This document shows, in pieces, positions 1 through 64,000 of a DNA stretch of 64,000 bases (position 1 is its first letter; the number at the start of each line of letters is the position of its first letter). The stretch comes from Eledone cirrhosa (taxonomy: Eukaryota), in the NCBI GenBank assembly GCA_964016885.1, contig OZ024741.1:321036001-321100000 (forward strand). The letters are read 5' to 3'. The position numbers and the translations under genes are program-made. The notes beneath the pieces were generated by a model. It was given only the letters and a program-made list of their open reading frames with translations, ran no database searches and was not told where the DNA came from.

Positions 1-435
1 CTGAAAAACGCAATAATCATCACCATTGAATAGTGAGCTCATTTTAATGAATTAATTATACAAGACATTAACTGTACATAATTAAGTTTGAACCGAGATA
101 CAAATCCACGTGTTGAATGTCGGGTAACTAGGCATGAACTGCTACAGTTCTGGTTAGTAGAAGGCAGGGGGTGCTAAAAATTGCTCCTCTCAAGCAATGA
201 AACACCTCAACCGTTATATTGAAAATATACAACATATACTATGTAAATCGATATATAAAAATATCGACTTGTTGATGAATAACCCCTCGATGCAAATTTG
301 GTGCTAACCTACCAAACCAGGGCCTCACATAGATATTGTTAACGGTACAACAATTTTAATATCTTGCATAAAAAACATTTAATCGATTAGAATAATGAAA
401 TATTACTTACTTTATTTACATTAGCAATACATAGT

Positions 436-480
<45 letters not shown>

Positions 481-2629
481 GAGAGGTATAGAGATTGTTT
501 TATATATATATATAGGTGAGACGTTACTAGTTAAGACCAATAAGACTAATATTGAACTTCGTACTTAAGAAACGTGATTTTCTGCCCTAAGTTGAAGCTA
601 TTTACCATTTCGACAACAAATCAGAAAATAGATGTAATTGATTTAATTTGATTGAAATCTATCCCTTCGGGGGCGTGGATATAATTTGATTGCCACGTCG
701 GAGGAACGTATCAGAAAGGAAATGTATAAAAAAGAAAACAAAAGGAGGTATTTGTTCAAAATTGACAAACGTGTACATTAGAGTATGGATAAACTGAGGG
801 AGATGAATAAATGAAGGAATATATTGTTCAAATCTATCTCTTTGGGGCGTGGTTTTGATTTGATTGAGAGATGGGGTAAATTATGAGAAATGGACTGTAT
901 GATGTGACCATTCACTTATAAAAAATGGACAAACGAATACATCAGAGTATGGATGAAGTGATGGAGAAGATAGGTAGAAGGAATGTATGGAAACAAAAGA
1001 TATGGAGGTTAATATCAGAAAGACAAATGTGGTAGCAATTCTTATAGCATTTGGTGAGATGGAAATGACATTAATATGGCCCTGATCACTGCGCCGGGCG
1101 TTGGACTGAACTCCGTTAATTGTACAGTATAGGCGTTGGATGAGTACATAAAAATGTGGTTGTGTAAGATGATTATTATATAATGTGGAATATGTATATG
1201 GGGAACTTTAGATTGAGGGGCTGTTGTGCTGGATCTTAGAGATGCCGTGAAATGGCATGAAAATGTTTTGTTACCTAATAGACATATTGAATGGAGAAGG
1301 CGAATCGGACTCGGTGACGGTAGCCAGAGTAGCATCGGAAACTGAATAGAAAAATGTACATGTGAGAGGTATTATGATTTATGGGGGCGAGTCATGGATA
1401 AATAATATGGAACAGCAAAGAAGGCCAGGGAGAACTGAAATGAGTATGGTCGGTAGATAAACAGAGTATCGTTCTGGGAGAGGAAGACAAACAGTGAATT
1501 GCGAAGAATGATGAGAATGGGGAAGACAAATTGAATGAGAAGGTTGGGCCATGTGTTAATAAAGGGTGGGTGTGACTGAATGAGAAATGTGATGGGAATG
1601 AATTCGAGGCTAGGGATGGCGAAGAAAGAAATGGATAAAGACAATGGAAGAGGAAATGAAAACCAGGGTTAGTGAGAGCTGTGCAGACGATATGTGGTAG
1701 TGGTGGTGGTGCTGATGGTGAAGGTAGTGGTAGTGGTGGTGGTAGTGGTGATGAGGCTGATGATGATGATGATGATGATGAGAATAACGTAGCAGAGAAA
1801 TATAAGAGAATGTAGACAACAAATATTCAAACATTAATGAAACTCTCACTTTGTTTTTATGTTTTTATGTTAGTTGATCTTGTATGTCATATCAATATTG
1901 GCTTGCTTCGCTTTTATGTTTGTTATCCTATTCTGTAGTATCGATATTGCTTAGGCCGTTAGACATATATATATTTATTGATGCGACGTAAAGAAACTTA
2001 CCGTGTTTTCACTAAGTTTTGTGTTATTTTTTCCGTCTCCCCTTTCGGCCTATTACACCAATATCGATAGAAATATGCAATCAAAGATGTTATCTTACCT
2101 TTTGATATGAAAATATTGCTGTCAAAATCTACAGAATTTGCTACAAACACTTACTAATAGACCAATATTCTAGAACACGGCTAAATTGCCGACGTGTGTT
2201 TTGTGTTTTAAAATATCGATAAGTCTTGTTTCAGTCGGATCACCTGCTTGATAAGCAGGTACTGATATTTTATAGGTAATAAATCAAATAAAACGACTAA
2301 ACATCAAATTTATGTCAGCGTGTTTGTGGTTTACGGAAGAGACAAGATATAAACATTCACAGGAGGCTATATTTGTATGTCTGCAGAATATACTACCAAC
2401 TTACCAAAATATAAAAATCGTAACCACCCTCTGGTAATGGTAAACGGTAGAAAGTACAGCAAATGCCCAGTGTGGTATATAAATTTCAATGCAAACATAA
2501 AAATCGTGCTTGTCTCATAGTAAGAAGTCGCTCGTACGATCATCATCAGTTAAATTAGTTGATCTCACCGTCGGGAACACCAGTGGCTTTACAGATGATT
2601 AAATATTAATTCGACAATGGTTTGGCACA

Positions 2630-2750
2630 AATGCTCCAGTTAGGGGAGAAATCTATGAGTAAGCATGTGTGGTGAGCCACATATATTCTAGCCATTAGAA
2701 AAAGCAAAATGGATACTTCACCTTCGATGGAGGGATGACTCAAAAAGAAG
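2630..2750. repeat. Dispersed repeat, inverse copy at ~33125-33235
   Basis: ggtgagccacatatattctagcc..tagaaaaagcaaaatg shared in opposite orientation. Confidence 0.7.
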
Positions 2751-2817
2751 ATATAATATATATGTGTGTGTGTGCGTATGTGTGTGTATGTGTATGTGTG
2801 TGTGTGTGTGTGTGTGC

Positions 2818-2886
<69 letters not shown>

Positions 2887-3022
2887 CTACATTCGCTACA
2901 ATGATCATAGCGTTAGAAAACCTACTACGGTCATTATAATGAATGTGTTTTTATTTTAACATTATTAATTTTAAATCACCCAAACGCCTCCAAATTTGGA
3001 AACTCTGCTTCGTAGAATCGAG

Positions 3023-3115
3023 ACGTATCTGACGACCTTGCGATTTCAGAGTGAGGTTCGATCATTACAGCAATCGTGCCTCGAGCTGGTCGCCAGAGAA
3101 ACGATTGTAATATGT
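3023..3115 (+). ncRNA. Type I hammerhead ribozyme motif with long stem II
   Basis: Stem I ACGTAT/ATATGT; core CTGACGA (3029-3035); ~60-nt stem II (GCGAT/GTCGC, TGAGG/CCTCG, CGAT/ATCG); GAAA (3098-3101); near-palindromic stem III CGATTG; GUA cleavage triplet. Confidence 0.7.
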
Positions 3116-3182
3116 GTAATATATTTTATTCGTCGCAACACTGATTCTCCGTTTCTTATGTGATATATATATATATATATAT

Positions 3183-3322
3183 ATAACGAAGGAAATGTGG
3201 TAAGGAACCAGATGGACCATAACGCACCAGAGTACTCAATACTTAGGGTAGTAGAGTGGGTAATAGGAAAATGTTTGACCTCGACGGCAGAGCTCAAGCC
3301 GTTTCGACGGCTATTTCTGGGC
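3183..3322 (-). repeat. 3' fragment of the U3-A8 HHR element family
   Basis: Reverse complement of ...agccgtcgaaacggcttgagctc...ccactctactaccctaagtattgagtactctggtgcgttatggtccatctggttccttaccacatttccttcgtt, which recurs at 11.8, 21.2, 28.7, 29.4 and 39.3 kb; flanked by (TA)n. Confidence 0.85.
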
Positions 3323-3681
3323 TACTATATATATATATATATATACAAATGAATATATGATAGGGATAAACACTGATACAAGTATACATGTGTTCGCATT
3401 ACAAATGACCAAGTTAGCTAGATTGAAAAATACTAATTAAAATAATACGGTTTGCCTGTCTCGATTTAAAATAATAAATCAATAAAAACAAACCTATATT
3501 GGCAATAGCCGTGATACCTGGACAAATTTAAATTTATATATATAATATATATATATATGCAAAGAGTTGTTGGTTATTCAACAAATTTAATTATAACAGT
3601 TTCGAAGCACTCTACAGTATTCTTCTGGAGTATAATATCAATGATATAAATAAATGGAAACTACCTTTATAAAACCATATT

Positions 3682-3742
3682 TATTTTATTATATATATTT
3701 CAAGGGTACCAACATTTTGGTACTCTCTCATCAGATAAAATA
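3682..3742 (-). ncRNA. Minimal type I hammerhead ribozyme
   Basis: Minus strand reads TATTTTAT-CTGATGA-GAGAGTACCAA aatg TTGGTACCCTT-GAAA-TATATA-TA-ATAAAATA; palindromic stem III; AUA triplet. Confidence 0.75.
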
Positions 3743-3919
3743 CAAAAGTTGTTTTATAAATATTGACATATCCAAAAAACAAAAACTTATCGTTTTAAGT
3801 TCTATTCAAACAGAACTTAAAACGATAAGTTCTTGTTTTGGGGATATGTCAATATTTATAAAACAACTTTTGTATTTTATCTGATGAGAGCGTATCAAAA
3901 TGTTGGTACCCTTGAAATA

Positions 3920-4687
3920 TCTGTATATATACATAAAGACGAAGTTTTCTGTATGTGTGTGTATGTGTGTGTGGACCATTTTTAATGCGGGCTCATATAT
4001 TCTAAACCATTCATGCGATTTCTTTGAATTTTTTACAGAACTCCTCCTTGCACAAAACCTGTACATGATCTACAAAGGCTTTCAAAAATCGATATTGGGG
4101 CCTTTGGAGACATTAAAAAAGTTTCGGTTATTTGTGTCAATTTTCGTGATTAAGTAAGACAATAGTTATCTTTAAGTAAGACAAGAGTTATCTTTCGTAA
4201 TTAGGCTCATTCAGATTTTAATTTACTCTTTGTACTTGAAACAAAAGGTACGCTTCCTTGTGACTAACAATATCATTTTGTATATTTCACAACCAGCAAT
4301 TTCTAACAGATTACTAAGTTAAGTTATAGATTTGACATTGTATAATTTATCCTTTCAAGCTTGATGTTCATACATTAAGTGATGTCAAAACTGTTACAAT
4401 ATTATGCTTTGTACATAATAGTGTCTATTATTCACTTCACTCCTCTATTTCATGATGCGCTTTTACTGTTGTCAAACAAATTTATACGTAGACTGGATTT
4501 CTGTTGTTACATGGTATAACGGATGACACCGAGCTCACATATCAATTATTTCGCTGGAATAGTGCCTAAGGTTTTCATGTTTACATAAAGTACGTTTTTC
4601 TTCTATGTATTCAAATTTACTTTGTTTAGTTTAGTGAGCTACATCGAAAGCTACTTGAACCGTCCAAAGGACGGGTGGTTTAGCTAG
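3920..4687 (+). mobile_element. Non-autonomous Helitron
   Basis: Begins TC(tgtatatatacataaa) and ends CTAG; subterminal hairpin CCGTCC-aaa-GGACGG (4660-4674); inserted between A and T with no TSD. Removing it restores gaaatatatataataaaa, identical to the other arm of the host hairpin. Confidence 0.85.
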
Positions 4688-4742
4688 TATATAATAAAAT
4701 AAATATGGTTTTATAAAGATAGTTTCCATTTATTAATATCAT

Positions 4743-4808
<66 letters not shown>

Positions 4809-5683
4809 CACATATAAGAGAGAAAAAATTACTCATTGCAGAAGTTACTGCCCTTACTACTGATACTCTACTCTGGATTTTTCTTAAAGAATTTTTTTTT
4901 ATTTTTTAAGTTTGGGATTCTGAGAATTCTTTGGATTTTAGTTTTTAATTTTTGACAATTTTCTGAATTTTGAAGAAAAAAGATTTTCTCAATTTCCCAC
5001 CACAAAGGGATCTGTGACAGACAGACTGAAAAAAAACACACAGACAAACACCATCACCCCCACCCCACCCACACGTGTTGCTAAAGGGACTATGACTATA
5101 CTGAAAACACACACCCATGTCTGTATTGTTATATATACACCTTCACTCTCTCTCTATATATATACACACACTCCCTAAAACCATATTCCAATAATAGAAT
5201 TTCTCCTGCTGCTTCCACAGAACTTACCTCTAACTTACAATACCCATCCCCTTTTGAACTCTTGACCAGTCAATTACCACAATCATATATATACACACAC
5301 AGGCTTTGAAGAAACACAACTACTGCTATCTTCTCTTACCACAAAATTTTGAGCAAGAAGGGTGGAAGAAAATTTACTCCAACATTTGATTTTAATTTTA
5401 AATCCTTAGTTTTAAACTCCTATTAATACTTTTTAATTTTTATTTCAATACTCAACATTTGATAAGATGGATTTTAACAATACATCGAAACCGGTAATTC
5501 TTCATATACTTTACATGCATTATAAAACGTTTTTTTAAAAAAGAATTGTCCCCCTCCCCTTTTTTTCAATAATGTTATCTTTTCAATAATGTCACTTTGA
5601 CGAATCAAAAAAGAAAAACAGACCCTTAAATATATTTTCCGTGCTATTTCCAACTTCACCTTTTCTCTATATATATATATATA

Positions 5684-5816
<133 letters not shown>

Positions 5817-5952
5817 CTGGAACTAGGTGTCAAAACAGCAAGAGCTCAGCCAACAAGTCTCGACTCCTTATAATATAACCATACTCTACTACCCCAAATA
5901 TCGAGTACTCTGTCGACTAATGGTATAACTAGTTCAAACTGAATCCATCATG

Positions 5953-6007
<55 letters not shown>

Positions 6008-6011
<4 letters not shown>

Positions 6012-6906
6012 AGTTAATATAAATTAATATATGATAAACACCAATATAAACATATAAGCGTTTGCATTGTAAACGACCAAGTTAGCTAGATTGAAAAATA
6101 CTAATTAGATTAATACAGTTTGCCTGTCTCGATTTAAAATAATAAATCAATAAAAACAAACCATATTGGCAATAGCCGTGATACCTGGACAAATTTAAAT
6201 TTCAAAATCAAAACCTGTTCCGCAGACAAATTTAAATTTCAAAACCCAAATAAGTTTCGCAACGATAATTTAAAAAAGTGAAAAATTCACGGCTCAGAAA
6301 TACTTCTTTCTTTGAGCTAATTAATTGTAAAAGACTGTTTGAGTTTATAACTCTAAATATAATATTTAACGGCTCCTGTTGTTGAGCTAAATTTTAATCC
6401 CATATAGAAAGCTGTTATTTCTAGCAGCATGAGTATGGGGCTAGCTAGGAGCTGGAAAACCACGTGCTTTAACACTTAACTACCAGTCCTACAAAAATAT
6501 TTCGAGGTGAAACATGCTAATTTCTGGATTCCTGTTGATGACCACAGGAATTGGATTTTTCACTTTTTTAAATTATCGTTGCGAAATTTATTTGGGTTTT
6601 GAAATTTAAATTTGTCTGCGGAACAGGTTTGGATTTTGAAATTTAAATTTGTCCAGGTATCACGGCTATTGCCAATACGGGTTTGTTTTTATTGATTTAT
6701 TATTTTAAATCGAGACAGGCAAACTGTATTAATCTAATTAGTATTTTTCAATCTAGCTAACTTGGTCGTTTACAATGCAAACGCTTATATGTTTATATTG
6801 GTGTTTATCATATATTAATTTATATTAACTTGTATTTCACGGCTCAGAAATGCTTCTTTCTTTGAGCTAATTAATTGTAAAAGACTGTTTGAGTTTATAA
6901 CTCTAA

Positions 6907-6915
<9 letters not shown>
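6008..6915 (+). mobile_element. ~550 bp retrozyme-like monomer (GGCTCAGAAA family) with 5' inverted partial copy
   Basis: ttcacggctcagaaa recurs at 6286 and 6836 (period 550); 6008-6285 is the reverse complement of ~6557-6834; degenerate HHR-like TTGATGA...GC-GAAA at 6531-6596; (TA)n flanks. Confidence 0.7.
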
Positions 6916-6983
<68 letters not shown>

Positions 6984-7187
6984 CGTTTCTGAATTTGTTT
7001 AGCAAGATACTTTATCTGAAATCGTGTGTTGAAACCGATATTGTTATACTTTGGGAGGGTCATGTTGCCAATAAGAAACACACGCACCAGTTGCTTTCAC
7101 TTCAATTTATTATAAATTTATAAATTTATAAATTTATAAATTTATGGTTGGTTGGTTGGTTTCACAACCAGATAGTTGTTTATATAT

Positions 7188-7232
7188 AGTCATAGTTCTT
7201 TCGTCACACACTCTGTGACCTCTTCAGTGACT
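7188..7232 (-). ncRNA. Minimal type I HHR in PLE 3' pLTR
   Basis: AGTCA-CTGAAGA-G-GTCACA gagtg TGTGAC-GAAA-GAAC-TA-TGACT; stem I AGTCA/TGACT; one extra nucleotide after the core. Confidence 0.7.
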
Positions 7233-7432
7233 GGGGATTCCTTTCTTTGTTTCTGTGCCTCTCCTTTGTTCTGTCCTACGCCATTTTGTTTCTGTGTGTG
7301 TGTTGTGTGCTCAGTCTGCGCATGCGCCACATCCGGGTGTCTGTGTGTGTTTATGTTCATTTATTTATTTGTTTATTTACATGTTACTGGTTGGTTGTTT
7401 GTTCTGTGTGTGTGTGTGTTTTCATTTTGTCC

Positions 7433-9287
7433 TTAATTGTAAGTTGTGATGTTGCTGTTCCACTCATATTTTCTATTTAATTTTGGTTGTAATTCTTTTA
7501 TGTTTATTGCCTCTGTAATTTGTCTAAACATTGCGTCTTTTCTGTGTGTAGATTCTATTTTTATTTCTATGTTCTCTAATTTACCCTTGTGTTCTATCTT
7601 AGCATGTTGGTAGAGTACATATGATTCTTTATTATCTTGAAGGTCTCGCCAGTGTTCATTTATCCGTTCCCCTACACTACGAGCTGTCTCACCTATGTAC
7701 ATTATATTTTTGTCTCTACATTGTCCTTCAGTACATCTTATGCTATACACTATATTTCTAGTTTTACAGTTAATATGGGGGCTTATTTTACAGGTTATAC
7801 ATTTCTTATCTATACATGAGGGTCTTTGAAAAGGGTATGTCTTGCTAATAAGTGTTTTTACGGAGGTACCTGGTCTTTCTACTATCTTAATATTGAGTTT
7901 ATGTTTATTTAGGGCCCTTCTAAATTTGTAAGCTAATTCACCTCTCGGGGTTGTATTGATGAACATTACACTCTGGTATTTATTGCTATCATACCATGAG
8001 TTTATTCTATTAGCCTTGTTCCTAGTTCTTTCTATTCTATTCCAAACTTTGCTCCTATACAAGGGGCAGGTCCCATTTATGTCATTATTTACCATTTTTT
8101 CCCATTTGGTTCTGGCTCCTCTATACACTCTGATTTTATCTCTCTGATTGTAGCCAGAGAACTGCATACGGTGGATGAAGTGTTGTATGTGTCTCTCTAG
8201 TTCTTCGGGGTTGCACATGCGGGACACATTTCTCATCACCCGTACCAAATCCGCAATCAGTATGTTGATTTTGGTATGGTCCGAAATGGCCGAGTTTCGG
8301 TGGATCAGATGTTTGGAAGTCATGGGTTTGGCATAATGGGAATGGAGGATTTGTTTTTTGTTGTTAATGGTATCTAACCAGAGCTCTGTGTCTAGTACAG
8401 GTAATCGATGGTTGGGGTGTTTACTTGGGTAGTCTATAGTAACTCTAATGCTCTGGTGGATGGAGTTTGCTATTTGCTGGATGCTTTCCATTGTGTTTTT
8501 CTCTAGTTCCTGACTGTTCTCTAGTGGGGGTGTCTTAACTACGATGTTTATATCATCTACATAGCGGGAGTACATTATCAGGGTTAAGGGGTCTTCTAAT
8601 TGTTCTTTAAGTTTAAGTTTAAGTCTACTGTCCCACCATACCATGAATAAGTTAGCTATGTCGCCTGCAATGCTAACACCAATGGCTGCTCCTTCCTCTT
8701 GGGCATATGTTTTTCCATTAAATTTGAACATATGTTCCTTAAGGGTTAGTTTTATGCTGGCCCCTACCGCATGTGCAATCATTTTCTTCAGTTCATCGTG
8801 GTTTTCGGGTGTCCGTATGGCTCTGGTCCACCCGTTCCATCTATCTGTGTGGGTTTTCTTGGCCATTGAGGTAATGGTAGGTGGTCTGCCTCTTGCTGGT
8901 CTTGTAGGGCACAGGTTGCTAAGGTCATATGTGTCTAGGTAACTATTACTATAGGTGAGCTTAAGTAGGAGTCCCAGCTCACTGGTATCAATCCCACAGA
9001 ACTCAACCTTGCTCTCACTGATCATTTCTACGCATTTCTCCACAGCAAAATCCACGTCAATAGATGGATACAGGGACACAACATCCATACTGCCTATTAT
9101 GCAGTTTGTTAGGTCCCCAGATCGGTTACTCACGCCGATTCTGCTGAGGAGGTCCTCCGTGCTGTCACATACATCTGGGGACATTTCAATGATGGGGCGT
9201 ATGATAAGGGAGAGGAAGTAGGACAGTCTGTAGTTACTAGCAATGTTAGCTCCACAGACTGGCCGTGTTGGTGGTCCCGTGACAGGG
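7433..9287 (-). CDS. PLE reverse transcriptase + Cys-rich linker + GIY-YIG endonuclease (N-terminally truncated, otherwise open; possibly Naiad-like clade)
   Basis: Motifs PPTRPVCGA, SMDVVSLYPSI, QEEGAAIG, RYVDD, LPVLD, CxxxxCxxC, VYSIRC...YIGETARS..ER..EH, EAINI...LN. The first codons of the called ORF (9288-9325) come from the inverted repeat. Clade assignment is tentative. Confidence 0.92.
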
Positions 9288-9744
9288 TAAGATAGTAGAA
9301 AGACCAGGTACCTCCGTAAAAACACTTATTAGCAAGACATACCCTTTTCAAAGACCCTCATGTATAGATAAGAAATGTATAACCTGTAAAATAAGCCCCC
9401 ATATTAACTGTAAAACTAGAAATGTAGTGTATAGCATAAGATGTACTGAAGGACAATGTAGAGACAAAAATATAATGTACATAGGTGAGACAGCTCGTAG
9501 TGTAGGGGAACGGATAAATGAACACTGGCGAGACCTTCAAGATAATAAAGAATCATCTGTACTCTACCAACATGCTAAGATAGAACACAATGGTAAATTA
9601 GAGAACATAGAAATAAAAATAGAATCTACACACAGAAAAGACGCAATGTTTAGACAAATTACAGAGGCAATAAACATAAAAGAATTACAACCAAAATTAA
9701 ATAGAAAATATGAGTGGAACAGCAATATCACAACTTACAATTAA
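9288..9744 (+). pseudogene. Duplicated GIY-YIG C-terminal fragment inside the inverted pLTR
   Basis: Near-identical inverse copy of the ORF 3' end (YIGETARS...EWNSNITTYN). Confidence 0.9.
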
Positions 9745-9849
9745 GGACAAAATGAAAACACACACACACATAGAACAAACAACCAACCAGTAACATGTAA
9801 ATAAACAAATAAATAAATGAACATAAACACACACAGACACCCGGATGTG

Positions 9850-9859
9850 GCGCATGCGC
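9850..9859. promoter_or_regulatory. GCGCATGCGC palindrome (NRF1/EWG-type site) in pLTR, next to CCGGATGT (ETS-like)
   Basis: Exact palindrome here, at 7318-7327, and in the unrelated PLE at 57325-57334; function is inferred. Confidence 0.4.
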
Positions 9860-9946
9860 AGACTGAGCACACAACACACACACACAGAAACAAAATGGCG
9901 TAGGACAGAACAAAGGAGAGGCACAGAAACAAAGAAAGGAATCCCC

Positions 9947-9991
9947 AGTCACTGAAGAGGTCACAGAGTGTGTGACGAAAGAACTATGACT
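9947..9991 (+). ncRNA. Minimal type I HHR in the inverted pLTR
   Basis: Identical to the 7188-7232 motif: CTGAAGA 9952-9958, GAAA 9977-9980. Confidence 0.7.
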
Positions 9992-10133
9992 ATATATAAA
10001 CAACTATCTGGTTGTGGAACCAACCAACCAACCAGAAATTTATAAATTTATAAATTTATAAATATATAATAAATTGAAGTGAAAGCAACTGGTGCGTGGG
10101 TTTCTTATTGGCAACATGACCCTCCCAAAGTAT

Positions 10134-10250
<117 letters not shown>

Positions 10251-10275
10251 CATATATATATAAATATATATATAG

Positions 10276-10962
10276 AGAGATTCTTTCCTTACTCACATTC
10301 CGACCAGGTCGGATGGTCTTTATTCTCTCTCGTCTACGATTTCACAGAACTTATGTTCATCGATTTCAGGGACTTGACTCCTTCTTCCTCACTTTTCGTT
10401 GCATTACCATCTTTGTTTGTTTACTGTCTCGCTCATTCACCCTATTTACGTGTCCCAACGACTTTCTTTAGCCGTTGCTCGCACCAACTAGAGGTATATG
10501 GTCTTTAAAGCTATGAAATACCAATGAAGGCTGGAAGATCACTGATAAAGGACTAAATTTATTCATTTGTAACCCATTTGCAACCAGGCAGCACGCCATG
10601 TTTTCATATTTTTCATATATATTTTCCTCCGCTGTGACCCGTCTGTTTCTTTCTTACTGCTTCCCCTTTTATCTGTATCTCTCACTTCCTTTTACCCCCT
10701 CTACCAGTCACTCTCTCTGTTAGCCTCTTCCTCACACTTTCGCTCACTCACTCTTTGCTACTCCCTCTCCTACTTCCTCCCGTTTGACCTGTGCGAGATT
10801 CTTTCCTCACTCACACTTCGACCAGGTTTGATGGTCTTTATTCTCTCTCGTCTACGATTTCACAGAACTTATGTTCATCGATTTCAAGGACTTGACCCCT
10901 TCTTCCTCCCGTTTGACCTGTGCGAAATTCTTTCCTTACTCACATTTTGACCAGGTTTGATG
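10276..10962 (+). repeat. Pyrimidine-rich element with internal direct repeats (~519 bp period plus a ~127 bp partial)
   Basis: gagattctttcc(t/c)..ctcac..gaccaggt..gatg recurs at ~10277, ~10795 and ~10924. Confidence 0.7.
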
Positions 10963-11093
10963 TTGTTACATCAGTATTAGTTATTTGTATTAAAACATTT
11001 GTAAAGTGTTAAAATATTATAAAAAGTCTATTTTATCAACTTAATTTATTATATATATAATTATATATATATATATATATAGGAACCAGTAAG

Positions 11094-11187
11094 ACCCCGA
11101 CGGCTGAGCTCAAGCCGTTTCGACGGCTAATTCTGGACTAAATGAAAATTTATCCTGGTATTTAAATAGCCGATCTTCTCAAGGGGT
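11094..11187 (-). ncRNA. Second (inverted) copy of the U3-A8 hammerhead
   Basis: Reverse complement of 11714-11807 with one loop difference. Confidence 0.72.
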
Positions 11188-11713
11188 AATTCCATATATG
11201 GTCAAAGTGATTGTCAAAAGTCAGTAGTAATTCTGTGATTGCAAATTACGTATGATTTACGTACTTATACCTCTTAAAAGGGTCCTAGCCTATTCCGTCC
11301 CACCTAGTTCATTTACTTATTTCGTTATTTCTTTATTTCTTTCTTTACTTCTTTCTTTCTTTATTTATTTATTTATCTAGCCTAACAATAGCTAGAGACT
11401 TAGGTCGTAGAACTTGCTTTACTTTTTTCTTTACACTTATTCGCTTTTCTTCACTCTCAGTATTTTTTCTTTCATATATATTTTTACCCCTCATTGTTCT
11501 ACCTACCGTTCCGACTTCCTCCCCCTCCCCCTCCCCAGTATCTTCTTTGACCTCATGCCCAGCTGTAGCTGGCACTACCAACGCTTGATTGGGTCTACTC
11601 CACCCCCTCCCCTCTTTCTCCTACTGGCTGGTTTAGCCACCATCTCCCCTACTAATTTGCAATCACAGAATTACTACTGACTTTTGACAATCACTTTGAC
11701 CATATATGGAATT

Positions 11714-11807
11714 ACCCCTTGAGAAGATCGGCTATTTAAATACCAGGATAAGTTTTCATTTAGTCCAGAATTAGCCGTCGAAACGGCTTGAGCTCAGCCG
11801 TCGGGGT
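11714..11807 (+). ncRNA. Type I hammerhead with U3-A8 core variant (UUGAGAA)
   Basis: Stem I ACCCC/GGGGT (extended GGAATT/GGTTCC); core TTGAGAA; stem II GA-T-CGGCT...AGCCG-TC; GAAA; stem III CGGC/GCCG with palindromic TGAGCTCA loop; GUC triplet. Confidence 0.72.
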
Positions 11808-12458
11808 CTTACTGGTTCCTATTACCCACTCTACTACCCCAAGTATTGAGTACTTTGGTGCGTTATGGTCCACCTGGTTCCTTACCACATTTCCTTCGTT
11901 ATATATATATATATATATATATGCATAAGTATATCTATCCGAGCATTAAACAAACTGACAGTTATTGTATGAGACATTTTGTACTAAAGGCATAAGTATA
12001 GTGAATTAGCATTATTTCCCTCAAATCCCGCCGAGGTTAACTTTGCCTTTCATCCTTACAGGGTCGATAAAATAAAGTACCAGTAATGCACTGGGTATTG
12101 CTGGCCTTGTGCCTAAAGTAGAAACAATTATTTCACTGTGAAATTATGTATGTTTCTATATCCTTAGTATTGTATTTGTTATTCTTTTTCATTGGGAGCG
12201 TAGAAGTATATATAAATTATAAAATAAGTAAATGTATTCATATTATGCTATTCAATTTACTGGTGCCATATCAATATGCGTACGAGTATGTGTGACTGTA
12301 AATTTTACCCTCCGTTGACCTTGCAGTTGTCAATAATGGACTGTCATTAAGTGCATAGAACTAATGATACATTCATAATTGTCTACCTTAAGTTCTTTCA
12401 TAAACACTCTTAGAGAAGTTAAAGATTTTAAATATGTGCCTATATATATATATATATA

Positions 12459-12555
<97 letters not shown>

Positions 12556-12870
12556 AAAGTTAAAGTTAAATTTTTAAATATGTGCCTATATATATATATG
12601 CATATATATATATGTGTATATATATATATATATGTGTGTGTGCGTGTGTGTGCGTGTGTGTATGTGTGTGTGTGTGGAAGAATGGATGAATGTTTACACA
12701 CCCACACCCACACACACATATATATATATTATGAAATACTGTGTGCTTCTTGCTCATAATAATTTCTATACTTTTCATTTATATATATATATATATATAT
12801 GTGTATGTATATATATATATATGTGTGTGTGTGTGTATATATATGTGTGTGGATGAATGGATGGATGTTT

Positions 12871-12918
<48 letters not shown>

Positions 12919-12922
<4 letters not shown>

Positions 12923-13119
12923 ATGAAAACGAAAATGCAACTGGAGTTTTTAGAAAAATATATATATTTATTTGGTTCCTTTATATATATTTCTTTATAT
13001 ATATTTTTTTAAATAAGACTCCAGTTGCCTTTTCGATTTCATCTTTTTTTTCTTTATACTTTCACTCGTGTAGGACGCCTCGGTTATTTTTCATTTTGTA
13101 AAAAAAACCTCACTTTCTA
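12919..13119 (+). repeat. Hairpin-plus-tail fragment of the family also found at 23150-23352
   Basis: aagatgaaa..gcaactggagt / actccagttgc..tttcatctt inverted arms, then tail ...gtgtaggac(g/a)cctcggttatttttcattttgt. Confidence 0.7.
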
Positions 13120-13201
13120 ATATATATATATAATTACACATATATAAATATATGTGTGTGTGTGTGTATATATATATATAATTACACATATATACATATA
13201 T

Positions 13202-13237
<36 letters not shown>

Positions 13238-13968
13238 GGGGGTGTATATGTAGGAAGGCTTGTTTGGGAATGCTTGCGTACGCGCTTGTGTGTGTGTAAT
13301 TATTATTTATTATTAAATAATCCATTCTGAGTTCGAATCCCACCGAGGTTAACTTTGCCTTTCATCCTTACGGGGTCGGTAAAATAAAGTACCAGTAATG
13401 CACTGGGTAATTGCTGGCCTTGTGCCAATAGTAGAAACAATTATTAAATGATCTAAAAAAATCTGTCAACTTTCTACCTTAACGTCATTAGATGTACATT
13501 GATATAATGAGTTATTGTGTGGTTATTCTACTTTCATATTTTCCTGTTTTTTATTTGAATTATTTTTTTATCTTTTCAATTGGGTCTTCTTTTTCTATAA
13601 AAACTACACCGCATCCATGATGGCACTTGATACCTTTTTAGGATTGACTCTTCTACTTCACCGCAATCGTTATCAAATCATACTGTCTAGTTAAAGATGT
13701 TTTTTACTAGAGGCTTTGATGGATTAGCTGTCAACAGTATGATAAACAATTAAGTTAAAAATGTACATCTACATATGCATACTGAAATACTAGTGTGTAT
13801 ATGAATACACACACGTATACATATGTAGGTGTACCAAGTCTTTCACTGGTCGCTTTACAGTGAGCGGCCCAGCTATTCTGTATGTAAACACACAGACAAA
13901 CCGGTTTTTAGAGTCATACTGGTTTCGGGGGAACACCTTCCCTCTATTCTCCAGAAAGCCAGACAAGG

Positions 13969-14013
13969 AATATTGAACTAGTTTCGTTGTTGTTACAACT
14001 CATCAGCAATATT
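13969..14013 (-). ncRNA. Type I hammerhead ribozyme
   Basis: Inverse copy of 14504-14548. Confidence 0.88.
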
Positions 14014-14410
14014 GACCTATCTACCGGCCTTTCTGGAGAATTGTAAAAGCACATATCGTTATATGCTTTTTCTATGAAAATTAGTAGTGGGCAGACTAAT
14101 TTGCATAGAGTGTGAGTACGCACCGGTTCAGCGGAGACGATAAAAACAAATAACGAAACGAAATTAAATTTCGCTTCGTTTGTAACTCACTTTTGTATGA
14201 CTGACGCTTAGACTTGGTACACCTACATATGTATACGTGTGTGTATTCATATACACACTAGTATTTCAGTATGCATATGTAGATGTACATTTTTAACTTA
14301 ATTGTTTAAGCGTCAGTCATACAAAAGTGAGTTACAAACGAAGCGAAATTTAATTTCGTTTCGTTATTTGTTTTTATCGTCTCCGCTGAACCGGTGCGTA
14401 CTCACACTCT

Positions 14411-14457
14411 ATGCAAATTAGTCTGCCCACTACTAATTTTCATAGAAAAAGCATATA
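14411..14457 (+). promoter_or_regulatory. Octamer ATGCAAAT plus conserved TAATxTxCATA..AAAGxATATA block (snRNA-type promoter candidate)
   Basis: Octamer at 14411-14418; downstream 24-mer shares 18/24 positions with the 427-bp family (minus strand, ~38161-38207). Confidence 0.5.
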
Positions 14458-14503
14458 ACGATATGTGCTTTTACAATTCTCCAGAAAGGCCGGTAGATAG
14501 GTA

Positions 14504-14548
14504 AATATTGCTGATGAGTTGTAACAACAACGAAACTAGTTCAATATT
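14504..14548 (+). ncRNA. Type I hammerhead ribozyme
   Basis: AATATTG-CTGATGA-GTTGT aaca ACAAC-GAAA-CTAG-TT-CAATATT; palindromic stem III ACTAGT; GUU triplet; stem I extended by ATTCTCCAGAAAG/CTTTCTGGAGAAT. Confidence 0.9.
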
Positions 14549-14906
14549 CCTTGTCTGGCTTTCTGGAGAATAGAGGGAAGGTGTTCCCCCGAAACCAGTA
14601 TGACTCTAAAAACCGGTTTGTCTGTGTGTTTACATACAGAATAGCTGGGCCGCTCACTGTAAAGCGACCAGTGAAAGACTTGGTACACCTACATATGTAT
14701 ACGTGTGTGTATTCATATACACACTAGTATTTCAGTATGCATATGTAGATGTACATTTTTAACTTAATTGTTTAAGCGTCAGTCATACAAAAGTGAGTTA
14801 CAAACGAAGCGAAATTTAATTTCGTTTCGTTATTTGTTTTTAGTATGATAAACGTTTTGATGAAAGAACCACCGAAAGTGAGTAAATAGCGGAAGTCCTA
14901 TATGTT

Positions 14907-14992
<86 letters not shown>

Positions 14993-15059
14993 GGGGGAGA
15001 TGGGGAGAGAAAGAGATCGGGGAGAGAGAGAAAGAGAGAGAGATGGAGTGAGATAGAGA

Positions 15060-15106
<47 letters not shown>

Positions 15107-16332
15107 ACCCTTTCTACAACAATACTGAAGTTGTAAAGCAATTTAAAATGGCTCAAGGCCAAGTTCGAAACTGGTTTGTTGATGATTTAGTTCACTTGAG
15201 TGAAGATTCCACTGTAATGTGATGGCTCTACTGAGTGAACTTATTTGATTCAAACCATGAGAGTTTTCTCAAACATAGAAATCTGACTAAATATTTAAGC
15301 TGTACTGTCACATATTGAAAGCTTGATAAAAATGCTTTGCGGTTTATCATTAGTGACATTGTAATAGCATTAGTTTGATCATTCGGTTAGATTCTAGAAT
15401 GTAGAGTATAGATTGATTAGCCTGAAAACCTAGGGAAATGACGTACCGCTGAAGCAGCTTGATCCAATGCAGCTAAGCAGACAGTATGGTGAACTGGAAT
15501 TTCGTGTTGAGCCTCAATAACCTGATAGTTATTCATGGTAACTAGGAAATTTGATTGTGGAAATGAGATCTGTGACTGAAACCCTCCGGATCAGGTCTCG
15601 GGTCGTTGATATTTGTCATCCATCAGTATCGTAACCATTGAAAGGGGTATAGAGGTTGCCCTTCTCTCCCTCATTAAAAATGTAAAGCCTTCCTCAAGCA
15701 ATGAGAAAATAGATTTATTTGTATATTGTCTAAATTATATATCAAACATCCATTTTAAAAAGAAAGAACAGAAAAAAAAATCTAATATACATTAATGATT
15801 AGGCAGTCTTGAATCACGAAAAGGCTATCTTTTGATCTGTGTTAAATCCCCTTAAGCAGCATTAAGTAAAATTAGACATCCTTCAAAATTAATTAGTTTT
15901 AATATTATTATTGATTATTTTCGTAATTATTACTACTGTATTTTGTTATTATTAGAATTGATGTTGTTTCTGTTCTTGTTGCTTTTCTCCTTTCTCTATG
16001 ATGGTTTCTATTCATTGCTTAGCAGTTTTTATTATTCTTGGCAATAAGGTAGTGGAGTTAATTGAGATCACTGTGATCGTTCTTTGTAATTGTTTTTATA
16101 ATTGTTTTTACTGATATTTTTGTTAGTTTCATTATTATTGTTGTTAGTGGTGTTCGTTATATTGGTGTCTATTCATTTTATTTTCTTGTTTTGCGTAATT
16201 ACATAATGCCTAGTTTGGGATAATCTCCTTCATTTTTATGTGTGTAAGTGTTTTATATATCTATCTATCTATCATACGGAATGACTAATTCTATCCAGTG
16301 GTGTACCTACAAACCTAAATATCTATTTATAC

Positions 16333-16387
<55 letters not shown>

Positions 16388-17289
16388 TGTGTGTGTGTGT
16401 GTGTGTGTGCGCGCGCGCGCGTGTGTGTGTGTGTATATATATGTGTATATGTATATATGTATGTGTGTGTGTGCAATGCAATATCTTATTGATACACGAA
16501 TGTCAATGTCACGAGTTATTAAAATATTCGCACAGTAAAACATCTAAATATACGCTAAACATTGTAATATTACAATAAATCTTCGTAGTAGCTTCTAGAC
16601 TTTGAGGTCTCTAAATTTCTTGTACTACATACTCATGAAATTCATATACGGTCTTATAATCTTACATATATAATCTAATTTAGCACAGTGATTGTGTTTT
16701 CACAAAAGAAACGAAGTGGAACAACCAAAAATATATGAGTATAATATATGAATAATCATTATATAGCTCGGTGAATAATCTTGTAGCGGAAGATCTCATT
16801 CTGCTTATTTCACACATGTCTGGATCCTCGGAATGTGGCAAATACAATTCAGTGTTAAAATAATAGAACAAACTCTGCGTTTCTAAGATGTTATTTTCAG
16901 TAAGGGAGACAATAATTATTTCTAATTTATGGATAGGGCTATCAATTTGGTGGAGGAGAAAGTCGTTTAAATTCACCCAAGTACGTGACTGGTACTTTAT
17001 TTTATCGACATCAGAAGTATGAAAGACCTCGGAGGAATTTGAACTCAGAACATTAAGACCCGTAACAAATAGCGATAAGTGTTTGTCCGATGCTCCAACG
17101 GCTCAACCTGACAATCGCCCTTGTAATTTGTAGAAAAATAAAAAATTCTATAAACCCCGGAAGGATGAAATGCAAAGTTGACATTGGCTGGATTTGAACT
17201 CCGACTGTAAGAAGCCAGAACAAACACGGCAACATCATTTTATCCGAGGCTCTATCATTTGTGTCAATTAATCACCTGTATACAAATCA

Positions 17290-17560
17290 ATAGACGCTCA
17301 GCCACAAACCCCGGTACAGCGGCCCGCAATTCAGAAGAAAAGAAGATAAACAAAAACGGGGATTGTCCGGCCGCTTCCTCTTCGCACTGGTCGCCGTCGA
17401 GACCTTAGGCGTACTTGGACCCATTACTGCCGAGTTCCGCCGCAAGATCGGAATGTCAGCGCCCTGTAAGGTGGAGTGGCTGTTGCAGCGAGTGTCGCTG
17501 CCCATTGTTCGCGGGAATGCTTTTGCAGGCTTGTCAGCCCTAATTACGCTCCCCTACCTC
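17290..17560 (+). pseudogene. CRE-like non-LTR retrotransposon C-terminal restriction-like endonuclease fragment
   Basis: AARNSEEKK..(frameshift)..RFLFALVAVETLGVLGP...WLLQRVSLPIVRGNA resembles the CRE-clade 'PVAVETLG...QRxSxAIQRGNA' C-terminus. Confidence 0.65.
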
Positions 17561-17860
17561 CTCCCCTTTCCTTTTCTGTTTTTATATTTTCTTATTTTAT
17601 ATTCCATTCTTTCTTCTCAATCTATTTTTTCTTTTTCTATTAAATTGTATTTAGTGCGTAAATTTTTAAATATAATTTTTAAAATGAATATATTTATTTC
17701 AATAATCAATGGTGGCTGATCCAGGCAATCGACTAACTCTGTTATAATTAGATAAGGACTCTACGCCATGGGTATCATAAAGTGTATAACATATATGTAT
17801 CAGACGGAGTATCAATATTAAGAAAAGGAAGAGAGATGCATTCGTGAGTTTTATATCAAA

Positions 17861-18290
17861 TAATTGTTTCTACTTTTGGCACAAGGCCAGCAATTACCCA
17901 GTGTATTACTGGTACTTTATTTTATCGACCCCGTAAGGATGAAAGGCAAAGTTAACCTCGGCGGGATTTGAACTCAGAATGGCAAGGGACGTAACTCTAT
18001 GCGTCAAAGCATGGCGTCCGACCCTCGACCGATACTGCCAATCCACCGCCGTTCTAATCCACTATCAAATAATGATTTCTAGTATAGGCACAGGGACAGT
18101 AATTTAGGGGAGAGGACAATGTCGATTAAATCGACCCAGTACGTTACTGGTGCTTTATTTTATCTACCCCATAAGGATGAAAGGCAAAGTTAACCTCGGC
18201 GAGATTTGAACTCAGACCGTAAAGGACCGTAACTCTATGCTGCAAAGCATGGTGTCCGATGCTCTACCGATACTGTCAATCCACTGCCCT
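17861..18290 (-). mobile_element. Two tandem copies of a tRNA-derived SINE family
   Basis: Reverse complement of the 25258-25445 consensus (A box, GAGTTCAAATCC B box, ...ctttcatccttacggggtcgataaaataaagtaccag...). Confidence 0.8.
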
Positions 18291-19116
18291 CAGTTTTATA
18301 TCAAATAATAATAATAATATTCGATTCGCTTGCAAGCAAGCAGCATCATTGCGCTATGTGTTTTAGATGACAATCGTCACCCTTTTGTTCGAGCGGTAGC
18401 AGAGAGAAACAATCGACAATCGTTTCAATCGTTATTGCCAAGTTTTATCGTGCTACGAGGCCCTAGCATGATTAAAAGACAGGTTGAACTCATATAATGG
18501 AAATAGCCTAATGCAGAGATACAAACCGACACGCCTTCCGCTCACTGGTTTTCTCTAAGACTTACTAAGAAGAGCAAGGTGTACTAACTTGCTGGCTAGA
18601 AAGGTAATTCACCAGACTATTGGTCACTGATTGTTTGATCAGTAAGTATATTTGGGGCAAATAAAATGTTATCTGTCAAGAAAAAAAAAAAGACAGCGAG
18701 AAAACGTGAGAGTTAAAGATGAACCAGATCGTGAAATACCACAATATAGCTGGTTCCAGTGACCGCAGAGCACAAACGTTATAAAGCTAGCAAGCAATTA
18801 TACGTGACTTGCGGCATTGTTGAATGTGTGAATTTGTCAAAATCTACACTAGCTTCAAACAATTCTTCGTGTCTTGGTACTTGTGAGAGTCAACCGCACG
18901 GCTGTACTCTTCAACACATTAAATGGTTCGTCATGCAGACGATGTTGATGTAAAGGAACGTAATCAATTAGAATACAGCTAGAAAATTTCCCTCGTGGAT
19001 AAGAAATTCCGAATAATGTTAAAGTATTGACTGCTAAACGACAAAAGTAAAAAACTCAAACGATATCGAATTAGGTTCATTTTTCTTTATGCACATATGC
19101 ATACTTGTATACCCAC

Positions 19117-19174
<58 letters not shown>

Positions 19175-19220
19175 ATCTGTGTGTGTATATGTGTGTGTGT
19201 GCAAATTTACCATATATATT

Positions 19221-19275
<55 letters not shown>

Positions 19276-19686
19276 AAAAGAGTACCATTGGAAGTTACCG
19301 ATTTAAACTAAAAAGATGTTTGAGAAAGTAGAATGTATTGTAATGAGTTACTCCCAAACGACTGAGCTCTTGCCGTTTCGACTTCGCGTGTATATATACT
19401 TGCATGTGTGTATGTGTTTCTATGTTTGTAAGCGTGCGTATATGAGAATGTGTGTGTGTGTGCGCGCGCGTGTCTGAGTATGTGTGTGTGTGCGTGTGTG
19501 TGAGTGTATGAGTTACCAACAAGATATTATTATCGTTACCAACAAGATTATATTCATACTCAAGTTTTTATGACTTGAAATATAACTAGAAATTTATGTT
19601 AATATATGATATATTGGTTTTCAGTTCTCAGCTGCAACAGCTGAGACTAAAATATTTGCTTTACACTCACACACACATACACACAA

Positions 19687-19764
<78 letters not shown>

Positions 19765-19807
19765 ATATAACATATATGTATATACATATATATATATATA
19801 CATATAA

Positions 19808-19869
<62 letters not shown>

Positions 19870-20521
19870 GTATATATATTTATATATATATACATGTATA
19901 TAAACCACACGTATATATATATAGAGAGAGAGAGAAAGAGAGAGAAGGAGAGAAAGAGATAAAGAGAGAGAACAAGATTATATGAAAATTGTCAGGTACT
20001 TCGTTATAATGTAACCTAACATTTAGTCAAATATATATCTGTGTTTGTGTGTGAATATATATGTGTGCGTATGTGTGTGTATGTGTATGTGTATATGTCT
20101 TTGTGTGTGCGCGTGTGTGTGTGTGTACATATTTGCGTACGTGTGTATGTGTGTGTACCTTTATGTTAGCTGGTTTTAGTACAATTCTCTTTCATTATCT
20201 TACCTCTTTAAACTGCTTACAGCAATCTTCTGGCATCACTAATATTTTCTCCAACACCATCAAGTTCCCCATCATCACTAACAAAACCAGCGTCACCACC
20301 AGCACCACAACATCACCACAACTACCAACATCACGACCACCCTCGCACCACCAACAACATCGCGACCACCATTAACACCACCAATACTACCAGCATTTAT
20401 CTTGCCAATATGAATAGTCGCTACCACTTTACCTATGATTGTTATAAACATATCTATATCTATATCTGTGTGTGTGCACATATATATATTTATTTATATC
20501 TATGTATATATACATATATAT

Positions 20522-20629
20522 ATATTGTTATACTTGGGGAGGGTCATATTGTTGTAATAATATTGCCAGAAATAATAACAGAACACACTCACTGTTTGGT
20601 TGCTTTTCGCTTCTGTATCAAAAACCTCG

Positions 20630-20632
<3 letters not shown>
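20522..20632 (-). repeat. Diverged terminal fragment related to the 7.0/10.1 kb PLE pLTR end
   Basis: atattgttatacttggggagggtcat matches atattgttatactttgggagggtcat at 7038. Confidence 0.6.
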
Positions 20633-20667
<35 letters not shown>

Positions 20668-21058
20668 GTGTGTGTGTATGTATGTCTATTTTTCTTTTGG
20701 TGGTGAATCTAAGCATATATGTAACACACACATGTGCGTGTGTGCGTGTGTGAGTTGCATGAGATTTTGTTGTTTCTGTAACTGACGAGATCTCCTGTGG
20801 ATTTCTTATCTAAATTAAATTATCGTTATGAGTCATTCATTATAAAATCGCAACCACAACCTCGCTTCTTTAGTTGTCTTAAATTTTAGATAACCCTGAG
20901 GCGAACTCTTTCACACTTTCCTTACATAAACTCTCTTTTACTGGGTCGTCATTTCTCTCCACTGTACACATAACAGTATATATATATGTTTGTGTGTGTG
21001 TGTATGTGTGTATGTATATGTACATGCATACATATATATGAATATATATATATATATA

Positions 21059-21262
21059 TAGGAACCAGTAAGACCCCGACAGCTGAGCTCAAGCCGTTTC
21101 GACGGCTAATTCTGGACTAATTTAGTCCAGAATTAGCCGTCGAAACGGCTTGAGGTCAGCTGTCGGGGTCTTACTGGTTCCTATTACCCACTCTACTACC
21201 TCAAGTATTGAGTACTTTGGTGCGTTATGGTCCACCTGGTTCCTTACCACATTTCCTTCGTT
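21059..21262 (+). repeat. Near-perfect hairpin plus tail fragment of the U3-A8 HHR family
   Basis: Arms 21059-21120 and 21122-21183 with a 1-nt spacer; tail to ccttcgtt; (TA)n flanks. Confidence 0.85.
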
Positions 21263-21314
21263 ATATATATATATATATATATGTGTGTGTGCGTGTGTGT
21301 GTGCGTATATATTT

Positions 21315-21389
<75 letters not shown>

Positions 21390-21400
21390 CATCTATATAC

Positions 21401-21491
<91 letters not shown>

Positions 21492-21609
21492 CATACATAT
21501 ATATATACATATATATATATATTAAAATACAAATATTAATAAAATAGATGTTCCTGTGATCAATTAAATTTTATTATACATATTTCAGAGGTATGTCATG
21601 TATCATTTT

Positions 21610-21662
21610 ATTTTATCTGATGAGGACGTACTGTTGTACCTCTGAAATATGTATAATAAAAT
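21610..21662 (+). ncRNA. Minimal type I hammerhead (related to 3682-3742) inside hairpin element 21520-21806
   Basis: ATTTTAT-CTGATGA-GGACGTAC tgtt GTACCTCT-GAAA-TATGTA-TA-ATAAAAT; shares tail motif tactgtagagtgcttc with the 3.6 kb element. Confidence 0.72.
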
Positions 21663-21802
21663 GTAATTGATCACAGGAACATCTATTTTATTAATATTTG
21701 TATTTTAATATTAATAACTCTGGAAAATATTTTTACTGTAGAGTGCTTCCAATCTCCTGTAAAACTCATTCTTTGATGTACACATTGAATCTTGTTTAAC
21801 TC

Positions 21803-21882
<80 letters not shown>

Positions 21883-22753
21883 ATATTATCTTTTCCTCTA
21901 TATTTCCTTCTTCCCCCCATCTCTTCCTAGTCCTTCCACCCCAGATCTCCTTCCTTGTCTCTTTTTTTCACCTTTTCGCCTACCCCGATGCAGCCCATCG
22001 GTCCTCTGTAGCCTCAGTACCCCCACCCCCCCTAATTTTAAGATAGAATTGTCCGATTACGCTTTTTATACCAGATGTGTTAGACCCCAGTAAATTGTTT
22101 TCTTTCTGGTTGCTGCTCCATTTCTGTGATTTCTAAATTTCTTAGTGGTATTTTTGTAGTAGTATTTCTGAATTAGTATTCTGAATTAATATTTCGTATT
22201 AGTATTTTTGTAGTAGTATTTTAGTATTTTTGTTCTCAACTTATTAACCTGTCATTGCAAGATAGCAATTGGCTGATTACTAACTATCTATAGCAGTGGA
22301 GTTACACCCCTGTAAAGCCGGCTTTATAAAATTCTTTCACTACAATCTCGTATTTAGTATTTTTCTCCACCTATTAAACTTTTCTATACTTAGCAATACT
22401 AATGAGAGATTTGGTGATTGTGGAAATGGAGTAGTAACCAGAAATTGTTTTTTATATATTTATTTCCTTATTTTTATAATGGTTTTTTTGTTTACTCCCT
22501 TTCGATTTACCTATTCTTTCACCCCCCCCCCTTCTCCAGTACACTTTTTTCGACCTTCTGTACACTATCCTTAGAATCTGCTGTATAGATTTCACTTTCA
22601 ACGGTTGACTGGGTTTCCCCCACTCCCTCTTTGTTCTACCGGCAAGTTCAGCTACCCCTACCTTCCACCAAATGCCATGATAGAATCATCTGTCTTTACA
22701 ACAAATTTTTGACCAATCCTTTTGACAATTACTATCTTCCCATATAAGGAATT

Positions 22754-22849
22754 ATCCCCTGAGAAGTTCGGCTATTTATTTACCAGGCTAAAAATTCTTG
22801 TTTAGTCCAGAATTAGCCGTTGAAACGGCTTGAGTTCTGCCGTCGGGGT
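22754..22849 (+). ncRNA. Diverged U3-A8-family hammerhead (core CTGAGAA, C3-A8 mismatch)
   Basis: ATCCC-CTGAGAA-GTTCGGCT...AGCCGTT-GAAA-CGGC..GCCG-TC-GGGGT; ends at ttcct followed by (AT)n. Confidence 0.55.
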
Positions 22850-22983
22850 CATACTTGTTCCTATATATATATATATACATTCATTTAGGTTTGTTGGTTC
22901 ACCACTGGATAGAACTGTGTGGCCGCCTTCTTGTCTCTCTACCTTTTCAGCCCCATGGATCATATTCCTTTGTTAAATTTCGA

Positions 22984-23041
22984 ATACCAGATGATGTCAC
23001 CGGATTCATACTGAACCCGGTCCTTGAAATGTTCATAGTAT
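22984..23041 (+). ncRNA. Degenerate type I hammerhead (CAGATGA)
   Basis: ATAC-CAGATGA-..ACCGGATTCA tac TGAACCCGGT..-GAAA-TGTTCA-TA-GTAT, followed by AATAAA; U4 mutated. Confidence 0.45.
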
Positions 23042-23084
23042 AATAAACGTTTAAGGAATTACACCAGTCCAGCCTCCTGTTATT

Positions 23085-23153
<69 letters not shown>

Positions 23154-23181
23154 AAACCACAGACCCTCCATCTCAACTCTA

Positions 23182-23218
23182 TTTTTGAAAAGCAGAAGAA
23201 CTGCGAAACCGATAAAGG
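23182..23218 (+). ncRNA. Candidate minimal hammerhead with U3-A8 core (UUGAAAA)
   Basis: TTT-TTGAAAA-GCAG aagaa CTGC-GAAA-CCGA-TA-AAG; stem I is weak. Confidence 0.4.
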
Positions 23219-23374
23219 AACCAAATAAATATATATATATTTTTTTAAATAAGACTCCAGTTGCATTTTCGATTTCATTTTTTTTTCTTTATACTTTCAT
23301 TCGTGTAGGACACCTCGGTTATTTTTCATTTTGTAAAAAAAACTCACTTTCTAATATATATATATATATATATA

Positions 23375-23708
23375 GGTTATTAGGTGGGTAACTTGTAGTT
23401 ACTCCGTCTCTCGTTAGGTTGTGCTCCAGGTTTAAGGCAGCTGTAGTTTGCAGAGTGTATATAAAGTGACAATAAGAATTGCAGCTTTTTGTAAACTTTA
23501 TTACGTATTACAATTTGTTTCCATATCGATCAGCTCGGGTTTGATCATGTGATCGGATCCCAACTCTTAATCGATACTATCTGAAGAAGTGTCGATTAAG
23601 AGTTGGGATCCGATCACATGATCAAACTCGAGCTGATCGATATGGAAACAAATTGTAATATGTAATAAAGTTTACAAAAAGCTGCAATTCTTATTGTCAC
23701 TTTATATA
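23375..23708. mobile_element. Hairpin-plus-tail PLE-type element
   Basis: Arms 23458-23574 and 23593-23708 almost perfectly complementary; ~83 bp tail 23375-23457; (TA)n flanks. Confidence 0.85.
23575..23664 (+). ncRNA. Type I hammerhead with long stem II
   Basis: TACTAT-CTGAAGA-A-GTGTCGAT...ATCGATAT-G-GAAA-CAAATTG-TA-ATATGTA; shares ctcgagctg and attgtaatatgt with 3023-3115. Confidence 0.62.
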
Positions 23709-25257
23709 TATATATATATATATTATATTAAGAAAAATATACAAAGAAAAATATACAAAGTCCGTCCGTAGGCCGAGTTGTGATGTACAATTACATCAAA
23801 TTACTGCAACAATTACATAATTGTTTCTACTTTTGGCACAAGGCCAGCAATTACCCAGTACATTACTGGTACTTTATTTTATCGACCCCGTAATACGAGT
23901 ACGTGTGTTTCGTTAGCGTATTGAAATACGCTAATTCATCGGTTATCTGGAATATTGTATTTTGTTTAACAGTTATTGGGGAAATAGAAAGTAATTAGGT
24001 GGCCTAAAATTTAGGAGCTAGCGGGTTGCAAACATTCTGGAAAAGTAAGGGAGAGAACTCTGAGATAATTTAATAAGTGGCGTTAACTTTTATTCATTGA
24101 AATAGAGACACATTTAACATATAAAAGGTCAACAGTTCTTGAGGAGTGTCAAATAGACTCAGTCTGGTCTCGACCAATTCCCCAAAATGAAATCCGTTTC
24201 ACGTCGGATATTCACGTTTCTCTTATTGGAAGATGGGTTTCTGGGAATATTCCATTTTTCATATGTGTATAAATAACACATTAGTATAGTGTCTCGATGT
24301 TTCTAGGAATCTAGTCGCAGATATTTCCTTCTGCAAACAATCTAACCCTTTTCAGAATAAACTAAGTAGCGACTTTTAAAATGACATATCCTCTAATAAA
24401 CCATTCATCTAATCAGATAAAACAAACAATCTATATGAACTTGGCCAAACTACCTATAACCACCTACTAAAGAAGGCCATCAATTTCAAATACAAAATAA
24501 ATGACCTTACTACTTACAACATTATCAAAGTAGATGAAAAAGAATGTTTATCTAAAAGAGATGCTTACACCACACTTATTTCACAATTCATTCTTTACTA
24601 TCTTTCTTATTAATGTTTAAAAGTTATTGCACTAAAGTTCTCGTGTACCTTACATATTTCAATAACTTACGATGTAAGATATTTTATTATATATTTATTT
24701 CGATTTTCCTTCTAAATGCTACAAAGTTATTACAACAACCAATTAGTTTCTACCGTTCTTAAACATGTTTTTTATTGTTTTTAAAAAGCATGTGTCTATT
24801 CGGCTAAGCGACATGATCTACATTATTTCACTGTTTATTTCCAACTTATAAATGTTTAAAAGTTATTTCACTATATTTTATCCTATCCATCTTTCTTGAA
24901 AGGTGTAACACAATAAATGAAGGTGTTGGACTACATGTATGCTATTTATTGAGGAAATTATGGCTGCTATGAACTACTGTATAATAGCTCCGGTATTGTA
25001 TGTGATATATTAGCTTAAACGAGTGTGGACTGTAAAAAGTGGAATTTTTTTTTTATATCTGTTACATATGGTGCGCAAAACTTATTGTTAAGTATATATT
25101 AACAATACATTAACAATATATTAACAATATATTAACAATATATAACAATATACAGTAATGAATATTTTCAAAATATTGGACAGGTAGTACTGAAATTTAA
25201 ATGTTAAATTTTAAGGGAAAATAAATTGAAGTCCATTATATAATACAATACAATATT

Positions 25258-25445
25258 GGTGGATTGGCAGTATCGGTAGAGGGTCGGACGCCATGCTTTC
25301 CAGCATAGTTACATCCCTTTACGATCTGAGTTCAAATCCCGCCGAGGTTGACTTTGCCTTTCATCCTTACGGGGTCGATCAAATAAAGTACCAGTAATGC
25401 ACTCTGGGTAATTGCTGGCCTTGTGCCTAAAGTAGAAACAATTAT
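25258..25445 (+). mobile_element. tRNA-derived SINE (representative copy; others at ~12021-12130, 13326-13445, 16976-17245, 23818-23892, 53775-53925, 61130-61515, 63735-64000)
   Basis: A-box-like TGGCAGTATCGGTAGAG, B box GAGTTCAAATCCC, conserved body, AT-rich tail; about 10 copies in the window. Confidence 0.85.
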
Positions 25446-26619
25446 ATAATACAATACATAGAACAGTGCAGTGCATGCACTGTATACTTCTCAAAAGAAA
25501 GATTGAATTAGCTTACCCTGATTTATTGGGATATGTTAATATCTAAACACTGTATTAGCTGAATCAGACGGTTATGTAACCATTGGTAGAGATAAATTAA
25601 GTATAACTACATTTAGAAATCTAAAACTATATATATATTTTGTAAGATCATTTGTGTTTAATTCAAGAAAACCTTTTTTATATACCCACCTCATGGAAGA
25701 GTAATAAGTACACATGCCACATATAGTAATATATACATGCACACACATACAAACATACAAACACATATACATAGGCATACAATCACATATAAATCTTATA
25801 AATAAATGCCGTGTTTAGTTTCATTATAATGTGGAAATAGAAGATATTAAGTTGATGACTAATTATATAGGCATACAATCACATAAATATACACATCTTC
25901 AAATATATACAAATAGTATTAGTTTAGGTTAAGATTGTTCACAGGTAATATTGAACTAACATGATGTTTGACTGCTCTACGATGGCTCCTCAGTTTACGT
26001 ACTATCACTGTATGCGGTGCAGTATCTATAGCAAACTTATTTAAATGTCAAGAACCTAGTCAACCACGTTATAGTTATGTAAATGCTTAAAGTTGTAAGC
26101 TGCCGTAATACTGCACTTGTACGTGAGAATAGCTGCAACATTATAAACTGCTTTATTGGTTCACAGTTCCAAGTTTCTGATATCTGCCTGGAATATGTGA
26201 TAGAAGCACTAACAATATGGTGCTGCTTTCAATTCTATCACCACCGCAACAAGAATAAACTCAGAAGCAGAGCCAATAAAAGCTGTAGGCGATCATTGAA
26301 GGTGAAAATAATGTCTCGTCTGCTTTAATGAATCTGTGAACAATTATTAGTGAAAGATCGGATATATCGCCTAGTTTCAATGAAATTGTGAACGGCCATT
26401 AAATCGAAGTGGAAATTGCAAGAAATATACTGTCAACTTAATCCATTTGTTATGATTCGTAGAGGTTTCATCAATTTTACACATAAACACCTTTGAGACG
26501 TGAATAATAATTGTGACCATCATAGGCAATTACCTTTACACATATACTCGCTATTCACACATACAATCATATACACACGCAGTTTTTCTCTCTTTTTCAT
26601 TTCTTTTCCTTCTTTCACT

Positions 26620-26721
<102 letters not shown>

Positions 26722-26802
26722 TTTTTGCTATATATTTTCTTACTCGGCCATACAGACACACAGACATACGATAGGTAAGCAAATATATACGTACGTGTGA
26801 GT

Positions 26803-26860
<58 letters not shown>

Positions 26861-26883
26861 TATATATATATTGTATATATATA

Positions 26884-26964
<81 letters not shown>

Positions 26965-27852
26965 TCAGCGAGAATCGCATTTCGGCGGGTAGAAAAAGCG
27001 AAACGTAACGCAAATTCCGAGTCATGCTGGCAAGCGCTCCATGGGCTTAAAAGACCAGAGCGATAAACATAGGTTATAAAGGCCATACAAACTGAGAAGG
27101 CGGTTAAGAAGCCATTAACCACCTAACCCATAAAACAACTCAAGCTACACAGGTCAGACAAAATAAATGACATATTCATATATATATATATACATATATA
27201 CATATATATAACAAACTTGGACCCTTGGAATTGATGGTAAAATCGAGTACAGGGTTTCTGCGACACCTAAATCAATAATACTGTCTGCTTAAAACAAAAG
27301 CTTTTGGTATAATGATCGAACGCGGAATATCACCTTATCAACAGGTATTTTGTTCTGCGCCAGTGTTGTGGATGACACGGTGTTTTGTAAAAGCACATGT
27401 GTAACTCACAGAGGAAAAACCCTAGATTTTGGCAAATGGATTCAGTATGTGTAAATCCATGCAGAAAATTGTATAAATAGCACAAATCGAATAAGCTGTC
27501 GACCGAGTAGTTTTTATAAGAAACTTATCCAATGTTACGTACATTTCACAGATGATCGAGTCAAGATTAACTATAGAAGCTATGAAGCCGACACCAGCAT
27601 CCAACTGTTCGTCAGACTCGATGATTCAGCAATAATGATAATACCAATAACGAAAATAATTAGTATTCGAGGAACCTCATTGTCAGGTGTCTTGTTTTGA
27701 ATATATCTATCAAGAAATGCATGTCAGTGGACGCCTGGCTGACCATCAACTATTCCAATCTTCATACATCCCTACCCACCACACACGTACATATATACCC
27801 ACTCAAAAGAGAATATACAGACATAAACACACGCACATACGCACAAGCACAT

Positions 27853-27955
<103 letters not shown>

Positions 27956-27964
27956 AAAATAAAA

Positions 27965-27992
<28 letters not shown>

Positions 27993-27995
<3 letters not shown>

Positions 27996-28560
27996 GGTTA
28001 ACACAAATCAATATATTTGATAAACACAAATATCCTCATATTTATGTTTGTATTGTAAATGACCAAGTTAGCTAGATAGAAATATACTAATAATAATATT
28101 ACAGTTTGCCTATCATGACTTAAGATAATACATCATAAATCAACAAAAACAAATTGTATTGGCAATGGCCGTAGTGCTTGGACAAATTTAAATTTCAAAA
28201 TCAAACCTGTTCCGTAGACAGGTTTAAACCTTAAAATCCAAATATGTTTCGAATAATGAAAAAGTGGAAGAAAATATCGCATTTTGATCTCCTCAGCAAG
28301 CACTATAAAAATTGGTATGTTCCACTTCAAAATATTTAGGAAGACTGTTTAGCGCACGAGGTAACCTCATGCGGTTATCCAGTGTCTAGCTAGCCACATA
28401 CTCGTGCTGCTAGAAATAACAGCCGTTTGTATGGGGCTAAAATCAGCTCAACGAAGGAGCAGTGAAAAATCAATAATAATGAGTTCAAATCTCAGGCGAT
28501 CATTTACAATGAAATAGCTCGAAGAAAGAGTATTTCTGAGCCGTGTAATATAGGTTAACA
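27993..28560 (-). mobile_element. ~557 bp monomer of the GGCTCAGAAA retrozyme-like family
   Basis: Homologous to 6286-6836; ataggttaaca at both ends (period 557); HHR-like CTGAGGA-GA...TC-GAAA-CATA-TT at 28237-28300. Confidence 0.7.
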
Positions 28561-28619
28561 TTATTATTGATTATATATATAGGTTAACATTATTATTGAT
28601 TATATATTTATATATATAT

Positions 28620-28811
28620 ATAGGAAAATGTTTAACCCCGACGGCAGAGCTCAAGGTATTTCGACGGCTATTTCTGGACTCGAGTCCAAAAATAGCCGTC
28701 GAAAGCTCTGCCGTCGGGATTAAACATTTTCCTGTTACCCACTCTACTACACTAAGTATTGAGTACTCTGGTGCATTATGGTCCATCTGGTTCCTTACCG
28801 CATCTCCTTCG

Positions 28812-28813
<2 letters not shown>
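28620..28813 (+). repeat. Hairpin plus tail fragment of the U3-A8 family
   Basis: Inverted arms centred on ggactcgagtcc; same tail. Confidence 0.8.
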
Positions 28814-28871
<58 letters not shown>

Positions 28872-29063
28872 TTAAGGTAAATATTGTTGCAAATCGATTC
28901 AAACACTCAACGTACTTTTTCCACATAGGAGTGACGGAGTATATTCAGGATAAGAAAATGCAAAGTGATTGAAATATGTATCACCGCATTATCATTTAAG
29001 GACTTTAACATCTGAAACTACTTTGATTTTCTTATTCTCTTTCTCTCTCTCTCTCTCTCTCTA

Positions 29064-29098
<35 letters not shown>

Positions 29099-29188
29099 AA
29101 GAAACGGAGTTAAAGACTCGCGTTAATCACCGGTAATGAGCTCAATGAATAGATTACCGGGCTCTCATATATATATATATATGTGTGT

Positions 29189-29265
<77 letters not shown>

Positions 29266-29268
<3 letters not shown>

Positions 29269-29457
29269 GAAAAGAGTCAGAACTCCGACGGCTGAGCTCC
29301 GGCCGTTTCGACAGTTACATCAAACCTAGTTATCGAAACGGCCGGAGTTCAGCCGTCGGAGTCCTGACTCTTTTCCTATTACCCACTCTACTACCCTAAG
29401 TATCGAGTACTCTGGTGCGTTATGGTCCACCTGGTTCCTTACTATACTCCCTTCGTT
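29266..29457 (+). repeat. Hairpin plus tail fragment, diverged subfamily of the U3-A8 family
   Basis: taggaaaagagtcag..ccgtttcga / tcgaaacgg..ctgactcttttccta arms; GAAA-CGGC..GCCG-TC retained. Confidence 0.75.
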
Positions 29458-32400
29458 ATATATATACAAGTGGGCATACCTATGCACTCAAACCCTTACA
29501 TATGCATACACCCACGCAAAATATAGGCCCGATGTTTATACTTACCGAACATTTTATCGATCAAAACAAACACTGATTTTTTTGTTGACTCTCCAAAACA
29601 CACACACATACATCCGTAAGATGTTCACAGTTCAAAGACACTCTTATAGTTACTTGCAAAATGAGAAAGAGGAGAGCTAAACAGAGGAATAGCAGATGAT
29701 GGAGGTGATTTTCTTCTGTTACATATTTATGTGTACAATAATTCTTATCAGTTTGAAAATTATGTTCAAGTATTAGTTTAGCAAGATATTTCCTCACTCT
29801 GTTTAATACCCTCTTCATTGGGAATTCTGTTAAGGTAAGCTTCTGTTATTTAAATGACACTGCCTCTAAAATATTAAATCATGAACTAGCTAGGAAATCA
29901 ATTGCTCCATCATTATTGTAATTTTAGAAATATAGCCAATACCTTCAAAAGAAGTATAGAGCAGATGTTTCAGACAGTGAAAGTACGGAAAAGACATATT
30001 TGCCTAGTCAAAATCTCGTTCAAGATGCGATATACAATAGTATGTATATATATCTTCAGTTCAGAGTTAAATGTAAACCCATTTCTTTGACAGAGTTCAT
30101 CTGATACCTGATATATCGAGAAATAGAAATGCTACAATCTAATGGAGTATGGCTACAAAGGCAAATCAAGATCAATTAAGTTGCAACATATCTGAATATG
30201 AAGACGGATATCAATATTAGCCGAATATACAAATCCAGAATCAACTGCGAACATTTGAAATGTATAAAGAGACAATACTTGATGATTTATGATCCATCGA
30301 GATAAAGATTTTTTCTTTCATTTGATTATAATTAATGTAATAAACTGTCATAAGTATTCTAATGGATGATATTAATGTATCTTTATATGCTGATCTAAAT
30401 TGCTGATCTAAATATGTATTCAGAATTTTCTTTGTGACGCCCGGTTCATTTTTTTCCTGATTTAGCGTATAAAATCATCAGATAAAAAAAATTATGAATT
30501 TGATAACATAATTACATCTACAAATTTTAATATCAATATCTATGTGATATTAATTGTAATGTAGAATTAATAAAATTCTTGAAGAATAAATTTGGTCCGA
30601 GAAGCAGAATGTGCAGATTGAAACATGTTTACACTTGTTCAGTCATGAATATAATATTAGTAAATAGAACAACTCTATGCGTGTCTACTACCGCACTATT
30701 AAAAGTCTTGAGTGTGTTGCTTTTTGTTGGTTGAAACCAGTGTTGTGTTCATTTAGATGTTTTTGCATGTTGTGGAACTCTCTGGATCATTCAAATTTGT
30801 CTGCTGTGTATGCGATTACATACACATTTGTTATACTATTTAGTAAACTTCTCACGTCACATAACTTGGAAAGAACCAAAAGATCTCATAACTGTCATTT
30901 ATGTCTTCTGAGTTCAAAATCAAAGAGCTTAATTAAATACCATAATTTATAATACCTTAAGTTTTCAATGAGTTCAATTCACCGAAGTGCTTGACTTTCA
31001 TACGAAATAACCATGAGTATGTTACTGTACCTTTAAATGTATAACACGAAGCTTAAACTAAAAGATGAAGATATTTCTGAACCAATATTCTAGACACCCT
31101 ATTCTGCCACTAGACCATATTTACTACATGCCACACAAAAATATGATAAAGAAATGTTGCAAAATGACTTGGATGCTGCACAAAATATACAGTAAGAATC
31201 AGATATTTTCATTTCCTTTAAAATGGAAGAGGAATTGAGGAGGCCTGGCATCACAAGAAGAGGAACGTAACGTATGACTCAACATATACAGCACAGAGAA
31301 TGAAAGGGATATATATATATATATATATAGTGACGAAACATAAGTCAATTGCATGAACTATAATATATATATAACCCTTTCATTCTCTGTCTATCACCCT
31401 GACACCGTCACAATATTTCCCCATATCATGAGGCGTCTCTCATATATCTTTCATACATTTTCACATAATTTAATTGCGCTTACACACACCTTAACTACAC
31501 CGACAACATCGAACGTCTTCTGTCAAAGATTTATAGACACGTACATACACTCACAGACATACAAACACCCACAGACGCACACACACACACATAAACTCAC
31601 ACATATGCATATATATATGTGTGGGGGGGGGGGGGGGGGGGTATTTGTATATATATATTATATAATATGAAATATGCATACACGCCATACTCAAGTGTAG
31701 TGCATTGTGACAAACACATATACACACACATATTCAAGTTAACCATTATGCATAATATACGCGGCCGTAAGACGAATTACTAATGAACCAAGTGAGACGT
31801 AGAAAAGGTTAAAAGATTAGAGATTTTAGCCATTAATTCATAATTTATCCATATTCTTCGCATTAATTCTCGTCCAGACTTCAGTAGCTAATATTATGTT
31901 ATGTAAGACATCAATAGGCAAAGCATGGTTCTGTGGTTTACTAAGTTGATGAAGAATTGTCTTTGAAGCAAGTGCGTATTACTTTGAGGTTAAAAGTTCA
32001 GTTGAAGTATATAGATATGTATATCTTTCTACTTTGTCTAATAACTAAATTAGATACTAAATTTAAGAGTGAAGAAATTGGTACTTCTTGTAATGTATAA
32101 TAGGATCTGTACTAACTTGGGACGGGTTTAAAATCGTGTTTACATACTTCAGGTATGATTTTATATTTATCTTGTTTATTAGTGGTCGAGAAAGTAGGAT
32201 TAGATTGTATAAGATGCTTATGTCCATCAAACAGCCTTTATTCTTTCCGGTACATGGATGGACGAGAAAATAATAAGAGCTCAATAGAACTTTGACATAC
32301 ACGCCCACTCTGTTGCTTCTTTAATGGCATTTACTTTTAAACGGTTGACAAAGGTTGTGCTGGAACAACCCCTGCGTATGAGTAGGTGGTAATTATTTTA

Positions 32401-32596
32401 CACATATGCACACATTTAAATAATCCCACTAATATACATACATACATACATACATACATACATACATACATACATACATACATACATCAAAATTTGCAAA
32501 ACATTCTTGCGATTCAAGGGATGACAATTTCTTTTCTTTTACAACCTTGCCACCATGAAGGTGGCCGGTCAAAATATTTACTCGAAATTAAGAGAA

Positions 32597-32656
<60 letters not shown>

Positions 32657-33419
32657 TGTATATATATTACAAATGGAAATTTGGTAAAATCGAAGTTCTG
32701 GCTGTGGCCAAGCTAACGAGATACAATTAGATTTGTGCAGCAAAGCACTCAGTAGGGTGTATCACCCTAGAGTAATTAACATACGTTAGCGTGACAAATT
32801 GAAAACTGCGACAGGCGGGCCTAGCCACATAATACACCAAAACAACGAAAATACATTCAGGTTAGATAACATATATATATATAATCATACAGAACAAGAA
32901 ATGTATCCACACACAGACACCACACATACGTTTAATACTGAGAGTGATGAGTGTGTGTATGTGAGTCTCTATGTGGGTGTTTGTGTGGGTATGAATGTAT
33001 GTATACTTGTATAGTCATTATATTTGAATGTGGTATATTTGTTTTTGCTGGTTTTTATGGTGAAACTCGAGTACACGTCCACAAATGTACAAATACATTT
33101 GTATACACCTCTCTCTCTCTTTTCTCTCTTGAATAATCCCTTCATCGAAGCATTCATTTTGCTTTTTCTAAGGGCTAGAATATATGTGGCTCACCATACC
33201 TGCATACTCATAGAATTCTCCGCTACCTGGAGCAGTTGATCAGACAGAAAATTCATAATCAGAAACACATACAACAGATTAGCGACCCAAAGGTCAGACA
33301 TATTACATTGAGTCATCTTTTTGAAACAGGCAGGACTAAAATGTTTAAACATTATCATTTTATAGACATTATGACTCAAGTAAATTTAAAAGAGTCTAGT
33401 CAAAGTCAAAAGTCTGTAT

Positions 33420-33630
33420 CAAGCCTGGAGGCTCATCAGGTCGGTGTTTATCCCGGTTTCCATGTCGTTAAGCGACTGAAAGTAAAATACTTCCTCCCCA
33501 AACATGATGCCAATCCATCGCAGGGCTAAACTCCCAGCTGTTGCTGGTACTCATTTTCAGTTGAGTATACTGGAACAACATGAAATGAAGTGTTGTACTC
33601 AAGAACACAACACACAACTCAGTCCAGGAA
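33420..33630 (-). mobile_element. tRNA-derived SINE (second family), diverged
   Basis: Reverse-complement homology to 35734-36000. Confidence 0.7.
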
Positions 33631-34867
33631 TTGAACCTACACCGTTATGGTCATAAGTCCAACACCCTTACCACTAGGCCACGCTTTAAAAGAGACGTAA
33701 AAGAAAATAAGTATAATGGAAAGCTCGAACAAATTCTCAATGGACAATAATATTGATTTGATTTAGTTTAATTTATTTTAACTTATTTTAGTTTGGTATG
33801 ATTTAGTTTAATGTTCATTTTATTATTTTTATTAATTGTGAATATTTTATAGGCCAATTTCCTTTTACCTATCTTCGGCGTAAAATTAAGTCATCCAGAA
33901 CTTGTAAAATATATGAAGTATGAAAATATTTAGTAGATGGTATTACTTTAGCTACTTTAACGGCCGAAATAATAGAGAAAATAAGAAATATAATAAAATA
34001 TTATAATTCAGTTCTGTTGGAATTTGGGTAAACTAGTGAACGATAAAGATGGCGAACAGATTTAAACCTAGAACAACTGGATAGAAAGAAAGATATTCCA
34101 ATGCCACGAAAGAAAAGACAGACACAATACAAAACTTTGAGCGCAATCAAGAAAGACTGAAGCTCAGAAATAATATAATGAAACTAAAAGAAAAGGAACA
34201 GGAAGAATTCAACAAGAAACTAAAGGAGAACGAAATAGAATATCTAGAAATAAACAAACTACGAGACACATTCGTAATGTAAAAGCCAACAATTCCGTGA
34301 AGCGGATATTGAACATTGAAATAAGAAAAATATATTTGCCATCATTATCAACAGTAAGGGAACATTAATATGTATTTGTTAGAGAGGAAGCCATACATAT
34401 GATAATAGACACAGGAAAATTCAAAATTGATTGATAAATAGAGGACAAATGATTCCCGAATTCGCTTGATAAAAATATACGCGGTTGATTAATGTAAATA
34501 GTATATTATGAGATGGTTTGTTTGTTGTTTCTTAACATTATCCAGTTTGCGTGTATATATGTGTGTGCTTGAGTGAGTGTATTTGTATTTGTGTATGTTA
34601 GTGTGTGTGTTGGTGTGTGTGTCTGTGTGTGTATTGGTGTGTGTTATTGGGTGTTTAAATGATGTTTACTTGTTTATGAGAGTTGTCTGTGTTCTTTAGG
34701 TGAGATGAGATGTCATTTCTATGATGGTGACTTCTTTGTGTTGCTCTATCATTTTTTCCGCTTTCTTTGGTTGAGCTTTCATTTTGTTTTTATTTCTATC
34801 GTTTTCTAACCCGCTTCCTACGGCTTTCTAACTCGTTTTTCTCCTTCACTTCCCAATAAATCTTGTT

Positions 34868-34919
<52 letters not shown>

Positions 34920-35670
34920 CGCTCGCTCGCTCGCTCACTCTCTCCCTCTCTCTCTCTCCTCACTTCTCTCTCCCTCCCCACCTCTCACTCTCATTGTTCT
35001 CTCCCTCATTCTCATTCTCCTTCTCCCTTTCTCATTTTCGCTCTCCCTCTCCCTCTCGCATTCTCGTATCCTCTCTCTCTCTCTGCCTCTCTCTCTCTCT
35101 CTCTCTCTCATTGTGCTGCTTTTTTGTTTCTTTTCTTTGCCGTTTTATATTTTAACTTTCATTTTCTTTTCGCTTTTTTACATTTTTCCGTCTGTTTCAT
35201 CTTCTTTCGATATTTTTCTATGATTTTCCTGTTTGTTTTTTATTGTACGTTTTTTTTTCTGTTTTTTTTCGCAGTCTCTGATATTCGGCCAGTCTTTTTT
35301 CTTCTCTTCCATCTGTCAAATTCTTCCGGTTGTTTTCATGATTTTTATTCGCCTTCTTTCACCTTCTCTCGTAAAAGGCGGTAAATTGGCAGAATTACTT
35401 GAACCTCAGATAGAATACCTTATGGTTTTCGTACGATCTCTCGTGTTCAAATCTCGCAGAGTTCAACTTTGTTTTCATCCTTTCAGAATACCAGCCCAGA
35501 ACAGTGGTTGAGTCGTTCCTTTCTCCCCTCTCTCCCTCTCTCTCTCTCACTCTCTCACTCTTTCTTTCTCTCTCTCTCTCTCTCACATACACACTTCTCT
35601 CTCTCTCCTCTCTCTCTCTCTCCCTTCTGTCCTCTCCCTCTGTCCTCTCTTTCTCTCTCCCTCTGTTATA

Positions 35671-35733
<63 letters not shown>

Positions 35734-36140
35734 GAAGGCGCATGGCTTAGTGGTTAGAGCAGTAGGCTTGCAATTGAAAGGTTGTGAGTTCAATTCTCGG
35801 ACCGGGGGATGTGTTGTTTCCTTGAGCAAGACACTTTATTTCACGTTGCTCCAGTATACTCAGCTGAAAATGAGTACCAGCAATAGCTGGAGGTTTAACC
35901 CTGCGATGGACTGGCGTCTTGTCCAGGGGGGGGGGGTGAAGTCTTGTACTCTCAGTCGCTTCACGCCATGAAACCGGGATAAGCATCGGCCAAATGGCCC
36001 TTCTGGCTTAAGACAGACTTACGGCCTGCTCGCCCAGCCAGTAGGATGGCGTTATCGTATGGCTAAAACAGCATGTGCTGTGACCAGCGGCGCTGAATGG
36101 CGCCCGACAGACTGGTCGGTCAATGTGATCAAGGTGATAC
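35734..36140 (+). mobile_element. tRNA-derived SINE (second family)
   Basis: A box TGGCTTAGTGG, B box GAGTTCAATTC, then ccttgagcaagacactttat...aaccctgcgatggactgg...gaaaccggg; head fragment also at ~62791-62860. Confidence 0.8.
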
Positions 36141-37510
36141 ATATATATATTTGTATCTCTGCTTATATTGATCTAGTTAAAATAATGTGTTATTACATGC
36201 AGAGCTATACACGGAAAATACAATAGGAAGTACGAATAATTAACATGTAATCCCTAAATTACCCATGTTTATCTGCTAATCACTGGATTATTTTAAACAA
36301 ATTTTAATTAAATTATGTGTACATTAAAAAAAAAGAAAAGTAGAAAAACAAAAATAACGGTAGTAAGAAGAATGGGAAAAACCAGCCACGCCAAATCTCC
36401 TTCTAATGACGTCGTTTAACGCAACATAAAAAAAACAACAACTTGTCAAGAGAGCGTATGCATTCTGAACCCGTCAACCATGGCATTTGTGTGACTGACA
36501 GACGTGGAGGCCAAGGCACCTGAAAATTCAAATGTGAGTGCGTTCATCATCAAGAAGGCTACCAGTTGATGAGTAGAGCATCGAATTGGACCGTGCCCCA
36601 TTGTTTGGCTTCGAAGCAGAGGCAAGCGTGACTGGGTTGATTCAAGGAATACTTGAACCACAATCAAGCTACCCTGCATTTGATGTCGTCCATGTTGCAT
36701 TAGTATTATGCATACTGGGGAAGAGGGTGACCATTTCCAATACAAACGTTCAGAACTGAGCCGAAATCCCATTCAATTGATATTCACTTTGCTACGAATA
36801 TTCTAATACACATTCTTCTTTTTACATTTTTCTTATATATCATTGGTGTAAATATATTTCCATTTAAATAGGAGCATATATATATGTGTGTGTGTGTGTG
36901 TGTGCGTTTATGTATTGATTACAATGTTAAAAATAAATATCACGCATTACAAAAATGTATAGTAGTGTACATGTATATAAAGTAATATAAACAACATATT
37001 TTCCTTCATTGATACTTTCAGTTTCCTATCTAAGGACATCTATCAGCTTTCATTCTTTATTCATTTTAACTTTTCCAGAATGATATATTGGAAACATAGA
37101 CCACATCCGTTTCCCTTATAGAGCCTAATGCTTAAATGATAGAATAAACTATTTCCCCTTAAAAGTATAATGAACTCTAAATAAACAAAATTAGGTCAAA
37201 ATAGAAAAGAAGATAAATTAATCTAAGTCTCATAAAGAATTGGGGAAAATAAATACACGAGAAATATAAAAGTGAATAGAGAAAAATAAGATGAAAGGTG
37301 AATGATAAAGAACATATGCATCCATAATACATGTGTGGTACGTGTTTGTGTTTGTGTGTTTAGAGGAAGTTACTTGAGTAGAAAAGTATATAGTCCGGCT
37401 ATGTCCATTCTGAAAAATGGCTGACTGAATACGCAGTGCGTGGGGTTTTTTTCGTTTGTTTCCTCATTCTCGCTCTTTATCTTATCTTTTTATTAATCTT
37501 CTATTTCTAA

Positions 37511-37550
37511 CTTTATTTTCTGGTGAAGGACTAGTGTCCGAAACATAAAG
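37511..37550 (+). ncRNA. Degenerate HHR-like motif
   Basis: CTGGTGA-A-GGAC tagt GTCC-GAAA-C; core A6G change and no clear UH site. Confidence 0.35.
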
Positions 37551-37672
37551 ACTCTTTTCCTGCTATATCAAACGTTAAAATATTATATTTCTTCAATGTA
37601 CTGCCGTTTGCTTTGTTATTTCTGTTTATCTTTTACACACACACGCACACACACACAAAGACAAACACACAC

Positions 37673-37746
<74 letters not shown>

Positions 37747-37778
37747 ATATACATATATATATACATATATGTATATTT

Positions 37779-37881
<103 letters not shown>

Positions 37882-38082
37882 AGTATGTATACGTATTTAC
37901 ATATATGTATACAGACGTACAGTAGTATGTATATATATACATACATGCACACATATATATGGACGTATGGATTTACCGAACATTTATTATAATGCTCGGT
38001 GTGTTTGTAAACAAACATCCCGAATTAAGCCCTACAGTGTTTAGCAGCCATCGTTGCCCTTTTGTTCAACACAGACAAAGGA

Positions 38083-38125
38083 ACGATGTACTAGTTTCAA
38101 GCTTATTAGCTATCGTCAGCACCGT
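38083..38125 (-). ncRNA. Type I hammerhead ribozyme, unit 1
   Basis: ACGGTG-CTGACGA-T-AGCT aata AGCT-T-GAAA-CTAG-TA-CATCGT; palindromic ACTAGT stem III; GUA triplet; U10.1-U11.1. Confidence 0.85.
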
Positions 38126-38507
38126 ATACCTTCCTGCCAGATGATTGAACGTCTGAAAGTATATACTTTCCTTATGCATATTAACGGCTGAGCAGCCTAA
38201 TTTGCATATCGAGTGAGTTAATCGGCCGGACGCACCGAAAACGATAAACGGAAAAAATGAAACGAAATTTCATTTCTCACTCTTAGTACGGCTGTTACTT
38301 AAATATAAGTATATATACGTACATACATATATGTATACAGACGTACGGTAGTATGTATATATGTATACATGCACACATATATATATGTACGTATGGATTT
38401 ACCGAACATTTATTATAATGCTCGGTGTGTTTGTAAACAAACATCCCGAATTAACCCTACAGTGTTTAGCAGCCATCGTTGCCCTTTTGTTCAACACAGA
38501 CAAAGGA

Positions 38508-38550
38508 ACGATGTACTAGTTTCAAGCTTATTAGCTATCGTCAGCACCGT
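38508..38550 (-). ncRNA. Type I hammerhead ribozyme, unit 2
   Basis: Identical to unit 1. Confidence 0.85.
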
Positions 38551-38935
38551 ATACCTTCCTGCCAGATGATTGAACGTCTAAAAGTATATACTTTCCTTAT
38601 GCATATTAACGGCTGAGCAGCCTAATTTCCATATCGAGTGAGTTAATCGGCCGGGCGCACCGAAAACGATAAACGGAAAAAATGAAACGAAATTTCATTT
38701 CTCACTCTTAGTACGGCTGTTACTTAAATATAAGTATGTATACGTACATACATATATGTATACAGACGTACAGTAGTATGTATATATATGCATACATGCA
38801 CACATATATATATGTACGTATGGATTTACCGAACATTTATTATAATGCTCGGTCTGTTTGTAAACAAACATCCCGAATTAAGCCGTACAGTGTTTAGCAA
38901 CCATCGTTGCCCTTTTGTTCAACACTGACAAAGGA

Positions 38936-38978
38936 ACGATGTACTAGTTTCAAGCTTATTAGCTATCGTCAGCACCGT
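38936..38978 (-). ncRNA. Type I hammerhead ribozyme, unit 3
   Basis: Identical to unit 1. Confidence 0.85.
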
Positions 38979-39186
38979 ATACCTTCCTGCCAGATGATTG
39001 AACGTCTGAAAGTATATACTTTCCTTATGCATATTAACGGCTGAGCAGCCTAATTTGCATATCGTGTAAGTTAATCGGCCGGGCGCACCGAAAACGATAA
39101 ACGGAAAAAATGAAACGAAATTTCATTTCTCACTCTTAGTACGGCTGTTACTTAAATATAAGTATGAATACGTACATACATATATG

Positions 39187-39243
<57 letters not shown>

Positions 39244-39390
39244 TATACATATATTTATACATATTTCCCACTCTACTACCCTAAGTATTGAGTACTCTGG
39301 TGCGTTATGGTCCATCTGGTTCCTTACCACAATTCCTTTGTTATACATATATATATATATATATACATACATATATAAATATATAAACAT

Positions 39391-39449
<59 letters not shown>

Positions 39450-39450
39450 C

Positions 39451-39546
<96 letters not shown>

Positions 39547-40698
39547 TCATATATATATTCAACTTATACGTTTTTGATGACTTAAACTCTAGCCAATTTT
39601 GAAGTGACTAAATATGTATTTTAAATACTTTTAATATTAATTAATTTAAAAAGGTTTTCTAGTCAATTCTCCGGTTTACATTTCTATCTTTTCTTTTACT
39701 TAACCGCTTGTGACACCTAAGTAAATATACTTGTTTTTGTTTTTCGATCTTCGGTTTATTTTATTTGTTTTTTTACTACCACACGCTGTCTCTCGCATTC
39801 ATGTAATTTCATCAATATATGTCTGTGTATGTCTACCACGTAAATATATATATTAAGCATTTCCTTAGACTTTGTTTGATATTTGATATTAACGTTGTTA
39901 TATCATATCATTTTTATGTAATCGTATTATAGATTTTAATATATGTTATTTGAAGTACTGTTCTGTTATATTTTGTAATATTTTGTGATATTTTGGTAAT
40001 ATTTATGCCAATGTAAAATGACTTGACCTCCGTGTATTTGTTACAATGGTATAGATATTTTTTCAACACAATTTAGTTCTATATGATTTTTTCTTATCCT
40101 GTGTAAAACTTTATACTATTTGTTAACCTTGAATTATATATATGATGTAATTTTGTATATCTTTTGATGCCAATATATTATAATATTGTTATTATAATGT
40201 TATTATAATGTTTTTATATTGTTTATGCACACTGACAGGGAATTATATATTATATTTTATTTTTATTTTTATCTTTATTCTTATTTTTATCTTTATTATA
40301 TTATACTGTAAACAATATATATATATATATTTAAATACTAAATAAGTGTTAGTTTGTGTTTGTACTAATGTATATATGTATAGATATATATATATATATA
40401 CATATATTAAGCTTTTTATTATCACCATCTATTATATTATATTATATATCGTACTGTAATTCTCGCATTATATTACCATTTGTGTTTCAAGTTTTTGCAT
40501 TATACAATATTTGCAATGTGGGTTCAACGTGTTAATCACTTCCATGCTATTTGGTCTATATCTATGTTTGTAACTGCTCACTCTTAATCTTAGCCAACTT
40601 TTCCTTGATATCTTTCCTAAGCTTTAATAAATGTATACTCCATATTCTTGTGAGTTTTGGGCTTGTATTGGCCGATAGTGCTTCTTGTAGCTTTACTT

Positions 40699-40736
40699 GC
40701 CCTGATGAGTCCTTAATAGGACGAAACATTGTTGGC
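40699..40736 (+). ncRNA. Canonical minimal type I hammerhead
   Basis: GCC-CTGATGA-GTCCT taat AGGAC-GAAA-CATTG-TT-GGC followed by AATAAA, near the end of an AT-rich non-coding block (~39560-40890). Confidence 0.82.
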
Positions 40737-40929
40737 TAATAAAGACTTTTGATGTATTGAAGGCTTCTTTGGGTTATTTTTTATAATTCTTCGGCTCTGT
40801 TTAATTACATTGAGCTATATCTCATACTGTCATTTCTATAATATGAAGAGGGTGTTTAACTCCAACACACTCTAGTATTTTAATTCTTATATATATTCAT
40901 ATATATATATATATACATAAATATATATA

Positions 40930-40996
<67 letters not shown>

Positions 40997-41100
40997 TAAA
41001 TATATATATATACTGTATATATATAAATATATATATACATATTTATATATACATATATATATATACATGCATATATATATATTCATACATATATATATAT

Positions 41101-41208
41101 ATCATCAGCATTGTATACCTTCCTGGCAGATGGTTGAACGTCTGAAAGTATATACTTTCCTTATGCGCAGCCGTTAATATGCATAAGGAAAGTATATACT
41201 TTCAGACG

Positions 41209-41212
<4 letters not shown>
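41101..41212. repeat. Inverted fragment of the 427-bp retrozyme family
   Basis: atcatcagcattgtataccttcctggcagatggttgaacgtctgaaagtatatactttccttatgc, followed by a partial inverse; core variant CTGATGA. Confidence 0.8.
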
Positions 41213-41248
<36 letters not shown>

Positions 41249-41699
41249 TGAATATATGAGAGGGATATATTTAATTGTATTACACGGCTCGGAAAGATTC
41301 CCTTCCTTGAGCCATTTAATTGAAAAAGACTATTTTCAGTTTATATATATATATATAAACTGAAAATAGTCTTTTACAATTAAATATATATATATATCCA
41401 GTCTTAGTTGATTAGCCCCAGGTCAATCTTGAATGAGCAGATTCATGATCAATTATATTCCAGCCGTAAACTATCCTAAATTATTTCTTTTCATTCAACG
41501 CATTTATAACTGCATTATATAAATGTCCATTATGTTTTTGTTTGTTGCTTATTTTAAGTTGCAAGAATGTGAAATGAAATTGTTTTCGTTGATATTGTTG
41601 GCAGATTGTGCGACAATATAGAAACTCTCCAGTTGTCCCCACCGTAATGGTGGTCGAGGAAATGATTACAGAAAGAAAGATAGAAAGAAAGGAGAAAAT

Positions 41700-41741
<42 letters not shown>

Positions 41742-41955
41742 TTCTTTATTTACCATAAAGGCATAAAAAGAAGGGACAAATACAAAGGGGGAGTTTACAT
41801 ATAATCGAGTAAAAAGGGTGTAACATGAAAATAATCGAAAATAACCTCAAAAAGGAGGGGACGTGATGGGGGTTGCACACACACCCGAAAAAGTGTGCAA
41901 TCCTTTGCCCGGGGAGCACATGGAGAAGGTGCTCGCCTCTCCTTTACTTCTTTAC

Positions 41956-44900
41956 CTACAGGATGGTATACAGAGAAGGCCCATTTACACGAGCCATTCT
42001 CGCCACTATCACCCACCTTTCATAAAACTGCCTGTGGCCAAGCACCTCTCTCTCCATTCTTATCCTTCTTCCGAAGTGATATCGGAAGAAGTAGACCAGA
42101 CTATGGCCAGAGAGGAAGTTGCCTGACCTCAGACCTTTCAATCGTGTCCACCAAACAACCTCTTTCAACATGGCTATTACGCACAGAAAAACCGCCTTTG
42201 CTTCCTTTGTGAAGAGGGGAGGCGGTTTGATTGTCATCACGGACACGGCGGTCAATTGAATCGGCGCCACCCGCGACAGCAGTTGTTCGGCGTAGCCCCA
42301 CAGATCAGCCACGCCCGGACATTGCACCAATGCGTGCGCAACGGTTTCTTCGTGACGCACGCATCTAGGGCAAATCTTTTTTGAGGAATCCCTGCCCGGG
42401 CGCCCGTGTCTGTAGAGCCTCTCTCGAACGGGTAGAGCCCCCCGGTAGCACTGCCAGGCCAGTGACTTCTGGAAGTTGTCCATTGGTCCTGGGCCGAAAG
42501 TCCTACCGAACAGGCTGGCCAGTTCGTCTTCTTCCATGTCCAGCGACTCTCCAATGGTGTCATCGCCCCCTGCTAGCCACCAGCCCTCTATAGAATGATG
42601 AGGTGGATTCTCCACCGATGGCCTGGCCCGCTTGCCAGAGAGCCCTGAGCGCCTGAGAACACTCAGTGTGCCAGTCTCCCAGTTTTCCGGATCTTTGCTT
42701 GACCCGAGACTGTAGCTCGGTGAGCGAGACGAGTCTCGGAAAGGCTCGTTTCACGAACGGAGCCCACACCGGTTGACCAGTGAGGAATACCTGTAGGTGC
42801 CGTAGCCTTAATGCGTGCCTACGCATCATCAACCACGGCATCCCCAGCCCTCCTTTCGAAGGTTGTTGGCAGCAGATGGATCTTCTCACCATAGGAGGAC
42901 GCTTCTTCCAAAGAAATTGGAAGAGCATGCGTTCCATGGTGGTGAGTGTTTCCTTAGGGCAAGGCACGACAGTCAGGCGGTAGTAAGTGACGGACGCTAT
43001 GTAAATGTTCGCTACCTCCGCCCGGCCTTTTAGGGACAGCTTACACTTGGCCCATTTCTGGGTTAGTGCAAACACCTTGTTCGTAACCTCGTTCCAGTTC
43101 TTTTCCACCTGGAGGTCCGGTCCAAACCAGACCCCAAGCAACTTTACCGGGCCCTCCGTCCAGTGTCCGACGACACCGTCAGGAGGCATCGGTCTGCCTC
43201 TCCACGTTCCGAGTTGCAGCCCGATGGATTTTTCCCGGTTCAGTTTCGCTCCTGACAACCTTTCGTACTCCTCCAGTAAGGTACCGATCGCCTCGATCTC
43301 CGAGTCGGTTGATACCATTACTGTTACGTCATCGGCGTAGGCCGACACCGCTTTGCTCAATCCTGGTTCCAGGGGGATACCCTGCAACAACTCCAACTTC
43401 CTCAGTAAAGGCTCGAGAGTCAATACGTACAGAAGGGAGGAGAGAGGGCACCCCTGGAATGGATCGAATGGATCGTGTGATTTCGAACGGCTTCGAAAGG
43501 TAGCCGTTCACCTTGATCCTAGAACAGATGTGGTTGCTATGTAGGGCAGTGATCCAGCCTCTGAAAACAGGACCGAACCCAGCCGCCGCTAGCACCGCAT
43601 CCAGGTAACCATGGTCGACCCTATCGAAGGCCTTAGACTGATCCAAGTTGATCAGGGCCCCACCGAAGCCGGGTTTGTTGCCAACCCTCTCTATGATGTA
43701 TCGCATGAGGTGGAGGTTATCGTGAATGGACCTGGATGGGATAGCACATGTCTGCGCATCTCCCACCAGGCCACCCACGACAAGCGCCAACCTCTTTGCT
43801 AACACCTTGGCCAAAATCTTTAACTCTGTGTTTAGCAGGGTTATGGGCCGAAAATTATTTATACTATCCCCCTTGTTCTCGTCCTTCCTCACCAGCGTGA
43901 CTACGCCCTTGGCTACAGAACAAGGAATTCTCCCGTTCTGCTGCCAATTGCAGTAGACCGCTTCGAGGAGTTCGGAGAAGAAGACCGGCATTGCTAAATA
44001 AAGTTCGTAAGGTATACCATCGAGACCTGGAGATTTGCGTCTGCTGCATTGGCTCAGCGCATCTCCGATCTCATCAGCCGAGATTGGTCCCTCGCAGGAC
44101 TCTGCCTCTTCACTCGAGAGACGCGGCAGGCCGTCGAGGTATGGACCGAAATCCACGCTCCCGCCCGGACCCTCGCCTCCCCCGAACAATCGGGCAAAGT
44201 GCCTTTGAAAGGCCTCGCACATCTGCTTAGGCTCCCGGATCACCCGTCCATCTTCGTCTTGCAACGACCGGATGGTGGATCGATTTCCACTCTTAGCTTC
44301 TGTCACGCGGGCCCATCCAACGGCTTTGGCCCCCTCATTACCTAGAGCACGTATTTTACTTCGAATGACGCAGCCTTCGTGCTTTGCATCGAAAAACTGG
44401 TTCAAGGCCGTCCTCGATGCCAGCACTCTGGCCACCTCTTCGCTCTTGATTGCCTCTTCTAATTTACCTGTTAATTCTTTCTCGTTTCTATTCCTATCGG
44501 CAGCTAACATCTTGCTATAACTTATTGATTCTGTTCTAATCTCTCTTTTGAGAGATGCCCACCATCGGTTGTTGACGATTGCACCCGTCAACCTCTCCTT
44601 AACTAATCTGCTAATCCGGTTTCTGTAAGTCTCTTTTGCCGGTAAAGACAAATTAAGTTTCCAGTAACCGGGACCCTGTCTATGTGTTTTCTCGAGATTG
44701 ACCACGCAGGTCACTAATTTGTGATCCGTGTAGCCAACCGTGCGCATTTCTGGACAGCTTAATATGTCCCTATCCTTACTTCTAACTAAGAATCTATCTA
44801 AGTACGATCTAGATTGACCACTGTGGTTTCTCCAAGTCCAGGTAGGCACAGTTGGAAAATCTAGTCGATATCTATCGACCAAGTTAAAACGGTCGAGTAA

Positions 44901-45401
44901 CCCCTTGAGGCTGTTACACCCCCCTCTATTAGGACATGCTCCTGCATAGTCCCAACGTGCATCCAGGATGTCATTCCAATCCCCCGCTAGAAGCAGGGAA
45001 CGCGACGTTCCCAGAAAAGTCTCTAAACGCTGGAAGAAGTCGGGCCGTTCAGCTCCGAAAGGGGAGTAGACGGCGACCAGTCTCAAGGCCGCACTTTCAC
45101 TACTGCCAACGTCTAGCACCAACAAACGACCCTCCGGGTCCGAGTGCACAACCTGTATGGCAAGACCCAGGTGTTTTTGCAGCAGTACGACAATCCCACC
45201 CCCACCTCCAGGTTGACAGAGAGATGCATGCACCTCAAAGTCATCGAAAGTGGGGGCCAGCTGCCGCACGACGCTGATTCGAGTCTCACAGATAACCATT
45301 ACATTTATACTACATGACCTGAGGTCATTTAGAAGCTTTGCTTGCTTCCAAGTTGAGCCCAGGCCACGTGCATTCAAACATCCTACTCTTAACACATCCA
45401 T
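41956..45401 (-). pseudogene. ORF2: apurinic endonuclease, reverse transcriptase, C-terminal CCHC (zf-RVT), two frameshifts
   Basis: LNARGL, GDWN, SYLDRF, TDH; FRPITLLN, DQSKAFDRVDH, YADD; CPRC..ETVAHALVQC across ORFs 43329-45401, 42560-43423 and 41956-42615. Confidence 0.92.
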
Positions 45402-45434
45402 GTGGGCGGCAGAGCCAAAGGAGAGTGTAGAGAC

Positions 45435-46274
45435 CTACCTTTCCGCTTCCCGGGGTTCGGGTTGCACGACTTCCATGGGGTCGGGGGTGTTGGGTGAAGG
45501 GGTGTCTTGTGGTGGTGTGGGGTCGTCAGTGTGTGGTGGGGTTGGGGTGTTTGGAGTTGTGTTGGGGAGGGGAAGGGGAGGGGGAAAGCTTTTTAGTAGG
45601 ACGCGGTTTATGGGTTTGACAGAGGGTGGTCCTACGTCCTCCTTAAAATCCTTTTTTAGTTTTTGGTAGAGGTTCATTGGGATCTTTATTAGTTTTAAAT
45701 GTGGGTAGTTTTCTGACGAAACAAAGTTTACACCTTCGGTTTGTACCGAAGGATTATTGTATATGAGCTCATTTAATTTATTATTGTTTCTGTTGATGTA
45801 AGTATAGTGTAATGTCTTTTTTTCCGATGGTGTGAGTGTTTCGAAGAGGGGAGGGGCAGGTTTGGTTTTGTTTGTTGCTGGAGGGGTGTTTTCTGTTTTG
45901 TTGGATTGTGTTGAGATTTGGGTGGGGGTTGTTTGTCCTTGTGTGTTTTGCACATGTTTTCTTTTTTTCCTTTTAATCTGTCTGAAGGACTCTGTTTCTT
46001 CCTCCGAATTCGTTGGGTTATCTTCAGTGTTGGAGGGAAGAGGTATGTTTGCTGGTAATGTTTCCGTGTTGGTTTTCTTTGTGGGGGAGATGGATGTCAC
46101 TATGTTAGACTGTGTTGTGTGTTGTGTCTGCGGTGGTTGTGTTGTTTTATTGAGTGAGAGGTTGGGTGGGCCTGTATTTTGTTTTGGGGTAATGTGTTGT
46201 GACTGTTTGTGTTGTGGTGGTGTTGTGGTTTTACTGAGGGACGGGTTGGGTGGGACTGAGTTTTGTTGTTTGTT

Positions 46275-46275
<1 letters not shown>
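45435..46275 (-). pseudogene. LINE ORF1 C-terminal low-complexity (P/T/Q-rich) region
   Basis: Open frame ending ...PMEVVQPEPREAER just upstream of ORF2; homologous ending in copy E. Confidence 0.7.
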
Positions 46276-46343
<68 letters not shown>

Positions 46344-46385
46344 TGTCGGTATGAAGGGATTTAGGTAGGGAGGTAAGTAGATATA

Positions 46386-48223
46386 TTTCTTTATTTGCCA
46401 CAAGGGTGAACAAGAAAAGGGGACAATACAAAGACACATGCCGGGGATTTTACATACAGTCGTGTAAAAATATTGAAACAAACAATTATAACAATCGAAA
46501 TCCCCAACAGGGGGGAGGCGCCACGAATGGATTGTTTTATACTCCGTCGATAGAACAACCCTCAATTTCAGGGGCGTGTTGTGCAAGTGCTCCTTTCTTC
46601 CTTTGACTCTCTTCTTTAACCTACAGGCTTAAAAACAGAAAAGGCCCAATCACTCGGGCCATTTTCGCTTCATTCACCCACCTTTCAGTAAATTTACTGG
46701 GGTGCAGTGCCCCTCTCTCCACTCTGATTCTCCTTCTAAAGTGATACTTAAAGAAGGGAATCGATTGTTGTCCGGAGAGAAAGGCATCTGTCCTCAGTCC
46801 TCTCAATCTCGTCCACCATATAACCTCTTTCACAATAGCCACTGTACAGAGAAAAACCGCCTCTCTTTCGTTTTTGAAAGAGGCTGGTGGTTTGATCCTG
46901 GCAGTCAACTGGATTTGTGCCATACGCGACAGAAGTTGTTCTGCATAGTTCCACAGGTCGCTTACGCCCGGGCAGTGTACAATTGCGTGCAAAACGGTTT
47001 CAATGTCCTGCTCGCATCTTGGGCACGTCCTCTTGGAAGGATCCCTGCCGAGGCGTCCGTGCCTGTAGATCTTATCTCGACCGAGTAGAGCTCCTCGGTA
47101 GAACTGGGGGGCCAGGGACCTCGGGAAGTTGTCCATAGGTTCCGGGCGGAGAGTCCTACCGAACAGACTGGTGAGCTCGTCGTCTTCGACCCCTAGAGTC
47201 TCCCCGAGCACGTCGTCGCACTTGTAAAGTACTAACCCACTATAGAATGTCGAACTGGAGTCTCCACTGATTGCTGTTCCCGCTTGGCAGAGGACTGTGA
47301 GCGCCTTGGCGCATTCAATGTGCCAGGCGCCCATCTTCTTCGGTCTTCGCTTCAACCAGGACTGCAGCTCCGTCAGCGAGACAAGTTGTGGGAAGGCCTG
47401 TCTCAGAAACGGTGCCCACACCGGTTGGTCGGTGAGCAATACCTGGAGATGCCGTAGCCTCAGCGCATGTTTGCGCATCATTAGCCACGGCATTCCCAGC
47501 CCTCCGTTGGAAGGGTGTTGACAGCAGACGGATCTCCTCACCAGTGGAGCCTGCTTCTTCCACAGGAACTGGAAGAACATGCGTTCCATCTTGGTGAGGT
47601 TTCACGGGGACAAGGCACGATAGTCAAGATGTAGTAGATGACGGATGCTAAGAAAGTGTTCGCCACCTCCGCTCGACCTTTCAAAGACAGTTTGCACTCT
47701 GCCCTCTTCTGGGTGAGCGCAAATACCTTGGCCATGACCTCGTTCCAGTTTCACCAGTCCTTCCGTCCAGCGTCCGACGACGCTGTCGGATGGCATCGAT
47801 TTGCCTCTCCACGTTCCGAGTTGCAAACCGACAGAATTGTCAGGGTTCAGTTTTGCTCCTGTGAACCTTTCGTATTCCTGTAGTAGGTTGCCGATTACCT
47901 TGATTTCCGAGGTTTTCGACACCATTACCGTCACGTTGTCGGCAGAAGCCGACGCCGCTTTTCGCAGTCCCGGTTCTAAAGGGATGCCCTGCAAAAGCTC
48001 CAACTTCCGCAGTAGTAGCTCTAGAGTCAATATGTACATAATGGAGGAGAGAGGGAATCCCTGACGAATGGATCACGTGATTGCGAACGGCTCCGATAGG
48101 TAGCCGTTCACCTTAACCCTCGAGCAGATGCTAGTGTGTATCGCCATGATCCAGCCTCAGAAAACGGGACCGAACCGTCCGCCTTGAGAACAGCTTCCAA
48201 GTATCGATGGTCGACCTTATCGA
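46386..48223 (-). mobile_element. L1/Tx1-like LINE copy B, 5'-truncated in RT
   Basis: Homologous ORF2 C-terminal fragments; same 3' UTR motif; (GATA)n on both sides. Confidence 0.9.
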
Positions 48224-48271
<48 letters not shown>

Positions 48272-48272
48272 A

Positions 48273-49647
48273 TTTCTTTATTAGCCACAAGGGCACAAAA
48301 GAAGGGGACAAATACAAATGGGGAGTTTACATACAGGTATATGAAAATAAAACTATTAATAAAACAACAAATAACAATTGAAATCCGCAATATGGGGGGA
48401 GGTGTTACACAGGGGTTGTACACACCCCGAAAAAATGTACAACCCTCATCTCCAGGAGCACCAAGAGTGAGTACTCCCTTCCTCTCTTCCTATTTTTTCT
48501 CAACCTACAGGCTTATATAGAGAGAAGGCCCAACCACTCGGGCCATCTTTGCCACATTCACCCACCTTTTATAAAATTTGCTTGGATACAGTACCTCTCT
48601 CTCCCTCCTGATTCTTCTTTCAAAATGATATTTGAAAAAACGAATCAGTTGTTCACCGGAGAGAAAGGTGTCTGACCTCAGCCCTTTTAACCTCGTCCAC
48701 CATATAACCTCTTTCACCATAGCCATAACACATAGGAAAACCGCCTCTCCCTCGTTTTTGAAGGAGGGTGGCGGTTTGATCATGACAATGGACTCGGTGG
48801 TCAACTGGATTGGTCCCACCCGCGACAATAGTCGTTCTACATAGCCCCACAGGTCGGTAACGCCCGGGCAGTGTACAAATGCGTGCGCGACGGTTTCCTC
48901 ATCGCGCACGCATCTCGGACAGATATTTTTCGAAGGGTCCCTACCCGGGCACCCGTGTCTATAGAGCTTGTCTCGAACTGGTAGAGCTCCTCGGTAGCAC
49001 TGCCAGGCCAGGGACTTTTGGAAGTTGTCCATTGGTCCCGGGCGGAAGGTCCTACTGAACAGACTGGCCAGTTCGTCTTCCTCTACGCCTAGAGTTTCTC
49101 CGAGCGTGTCGTCGCATTTGCTGCGGACCAACCCTCTATAGAATGTCGAAGTGGAGTCTCCACTGATCGCCGGGTCCGTTTGCCAGAGGACTGTGAGCGC
49201 TTGAGCACATTCGATATGCTAGTCGCCCATTTTCCTCGGTCTTTGCTTGACCCAAGTCTGCAGCTCGGTCAGCGAGACGAGTCGTGGGAAGGCTCGCCTC
49301 ACGAACGGGGCCCACACCGGTTGTCTGGTGAGGAATACGTGGAGGTGCCGCAGCCTGAGCGCGTGTTTCCGCATCGTCAGCCACGGCAACCCCAGCCCTC
49401 CGTTTGAAGGGTGTTGGCAGAAGATGGATCTTCTCACCAAAGGAGCCCGTTTCTTCCAAAGGAATTGGAAGAGCGCGCGCTCCATTTTGGTGAGCGTTTT
49501 GGCTGGACAAGGCACAACGGTCAAGCGGTAGTAGATGACGGACGCTATAAAAGTGTTCGTCACCTCCGCTCGACCTTTCAAGGATAGTTTGCACTCGGCC
49601 CACTTCTGGGTGAGCGCAAACACCTTGGCCGTCACCTCGTTTCAGTT
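48273..49647 (-). mobile_element. L1/Tx1-like LINE copy C
   Basis: LSLKGRAEV...GGLG...CPRC homology; (GATA)n on both sides. Confidence 0.9.
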
Positions 49648-49679
49648 CGATATGCCAGTCAGATAGATAGGTCGGTAGG

Positions 49680-49737
<58 letters not shown>

Positions 49738-49739
49738 TA

Positions 49740-49827
49740 TTTCTTTATTAGCCACAGGGGCACAAAAGAAGGGGACAAATACAAAGGGGGAAGTTTACAT
49801 ACAATAAAAACGTGTAAAATGTTATCA
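49740..49827 (-). mobile_element. L1/Tx1-like LINE copy D (3' UTR only)
   Basis: ttctttattagccacaggggcacaaaagaaggggacaaatacaaagggg between two (GATA)n runs. Confidence 0.85.
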
Positions 49828-49879
49828 CAGATAGATAGATAGATAGATAGAAAGATAGATAGATAGATAGATAGATAAG

Positions 49880-52800
49880 TTTCTATTTATTTGCCACTAG
49901 GGCACAACAGAAGGGGACAAATACAAGGGGGGAGTTTACATAAAGGAACGAGTAAAAAACAAATAACAAATATAAAATAAACAATACAGTCCTCAATAGG
50001 GAGGAGGCGTTTTGGGGGTTACACACACCCCCGAAAAAGTGTGCAACCCTTTTCCTTAGGAGCACAGAGAGGGGGTGCTCATTTGCACTTCCATCTTTCC
50101 ACCTACAGGCTGATAAAGAGAGAAGGCCCATTCACACGGGCCATTCTCGCTACTTTCACCCACCTTTCATAAAACTTACTGGGGTAGAGCACCTCTCTCT
50201 CCATTCTGATCCTTCTCTTAAAATGGTATTTAAAGAAAAGGACCAGTTGTTGGCCGGAGAGAAAGGTGTCCGACCTCAGCCCCTTTCAAACGTGTCCACC
50301 ATACCACCTCTTTCACCATTGCTATTACACAGAGGAAAACCGCCTCTCGTTCATTTTTGAAGGGGGGAGGCGGATTGATCGTTACAATGGATTCAGTGGT
50401 CAACCGGATTGGTCCCACCCGTGACAGCAGTCGTTCGACATAGCCCCACAGATTGGCAACGCCCGAGCAGTGTACCAATGCGTGCGCAACGGTTACCTCG
50501 TCGCGCACGCATCTGGGACAGATTTTTTTAGAGGGCTCCCTACACGGGCGCCCGTGTATGTAGAGATTTTCTCGAACGGGCAGCGCCCCTCTGTAGCACT
50601 GCCAGGCCAGGGACTTCTGGAAGTTGTCCATAGGTCCCGGGCCAAATGTCCTGCGAATAAGCTGGCCAGTTCGTCTACCTCCATGCCTGGGGCTTGGCCG
50701 AGGGCGTCGTCGCACCTACTAACCACCAGCCCTCTACAGAATGACGAGGTGGAGTCTCCGCCGATAGCCGGGTCCGCCTGCCAGAGAGCCGTGACCGCCT
50801 GGGCACACTCGGTGTACCAGGCGCCCAGTTTTCTCGGTTTTTGCTTGACCCAGGACTGCAGCTCGGTGAGCGAGACGAGTCTCGGAAAGGCTCGCCTCAC
50901 AAACGGGGCCCACACCGGTTGACGATAAGGAATACCTGGAGGTGCCGTAGCCTTAATGCGTGTTTACGCATCAACAGCCACTGCATTCCCAGCCCTCCTT
51001 TCGAAGGGTGTTGACAGCAGATGGATCTCCTCACCAAAGGAGCCCGCTTCTTCCAAAGGAATTGGAAGAGTGCGCGCTCCATTTTGATGAGCGTTTCCCT
51101 TGGGCAAGGCACGACGGTCAGGCGGTAATAGATGACGGACGCTATATAAGCGTTCGCCACCTCCGCCCGACCTTTCAGGGATATTTTGCACTCAGCCCAC
51201 TTCCGCGTCAGCGCAAACACCTTGTTCGATACCTCACCTCAGTTCTTCTCCACCTGGAGGTCTGGCCCAAACCAGACCCCGAGCAACTTCACCGGGCCCT
51301 CCGTCCAACGTCCGACGACGCCGTTGGAGACCCCTCCACCCGCCCCTCCACTCGCCAAGTTGCAAACCGACAGACTTGTCCCGGTTCAGCTTAGCCTGTA
51401 AACGTTTCGTATTCCTCCAGTAAGGTGCCGATCACTCCGATTTCCGAGGCGGTTGACACCATTACTGTCACGTCATCGGCGTAGGCCGACACCGCTTTCC
51501 GCAATCCCGGTTACAAAGGGGTGCCCCGTGAAAAACACCAAACTACCGCAGCAGTGGCTCTAGGGCCAATACATACAGAAGGGAGGAGAGAGGGCATCCC
51601 TGTCGGATGGACCGCGTGATTTCGAACGGCTCCGAGAGGTAGCCGTTCACCTTGACCCTAGAGCAGATGCGGCTAGTGTGCATGGCAGTTATCCAGCCCC
51701 TGAAAACGGGTCCGAAATCTGCCGCCACTAGCACCGCATCCAGGTAACGATGGTCGACCCTATCGAATGCCTTAGATTGATCCAAGTTGATCAGGATCCC
51801 ACCAAAGCCGGGTTCGTTCCCAACCCTCTCTATGATGTATCGCATGAGATGGAGGTTGTCGTGAATGGACCTGGACGGATGGCGCATGTCTGCGCATCTC
51901 CCACCAAGTTTCTCACCACAAGCGCCAACCTCTTTGCTAACACCTTGGCCAAAATCTTTAACTCTGCATTTAGCAGTGTTATGGGCCTAAAATTAATTAT
52001 TTCATCCTCCTTGTTCTCGTCCTTCCTCACTAGCGAGACTACGCCCTTGGTCACAGAACAGGGAATTCTCCCGTTCTGTTGCCAGTTGCAGTAGACCGGT
52101 TCGAGGAGATCGAAGAACATGTCCGGCATACTTAAATACAGTTCGTATGGAAGACCATCGAGGCCCGGAGATTTGCGTCTGCGGCATTGGCTCAGCACGT
52201 CCCCTATCTCAGCAGCTGAGCATCGTCCGAAAGACGCGGCAGGCCGTCGAGGAATGGACCGAGGTCCACATCCCCATCCGGCCCCTCGCCCCTTCCGAAC
52301 AATCGGTCAAAGTGCCTTTGAAAGGCCTCGCACATCTGCTTGGGTTCAAGGATCACCCGTCCATCCTGGTCTCGCAAAGACCGTATAGTGGATCTAGTCC
52401 CACTTTTGGCTTCTGTCACGCGGGCCCAGCTAACAGCTTTGGTCCCCTCGTTTCCCAGAGCACGTATTTTGCTTCGGACAACGCAGCCTTAATGTTTCGT
52501 GTCGAAGAACTGGCCCAAGGCCGTTCTCGACGCTAGCACTCTGGCTACGTCGCCGCTTCTAATTGCCTCTTCTACACTATCTACCAACTCCCTTTCCTTC
52601 CTATTTCTATCTGAGGCTAACTCCTTACTAACTCCTATTGAAGCTACTCTAATCTCTCTTTTGAGAGAGCCCCACCACTTGCTGTTGACGATGGCGCCCG
52701 TCAACCGCTCCTTAACTAATTTACTAATTTCTTGTAAGCTTTACTTGCCGGTAAGGACAAGTTGAGCTTCCAGTAACCGGATCCCTGTCTATGCGTTCTA

Positions 52801-53684
52801 TCAAGGTTGACCATGGAGGTCACTAACTTGTGGTCTGAATAGCCAACCATGAGCATTTTTGGACAACTTAAAAAGTCCCTATCATTATTTCTAACGAAGA
52901 ACCTATCTAGGTACGATCTAGATTGACCGCTGTGGTTTCTCTAAGTCCAGATTGGCACAGTCGGAAAATCTAGTCGATATCTATCGGCCAGGTTGAATCG
53001 GCCGATTAACCCCTTGAGGCTGTTACAACCCCCTCTATCAGGACATGCCCCTACATAGTCCCAACGTACATCTAGGAGACCATTCCAGTCCCCCACTAAA
53101 AGCAAGGAGCGGGACGTCCCTAGAAAGGTCTCCTGACGATGGAAGAAGTCCGGCCGCGTTGACCCAAAAGGGCCGTAGATGGCGACCAGCCTAAAAGCTC
53201 CGCCTTCACCACTGCCAATGTCCAGAACCACTAGTCGACCCTCCGGATCCAAGTGTACCGTCTATGTAGCGAGACCCAGATGTTTTTGCAGCAGAACGAC
53301 AACCCCACCCCCACCTCCGGGCTGACAGAGAGATGCGTGCATCTCAAAGTCATCAAAGGTGGGGGCCAGCTGTCGCACGCTGCTGATCCGGGCCTCGCAA
53401 ATAACCATCACATTTATACATCGTGACCTGAGGTCATTTAGAAGCATTGCTTGCTTCCAAGGTGAGCCCTGGCCAGGCGCATTTAGACAACCTATTCTCA
53501 ACACAGCCATGTTGGTGGTAAAGAGAAAAGGCACTTACCTTTCTGCGTCCCGGGGACCGGGCCGCACAATTTCCATGGGGGTGGGGGATGGGTTGTTGGG
53601 TGGGGTGGTGGTTTGTGGAAGTGTAGGGGCATCAGTGTGTGGTGGGGTTGGGATGTTTGGCGTCGTGTGGGTGTCTGGGGGGGG
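49880..53684 (-). mobile_element. L1/Tx1-like LINE copy E (full but multiply frameshifted ORF2, ORF1 tip)
   Basis: ORF2 ATG at 53510 (MAVLRIGCLNA); APE, RT (QGCPLS, YADD region) and zinc-knuckle fragments. Confidence 0.9.
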
Positions 53685-54103
53685 AGAAAGAAAGAATGAA
53701 ATAAGATACAGAAATAATAGAGATCAGATATACAAAAACACCACTTTTAAAACATTTAGTACATTCGACCTACGATCGGTAGAGGGTCGGAGACCATGCT
53801 TTGACGCATAGAGTTACGGCCCTTGCCGAGGTTAACTTTGCCTTTCATCCTTACGGGGTCGATAAAATAAAGTACCAGTAATGTACTGGTAATTGCTGGC
53901 CTTGTGCCAAAAGTAGAAACAGTTATAGAAAAATATGTGTGTGTGTCTGTGTGTTCATGTGTGTATGTGTGTTCATGTGCGTATGTGTATGTATAGAAAA
54001 ATGTAATTAAGGGATTCACTTCCCATAAACAGGCAATTTATTTTCACCTCACTGTGAAAAGTAAACAAAATGTGCAGAAAAGTGTCTAGTTTTCTAAGAC
54101 TCA

Positions 54104-54180
<77 letters not shown>

Positions 54181-54248
54181 ACAAACTGACCCAAGTGTGA
54201 TAAATATATCTTAAAAAATAAAAGTACTGTGTTATTTTTTCCTATATA

Positions 54249-55285
54249 CAGGCTGCGTATGATATTTGTTCGCAAGATTACTGTCTAGGAAAAAATAACA
54301 CAGTACTTTTATTTGTTAAGATATATTTATCACACTTGGGTCAGTTTGTCTTCATGACTTGTTCTTTCGATCTCACTCGATAAACCCGCTATTGGCTTTG
54401 ATGACGGCCTCAAGGCGGCATCGGAACCGGCTACAGGCCTTCGTCACTGTCCCCCGACTTAGGCCCCTAAAGGTACTTGTGATCCTGGCCTTCAGATCGT
54501 CTTTCTTATTGCAGCTAGATCTGTTGGTGTCTCGTTCCACTGCGCCCCACACAAAGAAGTCGAGGGGGTTGCAGTCAGGCGAGCTGAGAGGCCAGATGTC
54601 ACGTGAAGTGTGGTTGACGAAATTCTCTGACAGCTAGGCTTGGGTCTTTCGGCTGGTATGGCAGGGCGCTGAGTCTTGCTGCCACACGTACGGCCTACCT
54701 GCAGCTACCTGGTCGATCCAGGGCTTTACTATCTCGCTCAGAACGCAGATGTAGCCATTGGTGTTCAGCTTGAGGCCCTCAGGGAAGAAGTGAGGTGGCA
54801 TGACGTCACCTTGACTGCTGACGACACCTAAGACCAATGTTGTTGCTGGAAACTTTGTCTGCCTGACTCTGGGCACGTCTTTGGATGAGACAGCGAGCCA
54901 CCTGTTGTTCTGGGAGTTGATCTTCTGGTCTTGGCAGAAGTTTTTCTCATCGGAGAAAAACAACAGCACGTCTGGCTCCAGTAGGTGTTTCAACTTGTTG
55001 CTTCGTCGTCGAATCCTGAATCTTCCAATTCCTTTCCACCATTCTCCTGCTGACGCTGAGAAAGTCTGAAATTTCCTTATTTGTCCTCCTGCGCGGATTC
55101 CAAGAAGAACTCCGTGTCTCTTCCACAAATTTGGAGGTTCAAAATTATTCATAATCAATTATTCTGAAGGTAAATAATGGAAATATAGTCACTGTTTTTA
55201 TGAAGACAAGAGTAACAACGGAAGTAAAAATCATTTGCATAAAATTAGCAGTTGAAAATTGCGAACAAATATCGTCCACACCCTG
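54249..55285 (-). mobile_element. Tc1/mariner DD37D (maT-like) transposon, internally deleted
   Basis: TIRs caggctgcgtatgatatttgttcgcaa / ttgcgaacaaatatcgtccacaccctg; TA flanks. Confidence 0.88.
54373..55152 (-). pseudogene. DD37D transposase pseudogene
   Basis: FSDEKNF...WQQDSAPCH..*LSENF..WPLSSPDCNPLDFFVW; 37 residues between the second and third D; in-frame TAG and N-terminal deletion. Confidence 0.88.
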
Positions 55286-56045
<760 letters not shown>

Positions 56046-56054
56046 TCTATCTAT

Positions 56055-56321
56055 CTAAGGTGGGTAAAATTCCCGAGATCCATGGACGAGTTCTCTCCAG
56101 CGGTCTCTGTCCCTCATTATCGCTGCCATGTCCTGCATCTCCAACAGACCAGTGTCTGTCCTTAGGGCATCAACATACGTTAACCTTGGTCTTCCTCTTC
56201 TAGTGTGTCCATGTAGGGGCTCCCAAAGGAGCACTGAGTGCAATGTCAACTCTGGATGTCGGTGAGCATGTCCAGCCAACCTCAGTCTCCTCTGTGTCAC
56301 TTTTGAGCTGACTTTTGTCAT
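56055..56321 (-). pseudogene. RTE-like LINE 3' fragment
   Basis: RRLRLAGHAHRH...[19 protein letters not shown]...DRDRWR is typical of RTE-clade C-termini. Confidence 0.75.
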
Positions 56322-56524
56322 ATATATATTTATATATATTTATATATATATGGTATCCCATAAAATGTATTGCTGTTGTTGCTAGTGGGAGAGTAGGTGA
56401 TAGGTTGCGAGAAGCCGCTGTTAGCTAATGCCGTGTTATAGTAGGGTCTCGCTCTGTCAAAGATAGCCTTATTCGAGGAGAGGTTTGAGATTCTAGTACT
56501 GATAATATTTACGAAGTTTCTAAA

Positions 56525-57214
56525 AACACCAATAAGAAAATAAAGCGTAGCAATAGACAAACTATCTGGTTCTCTCCTCTCTTCTCACTCAACGTTAAAA
56601 CCAATGTAGGCAAACAATTTCTAACCCTCTTAGATAGACACTTTCCCATAGGTAATAATTACCGCTCCATATTTAACCGACACAAAGTTAAACTGGGATA
56701 CTCTTGCGCTAAGAACATGAAGGCCCACATCACCAACAGCCCTAAGAGCAACACTCCACCAGGGTGCTCTTGTCGTAAGCCCGAAGTTTGTCCCCTTCAA
56801 CAGCAATGCAACATACCCGCTGTAGTTTATGAAGCTGTGGTCACTTCCGACCGACCAAATCAACCACAGGAGGTCAAATCCTATGTGGGTATGGCGGAGG
56901 GCCGATTTAAGGAACGCTTCCTGAACCACCAGTCGACCTTTAGGTACCCGGACAGTCGTTCATCCACGAAACTCGCAAGCCACGTATGGTCCCTCAAGGT
57001 CTCAAGTATAGACTACTCCATTCAATGGAAATCCATCACTAAGTCCAAACCATACGCAAGGGGCAATCCGTCGTGTGGACTATGTATTGATGAACGAATA
57101 AATATTCTAAAGAGATTACACAATAGTGATTGCCTAAACTCAAGGAATGAATTCTTCACACGTTGTCCACACGTCTGGAAACACCTCTTACATAACTACA
57201 AAGCTCCGGATTGA
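56525..57214 (+). CDS. PLE linker + GIY-YIG endonuclease (partial, open from 56525)
   Basis: TIWFSPLFSLNVKTNVGKQFL...CSCRKPEVCPLQQQC..VVYEAVV...SYVGMAEGRFKERFLNH...CGLCIDE..LNSRNE..CPH. Confidence 0.85.
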   Translation, partial: NTNKKIKRSNRQTIWFSPLFSLNVKTNVGKQFLTLLDRHFPIGNNYRSIFNRHKVKLGYSCAKNMKAHITNSPKSNTPPGCSCRKPEVCPLQQQCNIPAVVYEAVVTSDRPNQPQEVKSYVGMAEGRFKERFLNHQSTFRYPDSRSSTKLASHVWSLKVSSIDYSIQWKSITKSKPYARGNPSCGLCIDERINILKRLHNSDCLNSRNEFFTRCPHVWKHLLHNYKAPD

Positions 57215-57376
57215 ATCACAACATCCTAATTTTCTTATCAACTAGAAACTTTCGGACTTTCGCAGGTATCTCCCTTACACCTCTCACACGCAATTTAGTA
57301 TTCCTGTATGAAGTGATCGTTTCTGCGCATGCGCGTTCGTATGGTTGTCCTTCCTGTTCCGTATAACCATGTCCAT

Positions 57377-57419
57377 TACGAGCTGAGGATCCGCTAAGGT
57401 GAAACAATTGTTCTCGGTA
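57377..57419 (+). ncRNA. Minimal type I hammerhead in PLE 3' UTR
   Basis: CGAG-CTGAGGA-T-CC gctaa GG-T-GAAA-CAATTG-TT-CTCG; palindromic stem III; GUU triplet; U10.1-U11.1. Confidence 0.78.
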
Positions 57420-57671
57420 GGGTGAACTAACTGTTGTGTAACCACTTCTACCTAACTCGTCCCATGGACTGAGTGCTCTACCACTACGGATATTACCTTC
57501 CAGTGTTCTACCACTATATATATAAATATATATATATACACGCGCGCGAAAACACACAAGTGTGCATACATACACACACACTCGCGCAAAAGATAGGGTC
57601 GATGTTTATATACACCCAACATTTTACAGATCACCACAAACATCCTTTTTCTTTTTGCTAAATCCCCAAGC

Positions 57672-57751
57672 CTGACGAGCAGTTCGATGCTGGAGTCGTG
57701 TCGATAGCTTCCATTCATGACCTGGAGCCAATTGTCTGTGAAATGTGCGTA
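57672..57751 (+). ncRNA. HHR-like motif with long stem II, stem I not evident
   Basis: CTGACGA-GCAG...CTGT-GAAA-TGTGCG-TA. Confidence 0.4.
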
Positions 57752-57829
57752 ACAGATCGATAATCAGTAAAAACATGAAAACAAATCTTGATCGTTTTTC
57801 TTCCTGTTATACATATATATATATATATG

Positions 57830-57925
<96 letters not shown>

Positions 57926-58108
57926 AATAGTTTAATATCAATAGAATTTAAAAGAAAAACGAACACAGACATATATATGTGTTCAAATCGTAAGGGACCT
58001 GATCCGCTAAGGTGAAAAGAATACTAACTATAGACAATAGGGTTCGCTTGTCTCAATTTAAGAAAAAATTAAGAAAATAAATACAAACCGGAATTGTGGT
58101 AACTACCA

Positions 58109-58183
58109 ATCACCCAGACAACTTGTTGTTTCGCAAAGTTAATTGTGAATAGAAATACCAATCCAAGCTCATCAGTGGGTGAT
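58109..58183 (-). ncRNA. Type I hammerhead ribozyme, GUC site
   Basis: ATCACCCA-CTGATGA-GC...GC-GAAA-CAAC aa GTTG-TC-TGGGTGAT; 8-bp stem I, 5-bp stem III. Confidence 0.88.
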
Positions 58184-58489
58184 GAATTAGTATCCTAGAC
58201 ACATCTAAGTATGCTATATATAAAATACATAAAATAGCGCACATGGCATCCTAGCGTGTCTCATAAACCCACACCACTAAAAATAGCAGCCAGGTTCACT
58301 CGACATTTGAAATAGCTCAACAAATTAACGGAGCCGAATATATCAACGGTATGTATTGAGTTAGGAATGTATTGAGTTAGAAAGTGATATTTCTGAGCCG
58401 TATATTAATAGAATATAAAAGAAAAACGAACACAGACATATATATGTGTTCAAATCGTAAGGGACCTGATGTGTCTAGGATACTAATTC

Positions 58490-58601
58490 ATCACCCACTG
58501 ATGAGCTTGGATTGGTATTTCTATTCACAATTAACTGATGAGCTTGGATTGGTATGTCTATTCACAATTAACTTTGCGAAACAACAAGTTGTCTGGGTGA
58601 T
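58490..58601 (+). ncRNA. Inverted copy of the same HHR with a 37-bp internal duplication
   Basis: ctgatgagcttggattggtat(t/g)tctattcacaattaa occurs twice (58498-58534, 58535-58571). Confidence 0.8.
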
Positions 58602-58863
58602 TGGTAGTTACCACAATTCCGGTTTGTATTTATTTTCTTAAATTTTTCTTAAATTGAGACAAGCGAACCCTATTGTCTATAGTTAGTATTCGTTTCACCT
58701 TAGCGGATCTGGTCCCTTACGATTTGAACACATACATATATATATATATGTTTGTTCGTTTTTCTTTTATATTCTATTGTAATATACGGCTCAGAAATAT
58801 CTCTTTCTTAGAGCTATTTTATTGTAAGAGACTATTTTGAGTTCCTAACTCAATATATACCTT

Positions 58864-58943
<80 letters not shown>

Positions 58944-59962
58944 ATACATTTATATATATATATACATATATATATACATATATACATATATATACATATA
59001 TATATATACATATGCATATATATATATACATATATATATATATGTATATATATATTTATATGTGTGTGTGTGGGTGTGTGTGTGTGTGGTGTGTGGGTGG
59101 GGGGGGGGGGCGTGCGGATATGTGATTCTGTGTGATGTGCGAGTGCCCATAAGAAACTACTTATATTTCCATATTTGGCCACGTCTCAGAACACAAAGGC
59201 CTTCAGTAGAACACTTTCTAATCACACCTAACTGTCTGGAATTTCTCGTAGTTGCACCATACTTCTACAGTTTCAAGACAGTCGCTATAATACTCAGCAG
59301 TAGTGGCTACATCTCGTGGTCCAGCCTGGCTAATAGCAACGAGGTTTATTTATCATCCAATGACATTCAATGTTATTTAGAAGCCATAGTCAACTCCCCA
59401 TTCAGTGTTATCGCATTCGAACAATCATACATGAATATTTGCTTTCGTGAAACTAGTAGTACACGTGAGCACATGCGTGTGTGTGTATGTGTATTAACAA
59501 TTTTACTGAAATCTGAAGATTATTCTTAATATATCTTCAAAGCCTTGCAAATTCATTTATTTCTTGCTGATATATCACCTGACCGCGTCATTTCTTTGTC
59601 TATTCCTGGTCGATATATATTATTCAATCATTTGTAATGTCAACAACTGTTCTATGTTATGTGGTGCAATAAGTAATCGTCTTTAGTTTAACCACGGCTG
59701 ACGAAGTGAATAATCACTTGAACATGTTGATTCCCCAAAAGATAACTTGTAAATATTCTATCTTTTCTTCGTACAGAATATTTAAAACTATTTTTCGCCT
59801 TCCATTCACATAGGTATGAATCATTTGTTGAGTTGATGTACACGCTCGGTGATTACATATCTGACACAGATGAACTATGATAGTATTTTCTTGGTTCATA
59901 TATACCTGTATTATATATATATATATAGAGAGAGAGAGGGGGTGGGGGGAGAGAAAGATTGC

Positions 59963-60017
<55 letters not shown>

Positions 60018-62349
60018 TGATATACACACGCACAGACATATTTCTCTGTCGCTCTTCTGAAAATGTCTACCATTTGTGTGTCTTCTTCTTCTTCTTCTTC
60101 TTCTTCTTCTTCTTCTTCTCCTTCCTGTAGACACGCACGCTGGCAGAAGTAATATAGCGACATTTCTCTATTAGAAAGATCTATGAAGTAGAAAGGCAAA
60201 AGTATCTCGTAGGAAATCTAAAACGAAATAATTTCTGGTTGAATCAAAATTCTATAAGAAAGTTATATCCGAGGAATTGGAGATGTTATTTATTGTTTTG
60301 TTTTTGTTTTGGCTCTTGATATTACTGTTATTATTATTGTTGTTGTTGTTAATTTTGTTGTTGTTGTTGTTGTTATTTTGTCTTTCTTTCTAACCCGCCA
60401 CATTTGTATTCTTTCGGAATTGATTGAGGTTGAGGCGTTGACGTTGATGTTGTTATTGTCGCTTGTCGTTAGTTATATTTGTTGTCGTTGTTATTGTTGT
60501 TGTATATTTTCCTACTGGTGTTGATGGCTTTAGTAGCTGTAACGATGGCAGTGGTGTTAATGGCTAAAGAACTTCTTGCGCCCATTAATGGATTTTGTAG
60601 TTAGTGTTATTATTGTTATTATTTTCATATGTTGTGGTATGAACTGTTGGTGGTGGTGGTGGTAGTGGCGGTGGTAGTGGCGGTGGTAGTGGCGGTGGTA
60701 GTGGCAGAGGTAGTGTTGGCGGCGGCGGTGATAACATTATTGAATAAGCCAGTTATAGTTATTCGTTATCTCTTCCTCGCTTCTTGTTGCTGTTTTTGTT
60801 ATTGTAGCTGTTTAGTCTAGGACACTCCTCATCAAACAGATCTATGATCAAAGACATTCTTGTCATAATAATCCCATCATTTTGCAGGAGTAAGGCAACA
60901 TTATTTAATATGGTGGTGGTAATAATAATTGTGTAGGTGGAGGGCTGGATATGGTAGTGGTGTTGATAGCGTATGTTAGTGTGTGTTGTGATTGTGGTGG
61001 TGAGGTAGGGTGGAGATCGGTATTGGGTGTCACTGTAGTCGTGTTGGTGGTCGTGCTTGTGTATCTAGGATTACATCTGAAAACTGGATTGGCAGAACTT
61101 TATGCTGTTAGTACTGGTTCTTTACCTTCTCAGTTCAACTCCAGCTAAGATCAACTTGGCTTTTCATCCATCTGGAGTCGTTTGAAACAAAGTAAGAGTC
61201 AAGTATTGGGTCGATATAATTGACTTTGCCTTCCACCCATAATTGCAGGCCATGTGCCTAAATTAGAAACCATTTGAATGCGGTGGATTGGCAATATTGG
61301 TAGTGTCAGAAAAAATAGTTTCCGGTATTTAGTTCGACTTTCTACGTTCAGACAACAACAAAAGCCACAACGTTCTGAGTTCAAATCCCACCCAGGTTAA
61401 CTTTGCTTTTCATCTTTCAAATGTCAATAAAGTACCAATTAAGTACTGTGGTCAATATTATCGACTTCGCCTTTCTACTAATTTGCTAGCCTTGTGTCAA
61501 TGTTAGAAGCAATTATTGATTTGTATCAAAATGCAATGGGTTTGTGTAGTACGATAGAGTTCAAAATTACTGCCCCAGCGTGGGACTTCGACAAGTGAAG
61601 TAACACATCTGTTACACTAATTTTATCTATCTGTAACATCCTATATTACCGTGAAAATACACATGTGCACACACCTAATATCGTTCATTCAGATATATAC
61701 ACACACTCTGTATCTAAAACTGACACCATTAAAAGGTATAACACAAAAGAAAAAAAGAATCAAGCCTCCCTTAACCAGTGTCATTTTTAAAGGAAGCCAG
61801 AGTATAGTTATAGGGAGATTAGGCTGTTGTTTCTAGCATGTCGACCACCATATAGAAGCCCATTGGATTGTTGTTGTTGTCGCTGTAGTTCTTCTTCTTC
61901 TTCTTGTTTACTGTGAATAGGGCATCATATACTGCCCTCTGAAAATGCAACGCCAATAGGACCCAACTATTTGAATTTTATATCTTTGTTCTTTGCTCTC
62001 ACATGCGTTTTCAAAAATGATGATAAGGCGGAGAAAGAGGTGAAGTTGTCAGTAGTTGTCATGGTATTGGGGGGTGGTTTTCGTTATAGCAGCAATAGTA
62101 ATATTTGTTAATAGTAGCAAGGAAGTTGTTTTCCATAGTACAATTGTCCTTTTAGTATTGTAATAAAACAAAATACATATTTCATTTTACCTTTATATTT
62201 CCATACATAATATATACATTGTTGCACAAGCACACGTTTTTCATTCAAACAATTTCTGTGTAACTACACTTTTTGTACATTTTCTATTTACATCATTGGA
62301 ATGCCTATGGCGTCTACTCGATGTAATAAATCGACTTTGGTTAGCAACT

Positions 62350-62700
62350 TTCTTTGCGTTATTAGAATCTCCAAGTCCATTGACAGTAGCATGTGTGAAG
62401 TTTAAAGTAAGGGAGATAAATATTACATTATGATAAGCTTTGCTTTTGAATTTCGTTTGTTGACATGGCAAATATGTCAGTTGTAGATAATAGCTCTCTT
62501 ACACGAACCGTTATAATGGACGTTTCTGTTGACAAGATTTATAAACATATTGGAGCTCCAATCTTGACTTGAGATAGTGTGTCATCTGCACAAGATGTAA
62601 TGAATCTTCTGAGATAGAAAAGATCTGTTTGATTATCTTCAGCTGCAAAGTCAAGACTACGAAAGATAATAGTTTCTCCTGGTGATCCTTTCATAATTTT
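62350..62700 (-). pseudogene. Highly degenerate Helitron PIF1-like helicase remnant
   Basis: Minus-strand peptides PGETIIFRSLD, KIGAPI and FAMSTNEIQKQSL resemble Helitron helicase motifs (KVGAPIMLL, FAMTINKSQGQTL). Confidence 0.5.
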
Positions 62701-64000
62701 AGTTCAGTTTTTCACCTATATTTTTTGTAGTTAAAATAGCTGTTGATGATAACCATTGCTTAAGATATATTTGTGTGTGTGTGTGTGTGTGAAGGCGCGT
62801 GGCTGAGTGATTATAGAATTGGAATCGTAAAGTTGTGAGTTTGATTCCTGGACCGGGCGATGTGTCTGTCCTTAGGAGAGAGAGATGAAAAGTCCCAATA
62901 GCGGCACCATGCCGTTCCGGATTATGTGTTCAGCAAGCCTTTTCAAGAAAGTAGTAATATTTGTAAAGTGAGATAAAAAGAAAAGGTCATTAGTCTTGGT
63001 AGGGCATTTGTTAAATTTATCATAGTAGTAAACTGGTATGATTTAGAAATGAGCGGGGGCAGAGAACGGTAAGCGCATCTGGACAGGCAAGGGGTCAGAA
63101 GAAGGAAGTAGTGTGGATGGGGGTAGGCGTGGTCAGTGGGTATGAGTGGAGTAGAAGATCTAATATATAAGAATCCAATGATATTATATAATCGTATTTA
63201 TTGGATTATTTGTATTTCTGTGTCATCAGCGATGAACTGTTATGCAATCATTACAATAACAGCTGGCACCGGTGAGACCTCATCAGATGTTAATACAATT
63301 ATGTGAGTAGGTTGATATGTCTCTGGCTAAAGCTACAAAGTTTGAGAAAGTCCAGAGGATATATAACTCGCCACTTTTATCTTCATTCTGCTCTCTTGTA
63401 TCTATTTTCTCATTTGTGGATGTTTTATTTAATCCAAGTGTTGCCAGTTAAAGTATGTAGTCTATTTAAATTTTAGCTTTATCAGTTCTGTCAAGCCAGA
63501 AAACTTCAGTTTACGTGCGTATTCATCAATCACCATCCATTGTCTGCGGTTTTCAAATATTTATTGCTCCAGCTTTAGTCCTTCTGGGTTCAACAGACAC
63601 TGTGGTCATAGTAACATCAGTCTCATTTTTAACAACAGCACCAATGAAAATCTGGTTACAATGTCAATATGCCAAACCATGAACACAACAAACAATAACA
63701 ACAATGCCAGTAATAGTGGAGATAAAATAATATAATTGTTTCTACTTTTGGCTCAAGGCCAGCAGTTACCCAGTGCATTACTGGTACTTTATTTTATCGA
63801 CCCCATAAGGATAAAAGGCAAAGTTAATCTCGGCGGGATTTGAACTCAGATCATAAAGGGCGGTAACTCTTTGCTGCAAAGCATGGCATCCGACTCTCTA
63901 CTAATACTGCCAATTCAATAATAATAATAATAATATTAACAATACCTGTGTTAATAATTGTTACTACTTTTGGCACTAGGCCAGCAATTACCCAGTGTAT

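Follow-up and report, generated by a model that had tools for sequence, protein, structure and literature searches.

The 820-bp element at positions 11081-11900 of the window (the window being the whole 64-kb stretch of DNA analysed here), which lies between (TA)n tracts, is likely a 5′-truncated, non-coding insertion of the pseudo-LTR of a Penelope-like element (PLE), mobilised by a PLE reverse transcriptase-endonuclease (RT-EN) from elsewhere. Longer copies of its family carry a type I hammerhead fold with the core UUGAGAA (U3-A8) that is predicted to cut slowly after 11802 and is probably dispensable for insertion. We put the probability of this combined reading at about 60%. It is largely an ordinary element, because the U3-A8 core has already been published and the majority of copies are truncated, with half of the core missing. 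Its value is as a natural test of the role of the PLE hammerhead in transposition, in that copies with no core or a mismatched core have spread and insertions cross the cleavage site.

Layout of the 11-kb element

Between its (TA)n flanks the element consists of an inverted 5′-truncated arm, a pyrimidine-rich body, a forward arm containing the hammerhead, and a tail at one arm only (Table 1). Because the inverted arm is a copy of 11653-11822, both strands carry the hammerhead. With one difference in 170 bases and shared family-rare alleles at 11663 and 11681, the arms fit a single source template and a recent insertion. The 3′ part of the body is the normal upstream sequence of the family: it aligns with the body of the longer copy at 22.4-22.7 kb, public reads and contigs cover 11408-11652, and it is likely the pseudo-LTR.

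Several features of PLE insertions are present, namely the inverted 5′-truncated copy, the one-sided tail between fixed 3′ ends, and a hammerhead with a palindromic loop III near the 3′ end. Published insertions of EN+ PLEs combine an inverted 5′-truncated copy with a one-sided tail and a microsatellite target (Craig et al. 2021, PMC8557442). With these elements, including the microsatellite-targeting Neptune and Naiad groups, the family shares the inverted truncated copy, the one-sided tail, the (TA)n location and very high invertebrate copy numbers. Naiads are without canonical hammerheads (PMC8557442), and the 11-kb element has no ORF by which it could be placed in a clade. The host element had been left unnamed in the preliminary description of this DNA; its layout is that of a Penelope-like insertion.

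The 11-kb element is not an autonomous EN+ PLE, since an ORF for RT and GIY-YIG domains is absent. All six frames are closed, with no ORF found in the element, and tblastn with the two PLE-type proteins of the window gave no match in the bodies of the 11-kb or 22-kb copies. The assignment to PLEs rests on layout, because neither an ORF nor an autonomous partner for the family was found in the window. At 78 nt the tail is longer than the 30-40 nt described for PLEs. A coding tail was considered, since in one frame three common tail variants are third-position changes, but stops interrupt this frame and the idea was rejected.

Table 1. Coordinates of the 11-kb element, its hammerhead, related copies and the neighbouring Penelope-like element (positions in the window).
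Feature	Position	Strand	Remarks
(TA)n left flank	11060..11080		likely target site
Inverted 5′-truncated arm	11079..11248	-	170-nt copy of 11653-11822, 99% complementary, 1 mismatch (11081-11248, copy of 11653-11820, within the element limits); full U3-A8 hammerhead at 11187-11094
Body	11249..11652	+	non-coding, pyrimidine-rich
Distal helix I, predicted	11708-11713/11814-11819	+	6 pairs, past a 6-nt bulge; whole fold 11708..11819
Stem I	11714-11718/11803-11807	+	5 pairs, open helix end
Core UUGAGAA	11719..11725	+	U3 = 11719, U4, G5, A6, G7, A8 = 11724, A9 = 11725
G10.1/C11.1	11726/11779	+	intact pair in the 11.7-kb copy
Stem II	11726-11734/11772-11779	+	11726..11779 with loop; 8 pairs as 2+6, one-base bulge, 37-nt loop
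GAAA	11780-11783	+	
Stem III	11783-11788/11796-11801	+	5-6 pairs
Palindromic loop III	11789-11796	+	UGAGCUCA
GUC site	C17 = 11802	+	predicted cleavage between 11802 and 11803
Tail	11823..11900	+	78 nt, one arm only, between fixed 3′ ends 11822 and 11900
(TA)n right flank	11900..11921		
Family copy with tail	3185..3324	-	starts at 11761 equivalent; no 5′ core
Divergent family copy	5813..5959	+	no 5′ core
Divergent family copy	19316..19382	-	absent from the earlier list; E 2.8e-7; no 5′ core
Short fold-back copy	21058..21262	+	63-nt inverted arm and tailed arm; no 5′ core
Long copy without tail	21870..22864	+	left end approximate; core CUGAGAA at 22759, C3·A8 mismatch, G10.1·U11.1
Short fold-back copy	28620..28813	+	8-nt deletion in forward-arm stem III; no 5′ core
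Short fold-back copy	29262..29457	+	another subfamily, with a changed 3′ strand of stem I; no 5′ core
Tail only	39262..39342	+	
Penelope-like element	6983-10140		ORF 7433-9325 (-), 630 codons, RT and GIY-YIG-type

Anatomy of the hammerhead motif

The preliminary description reported a well-formed hammerhead at 11.7 kb, with UUGAGAA, three stems, GAAA, a GUC site and a palindromic loop III, and both the sequence and the minimum free energy (MFE) fold bear this out. The type I fold spans 11714-11807 on the forward strand and has its mirror at 11187-11094 on the reverse strand. All 25 proposed pairs are Watson-Crick or G-U, and the MFE fold contains the three helices, the G10.1-C11.1 pair and an open stem I. 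The 11.7-kb copy carries the core bases of a hammerhead (U4 G5 A6 N7 A9, G12 A13 A14, A15.1-U16.1 and H17). Positions 3 and 8 pair in the hammerhead crystal structure; in this copy they are capable of Watson-Crick pairing (U11719-A11724), and a literal C3-G8 is absent.

A relaxed descriptor found four sites in the 64-kb window, two of them U-A (the two arms) and two C-G. On 20 block-shuffled windows it found a mean of 0.1 sites, with U-A matches in none of the shuffles, although this test is lenient because the descriptor was written after the motif had been seen. Rfam gave no match in the window at the gathering score, and at E≤10 the region 11600-11950 returned nine chance-level matches, none of them a hammerhead, in agreement with the earlier expectation that CUGANGA-based tools would miss the motif.

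The U3-A8 core is not a new variant: it was reported in natural hammerheads in 2011, as a few scattered examples with in vitro activity stated (Perreault et al., PMC3088659), and a 2014 study by Cervera and de la Pena (PMC4209133) found it in the hammerheads of PLEs. The 2011 examples have the same compensatory core, scattered there and in a repeat family here (PMC3088659). A descriptor with U3-A8 returned about 1,300 matches for the Cercyon PLEs of Schistosoma mansoni; two rows of the supplementary alignment begin UUGAUAAA and UUGAAAAA, and the same source describes a bulged stem II, a palindromic helix III and low in vitro activity (PMC4209133). The likeness of Cercyon to this family is one of described features: type I topology, U3-A8, a long stem II, a short proximal stem I, a palindromic helix or loop III, and mostly dispersed truncated copies, some in opposite-strand pairs (100-700 bp apart in Cercyon; PMC4209133). 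Unlike Cercyon, the present family has a stem III of 5-6 pairs that is monomer-capable and a 37-nt loop II. In addition, A9 is followed directly by G10.1, with no extra base, and there is a sister subfamily with C3·A8. The family would be a second animal lineage of U3-A8 PLE-type hammerheads, and it shows why CUGANGA and Rfam searches undercount them. No description of this family or of the C3·A8 subfamily was found in a literature search that had subscription journals outside its scope.

Family copies in the window

BLAST and nhmmer identified nine loci of the family in the 64-kb window, the 11-kb element included, and the 3′ half of the element is abundant in public runs, so the repeat is abundant, as had been suggested. 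All seven of the other fragments listed earlier were recovered, together with an eighth (19316-19382), but they are not copies of a U3-A8 ribozyme: seven of the eight are without the 5′ core, and the one at 22759 reads CUGAGAA. The 5′ core is kept at two of the nine loci, and U3-A8 at the 11-kb element only.

The outer ends of the copies are fixed and the inner ends are not. Inverted arms end at the equivalent of 11822 and tailed arms at the equivalent of 11900, nearly all against (TA)n, and inner ends lie at the equivalents of 11758, 11761, 11762 and 11778. Two arms are found at four of the nine loci, with arm lengths of about 60 to 170 nt and the same outer end throughout; the copies at 3.2 and 22.8 kb have a single arm. 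The fold-back junctions (21120, 28680, 29325 and joints in reads) are concentrated at the equivalent of 11758-11778, within loop II and the stem II 3′ strand, and two of them have an overlap of 1-4 nt. This clustering could reflect RT stalling or a short master RNA. Another fold-back repeat family (6020-6840 and 3380-3540) adjoins the 5.8-kb and 3.2-kb copies.

A two-sided compensatory change was found in 0 of the 25 pairs in a 12-row alignment, a test with little power because only two independent copies cover stems I and II. Of the 11 rows covering the GAGCUC of loop III, 7 retain it (one row has lost it to a deletion and three have one change), as does the 19.3-kb copy, and the two bases before it vary (UU, CG or AA). 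Retention of GAGCUC while the preceding bases vary is a modest sign that the palindrome may be under constraint.

Candidate copies from other sources were dismissed as chance matches: one pattern match in a metagenome lies on a GC-rich bacterial-type contig with only 28 bases alike, and three matches in viral contigs are alike over the 18 pattern bases only. A scan of viral contigs with the stem III pattern and a scan of prokaryote genomes with the tail pattern each gave 0 matches.

Core alleles in public sequencing runs

Part of the stretch is present in 18 of 22 public runs, and at least half of its words in 4 of 22; none is recorded as RNA. Four of the 22 runs were aligned to 11390-11900 at 80% likeness: X20, a RAD library cut at AATT, and X1 (both from organism A), X5 (organism B) and X6 (organism C). 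In X20, 25,686 of 12,467,656 RAD reads aligned on these 511 bases, and in X1, 22,386 of 17,142,217 contigs, with the 3′ half abundant. Stem III (11786-11803) was covered 43, 24 and 11 times more deeply than the core (11714-11731) in X20, X1 and X5. These ratios exaggerate truncation, as X20 ends accumulate at AATT (11769) and subfamilies with a diverged loop II drop out. Such subfamilies, missed at 80%, are visible as loose ends before 11758. X20 read ends at 11657, 11710-11713 and 11769 coincide with AATT and were attributed to the cutting of the library rather than to biology. With U3-A8 at one of nine window loci and a core this much rarer than the 3′ half in three runs, the earlier suggestion that the variant ribozyme itself is very high-copy is not supported.

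The preliminary description had proposed covariation of positions 3 and 8 as a check. In everything readable, position 3 is U or C and position 8 is A. At 11719, C is found in 54 of 345 X20 reads (16%), in 25% of the summed depth in X1 (43 contigs) and in 39% in X5 (1 contig); it was not seen in X6. Across 11390-11900, no place with an A>G difference at a frequency of at least 4% was found in X1, X5 or X6, and one was found in X20, possibly 11724. The eight differences of the X5 contig with C3 match eight rows elsewhere among the difference rows listed (40 of 109), and this contig therefore keeps A8. Thus, C3·A8 is a subfamily state present in two of the organisms. No covariation of 3 and 8 was seen among the aligned copies; more distant subfamilies could carry G8.

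These alleles bear most directly on the possibility, which we regard as the strongest competitor but still unlikely, that the element has the same PLE origin but no member of the family has a working ribozyme. Activity would have been lost early through a change of G8 to A, position 3 would since have drifted between C and U, and the hairpins would persist by descent or as a structure for RT binding or dimerisation. The frequency of C at position 3 and the lack of A>G at that level in X1 and X5 fit such a history, as do the C3·A8 core of the 22.76-kb copy, stems without compensatory changes and the coreless state of most copies. It is also reported that a single C3G or G8C change abolishes the Anolis PLE hammerhead and leaves insertion unaffected (PMC11167929). 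However, U3, the allele that restores the pair, is the majority among core-bearing reads, and the other core positions, G10.1-C11.1, A15.1-U16.1 and the GUC are intact at 11.7 kb; U3-A8 ribozymes are, moreover, stated to be active in vitro (PMC3088659).

A more speculative possibility, to which we give low odds, is that both steps of a compensatory core change have been kept as amplified sister subfamilies (C3·A8 and U3-A8, with no G8) in at least two organisms, or that the C3·A8 form is also active. If C3·A8 does cleave, whether as a dimer, with help from a protein or in a register without N7, then the accepted rule for the hammerhead core is too strict, and ribozymes of another class are being missed.

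Slightly less probable again is the picture closest to the original suggestion, a very high-copy family in which the U3-A8 ribozyme is selected and covaries with C3-G8 across subfamilies. The abundance of the 3′ half, in the window as in the RAD reads, agrees with it; diverged subfamilies of the 29.3-kb type, missed at 80%, may hold cores, possibly with C3-G8, and the one A>G place in X20 could be 11724. Yet the scarcity of U3-A8 among the window loci, the low depth at the core and the retention of A8 by the X5 contig with C3 all argue against it.

We consider it very improbable that the core register is off by one, with position 7 deleted, G11723 serving as G8 and A11725 as an extra base before G10.1. 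Both position-3 alleles would then be compatible (C-G and U·G), but deletion of N7 is not known to be tolerated. Most rows of the published alignment have eight bases before G10.1 (CUGANGAH), which favours a shift because this family has seven, but PLE hammerheads without the extra base are published in the same source (Marsupenaeus japonicus and Saccoglossus kowalevskii 2; PMC4209133).

A further alternative is equally hard to credit, namely a fold-back DNA transposon or MITE that has inverted repeats at its termini and targets TA, or else a tandem non-LTR retrozyme. The 170-nt inverted repeats, the TA flanks and a type I hammerhead in a non-coding repeat would suit one or the other, but the conserved 78-nt tail outside one arm means that the repeats are not terminal, arm length is variable with a fixed outer end, and single-arm copies occur. 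Metazoan non-LTR retrozymes are, like the 11-kb element, non-coding, with a type I hammerhead and a proposed derivation from PLEs, but in the account cited they are defined by tandem units that each carry a hammerhead (bioRxiv 10.64898/2026.07.22.740005), and head-to-tail units occur at 0 of the 9 window loci.

Predicted folding of the RNA

The hammerhead is the minimum-energy structure of 11705-11830, with a fold energy not better than that of shuffled sequences (z -0.50; 64 of 200 shuffles fold equally well). Pair probabilities of the isolated hammerhead helices are 0.54-0.99. The predicted probability of the hammerhead fold falls with context: 0.48 in 98-118 nt, 0.02 in 401 nt, 0.002 for the 652-nt body and 0 when the inverted arm is included. 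A read-through transcript of either strand at the 11-kb locus is predicted to form a 170-bp hairpin that would trap the ribozyme, and the locus would be expected to be silent unless transcription starts inside the body.

A dimer has a predicted energy of -67.3 kcal/mol versus 2 x -25.4 kcal/mol for the monomers, a predicted gain of 16.5 kcal/mol for a double hammerhead via loop III over two separate monomers, and the palindromic loop III would favour such a two-RNA structure. An isolated U3-A8 RNA would quite probably cleave in vitro. With two natural alleles at position 3 to compare, even an inexpensive cleavage assay would be informative.

Proposed route of insertion

The anatomy of the element, its fixed ends, the truncation and the allele frequencies are observed. 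For a truncated PLE pseudo-LTR insertion, the reading we prefer, we infer the partner enzyme and the order of events, as we do any cleavage. A GIY-YIG endonuclease would nick both strands of (TA)n, and the PLE protein would prime reverse transcription at 11900 and 11822 on uncut RNA. Both cDNAs would stop early, mostly at 11758-11778, and be joined back to back, giving an inverted arm and a one-sided tail. Insertion from uncut RNA would thereby allow coreless copies and the C3·A8 subfamily to spread.

In X20, depth passes from 15,450 to 14,670 across 11803 with no step up, and cut RNA is therefore not the usual template, unless it is re-ligated into a circle, which would be indistinguishable in these data. 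Behind 11822, 3,531 reads continue into (TA)n, and opposite-strand (fold-back) joints in reads cluster at 11758-11778.

A comparable route is described for the Poseidon element of Anolis carolinensis, in which two internal RT start sites delimit the tail, AT-rich DNA is cut and extended on both strands, and mutation of the hammerhead leaves insertion in vitro unaffected, cleavage needing the protein (Frangieh et al. 2024, PMC11167929). As described there, Poseidon shares with this family two fixed 3′ ends downstream of the hammerhead, a tail between them and an AT-rich target, and insertion from uncut RNA would be common to both. Poseidon encodes an RT-EN and has a C3-G8 core, whereas the 11-kb element has no ORF and a longer tail (PMC11167929). 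The spread of coreless and mismatched copies agrees with what was seen in vitro for the Anolis element.

Neighbouring elements in the window

The window is AT-rich and laden with microsatellites, contains LINE and Penelope-type ORFs, and is probably part of an animal genome. The Penelope-like element at 6983-10140 has the same layout as the 11-kb element, with an inverted partial copy (9283-10140) and a tail of about 55 nt. Its ORF has a CX4CXXC linker as in Neptune-type elements, and Pfam RVT_1 matches it only at E 4e-4, below the cut-off. Both of its pseudo-LTRs carry a canonical CUGAAGA minimal hammerhead (9952-9986 on the forward strand and 7227-7193 on the reverse). This element was considered as the master of the family and rejected, as its pseudo-LTR and tail are without DNA similarity to the family; it serves as a comparator rather than a shown master because of the different pseudo-LTR and the canonical core.

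Other elements nearby also bear hammerhead-like motifs. An ORF fragment at 56489-57420 (241 codons, no Pfam match) resembles a C-terminal GIY-YIG domain and is followed by a CUGAGGA minimal hammerhead-like motif near 57383. At 57935-58806, an inverted and partly duplicated repeat, apparently a further PLE-like family, has CUGAUGA hammerhead folds (58175-58117 on the reverse strand and 58498-58593 on the forward strand) with a long loop II and a full stem III. Related fold-back repeats at 21519-21720 and 3670-3935 have CUGAUGA, a hairpin, GAAA and a weak stem I, and are possible degenerate minimal hammerheads. A GC-rich cluster of LINE fragments occupies 41956-53811 (AP endonuclease-RT, Tx1/L1-like by eye), including a 701-codon frame at 43329-45434 on the reverse strand, and a fragment at 54634-55158 resembles, by eye, a Tc1/mariner DDE transposase.

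Follow-up and report, generated by a model that had tools for sequence, protein, structure and literature searches.

The hammerhead repeat located at positions 13743-14842 of the DNA analyzed here, a stretch of the Eledone cirrhosa genome, is most probably a young insertion of a non-coding, non-LTR retrozyme-type element, in which two head-to-head arms lie within one target-site duplication and which a Penelope-type endonuclease/reverse transcriptase (RT) is likely to have put in place. The whole stretch, referred to as the window, comprises 64,000 nt of AT-rich, microsatellite-rich animal DNA (assembly GCA_964016885.1, OZ024741.1, positions 321,036,001-321,100,000, plus strand), and the coordinates given below are those of the window unless unit positions are specified. 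The repeat unit consists of 466 nt (14210-14675), with unit position 1 at 14210. The direct arm (14210-14842, plus strand) is 633 nt long, or 1.36 laps of the unit, and has its RNA 3′ end at unit position 166-167, a location that we call family site A. The inverted arm (13743-14210, minus strand) makes about one lap; its RNA 3′ end is found at unit position 94-99 (family site B) and its 5′ end at 98-99. Realignment confirmed the coordinates of both arms, the 466-nt unit, and the different phase and 1.36-lap length of the plus segment that had been proposed in a previous reading made from the sequence only. The arms meet at a head-to-head inner junction (14210-14213) with a microhomology of 1 nt if exact, or 3 of 4 nt if imperfect, between unit positions 98-95 and 1-4, and A14210 can be assigned to either arm. 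No open reading frame of 120 aa or more overlaps 13743-14842. The 466-nt unit has a low GC content and its predicted fold is unusually stable (z -10.6; 0/100 shuffles equally stable).

The copies of the unit within the insertion are nearly identical. The 167-nt overlap inside the plus arm is 100% identical (0/167 differences), and the minus arm, which follows the unit from position 98 through a full turn to 99, shows a single mismatch in 468 nt. This mismatch, at 14014, is the sole difference between the arms and maps to the bulge in stem I of the hammerhead in the inverted arm. The new change is probably the one in the inverted arm, because a relative with a 427-nt unit has the plus-arm base. 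All three segments carry the departures of this copy from the family majority, such as the G at 14343, where most reads and the contig depth have A.

Both arms together are framed by a target-site duplication that had been overlooked in the sequence-only reading. Its left copy is found at 13736-13747 and its right copy at 14842-14853 (both on the plus strand); it is 12 bp long at most, of which 6 bp are unambiguous. The first base of the right copy is common to unit position 167, and the last 5 nt of the left copy (13743-13747) also match unit positions 95-99 in reverse, a match that could have served as primer microhomology. Among 151,112 random pairs of non-simple 30-nt windows taken at this spacing, 57 shared a 12-mer by chance. 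Depending on the assignment of the shared bases, the inverted arm is 462-468 nt long by exact matches, and up to 471 nt with the imperfect 4-nt inner match. A length of 466 nt corresponds to one of the six corner readings tabulated (13748-14213) and is inside the exact range. Since the left 5 nt belong also to the duplication and A14210 fits either arm, one lap is allowed rather than proven. The previous claim that the inverted arm is exactly one lap that starts and ends at the same TA was therefore upheld to within a few bases, the same TA being one reading among several (462-468 nt).

Five of 23 sequencing runs were used for comparison with the family: X1, X3, X21, and X22 with one full lap, and X1 and X23 with unit positions 1-203. 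The summed contig depth was not taken as copy number. The family is abundant and tandem, as the one-lap joint 14842>14377 was recovered from two samples, in which 720 and 530 raw reads contain it. In X1, 954 contigs match one full lap, and 570 contigs match unit positions 1-203, 36 of them fitting only in part. Three of the six loose ends listed for X1 occur just before (TA)n, at position 99 (at least 4 contigs), 168 (at least 12), and 169 (at least 1); the other three comprise a pair of variant ends and a junction, probably head-to-head, between 135 and about 389. Both recurrent family ends, 99 and 168-169, are the outer ends of the focal locus and are separated by about 68 nt. The evidence for fixed ends consists of at least 17 contigs from the single run X1, and the exact position of each end is uncertain by 2-3 nt owing to the adjacent (TA)n. 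The runs X1 and X23 together have 46 more loose-end rows than those listed. Unlike these X1 contigs, the focal locus lies in non-microsatellite DNA. Behind 14842, the full-lap comparison showed 16 contigs with a loose (TA)n consensus, and tandem run-ons may be mixed in among them. The 5′ boundaries vary: they are found at positions 1 and 98 in the focal locus, at 156 (88 reads), and probably at 135 joined to about 389 (one contig). The X1 signal at 14344 and the X21/X22 joint 14377-14598 probably both represent this head-to-head junction, in which some 11 additional letters separate the unit positions of about 135 and about 389.

Other candidate ends were discarded. The opposite-strand joint 14377-14598 was considered as a whole-lap junction at position 168 and rejected, as 14377 coincides with the edge of the compared stretch, and the 135/389 junction is the probable source of these reads. 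RAD raw reads were also rejected as a map of termini: their main loose ends (14419, 14766/14769, 14816-14818, 14300, and 14350-14352) fall on or beside AATT sites, and the cluster of starts at 14635 fits a restriction-site variant. The enzymes used for the RAD library were presumably MluCI and SphI. We read the main RAD loose ends, including the apparent joins to the end of the neighboring Penelope element, as library chimeras.

The agreement of both outer (RNA 3′) ends with recurrent family ends corresponds in part to the shared fixed termini that had been named as evidence against the sequence-only reading. The stretch between the two fixed 3′ ends (14775-14842, plus strand, 68 nt, unit positions 100-167) holds a 13-bp hairpin. 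By analogy, it is likely to be the counterpart of the Penelope "tail" as this concept appears in the available text of PMC8557442 and PMC11167929.

Near-perfect inverted repeats can be read artefacts. An assembly artefact, or a rearrangement of satellite DNA without any RNA step, could in principle have produced the two arms, and no reads spanning the junctions of this locus were seen (the depth is 0 at 14863-14900). The target-site duplication, the one difference between the arms, and the asymmetry of the hinge all speak against such an origin. Furthermore, family ends that agree with both outer ends were recovered from an independent run, and two samples contained raw reads (5 and 6, respectively) with opposite-strand joints of the family. 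We consider an origin of this kind very improbable.

The predicted ribozyme cuts are located after 14541 (plus strand) and after 13976 (minus strand), and, as had been noticed from the sequence, neither breakpoint is the hammerhead cleavage site. Both arms cross the cut site, which excludes a cleaved linear monomer as the template. The arm sequences support an RNA template that would be continuous across the predicted ribozyme site, either a circle or an uncleaved multimer. The coincidence of the outer ends with recurrent ends of the family argues for priming that occurred twice, once from each target strand and at a fixed site each time, and against a single run that switched templates. Such fixed starts can be reconciled with a circle, since Penelope RT initiates within the RNA. 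The proposal that reverse transcription took place around a circular or multimeric RNA with a template switch can thus be retained with respect to the template, which crosses the cut site, and to retrotransposition, as a duplication frames the insertion; it has to be amended in that the phases are not arbitrary and there are two fixed starts.

In the pathway that we favor, a Penelope-type endonuclease/RT would nick both target strands and prime one cDNA from each of them. The bottom strand would have been primed at about unit position 167 and extended by 633 nt, and the top strand would have been primed at about 94-99 with the help of the 5-nt match and extended by one lap. The 3′ ends of the two cDNAs could then have been joined via 1-4 nt of microhomology, after which each would have templated the second strand of the other. 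In vitro, both target strands are cut and extended by a purified Penelope protein, which uses uncleaved RNA and initiates at a pair of internal positions in it, one on either side of the tail (PMC11167929, in the portion available). Inverted 5′-truncated copies, tails, and duplications of 8-10 bp are described as typical of Penelope in the portions available of PMC8557442 and PMC3846280, and retrozymes have been tied to Penelope pLTRs (10.64898/2026.07.22.740005, accessible part).

Two other pathways deserve consideration at this point. Self-priming and resolution by the endonuclease, ideas put forward in the accessible text of PMC3846280 and PMC8557442, could generate both arms from a single 633-nt cDNA that folded back, re-primed on itself at 95-98, copied 14307-14774 back, and was resolved at site B. 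The plus arm does contain the whole template required (the arms would be 13743-14213 and 14304-14774), the match at the hinge is 3 of 4 nt, and the arms are near identical. However, the hinge is not palindromic, with about 97 nt between the arms, and the left end coincides with a 3′ end of the family that other copies have next to (TA)n, a feature explained directly by two priming sites. Extension of both strands has also been observed in vitro (PMC11167929, in the portion available), and we regard fold-back as unlikely. In the second pathway, transcripts would begin or be cut at site B, and a unit-length linear RNA would yield one lap without a circle, with start and stop at one phase by construction. 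Nonetheless, no cluster of 5′ ends was found at 95-99 among the rows listed, where a single contig ends at 14304 and its loose letters are those of the unit itself, and the 633-nt arm requires a longer template, making this an improbable origin. Priming from both target strands remains our preferred explanation.

Under priming from both strands, a ligated monomer circle and an uncleaved multimer stand at about even odds as the template, and the one-lap length of the inverted arm alone cannot separate them. A mechanistic cause for this length, namely a stop at the arm's own primer, is conceivable and rather doubtful. In its concrete form, the RT extending the top strand would travel along a ligated 466-nt circle and stall after one lap at its own primer duplex at 95-99. 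If the imperfect match is counted, the inner end is at 95, and otherwise at 98-99; in either case it falls on the 5 nt with which the primer could pair. The interval 13748-14213 has precisely 466 nt, while in simulations a random stop was compatible with a whole lap in 1.46% of the cases per arm. In addition, the three segments share the same departures from the family majority with only 0/167 and 1/468 differences, and circles have been shown for other retrozymes (PMC7229834, in the portion available). Several observations weaken this model. The plus arm covers 1.36 laps, which shows that the enzyme is able to proceed beyond its own start; the locus was chosen for its oddity, and the probability of at least one such case among 50 arms is 52%; a young homogeneous array would equally give identical laps; and other 5′ boundaries are found elsewhere (1, 156, probably 135/389, and, in the 427-nt array described below, a point some 32 nt ahead of site B). 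A self-stop on a circle is therefore, in our opinion, not the probable course of events.

We lean slightly toward a length due to chance, in which the start was fixed and the inner end was the product of random 5′ truncation or microhomology trimming, an interpretation compatible with the pathway preferred above. A frequency of 1.46% per arm must be seen in the context of an abundant family, the remaining 5′ boundaries are scattered, and the GTTT(A) at 95-99 is a short match that was available at both junctions. On the other hand, the agreement is within 0-4 nt, and the inner ends are too few for an estimate of their distribution. The one-lap arm is a single case and may be chance. We tentatively raise the possibility, which we hold to be a minority one, that the inverted arm is a DNA record of a Penelope RT that set out from a fixed site, completed one circuit of a 466-nt ribozyme RNA circle, and was halted by its own primer. 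If this were true, whole-lap arms should be enriched genome-wide, and they would be the first sequence evidence for circles, and not linear multimers, as the template of transposition. The two fixed starts together with the lengths of the arms permit a test by counting, in which circles would be indicated by a peak at whole laps, but not by an even distribution. An in vitro assay could likewise be directed at the fixed sites.

The hammerhead domain of the plus arm (14476-14571, plus strand; z -4.4) matches Rfam HH9 with 38.6 bits (E 6e-8), and the type I hammerhead of the inverted arm (13953-14024, minus strand, core starting at 14006) does so with 35.4 bits (E 6.7e-7). The alignment to the plus-arm domain covers the full length of the HH9 model. 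Both scores are below its gathering score of 52, and HH9 is a different family of the clan; the Rfam scan of the window at the gathering threshold produced no match. Matches to Rfam microRNAs, far below gathering, were rejected as hairpin noise. The core at 14511-14541 includes CUGANGA, GAAA, and NUH in the type I order with helix I open, helix I has 7 bp, and helix II has 5 bp. The hammerhead is followed outward by a distal stem of 13 bp (14476-14488/14559-14571), which is perfect in this copy as had been stated, with family reads varying at 14482, 14484, and 14567. Helix III consists of one pair closing a palindromic CUAG loop, or of two pairs with a 2-nt loop, and falls short of a stable helix III in the monomer; the computed energy of its palindromic self-duplex is -7.2 kcal/mol. 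The cleavage triplet is GUU, which is probably the family state, as 14541 is absent from the best 40 of about 100 read differences. Under the NUH rule, GUC and AUC are the best triplets and GUU is allowed but not best (PMC9217987, in the portion available). The hammerhead had been described as canonical, a designation that applies to its core and helices I and II, but not to its weak palindromic helix III or its GUU triplet.

Helices I and II are supported by two sets of paired changes. In helix II, the paired positions 14519 (T>A) and 14530 (A>T) are changed in 367/536 and 360/510 minus-mate X21 reads, numbers that were counted per site and not as linkage within reads. In helix I, three two-sided changes with respect to the 427-nt family were read from the alignment. 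The minimum-energy fold mispairs part of the core, and the active form is 1.5 kcal/mol costlier. A helix III of this weak palindromic type is also found in the axolotl HHR_Amex1, for which cleavage is poor in the monomer and efficient in the dimer (PMC7229834, in the portion available). By analogy, tandem transcripts, in which it could dimerize, would offer the predicted ribozyme its best working conditions, and the focal locus, with one hammerhead per strand, would not itself free a monomer. Self-cleavage cannot be assumed, since only one of nine predicted Xenopus elements cleaved in vitro according to the accessible part of 10.64898/2026.07.22.740005. A pattern scan of metagenomes resulted in 0 matches.

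The window includes other elements of related types. A 427-nt hammerhead array is located at 37877-39187 (minus strand) and comprises three units plus about 32 nt, with a GUA site and a U-U at the base of helix II. Its units are 94-95% alike among themselves and about 67% alike to the 466-nt unit, and its hammerheads had no Rfam match at E 0.001. Its 3′ end is found in (TA)n, just before TTAAG, at a site homologous to unit position ~96 (site B), and its 5′ boundary about 32 nt before site B. A Penelope-like element occupies about 6980-10139, with an open reading frame for RT and GIY-YIG (7433-9325, minus strand) about 6 kb from the focal repeat. The Pfam matches of this neighbor are under the cut-off (RVT_1, 20.7 of 29.6; GIY-YIG, 22.2 of 22.6), and a PDB sequence search with its open reading frame returned 0 matches. 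It has two head-to-head arms that are 95% alike (an inverted 3′ copy), hammerhead motifs at 7227 (minus strand) and 9952 (plus strand), a tail of about 60 nt in the left arm alone, and both ends in (TA)n. This two-armed layout resembles that of the focal repeat and matches the Penelope layout in the available text of PMC8557442 and PMC3846280. No match between the 466-nt unit and Penelope ends was found within the 64-kb window. The pattern scan detected further hammerhead-like motifs at 3734 (minus strand), 21617 (plus strand), and 58175 (plus strand), the first two of which are alike and have an 8-bp helix I. An open reading frame at 56489-57214 (plus strand) resembles the endonuclease end of Penelope and has no Pfam match. 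A GC-rich cluster at 41956-53811 seems to consist of broken LINE-like copies with endonuclease- and RT-like open reading frames, and 54634-55158 (minus strand) is a putative fragment of a mariner-like transposase.

Judged by its sequence, the focal repeat is a new non-LTR retrozyme with a Penelope-type insertion layout, for which expression as monomeric linear and circular RNA would be expected from its class. It has a short tandem unit, one type I hammerhead, many copies, no coding capacity, and a duplication of 6-12 bp. The metazoan non-LTR retrozymes of coral, mussel, and axolotl, as far as they are described in the accessible portions of PMC7229834 and 10.64898/2026.07.22.740005, have in common with it a tandem unit that is non-coding, AT-rich, and strongly folding and carries one type I hammerhead, a duplication longer than 4 bp, and the presence of Penelope elements in the same genome; the weak palindromic helix III is shared with the axolotl HHR_Amex1 (PMC7229834). 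Its 466 nt exceed the 170-400 nt given in PMC7229834 and are within the 51-972 bp of 10.64898/2026.07.22.740005. It differs from these retrozymes in its GUU site, and, lacking two hammerheads on the same strand, the locus is not "active" by the rule of 10.64898/2026.07.22.740005. Retrozyme circles have been proposed as templates for Penelope enzymes, and the circle model is drawn in Figure S9 of PMC7229834; in the portions available, that study and 10.64898/2026.07.22.740005 show the RNAs and the kinship, but do not show how insertion proceeds. An arrangement of two head-to-head arms that end at two fixed 3′ sites is absent from these portions of both accounts, and titles and abstract starts in the open-access literature yielded no papers on two-armed retrozyme insertions or whole-lap arms.

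An inverted 5′-truncated copy and two fixed 3′ ends that bound a tail are the features expected of mobilization by Penelope. The likeness to endonuclease-positive Penelope-like elements, as presented in the available text of PMC3846280, PMC8557442, and PMC11167929, extends to the partial tandem, the short duplication, AT-rich or microsatellite targets, and the hammerhead in the repeat. In contrast to those elements, the focal repeat has no open reading frame, its tail is about 68 nt long compared to the 30-40 nt published, and its hammerhead has full-size helices I and II instead of being minimal. No sequence match to a pLTR was found in the 64-kb window. In the 5′ inversions that LINE-1 generates by twin priming, the second target strand primes by microhomology and the inverted segment lies inside the duplication. 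The focal repeat shares this layout and differs from it in the lack of a poly(A) end, in its fixed second start, and in its arms, which overlap by the whole unit.

Follow-up and report, generated by a model that had tools for sequence, protein, structure and literature searches.

How animal retrozymes are copied, and why the tails of Penelope-type elements (PLEs) are one-sided, are open questions. Both are raised by a locus near 58 kb in a 64,000-nucleotide stretch of Eledone cirrhosa DNA, which was analysed as a whole and is called the window here. An earlier note on this DNA had placed the locus in a hammerhead-bearing repeat family and had argued that the family is copied from circular templates. 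We therefore asked what this repeat is, where its copies begin and end, and which RNA and which enzyme would produce them.

The repeat family and its copies

Copies and arms were mapped by masked self-BLAST of the microsatellite-rich window. The signature pattern that the earlier note had described as common to loci at 6, 28 and 58 kb is indeed present at all three (matches at 6290, at 28515 on the minus strand and at 58787), and 100 shuffles gave no match. A looser signature search of the window added 6838, 41284 and a damaged occurrence at 58403. Two fragments that had been assigned to the family, near 3.35-3.53 and 41.27-41.39 kb, also matched it (3346-3535 and 41266-41341), and a miniature inverted arm at 41240-41266 had been overlooked. 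The copies and their parts are listed below; E1 and E2 are the sites before stem 1 and stem 2, respectively, at which 3′ ends were found.

3346-3535, minus strand: 3.4 kb copy, 5′-truncated, 190 nt, beginning ~15 nt upstream of the cleavage site; E1 end
6010-6289, minus strand: 6 kb inverted arm, 281 nt, five differences from the direct arm; E1 end
6286-6915, plus strand: 6 kb direct arm, a 550-nt unit followed by a 76-nt tail; starts at E1, ends at E2
27997-28575, minus strand: 28 kb copy, a single arm of one 551-557-nt unit plus ~25 nt; E1 end
41240-41345, both orientations: 41.3 kb miniature two-armed insertion, a ~25-nt inverted arm ending at E1 plus a direct arm
57935-58470, minus strand: 58 kb left arm, comprising a 467-nt unit and a further 69 nt; E1 end
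58315-58334, minus strand: stem 2 (GCTC...GAGC) of the 58 kb left arm
58340-58398, minus strand: damaged stem 1 and tail of the 58 kb left arm, with ~38 nt swapped for a 16-nt duplication
58468-58536, plus strand: 58 kb arm junction, a 69-nt exact inverted copy of 58137-58205
58534-58871, plus strand: 58 kb right arm, 5′-truncated, with tail, in (TA)n; 3′ end at E2
58789-58814, plus strand: stem 1 of the 58 kb right arm (GCTC, 5-bp hairpin, 2-nt bulge, GAGC)

By masked self-BLAST, the 58 kb locus consists of two back-to-back arms between (TA)n runs. Its left arm holds a unit of only 467 nt because the tail is partly deleted, and the intact tail matching this position is seen as a loose end in 138 reads. 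The earlier observation of about one monomer with terminal redundancy was confirmed at 58 kb, where 57935-58003 recurs at 58402-58470 with a period of 467, and at 6 kb, where 6286-6361 recurs at 6836-6911 with a period of 550. The inverted partial units reported at two loci were likewise recovered by masked self-BLAST, at 6 and 58 kb. Three of the five loci have an inverted arm, set back to back with a direct one; of these paired arms, one stops at E1 and its partner at E2 or close to it. Three of the five have more than one unit. The 28 kb and 3.4 kb copies are single-armed. In the 41.3 kb insertion, stem 1 of the direct arm lies at 41287-41312, and the arm is followed by a tail fold-back to ~41385. 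No locus among the five exceeds 1.15 units, and reads show head-to-tail joints across E1.

The units are 467-557 nt long, with 67-80% identity over aligned columns between three subfamilies. Identities were 424 of 531 aligned columns for the 6 and 28 kb units, 310 of 434 for the 6 and 58 kb units and 298 of 442 for the 28 and 58 kb units, each above every one of 30 shuffles. GC content is 0.31-0.35, and the flanks are (TA)n, which would hide any target-site duplication. In all three subfamilies the unit closes on itself, from tail through hammerhead and back to E1, within its 467-557 nt. The longest stop-free frame in the three units has 71 codons; the unit is non-coding and has no LTR. The description as a retrozyme-like, hammerhead-bearing unit without coding capacity is supported. 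A tblastn comparison of the units with the two PLE frames of the window gave nothing below E 0.59. Since the units lack the RT and GIY-YIG reading frame, we do not class the family as an autonomous PLE.

The 58 kb unit matched 1,343-1,483 contigs in each of three runs from one sample, and the 6 kb unit matched 1,197 contigs in one run, numbers that are not copy numbers. The signature pattern had no match in metagenome contigs. The window itself resembles animal genomic DNA in being AT-rich, with many microsatellites and retroelements. We conclude that the family exists as described, as an abundant, hammerhead-bearing non-coding repeat of ~500 bases.

3′ ends and twin stems

In the RNA sense, each unit carries two GCTC...GAGC stems 80-81 nt apart (64 nt in the damaged 58 kb left arm). 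When the 6 kb and 28 kb units were each shuffled 5,000 times, no shuffle had a pair of such stems within its first 115 nt. The stems lie at 6292-6317, 6372-6387 and 6842-6867 in the 6 kb direct arm, and at 28517-28541 and 28446-28460 in the 28 kb copy. Seven of the eight 3′ ends mapped within the window, at five loci, lie 3-9 nt before a stem, and five of them lie exactly 6 nt before it. E1 ends precede stem 1 by 6 nt at 6 kb (inverted arm), 28 kb, 41.3 kb and 3.4 kb, the last distance resting on the joint letters of reads across E1, and by 8-9 nt in the 58 kb left arm, as measured on the stem 1 of read-through copies. That arm ends at E1 despite the damage to its own stem 1. E2 ends precede stem 2 by 6 nt in the 6 kb direct arm and by 3 nt at maximal extension in the 58 kb right arm, while the 41.3 kb direct arm ends 22 nt before the stem 2 position. 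All of these distances are maximal extensions into TA, where microhomology makes every end uncertain by a few bases.

The 5′ ends, by contrast with the 3′ ends, scatter. We rejected the cleavage site as their origin, since none of the eight arms starts there. A depth drop near 58116 falls at the variable stem III, and no similar drop is seen at 6653. In a single case, the 5′ end of the 6 kb direct arm (6286) coincides with E1, so that this arm is exactly one unit plus tail; such an end could be an RNA 5′ end or a block at a protein-bound stem. Contig depth on the 6 kb unit, which is not a copy number, falls from 51,824-119,447 over 6305-6361 to 4,501 just past E2. In a RAD run, the depth step at E2 is far weaker (~180 to 48, and back to ~265), and the step on the 6 kb unit may partly reflect divergence.

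The redundancy had been described as variable in phase, which was taken to argue for circular templates. We find instead that the 3′ ends are fixed at two stems, and that the redundancy differs among loci because random truncation affects the 5′ ends, the sole ends that vary. The argument from phase to circles is not supported. The possibility that had been named against that argument, fragments of the pLTR of a coding PLE with fixed ends, agrees with our data in the fixed ends; the coding element was not found.

This is the layout published for PLEs, which have (TA)n targets, a one-sided tail and an inverted 5′-truncated copy (PMC8557442). In vitro, a PLE tail spans the distance from one internal RT start site to the other, cutting and extension take place on both target strands, and the hammerhead need not cleave (PMC11167929). 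Poseidon PAc of Anolis carolinensis, studied in that work, resembles the present family in its two internal start sites with a spacing that equals the tail, its AT-rich target and its ends away from the hammerhead cut. PAc differs in being autonomous and in having its start sites close together within one AC-rich stem-loop, whereas the two sites here are ~80 nt apart, each with its own stem copy just 3′ of it.

Two other elements of the window, the coding PLE at 7038-10141 and a hammerhead family near 14 kb, have the same layout as the family studied. The PLE is young and 5′-truncated (6983-10141), with a 630-codon RT and GIY-YIG frame on the minus strand (7433-9325), a Cx2-5CxxC linker of the Neptune/Nematis type, an 854-nt inverted arm with 11 differences and a one-sided tail of ~58 nt; its frame gave no match to solved structures. 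The 14 kb family (13738-14853) is two-armed, with a 466-nt unit, arms that are 100% identical, a 68-nt tail, a clear 12-nt target-site duplication and an octamer-like motif. Because the bulged stem is absent from it, this family probably uses another helper. Three 427-nt tandem units at 37882-39187 are related to it (67-71%) and had no hammerhead hit in the strict scan described below; 41136-41211 is a fold-back fragment of this repeat.

Hammerheads of the three subfamilies

The hammerheads of the family are predictions read from sequence and folds. A strict scan gave six hits in the window and none in 20 shuffles. It allowed a stem III of less than 40 nt and so missed the 28 kb and 6 kb motifs, which were found by eye and then folded.

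58109-58183, minus strand: type I hammerhead of the 58 kb left arm; predicted cut after 58117
58490-58601, plus strand: second 58 kb hammerhead, whose domain II carries a 37-nt duplication; cut predicted after 58593
28174-28303, minus strand: 28 kb type I hammerhead with an intact core; predicted cut after 28181
6527-6661, plus strand: 6 kb hammerhead with a decayed or variant core (U3, C10.1, U15.2)

E1 is 180-184 nt downstream of the predicted cleavage site in each of the three subfamilies. At 58 kb, the motif had been called a full GUC hammerhead and excellent. The core is full and the GUC is present, on the minus strand, with an 8-bp stem I, CUGAUGA, GAAA, a stem III of 4-5 bp and a 36-nt domain II with a weak stem; the word excellent overstates it. 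Stem II has two pairs followed by U-U mismatches, the hammerhead fold lies 6.5 kcal/mol above the minimum, and the pair probability of stem I in context is 0.03-0.04. Folding prediction has both the 58 kb and the 6 kb hammerheads mostly misfolded in context. The Rfam score at 58 kb is weak (18.7 bits, E 2.6); no hammerhead of the family has a gathering-level Rfam match, and the 28 kb motif gave no Rfam hammerhead match. Two-pair stems II are reported to be frequent among natural hammerheads (PMC3088659). Among the eight substitutions listed for the 58 kb hammerhead in other copies, none falls in the core, and two, at about half the depth, lengthen stem II to 4 bp. In other copies, the stem III sequences differ yet still pair.

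The cores at the other two loci had been described as decayed. This holds at 6 kb (U3, C10.1, U15.2) but not at 28 kb, where the core and stems I and III are intact. The 28 kb hammerhead has a 7-bp stem I, CUGAGGA, a 2-bp stem II with a large loop, GAAAC and GUC. Its helix III runs to 29 bp and is capped by cUACGg, and the 66-nt domain III folds at -24.6 kcal/mol (z -6.35, equalled in 0 of 500 shuffles), compared with -10.0 kcal/mol for the antisense. Stems I and III form the dominant fold in context. Stem II is weak, and the hammerhead fold lies 4.1 kcal/mol above the minimum; ribozyme activity is uncertain because of this weak stem II. At 6 kb, U15.2 is private to the direct arm: C15.2 is found in the inverted arm, in 4,245 of 4,270 of the contig depth and in 128 of 128 reads. 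U3 recurs in one other read stack, where coverage is too thin to tell which core the subfamily has.

Helix III of the 6 kb hammerhead is also long (27 bp), rich in G-U pairs and capped by cUGCGg. Its arms consist of a near-palindrome of 37 nt repeated in tandem, so the rod probably arose by duplication. The G-U bias in helix III (5 and 10 G-U juxtapositions, 0 A-C) was rejected as a sign of selection or editing, since it follows automatically when an imperfect palindrome is duplicated. In most animals, type I hammerheads are described as dimer-active with a helix III of 1-2 bp, and large helices III are known from fungal and protist PLEs (PMC4209133). None of the 26 Hydra hammerhead rows in File S2 of PMC8557442 has more than four pairs in helix III; the 58 kb stem III resembles the 3-4 bp stems of those rows, and the long helix III has no counterpart among them. 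With its long helix III, the 28 kb hammerhead is a naturally occurring case on which monomer activity of an animal type I ribozyme could be tested.

Other families in the window contribute type I hammerheads at 3682-3742 (minus strand), 21609-21663 (plus) and 40686-40756 (plus). The first sits in a long fold-back (3725-3890).

Template, helper and alternative explanations

Taken with the ends, stems and arms described above, the sequence makes it quite probable that this is a repeat with Penelope-type ends, likely a non-autonomous PLE (a non-LTR retrozyme), copied by a borrowed Hydra-clade RT/GIY-YIG enzyme that would start at two hairpin-marked sites. An RNA longer than the unit would be bound at its stems by the PLE protein, and both strands of a (TA)n target would be cut. 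Reverse transcription would then be primed within the RNA by each cut end, at E1 by the first and at E2 by the second, and the two cDNAs would stop at random and join by microhomology or snap-back. Hammerhead cleavage itself is a prediction. Non-autonomous, hammerhead-bearing parasites of PLEs are a known kind of element.

Several observations bear on the template. All six arms that are long enough run through the cleavage site uncut, and the 28 kb copy and the 58 kb left arm exceed one unit; this would be expected equally of a multimer left uncleaved, of a template jump and of a ligated circle. The two passes of the 58 kb left arm agree at 67 of 69 bases and share alleles absent from the right arm. 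Between the two 58 kb arms there are 10 substitutions and an 8-nt indel in 249 columns, and outside the microsatellite they differ at only 4 of ~200 bases. Right-arm alleles recur in other copies: a 4-nt insertion is present in 25 contigs and in 172 of 528 reads, and a second allele equals the loose-end consensus of 17-19 contigs. That the arm alleles differ and recur elsewhere suggests that the two 58 kb arms were probably copied from two different templates. The 6 kb arms have minority alleles in common and show five differences in 281 columns, consistent with a single template. We lean towards an uncleaved multimer or a template jump; a circle is conceivable, at somewhat less than even chances.

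In its stricter form, the circle would be a monomer entered by reverse transcription at variable phase. The uncut crossings, the arms longer than one unit and the left-arm alleles missing from the right arm would all fit it, as would circular folds that are steadier in the sense orientation (at 28 kb, -151.9 kcal/mol versus -129.0 kcal/mol for the antisense), and RNA circles have been shown for the retrozymes of coral, mussel and axolotl (PMC7229834). The entry phase, however, is fixed and not variable, one circle cannot easily template two arms with different alleles, and the window holds no long tandem array of the family; moreover, the RNA that serves as PLE template in vitro is mainly uncleaved (PMC11167929). 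We consider copying from such a circle improbable. If a circle were instead read from the two fixed start sites, it would fall under the two-site explanation that we prefer. About as little credence goes to the copies being 3′ fragments (pLTRs) of a longer coding PLE, with no independent non-coding unit. In its favour, the fixed ends, the tail, the inversion and the (TA)n targets are each characteristic of PLEs, and a kinship of Xenopus retrozymes with pLTRs has been reported (bioRxiv 10.64898/2026.07.22.740005). Yet three subfamilies close from tail to E1 within a unit that has no long frame, and reads join the intact tail to the body and E1 to the start of the unit. In the consensus files of PMC8557442 the signature had no forward match and one reverse match, in an algal-type Chlamys record, and it was absent from the published Naiad and Hydra files, although line breaks in these files could hide a match. 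By analogy with the argument made for Xenopus (bioRxiv 10.64898/2026.07.22.740005), a long-ago origin of the family by deletion from a coding PLE is likely.

A repeat spread at the DNA level, as a satellite, a MITE or a microsatellite rearrangement with a chance or vestigial hammerhead, would account for the AT-rich sequence embedded in microsatellites, the missing gathering-level Rfam match and the two of three hammerheads that are predicted to fold poorly. Against it, the core and its register to E1 are kept across subfamilies, and stem I sequences differ yet pair; helix III at 28 kb is stable on one strand only; a 5′-truncation gradient is seen; and the inverted arms are unequal in length and end point, unlike terminal inverted repeats. 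We regard this explanation as very improbable.

The preferred explanation, a non-autonomous PLE started at two stems, raises the question of the helper. A fragment of a Hydra-type PLE lies close to the 58 kb locus, as a neighbour that is not a member of the family.

56489-57515, plus strand: Hydra-type PLE fragment (3′ part), with a GIY-YIG frame (CxCx5C, CxxC..E, N..CxH)

By eye, this fragment has a minimal hammerhead at ~57377-57419 with U-U at the base of stem II, and it has a bulged stem at 57455-57474, 40 nt before (TA)n. The exact stem was also found by eye in three of six published Hydra consensi (PMC8557442), behind the hammerhead in Hydra-2_Amil and Hydra-2_Ajap and twice at the element start, 61 nt apart, in Hydra-1_Ajap; by eye, Hydra-1_Obim and Hydra-1_Amil have no exact stem in those consensi and Hydra-1_Crog has only a partial one. 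The bulged-stem pattern, which was set after the family had been seen, has 18 hits in the window compared with a shuffle mean of 1.39 and maximum of 4, and these hits represent ~7 independent contexts, three of them not near (TA)n. The stem is a marker chosen in this analysis and not a published defining trait of the Hydra clade. It marks a subset, because the tails of the Neptune/Nematis-type PLE and of the 14 kb family are without it. We rejected the Neptune/Nematis-type PLE at 7038-10141 as the helper, since its tail has no stem and it has no similarity to the units. If the helper is a PLE, the shared stem makes the Hydra clade a reasonably probable source.

No alignable homology of the units to the Hydra pLTR was found beyond one 18-nt antisense match to the fragment in the window. 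This match is exact, between the Hydra-type hammerhead (57388-57405) and the 58 kb right arm (58692-58709), with E 1.6e-4. It was set aside as evidence of kinship, since the commonest read allele at 58004 breaks it; it is either chance or an old captured inversion.

Apart from the stem (GCTC, hairpin, NN, GAGC), the family resembles the Hydra clade of C-terminal EN+ PLEs (PMC8557442) in its (TA)n targets, a hammerhead near the 3′ end and an inverted truncated copy with a tail. It differs in having no reading frame and no alignable sequence beyond short motifs, and in a tail of ~76-85 nt rather than the 30-40 nt given there. Non-autonomous Chlamys elements such as MRC1 (PMC8557442) are similarly non-coding PLE parasites with pLTRs and head-to-tail copies; they are, however, from green algae, most of them are described as lacking canonical hammerheads, and they resemble their helper in 3′-end sequence, a likeness not found in the family studied.

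Closer relatives are the metazoan non-LTR retrozymes (PMC7229834; bioRxiv 10.64898/2026.07.22.740005), which are also non-coding, with a type I hammerhead, a low GC content (31-35% in the present family) and high copy number, and for which a PLE has likewise been proposed as helper. The unit length falls inside the 51-972 bp range of the bioRxiv study, in which active elements are defined by tandem copies with at least two consecutive hammerhead units. In contrast to such arrays of at least two hammerhead units, the copies here comprise 1.0-1.15 units in back-to-back arms. Domain II carries an insert of 36-41 nt, one subfamily has a helix III of 27-29 bp rather than the usual 1-2 bp (PMC4209133), and the end motif is conserved, whereas according to a review such repeats have no motif that would identify their helper (PMC7761336). 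RNA circles are known from the metazoan retrozymes, and the present family is known from its DNA.

A fuller reading of these results is tentative, at a little under even chances. The twin bulged stems would serve as rulers for the start of a Hydra-clade RT, acting as a dimer that starts 6 nt before each stem so that the stem spacing sets the tail length, and both would have been kept through ~30% divergence; the 29-bp UNCG-capped rod would derive from a duplicated palindromic helix III; and one insertion would stem from two templates. If this were true, a cis-signal would tie an animal retrozyme to its helper, and one subfamily would have turned a dimer-type hammerhead into a one-molecule ribozyme. 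A short stem that Hydra-clade PLEs also have, at a fixed distance from both ends, is a motif that would name the helper, and in vitro assays of an established type could be run with mutated stems. In a literature search that covered few subscription papers, we found no report of twin stems at PLE start sites or of a 29-bp helix III in an animal retrozyme. A repeat annotation of octopus lists active PLEs, in passages that leave ribozymes unmentioned (PMC13282606).

The window contains further repeats. A very short two-armed palindromic family of ~140-190 nt, unrelated to the one studied, is found at 3186-3324, 11758-11899, 21073-21261, 28623-28812, 29333-29456 and 39262-39345. By eye, six copies have an ACTC/GAGT bulged stem 48-54 nt before (TA)n, and in two cases an inverted arm stops 5-7 nt short of that stem. 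It gave no hammerhead in the strict scan and is a candidate for a minimal Hydra-dependent element. Another bulged ACTC/GAGT stem lies at 32747-32773 on the minus strand, 80 nt before a TA run. At 54634-55158 on the minus strand, a frame without a Pfam hit at E 0.001 resembles, by eye, a fragment of a Tc1/mariner transposase. Between 41700 and 53700 there are at least four decayed L1/Tx1-like copies (endonuclease and RT by Pfam), bounded by (GATA)n and nested or in tandem.
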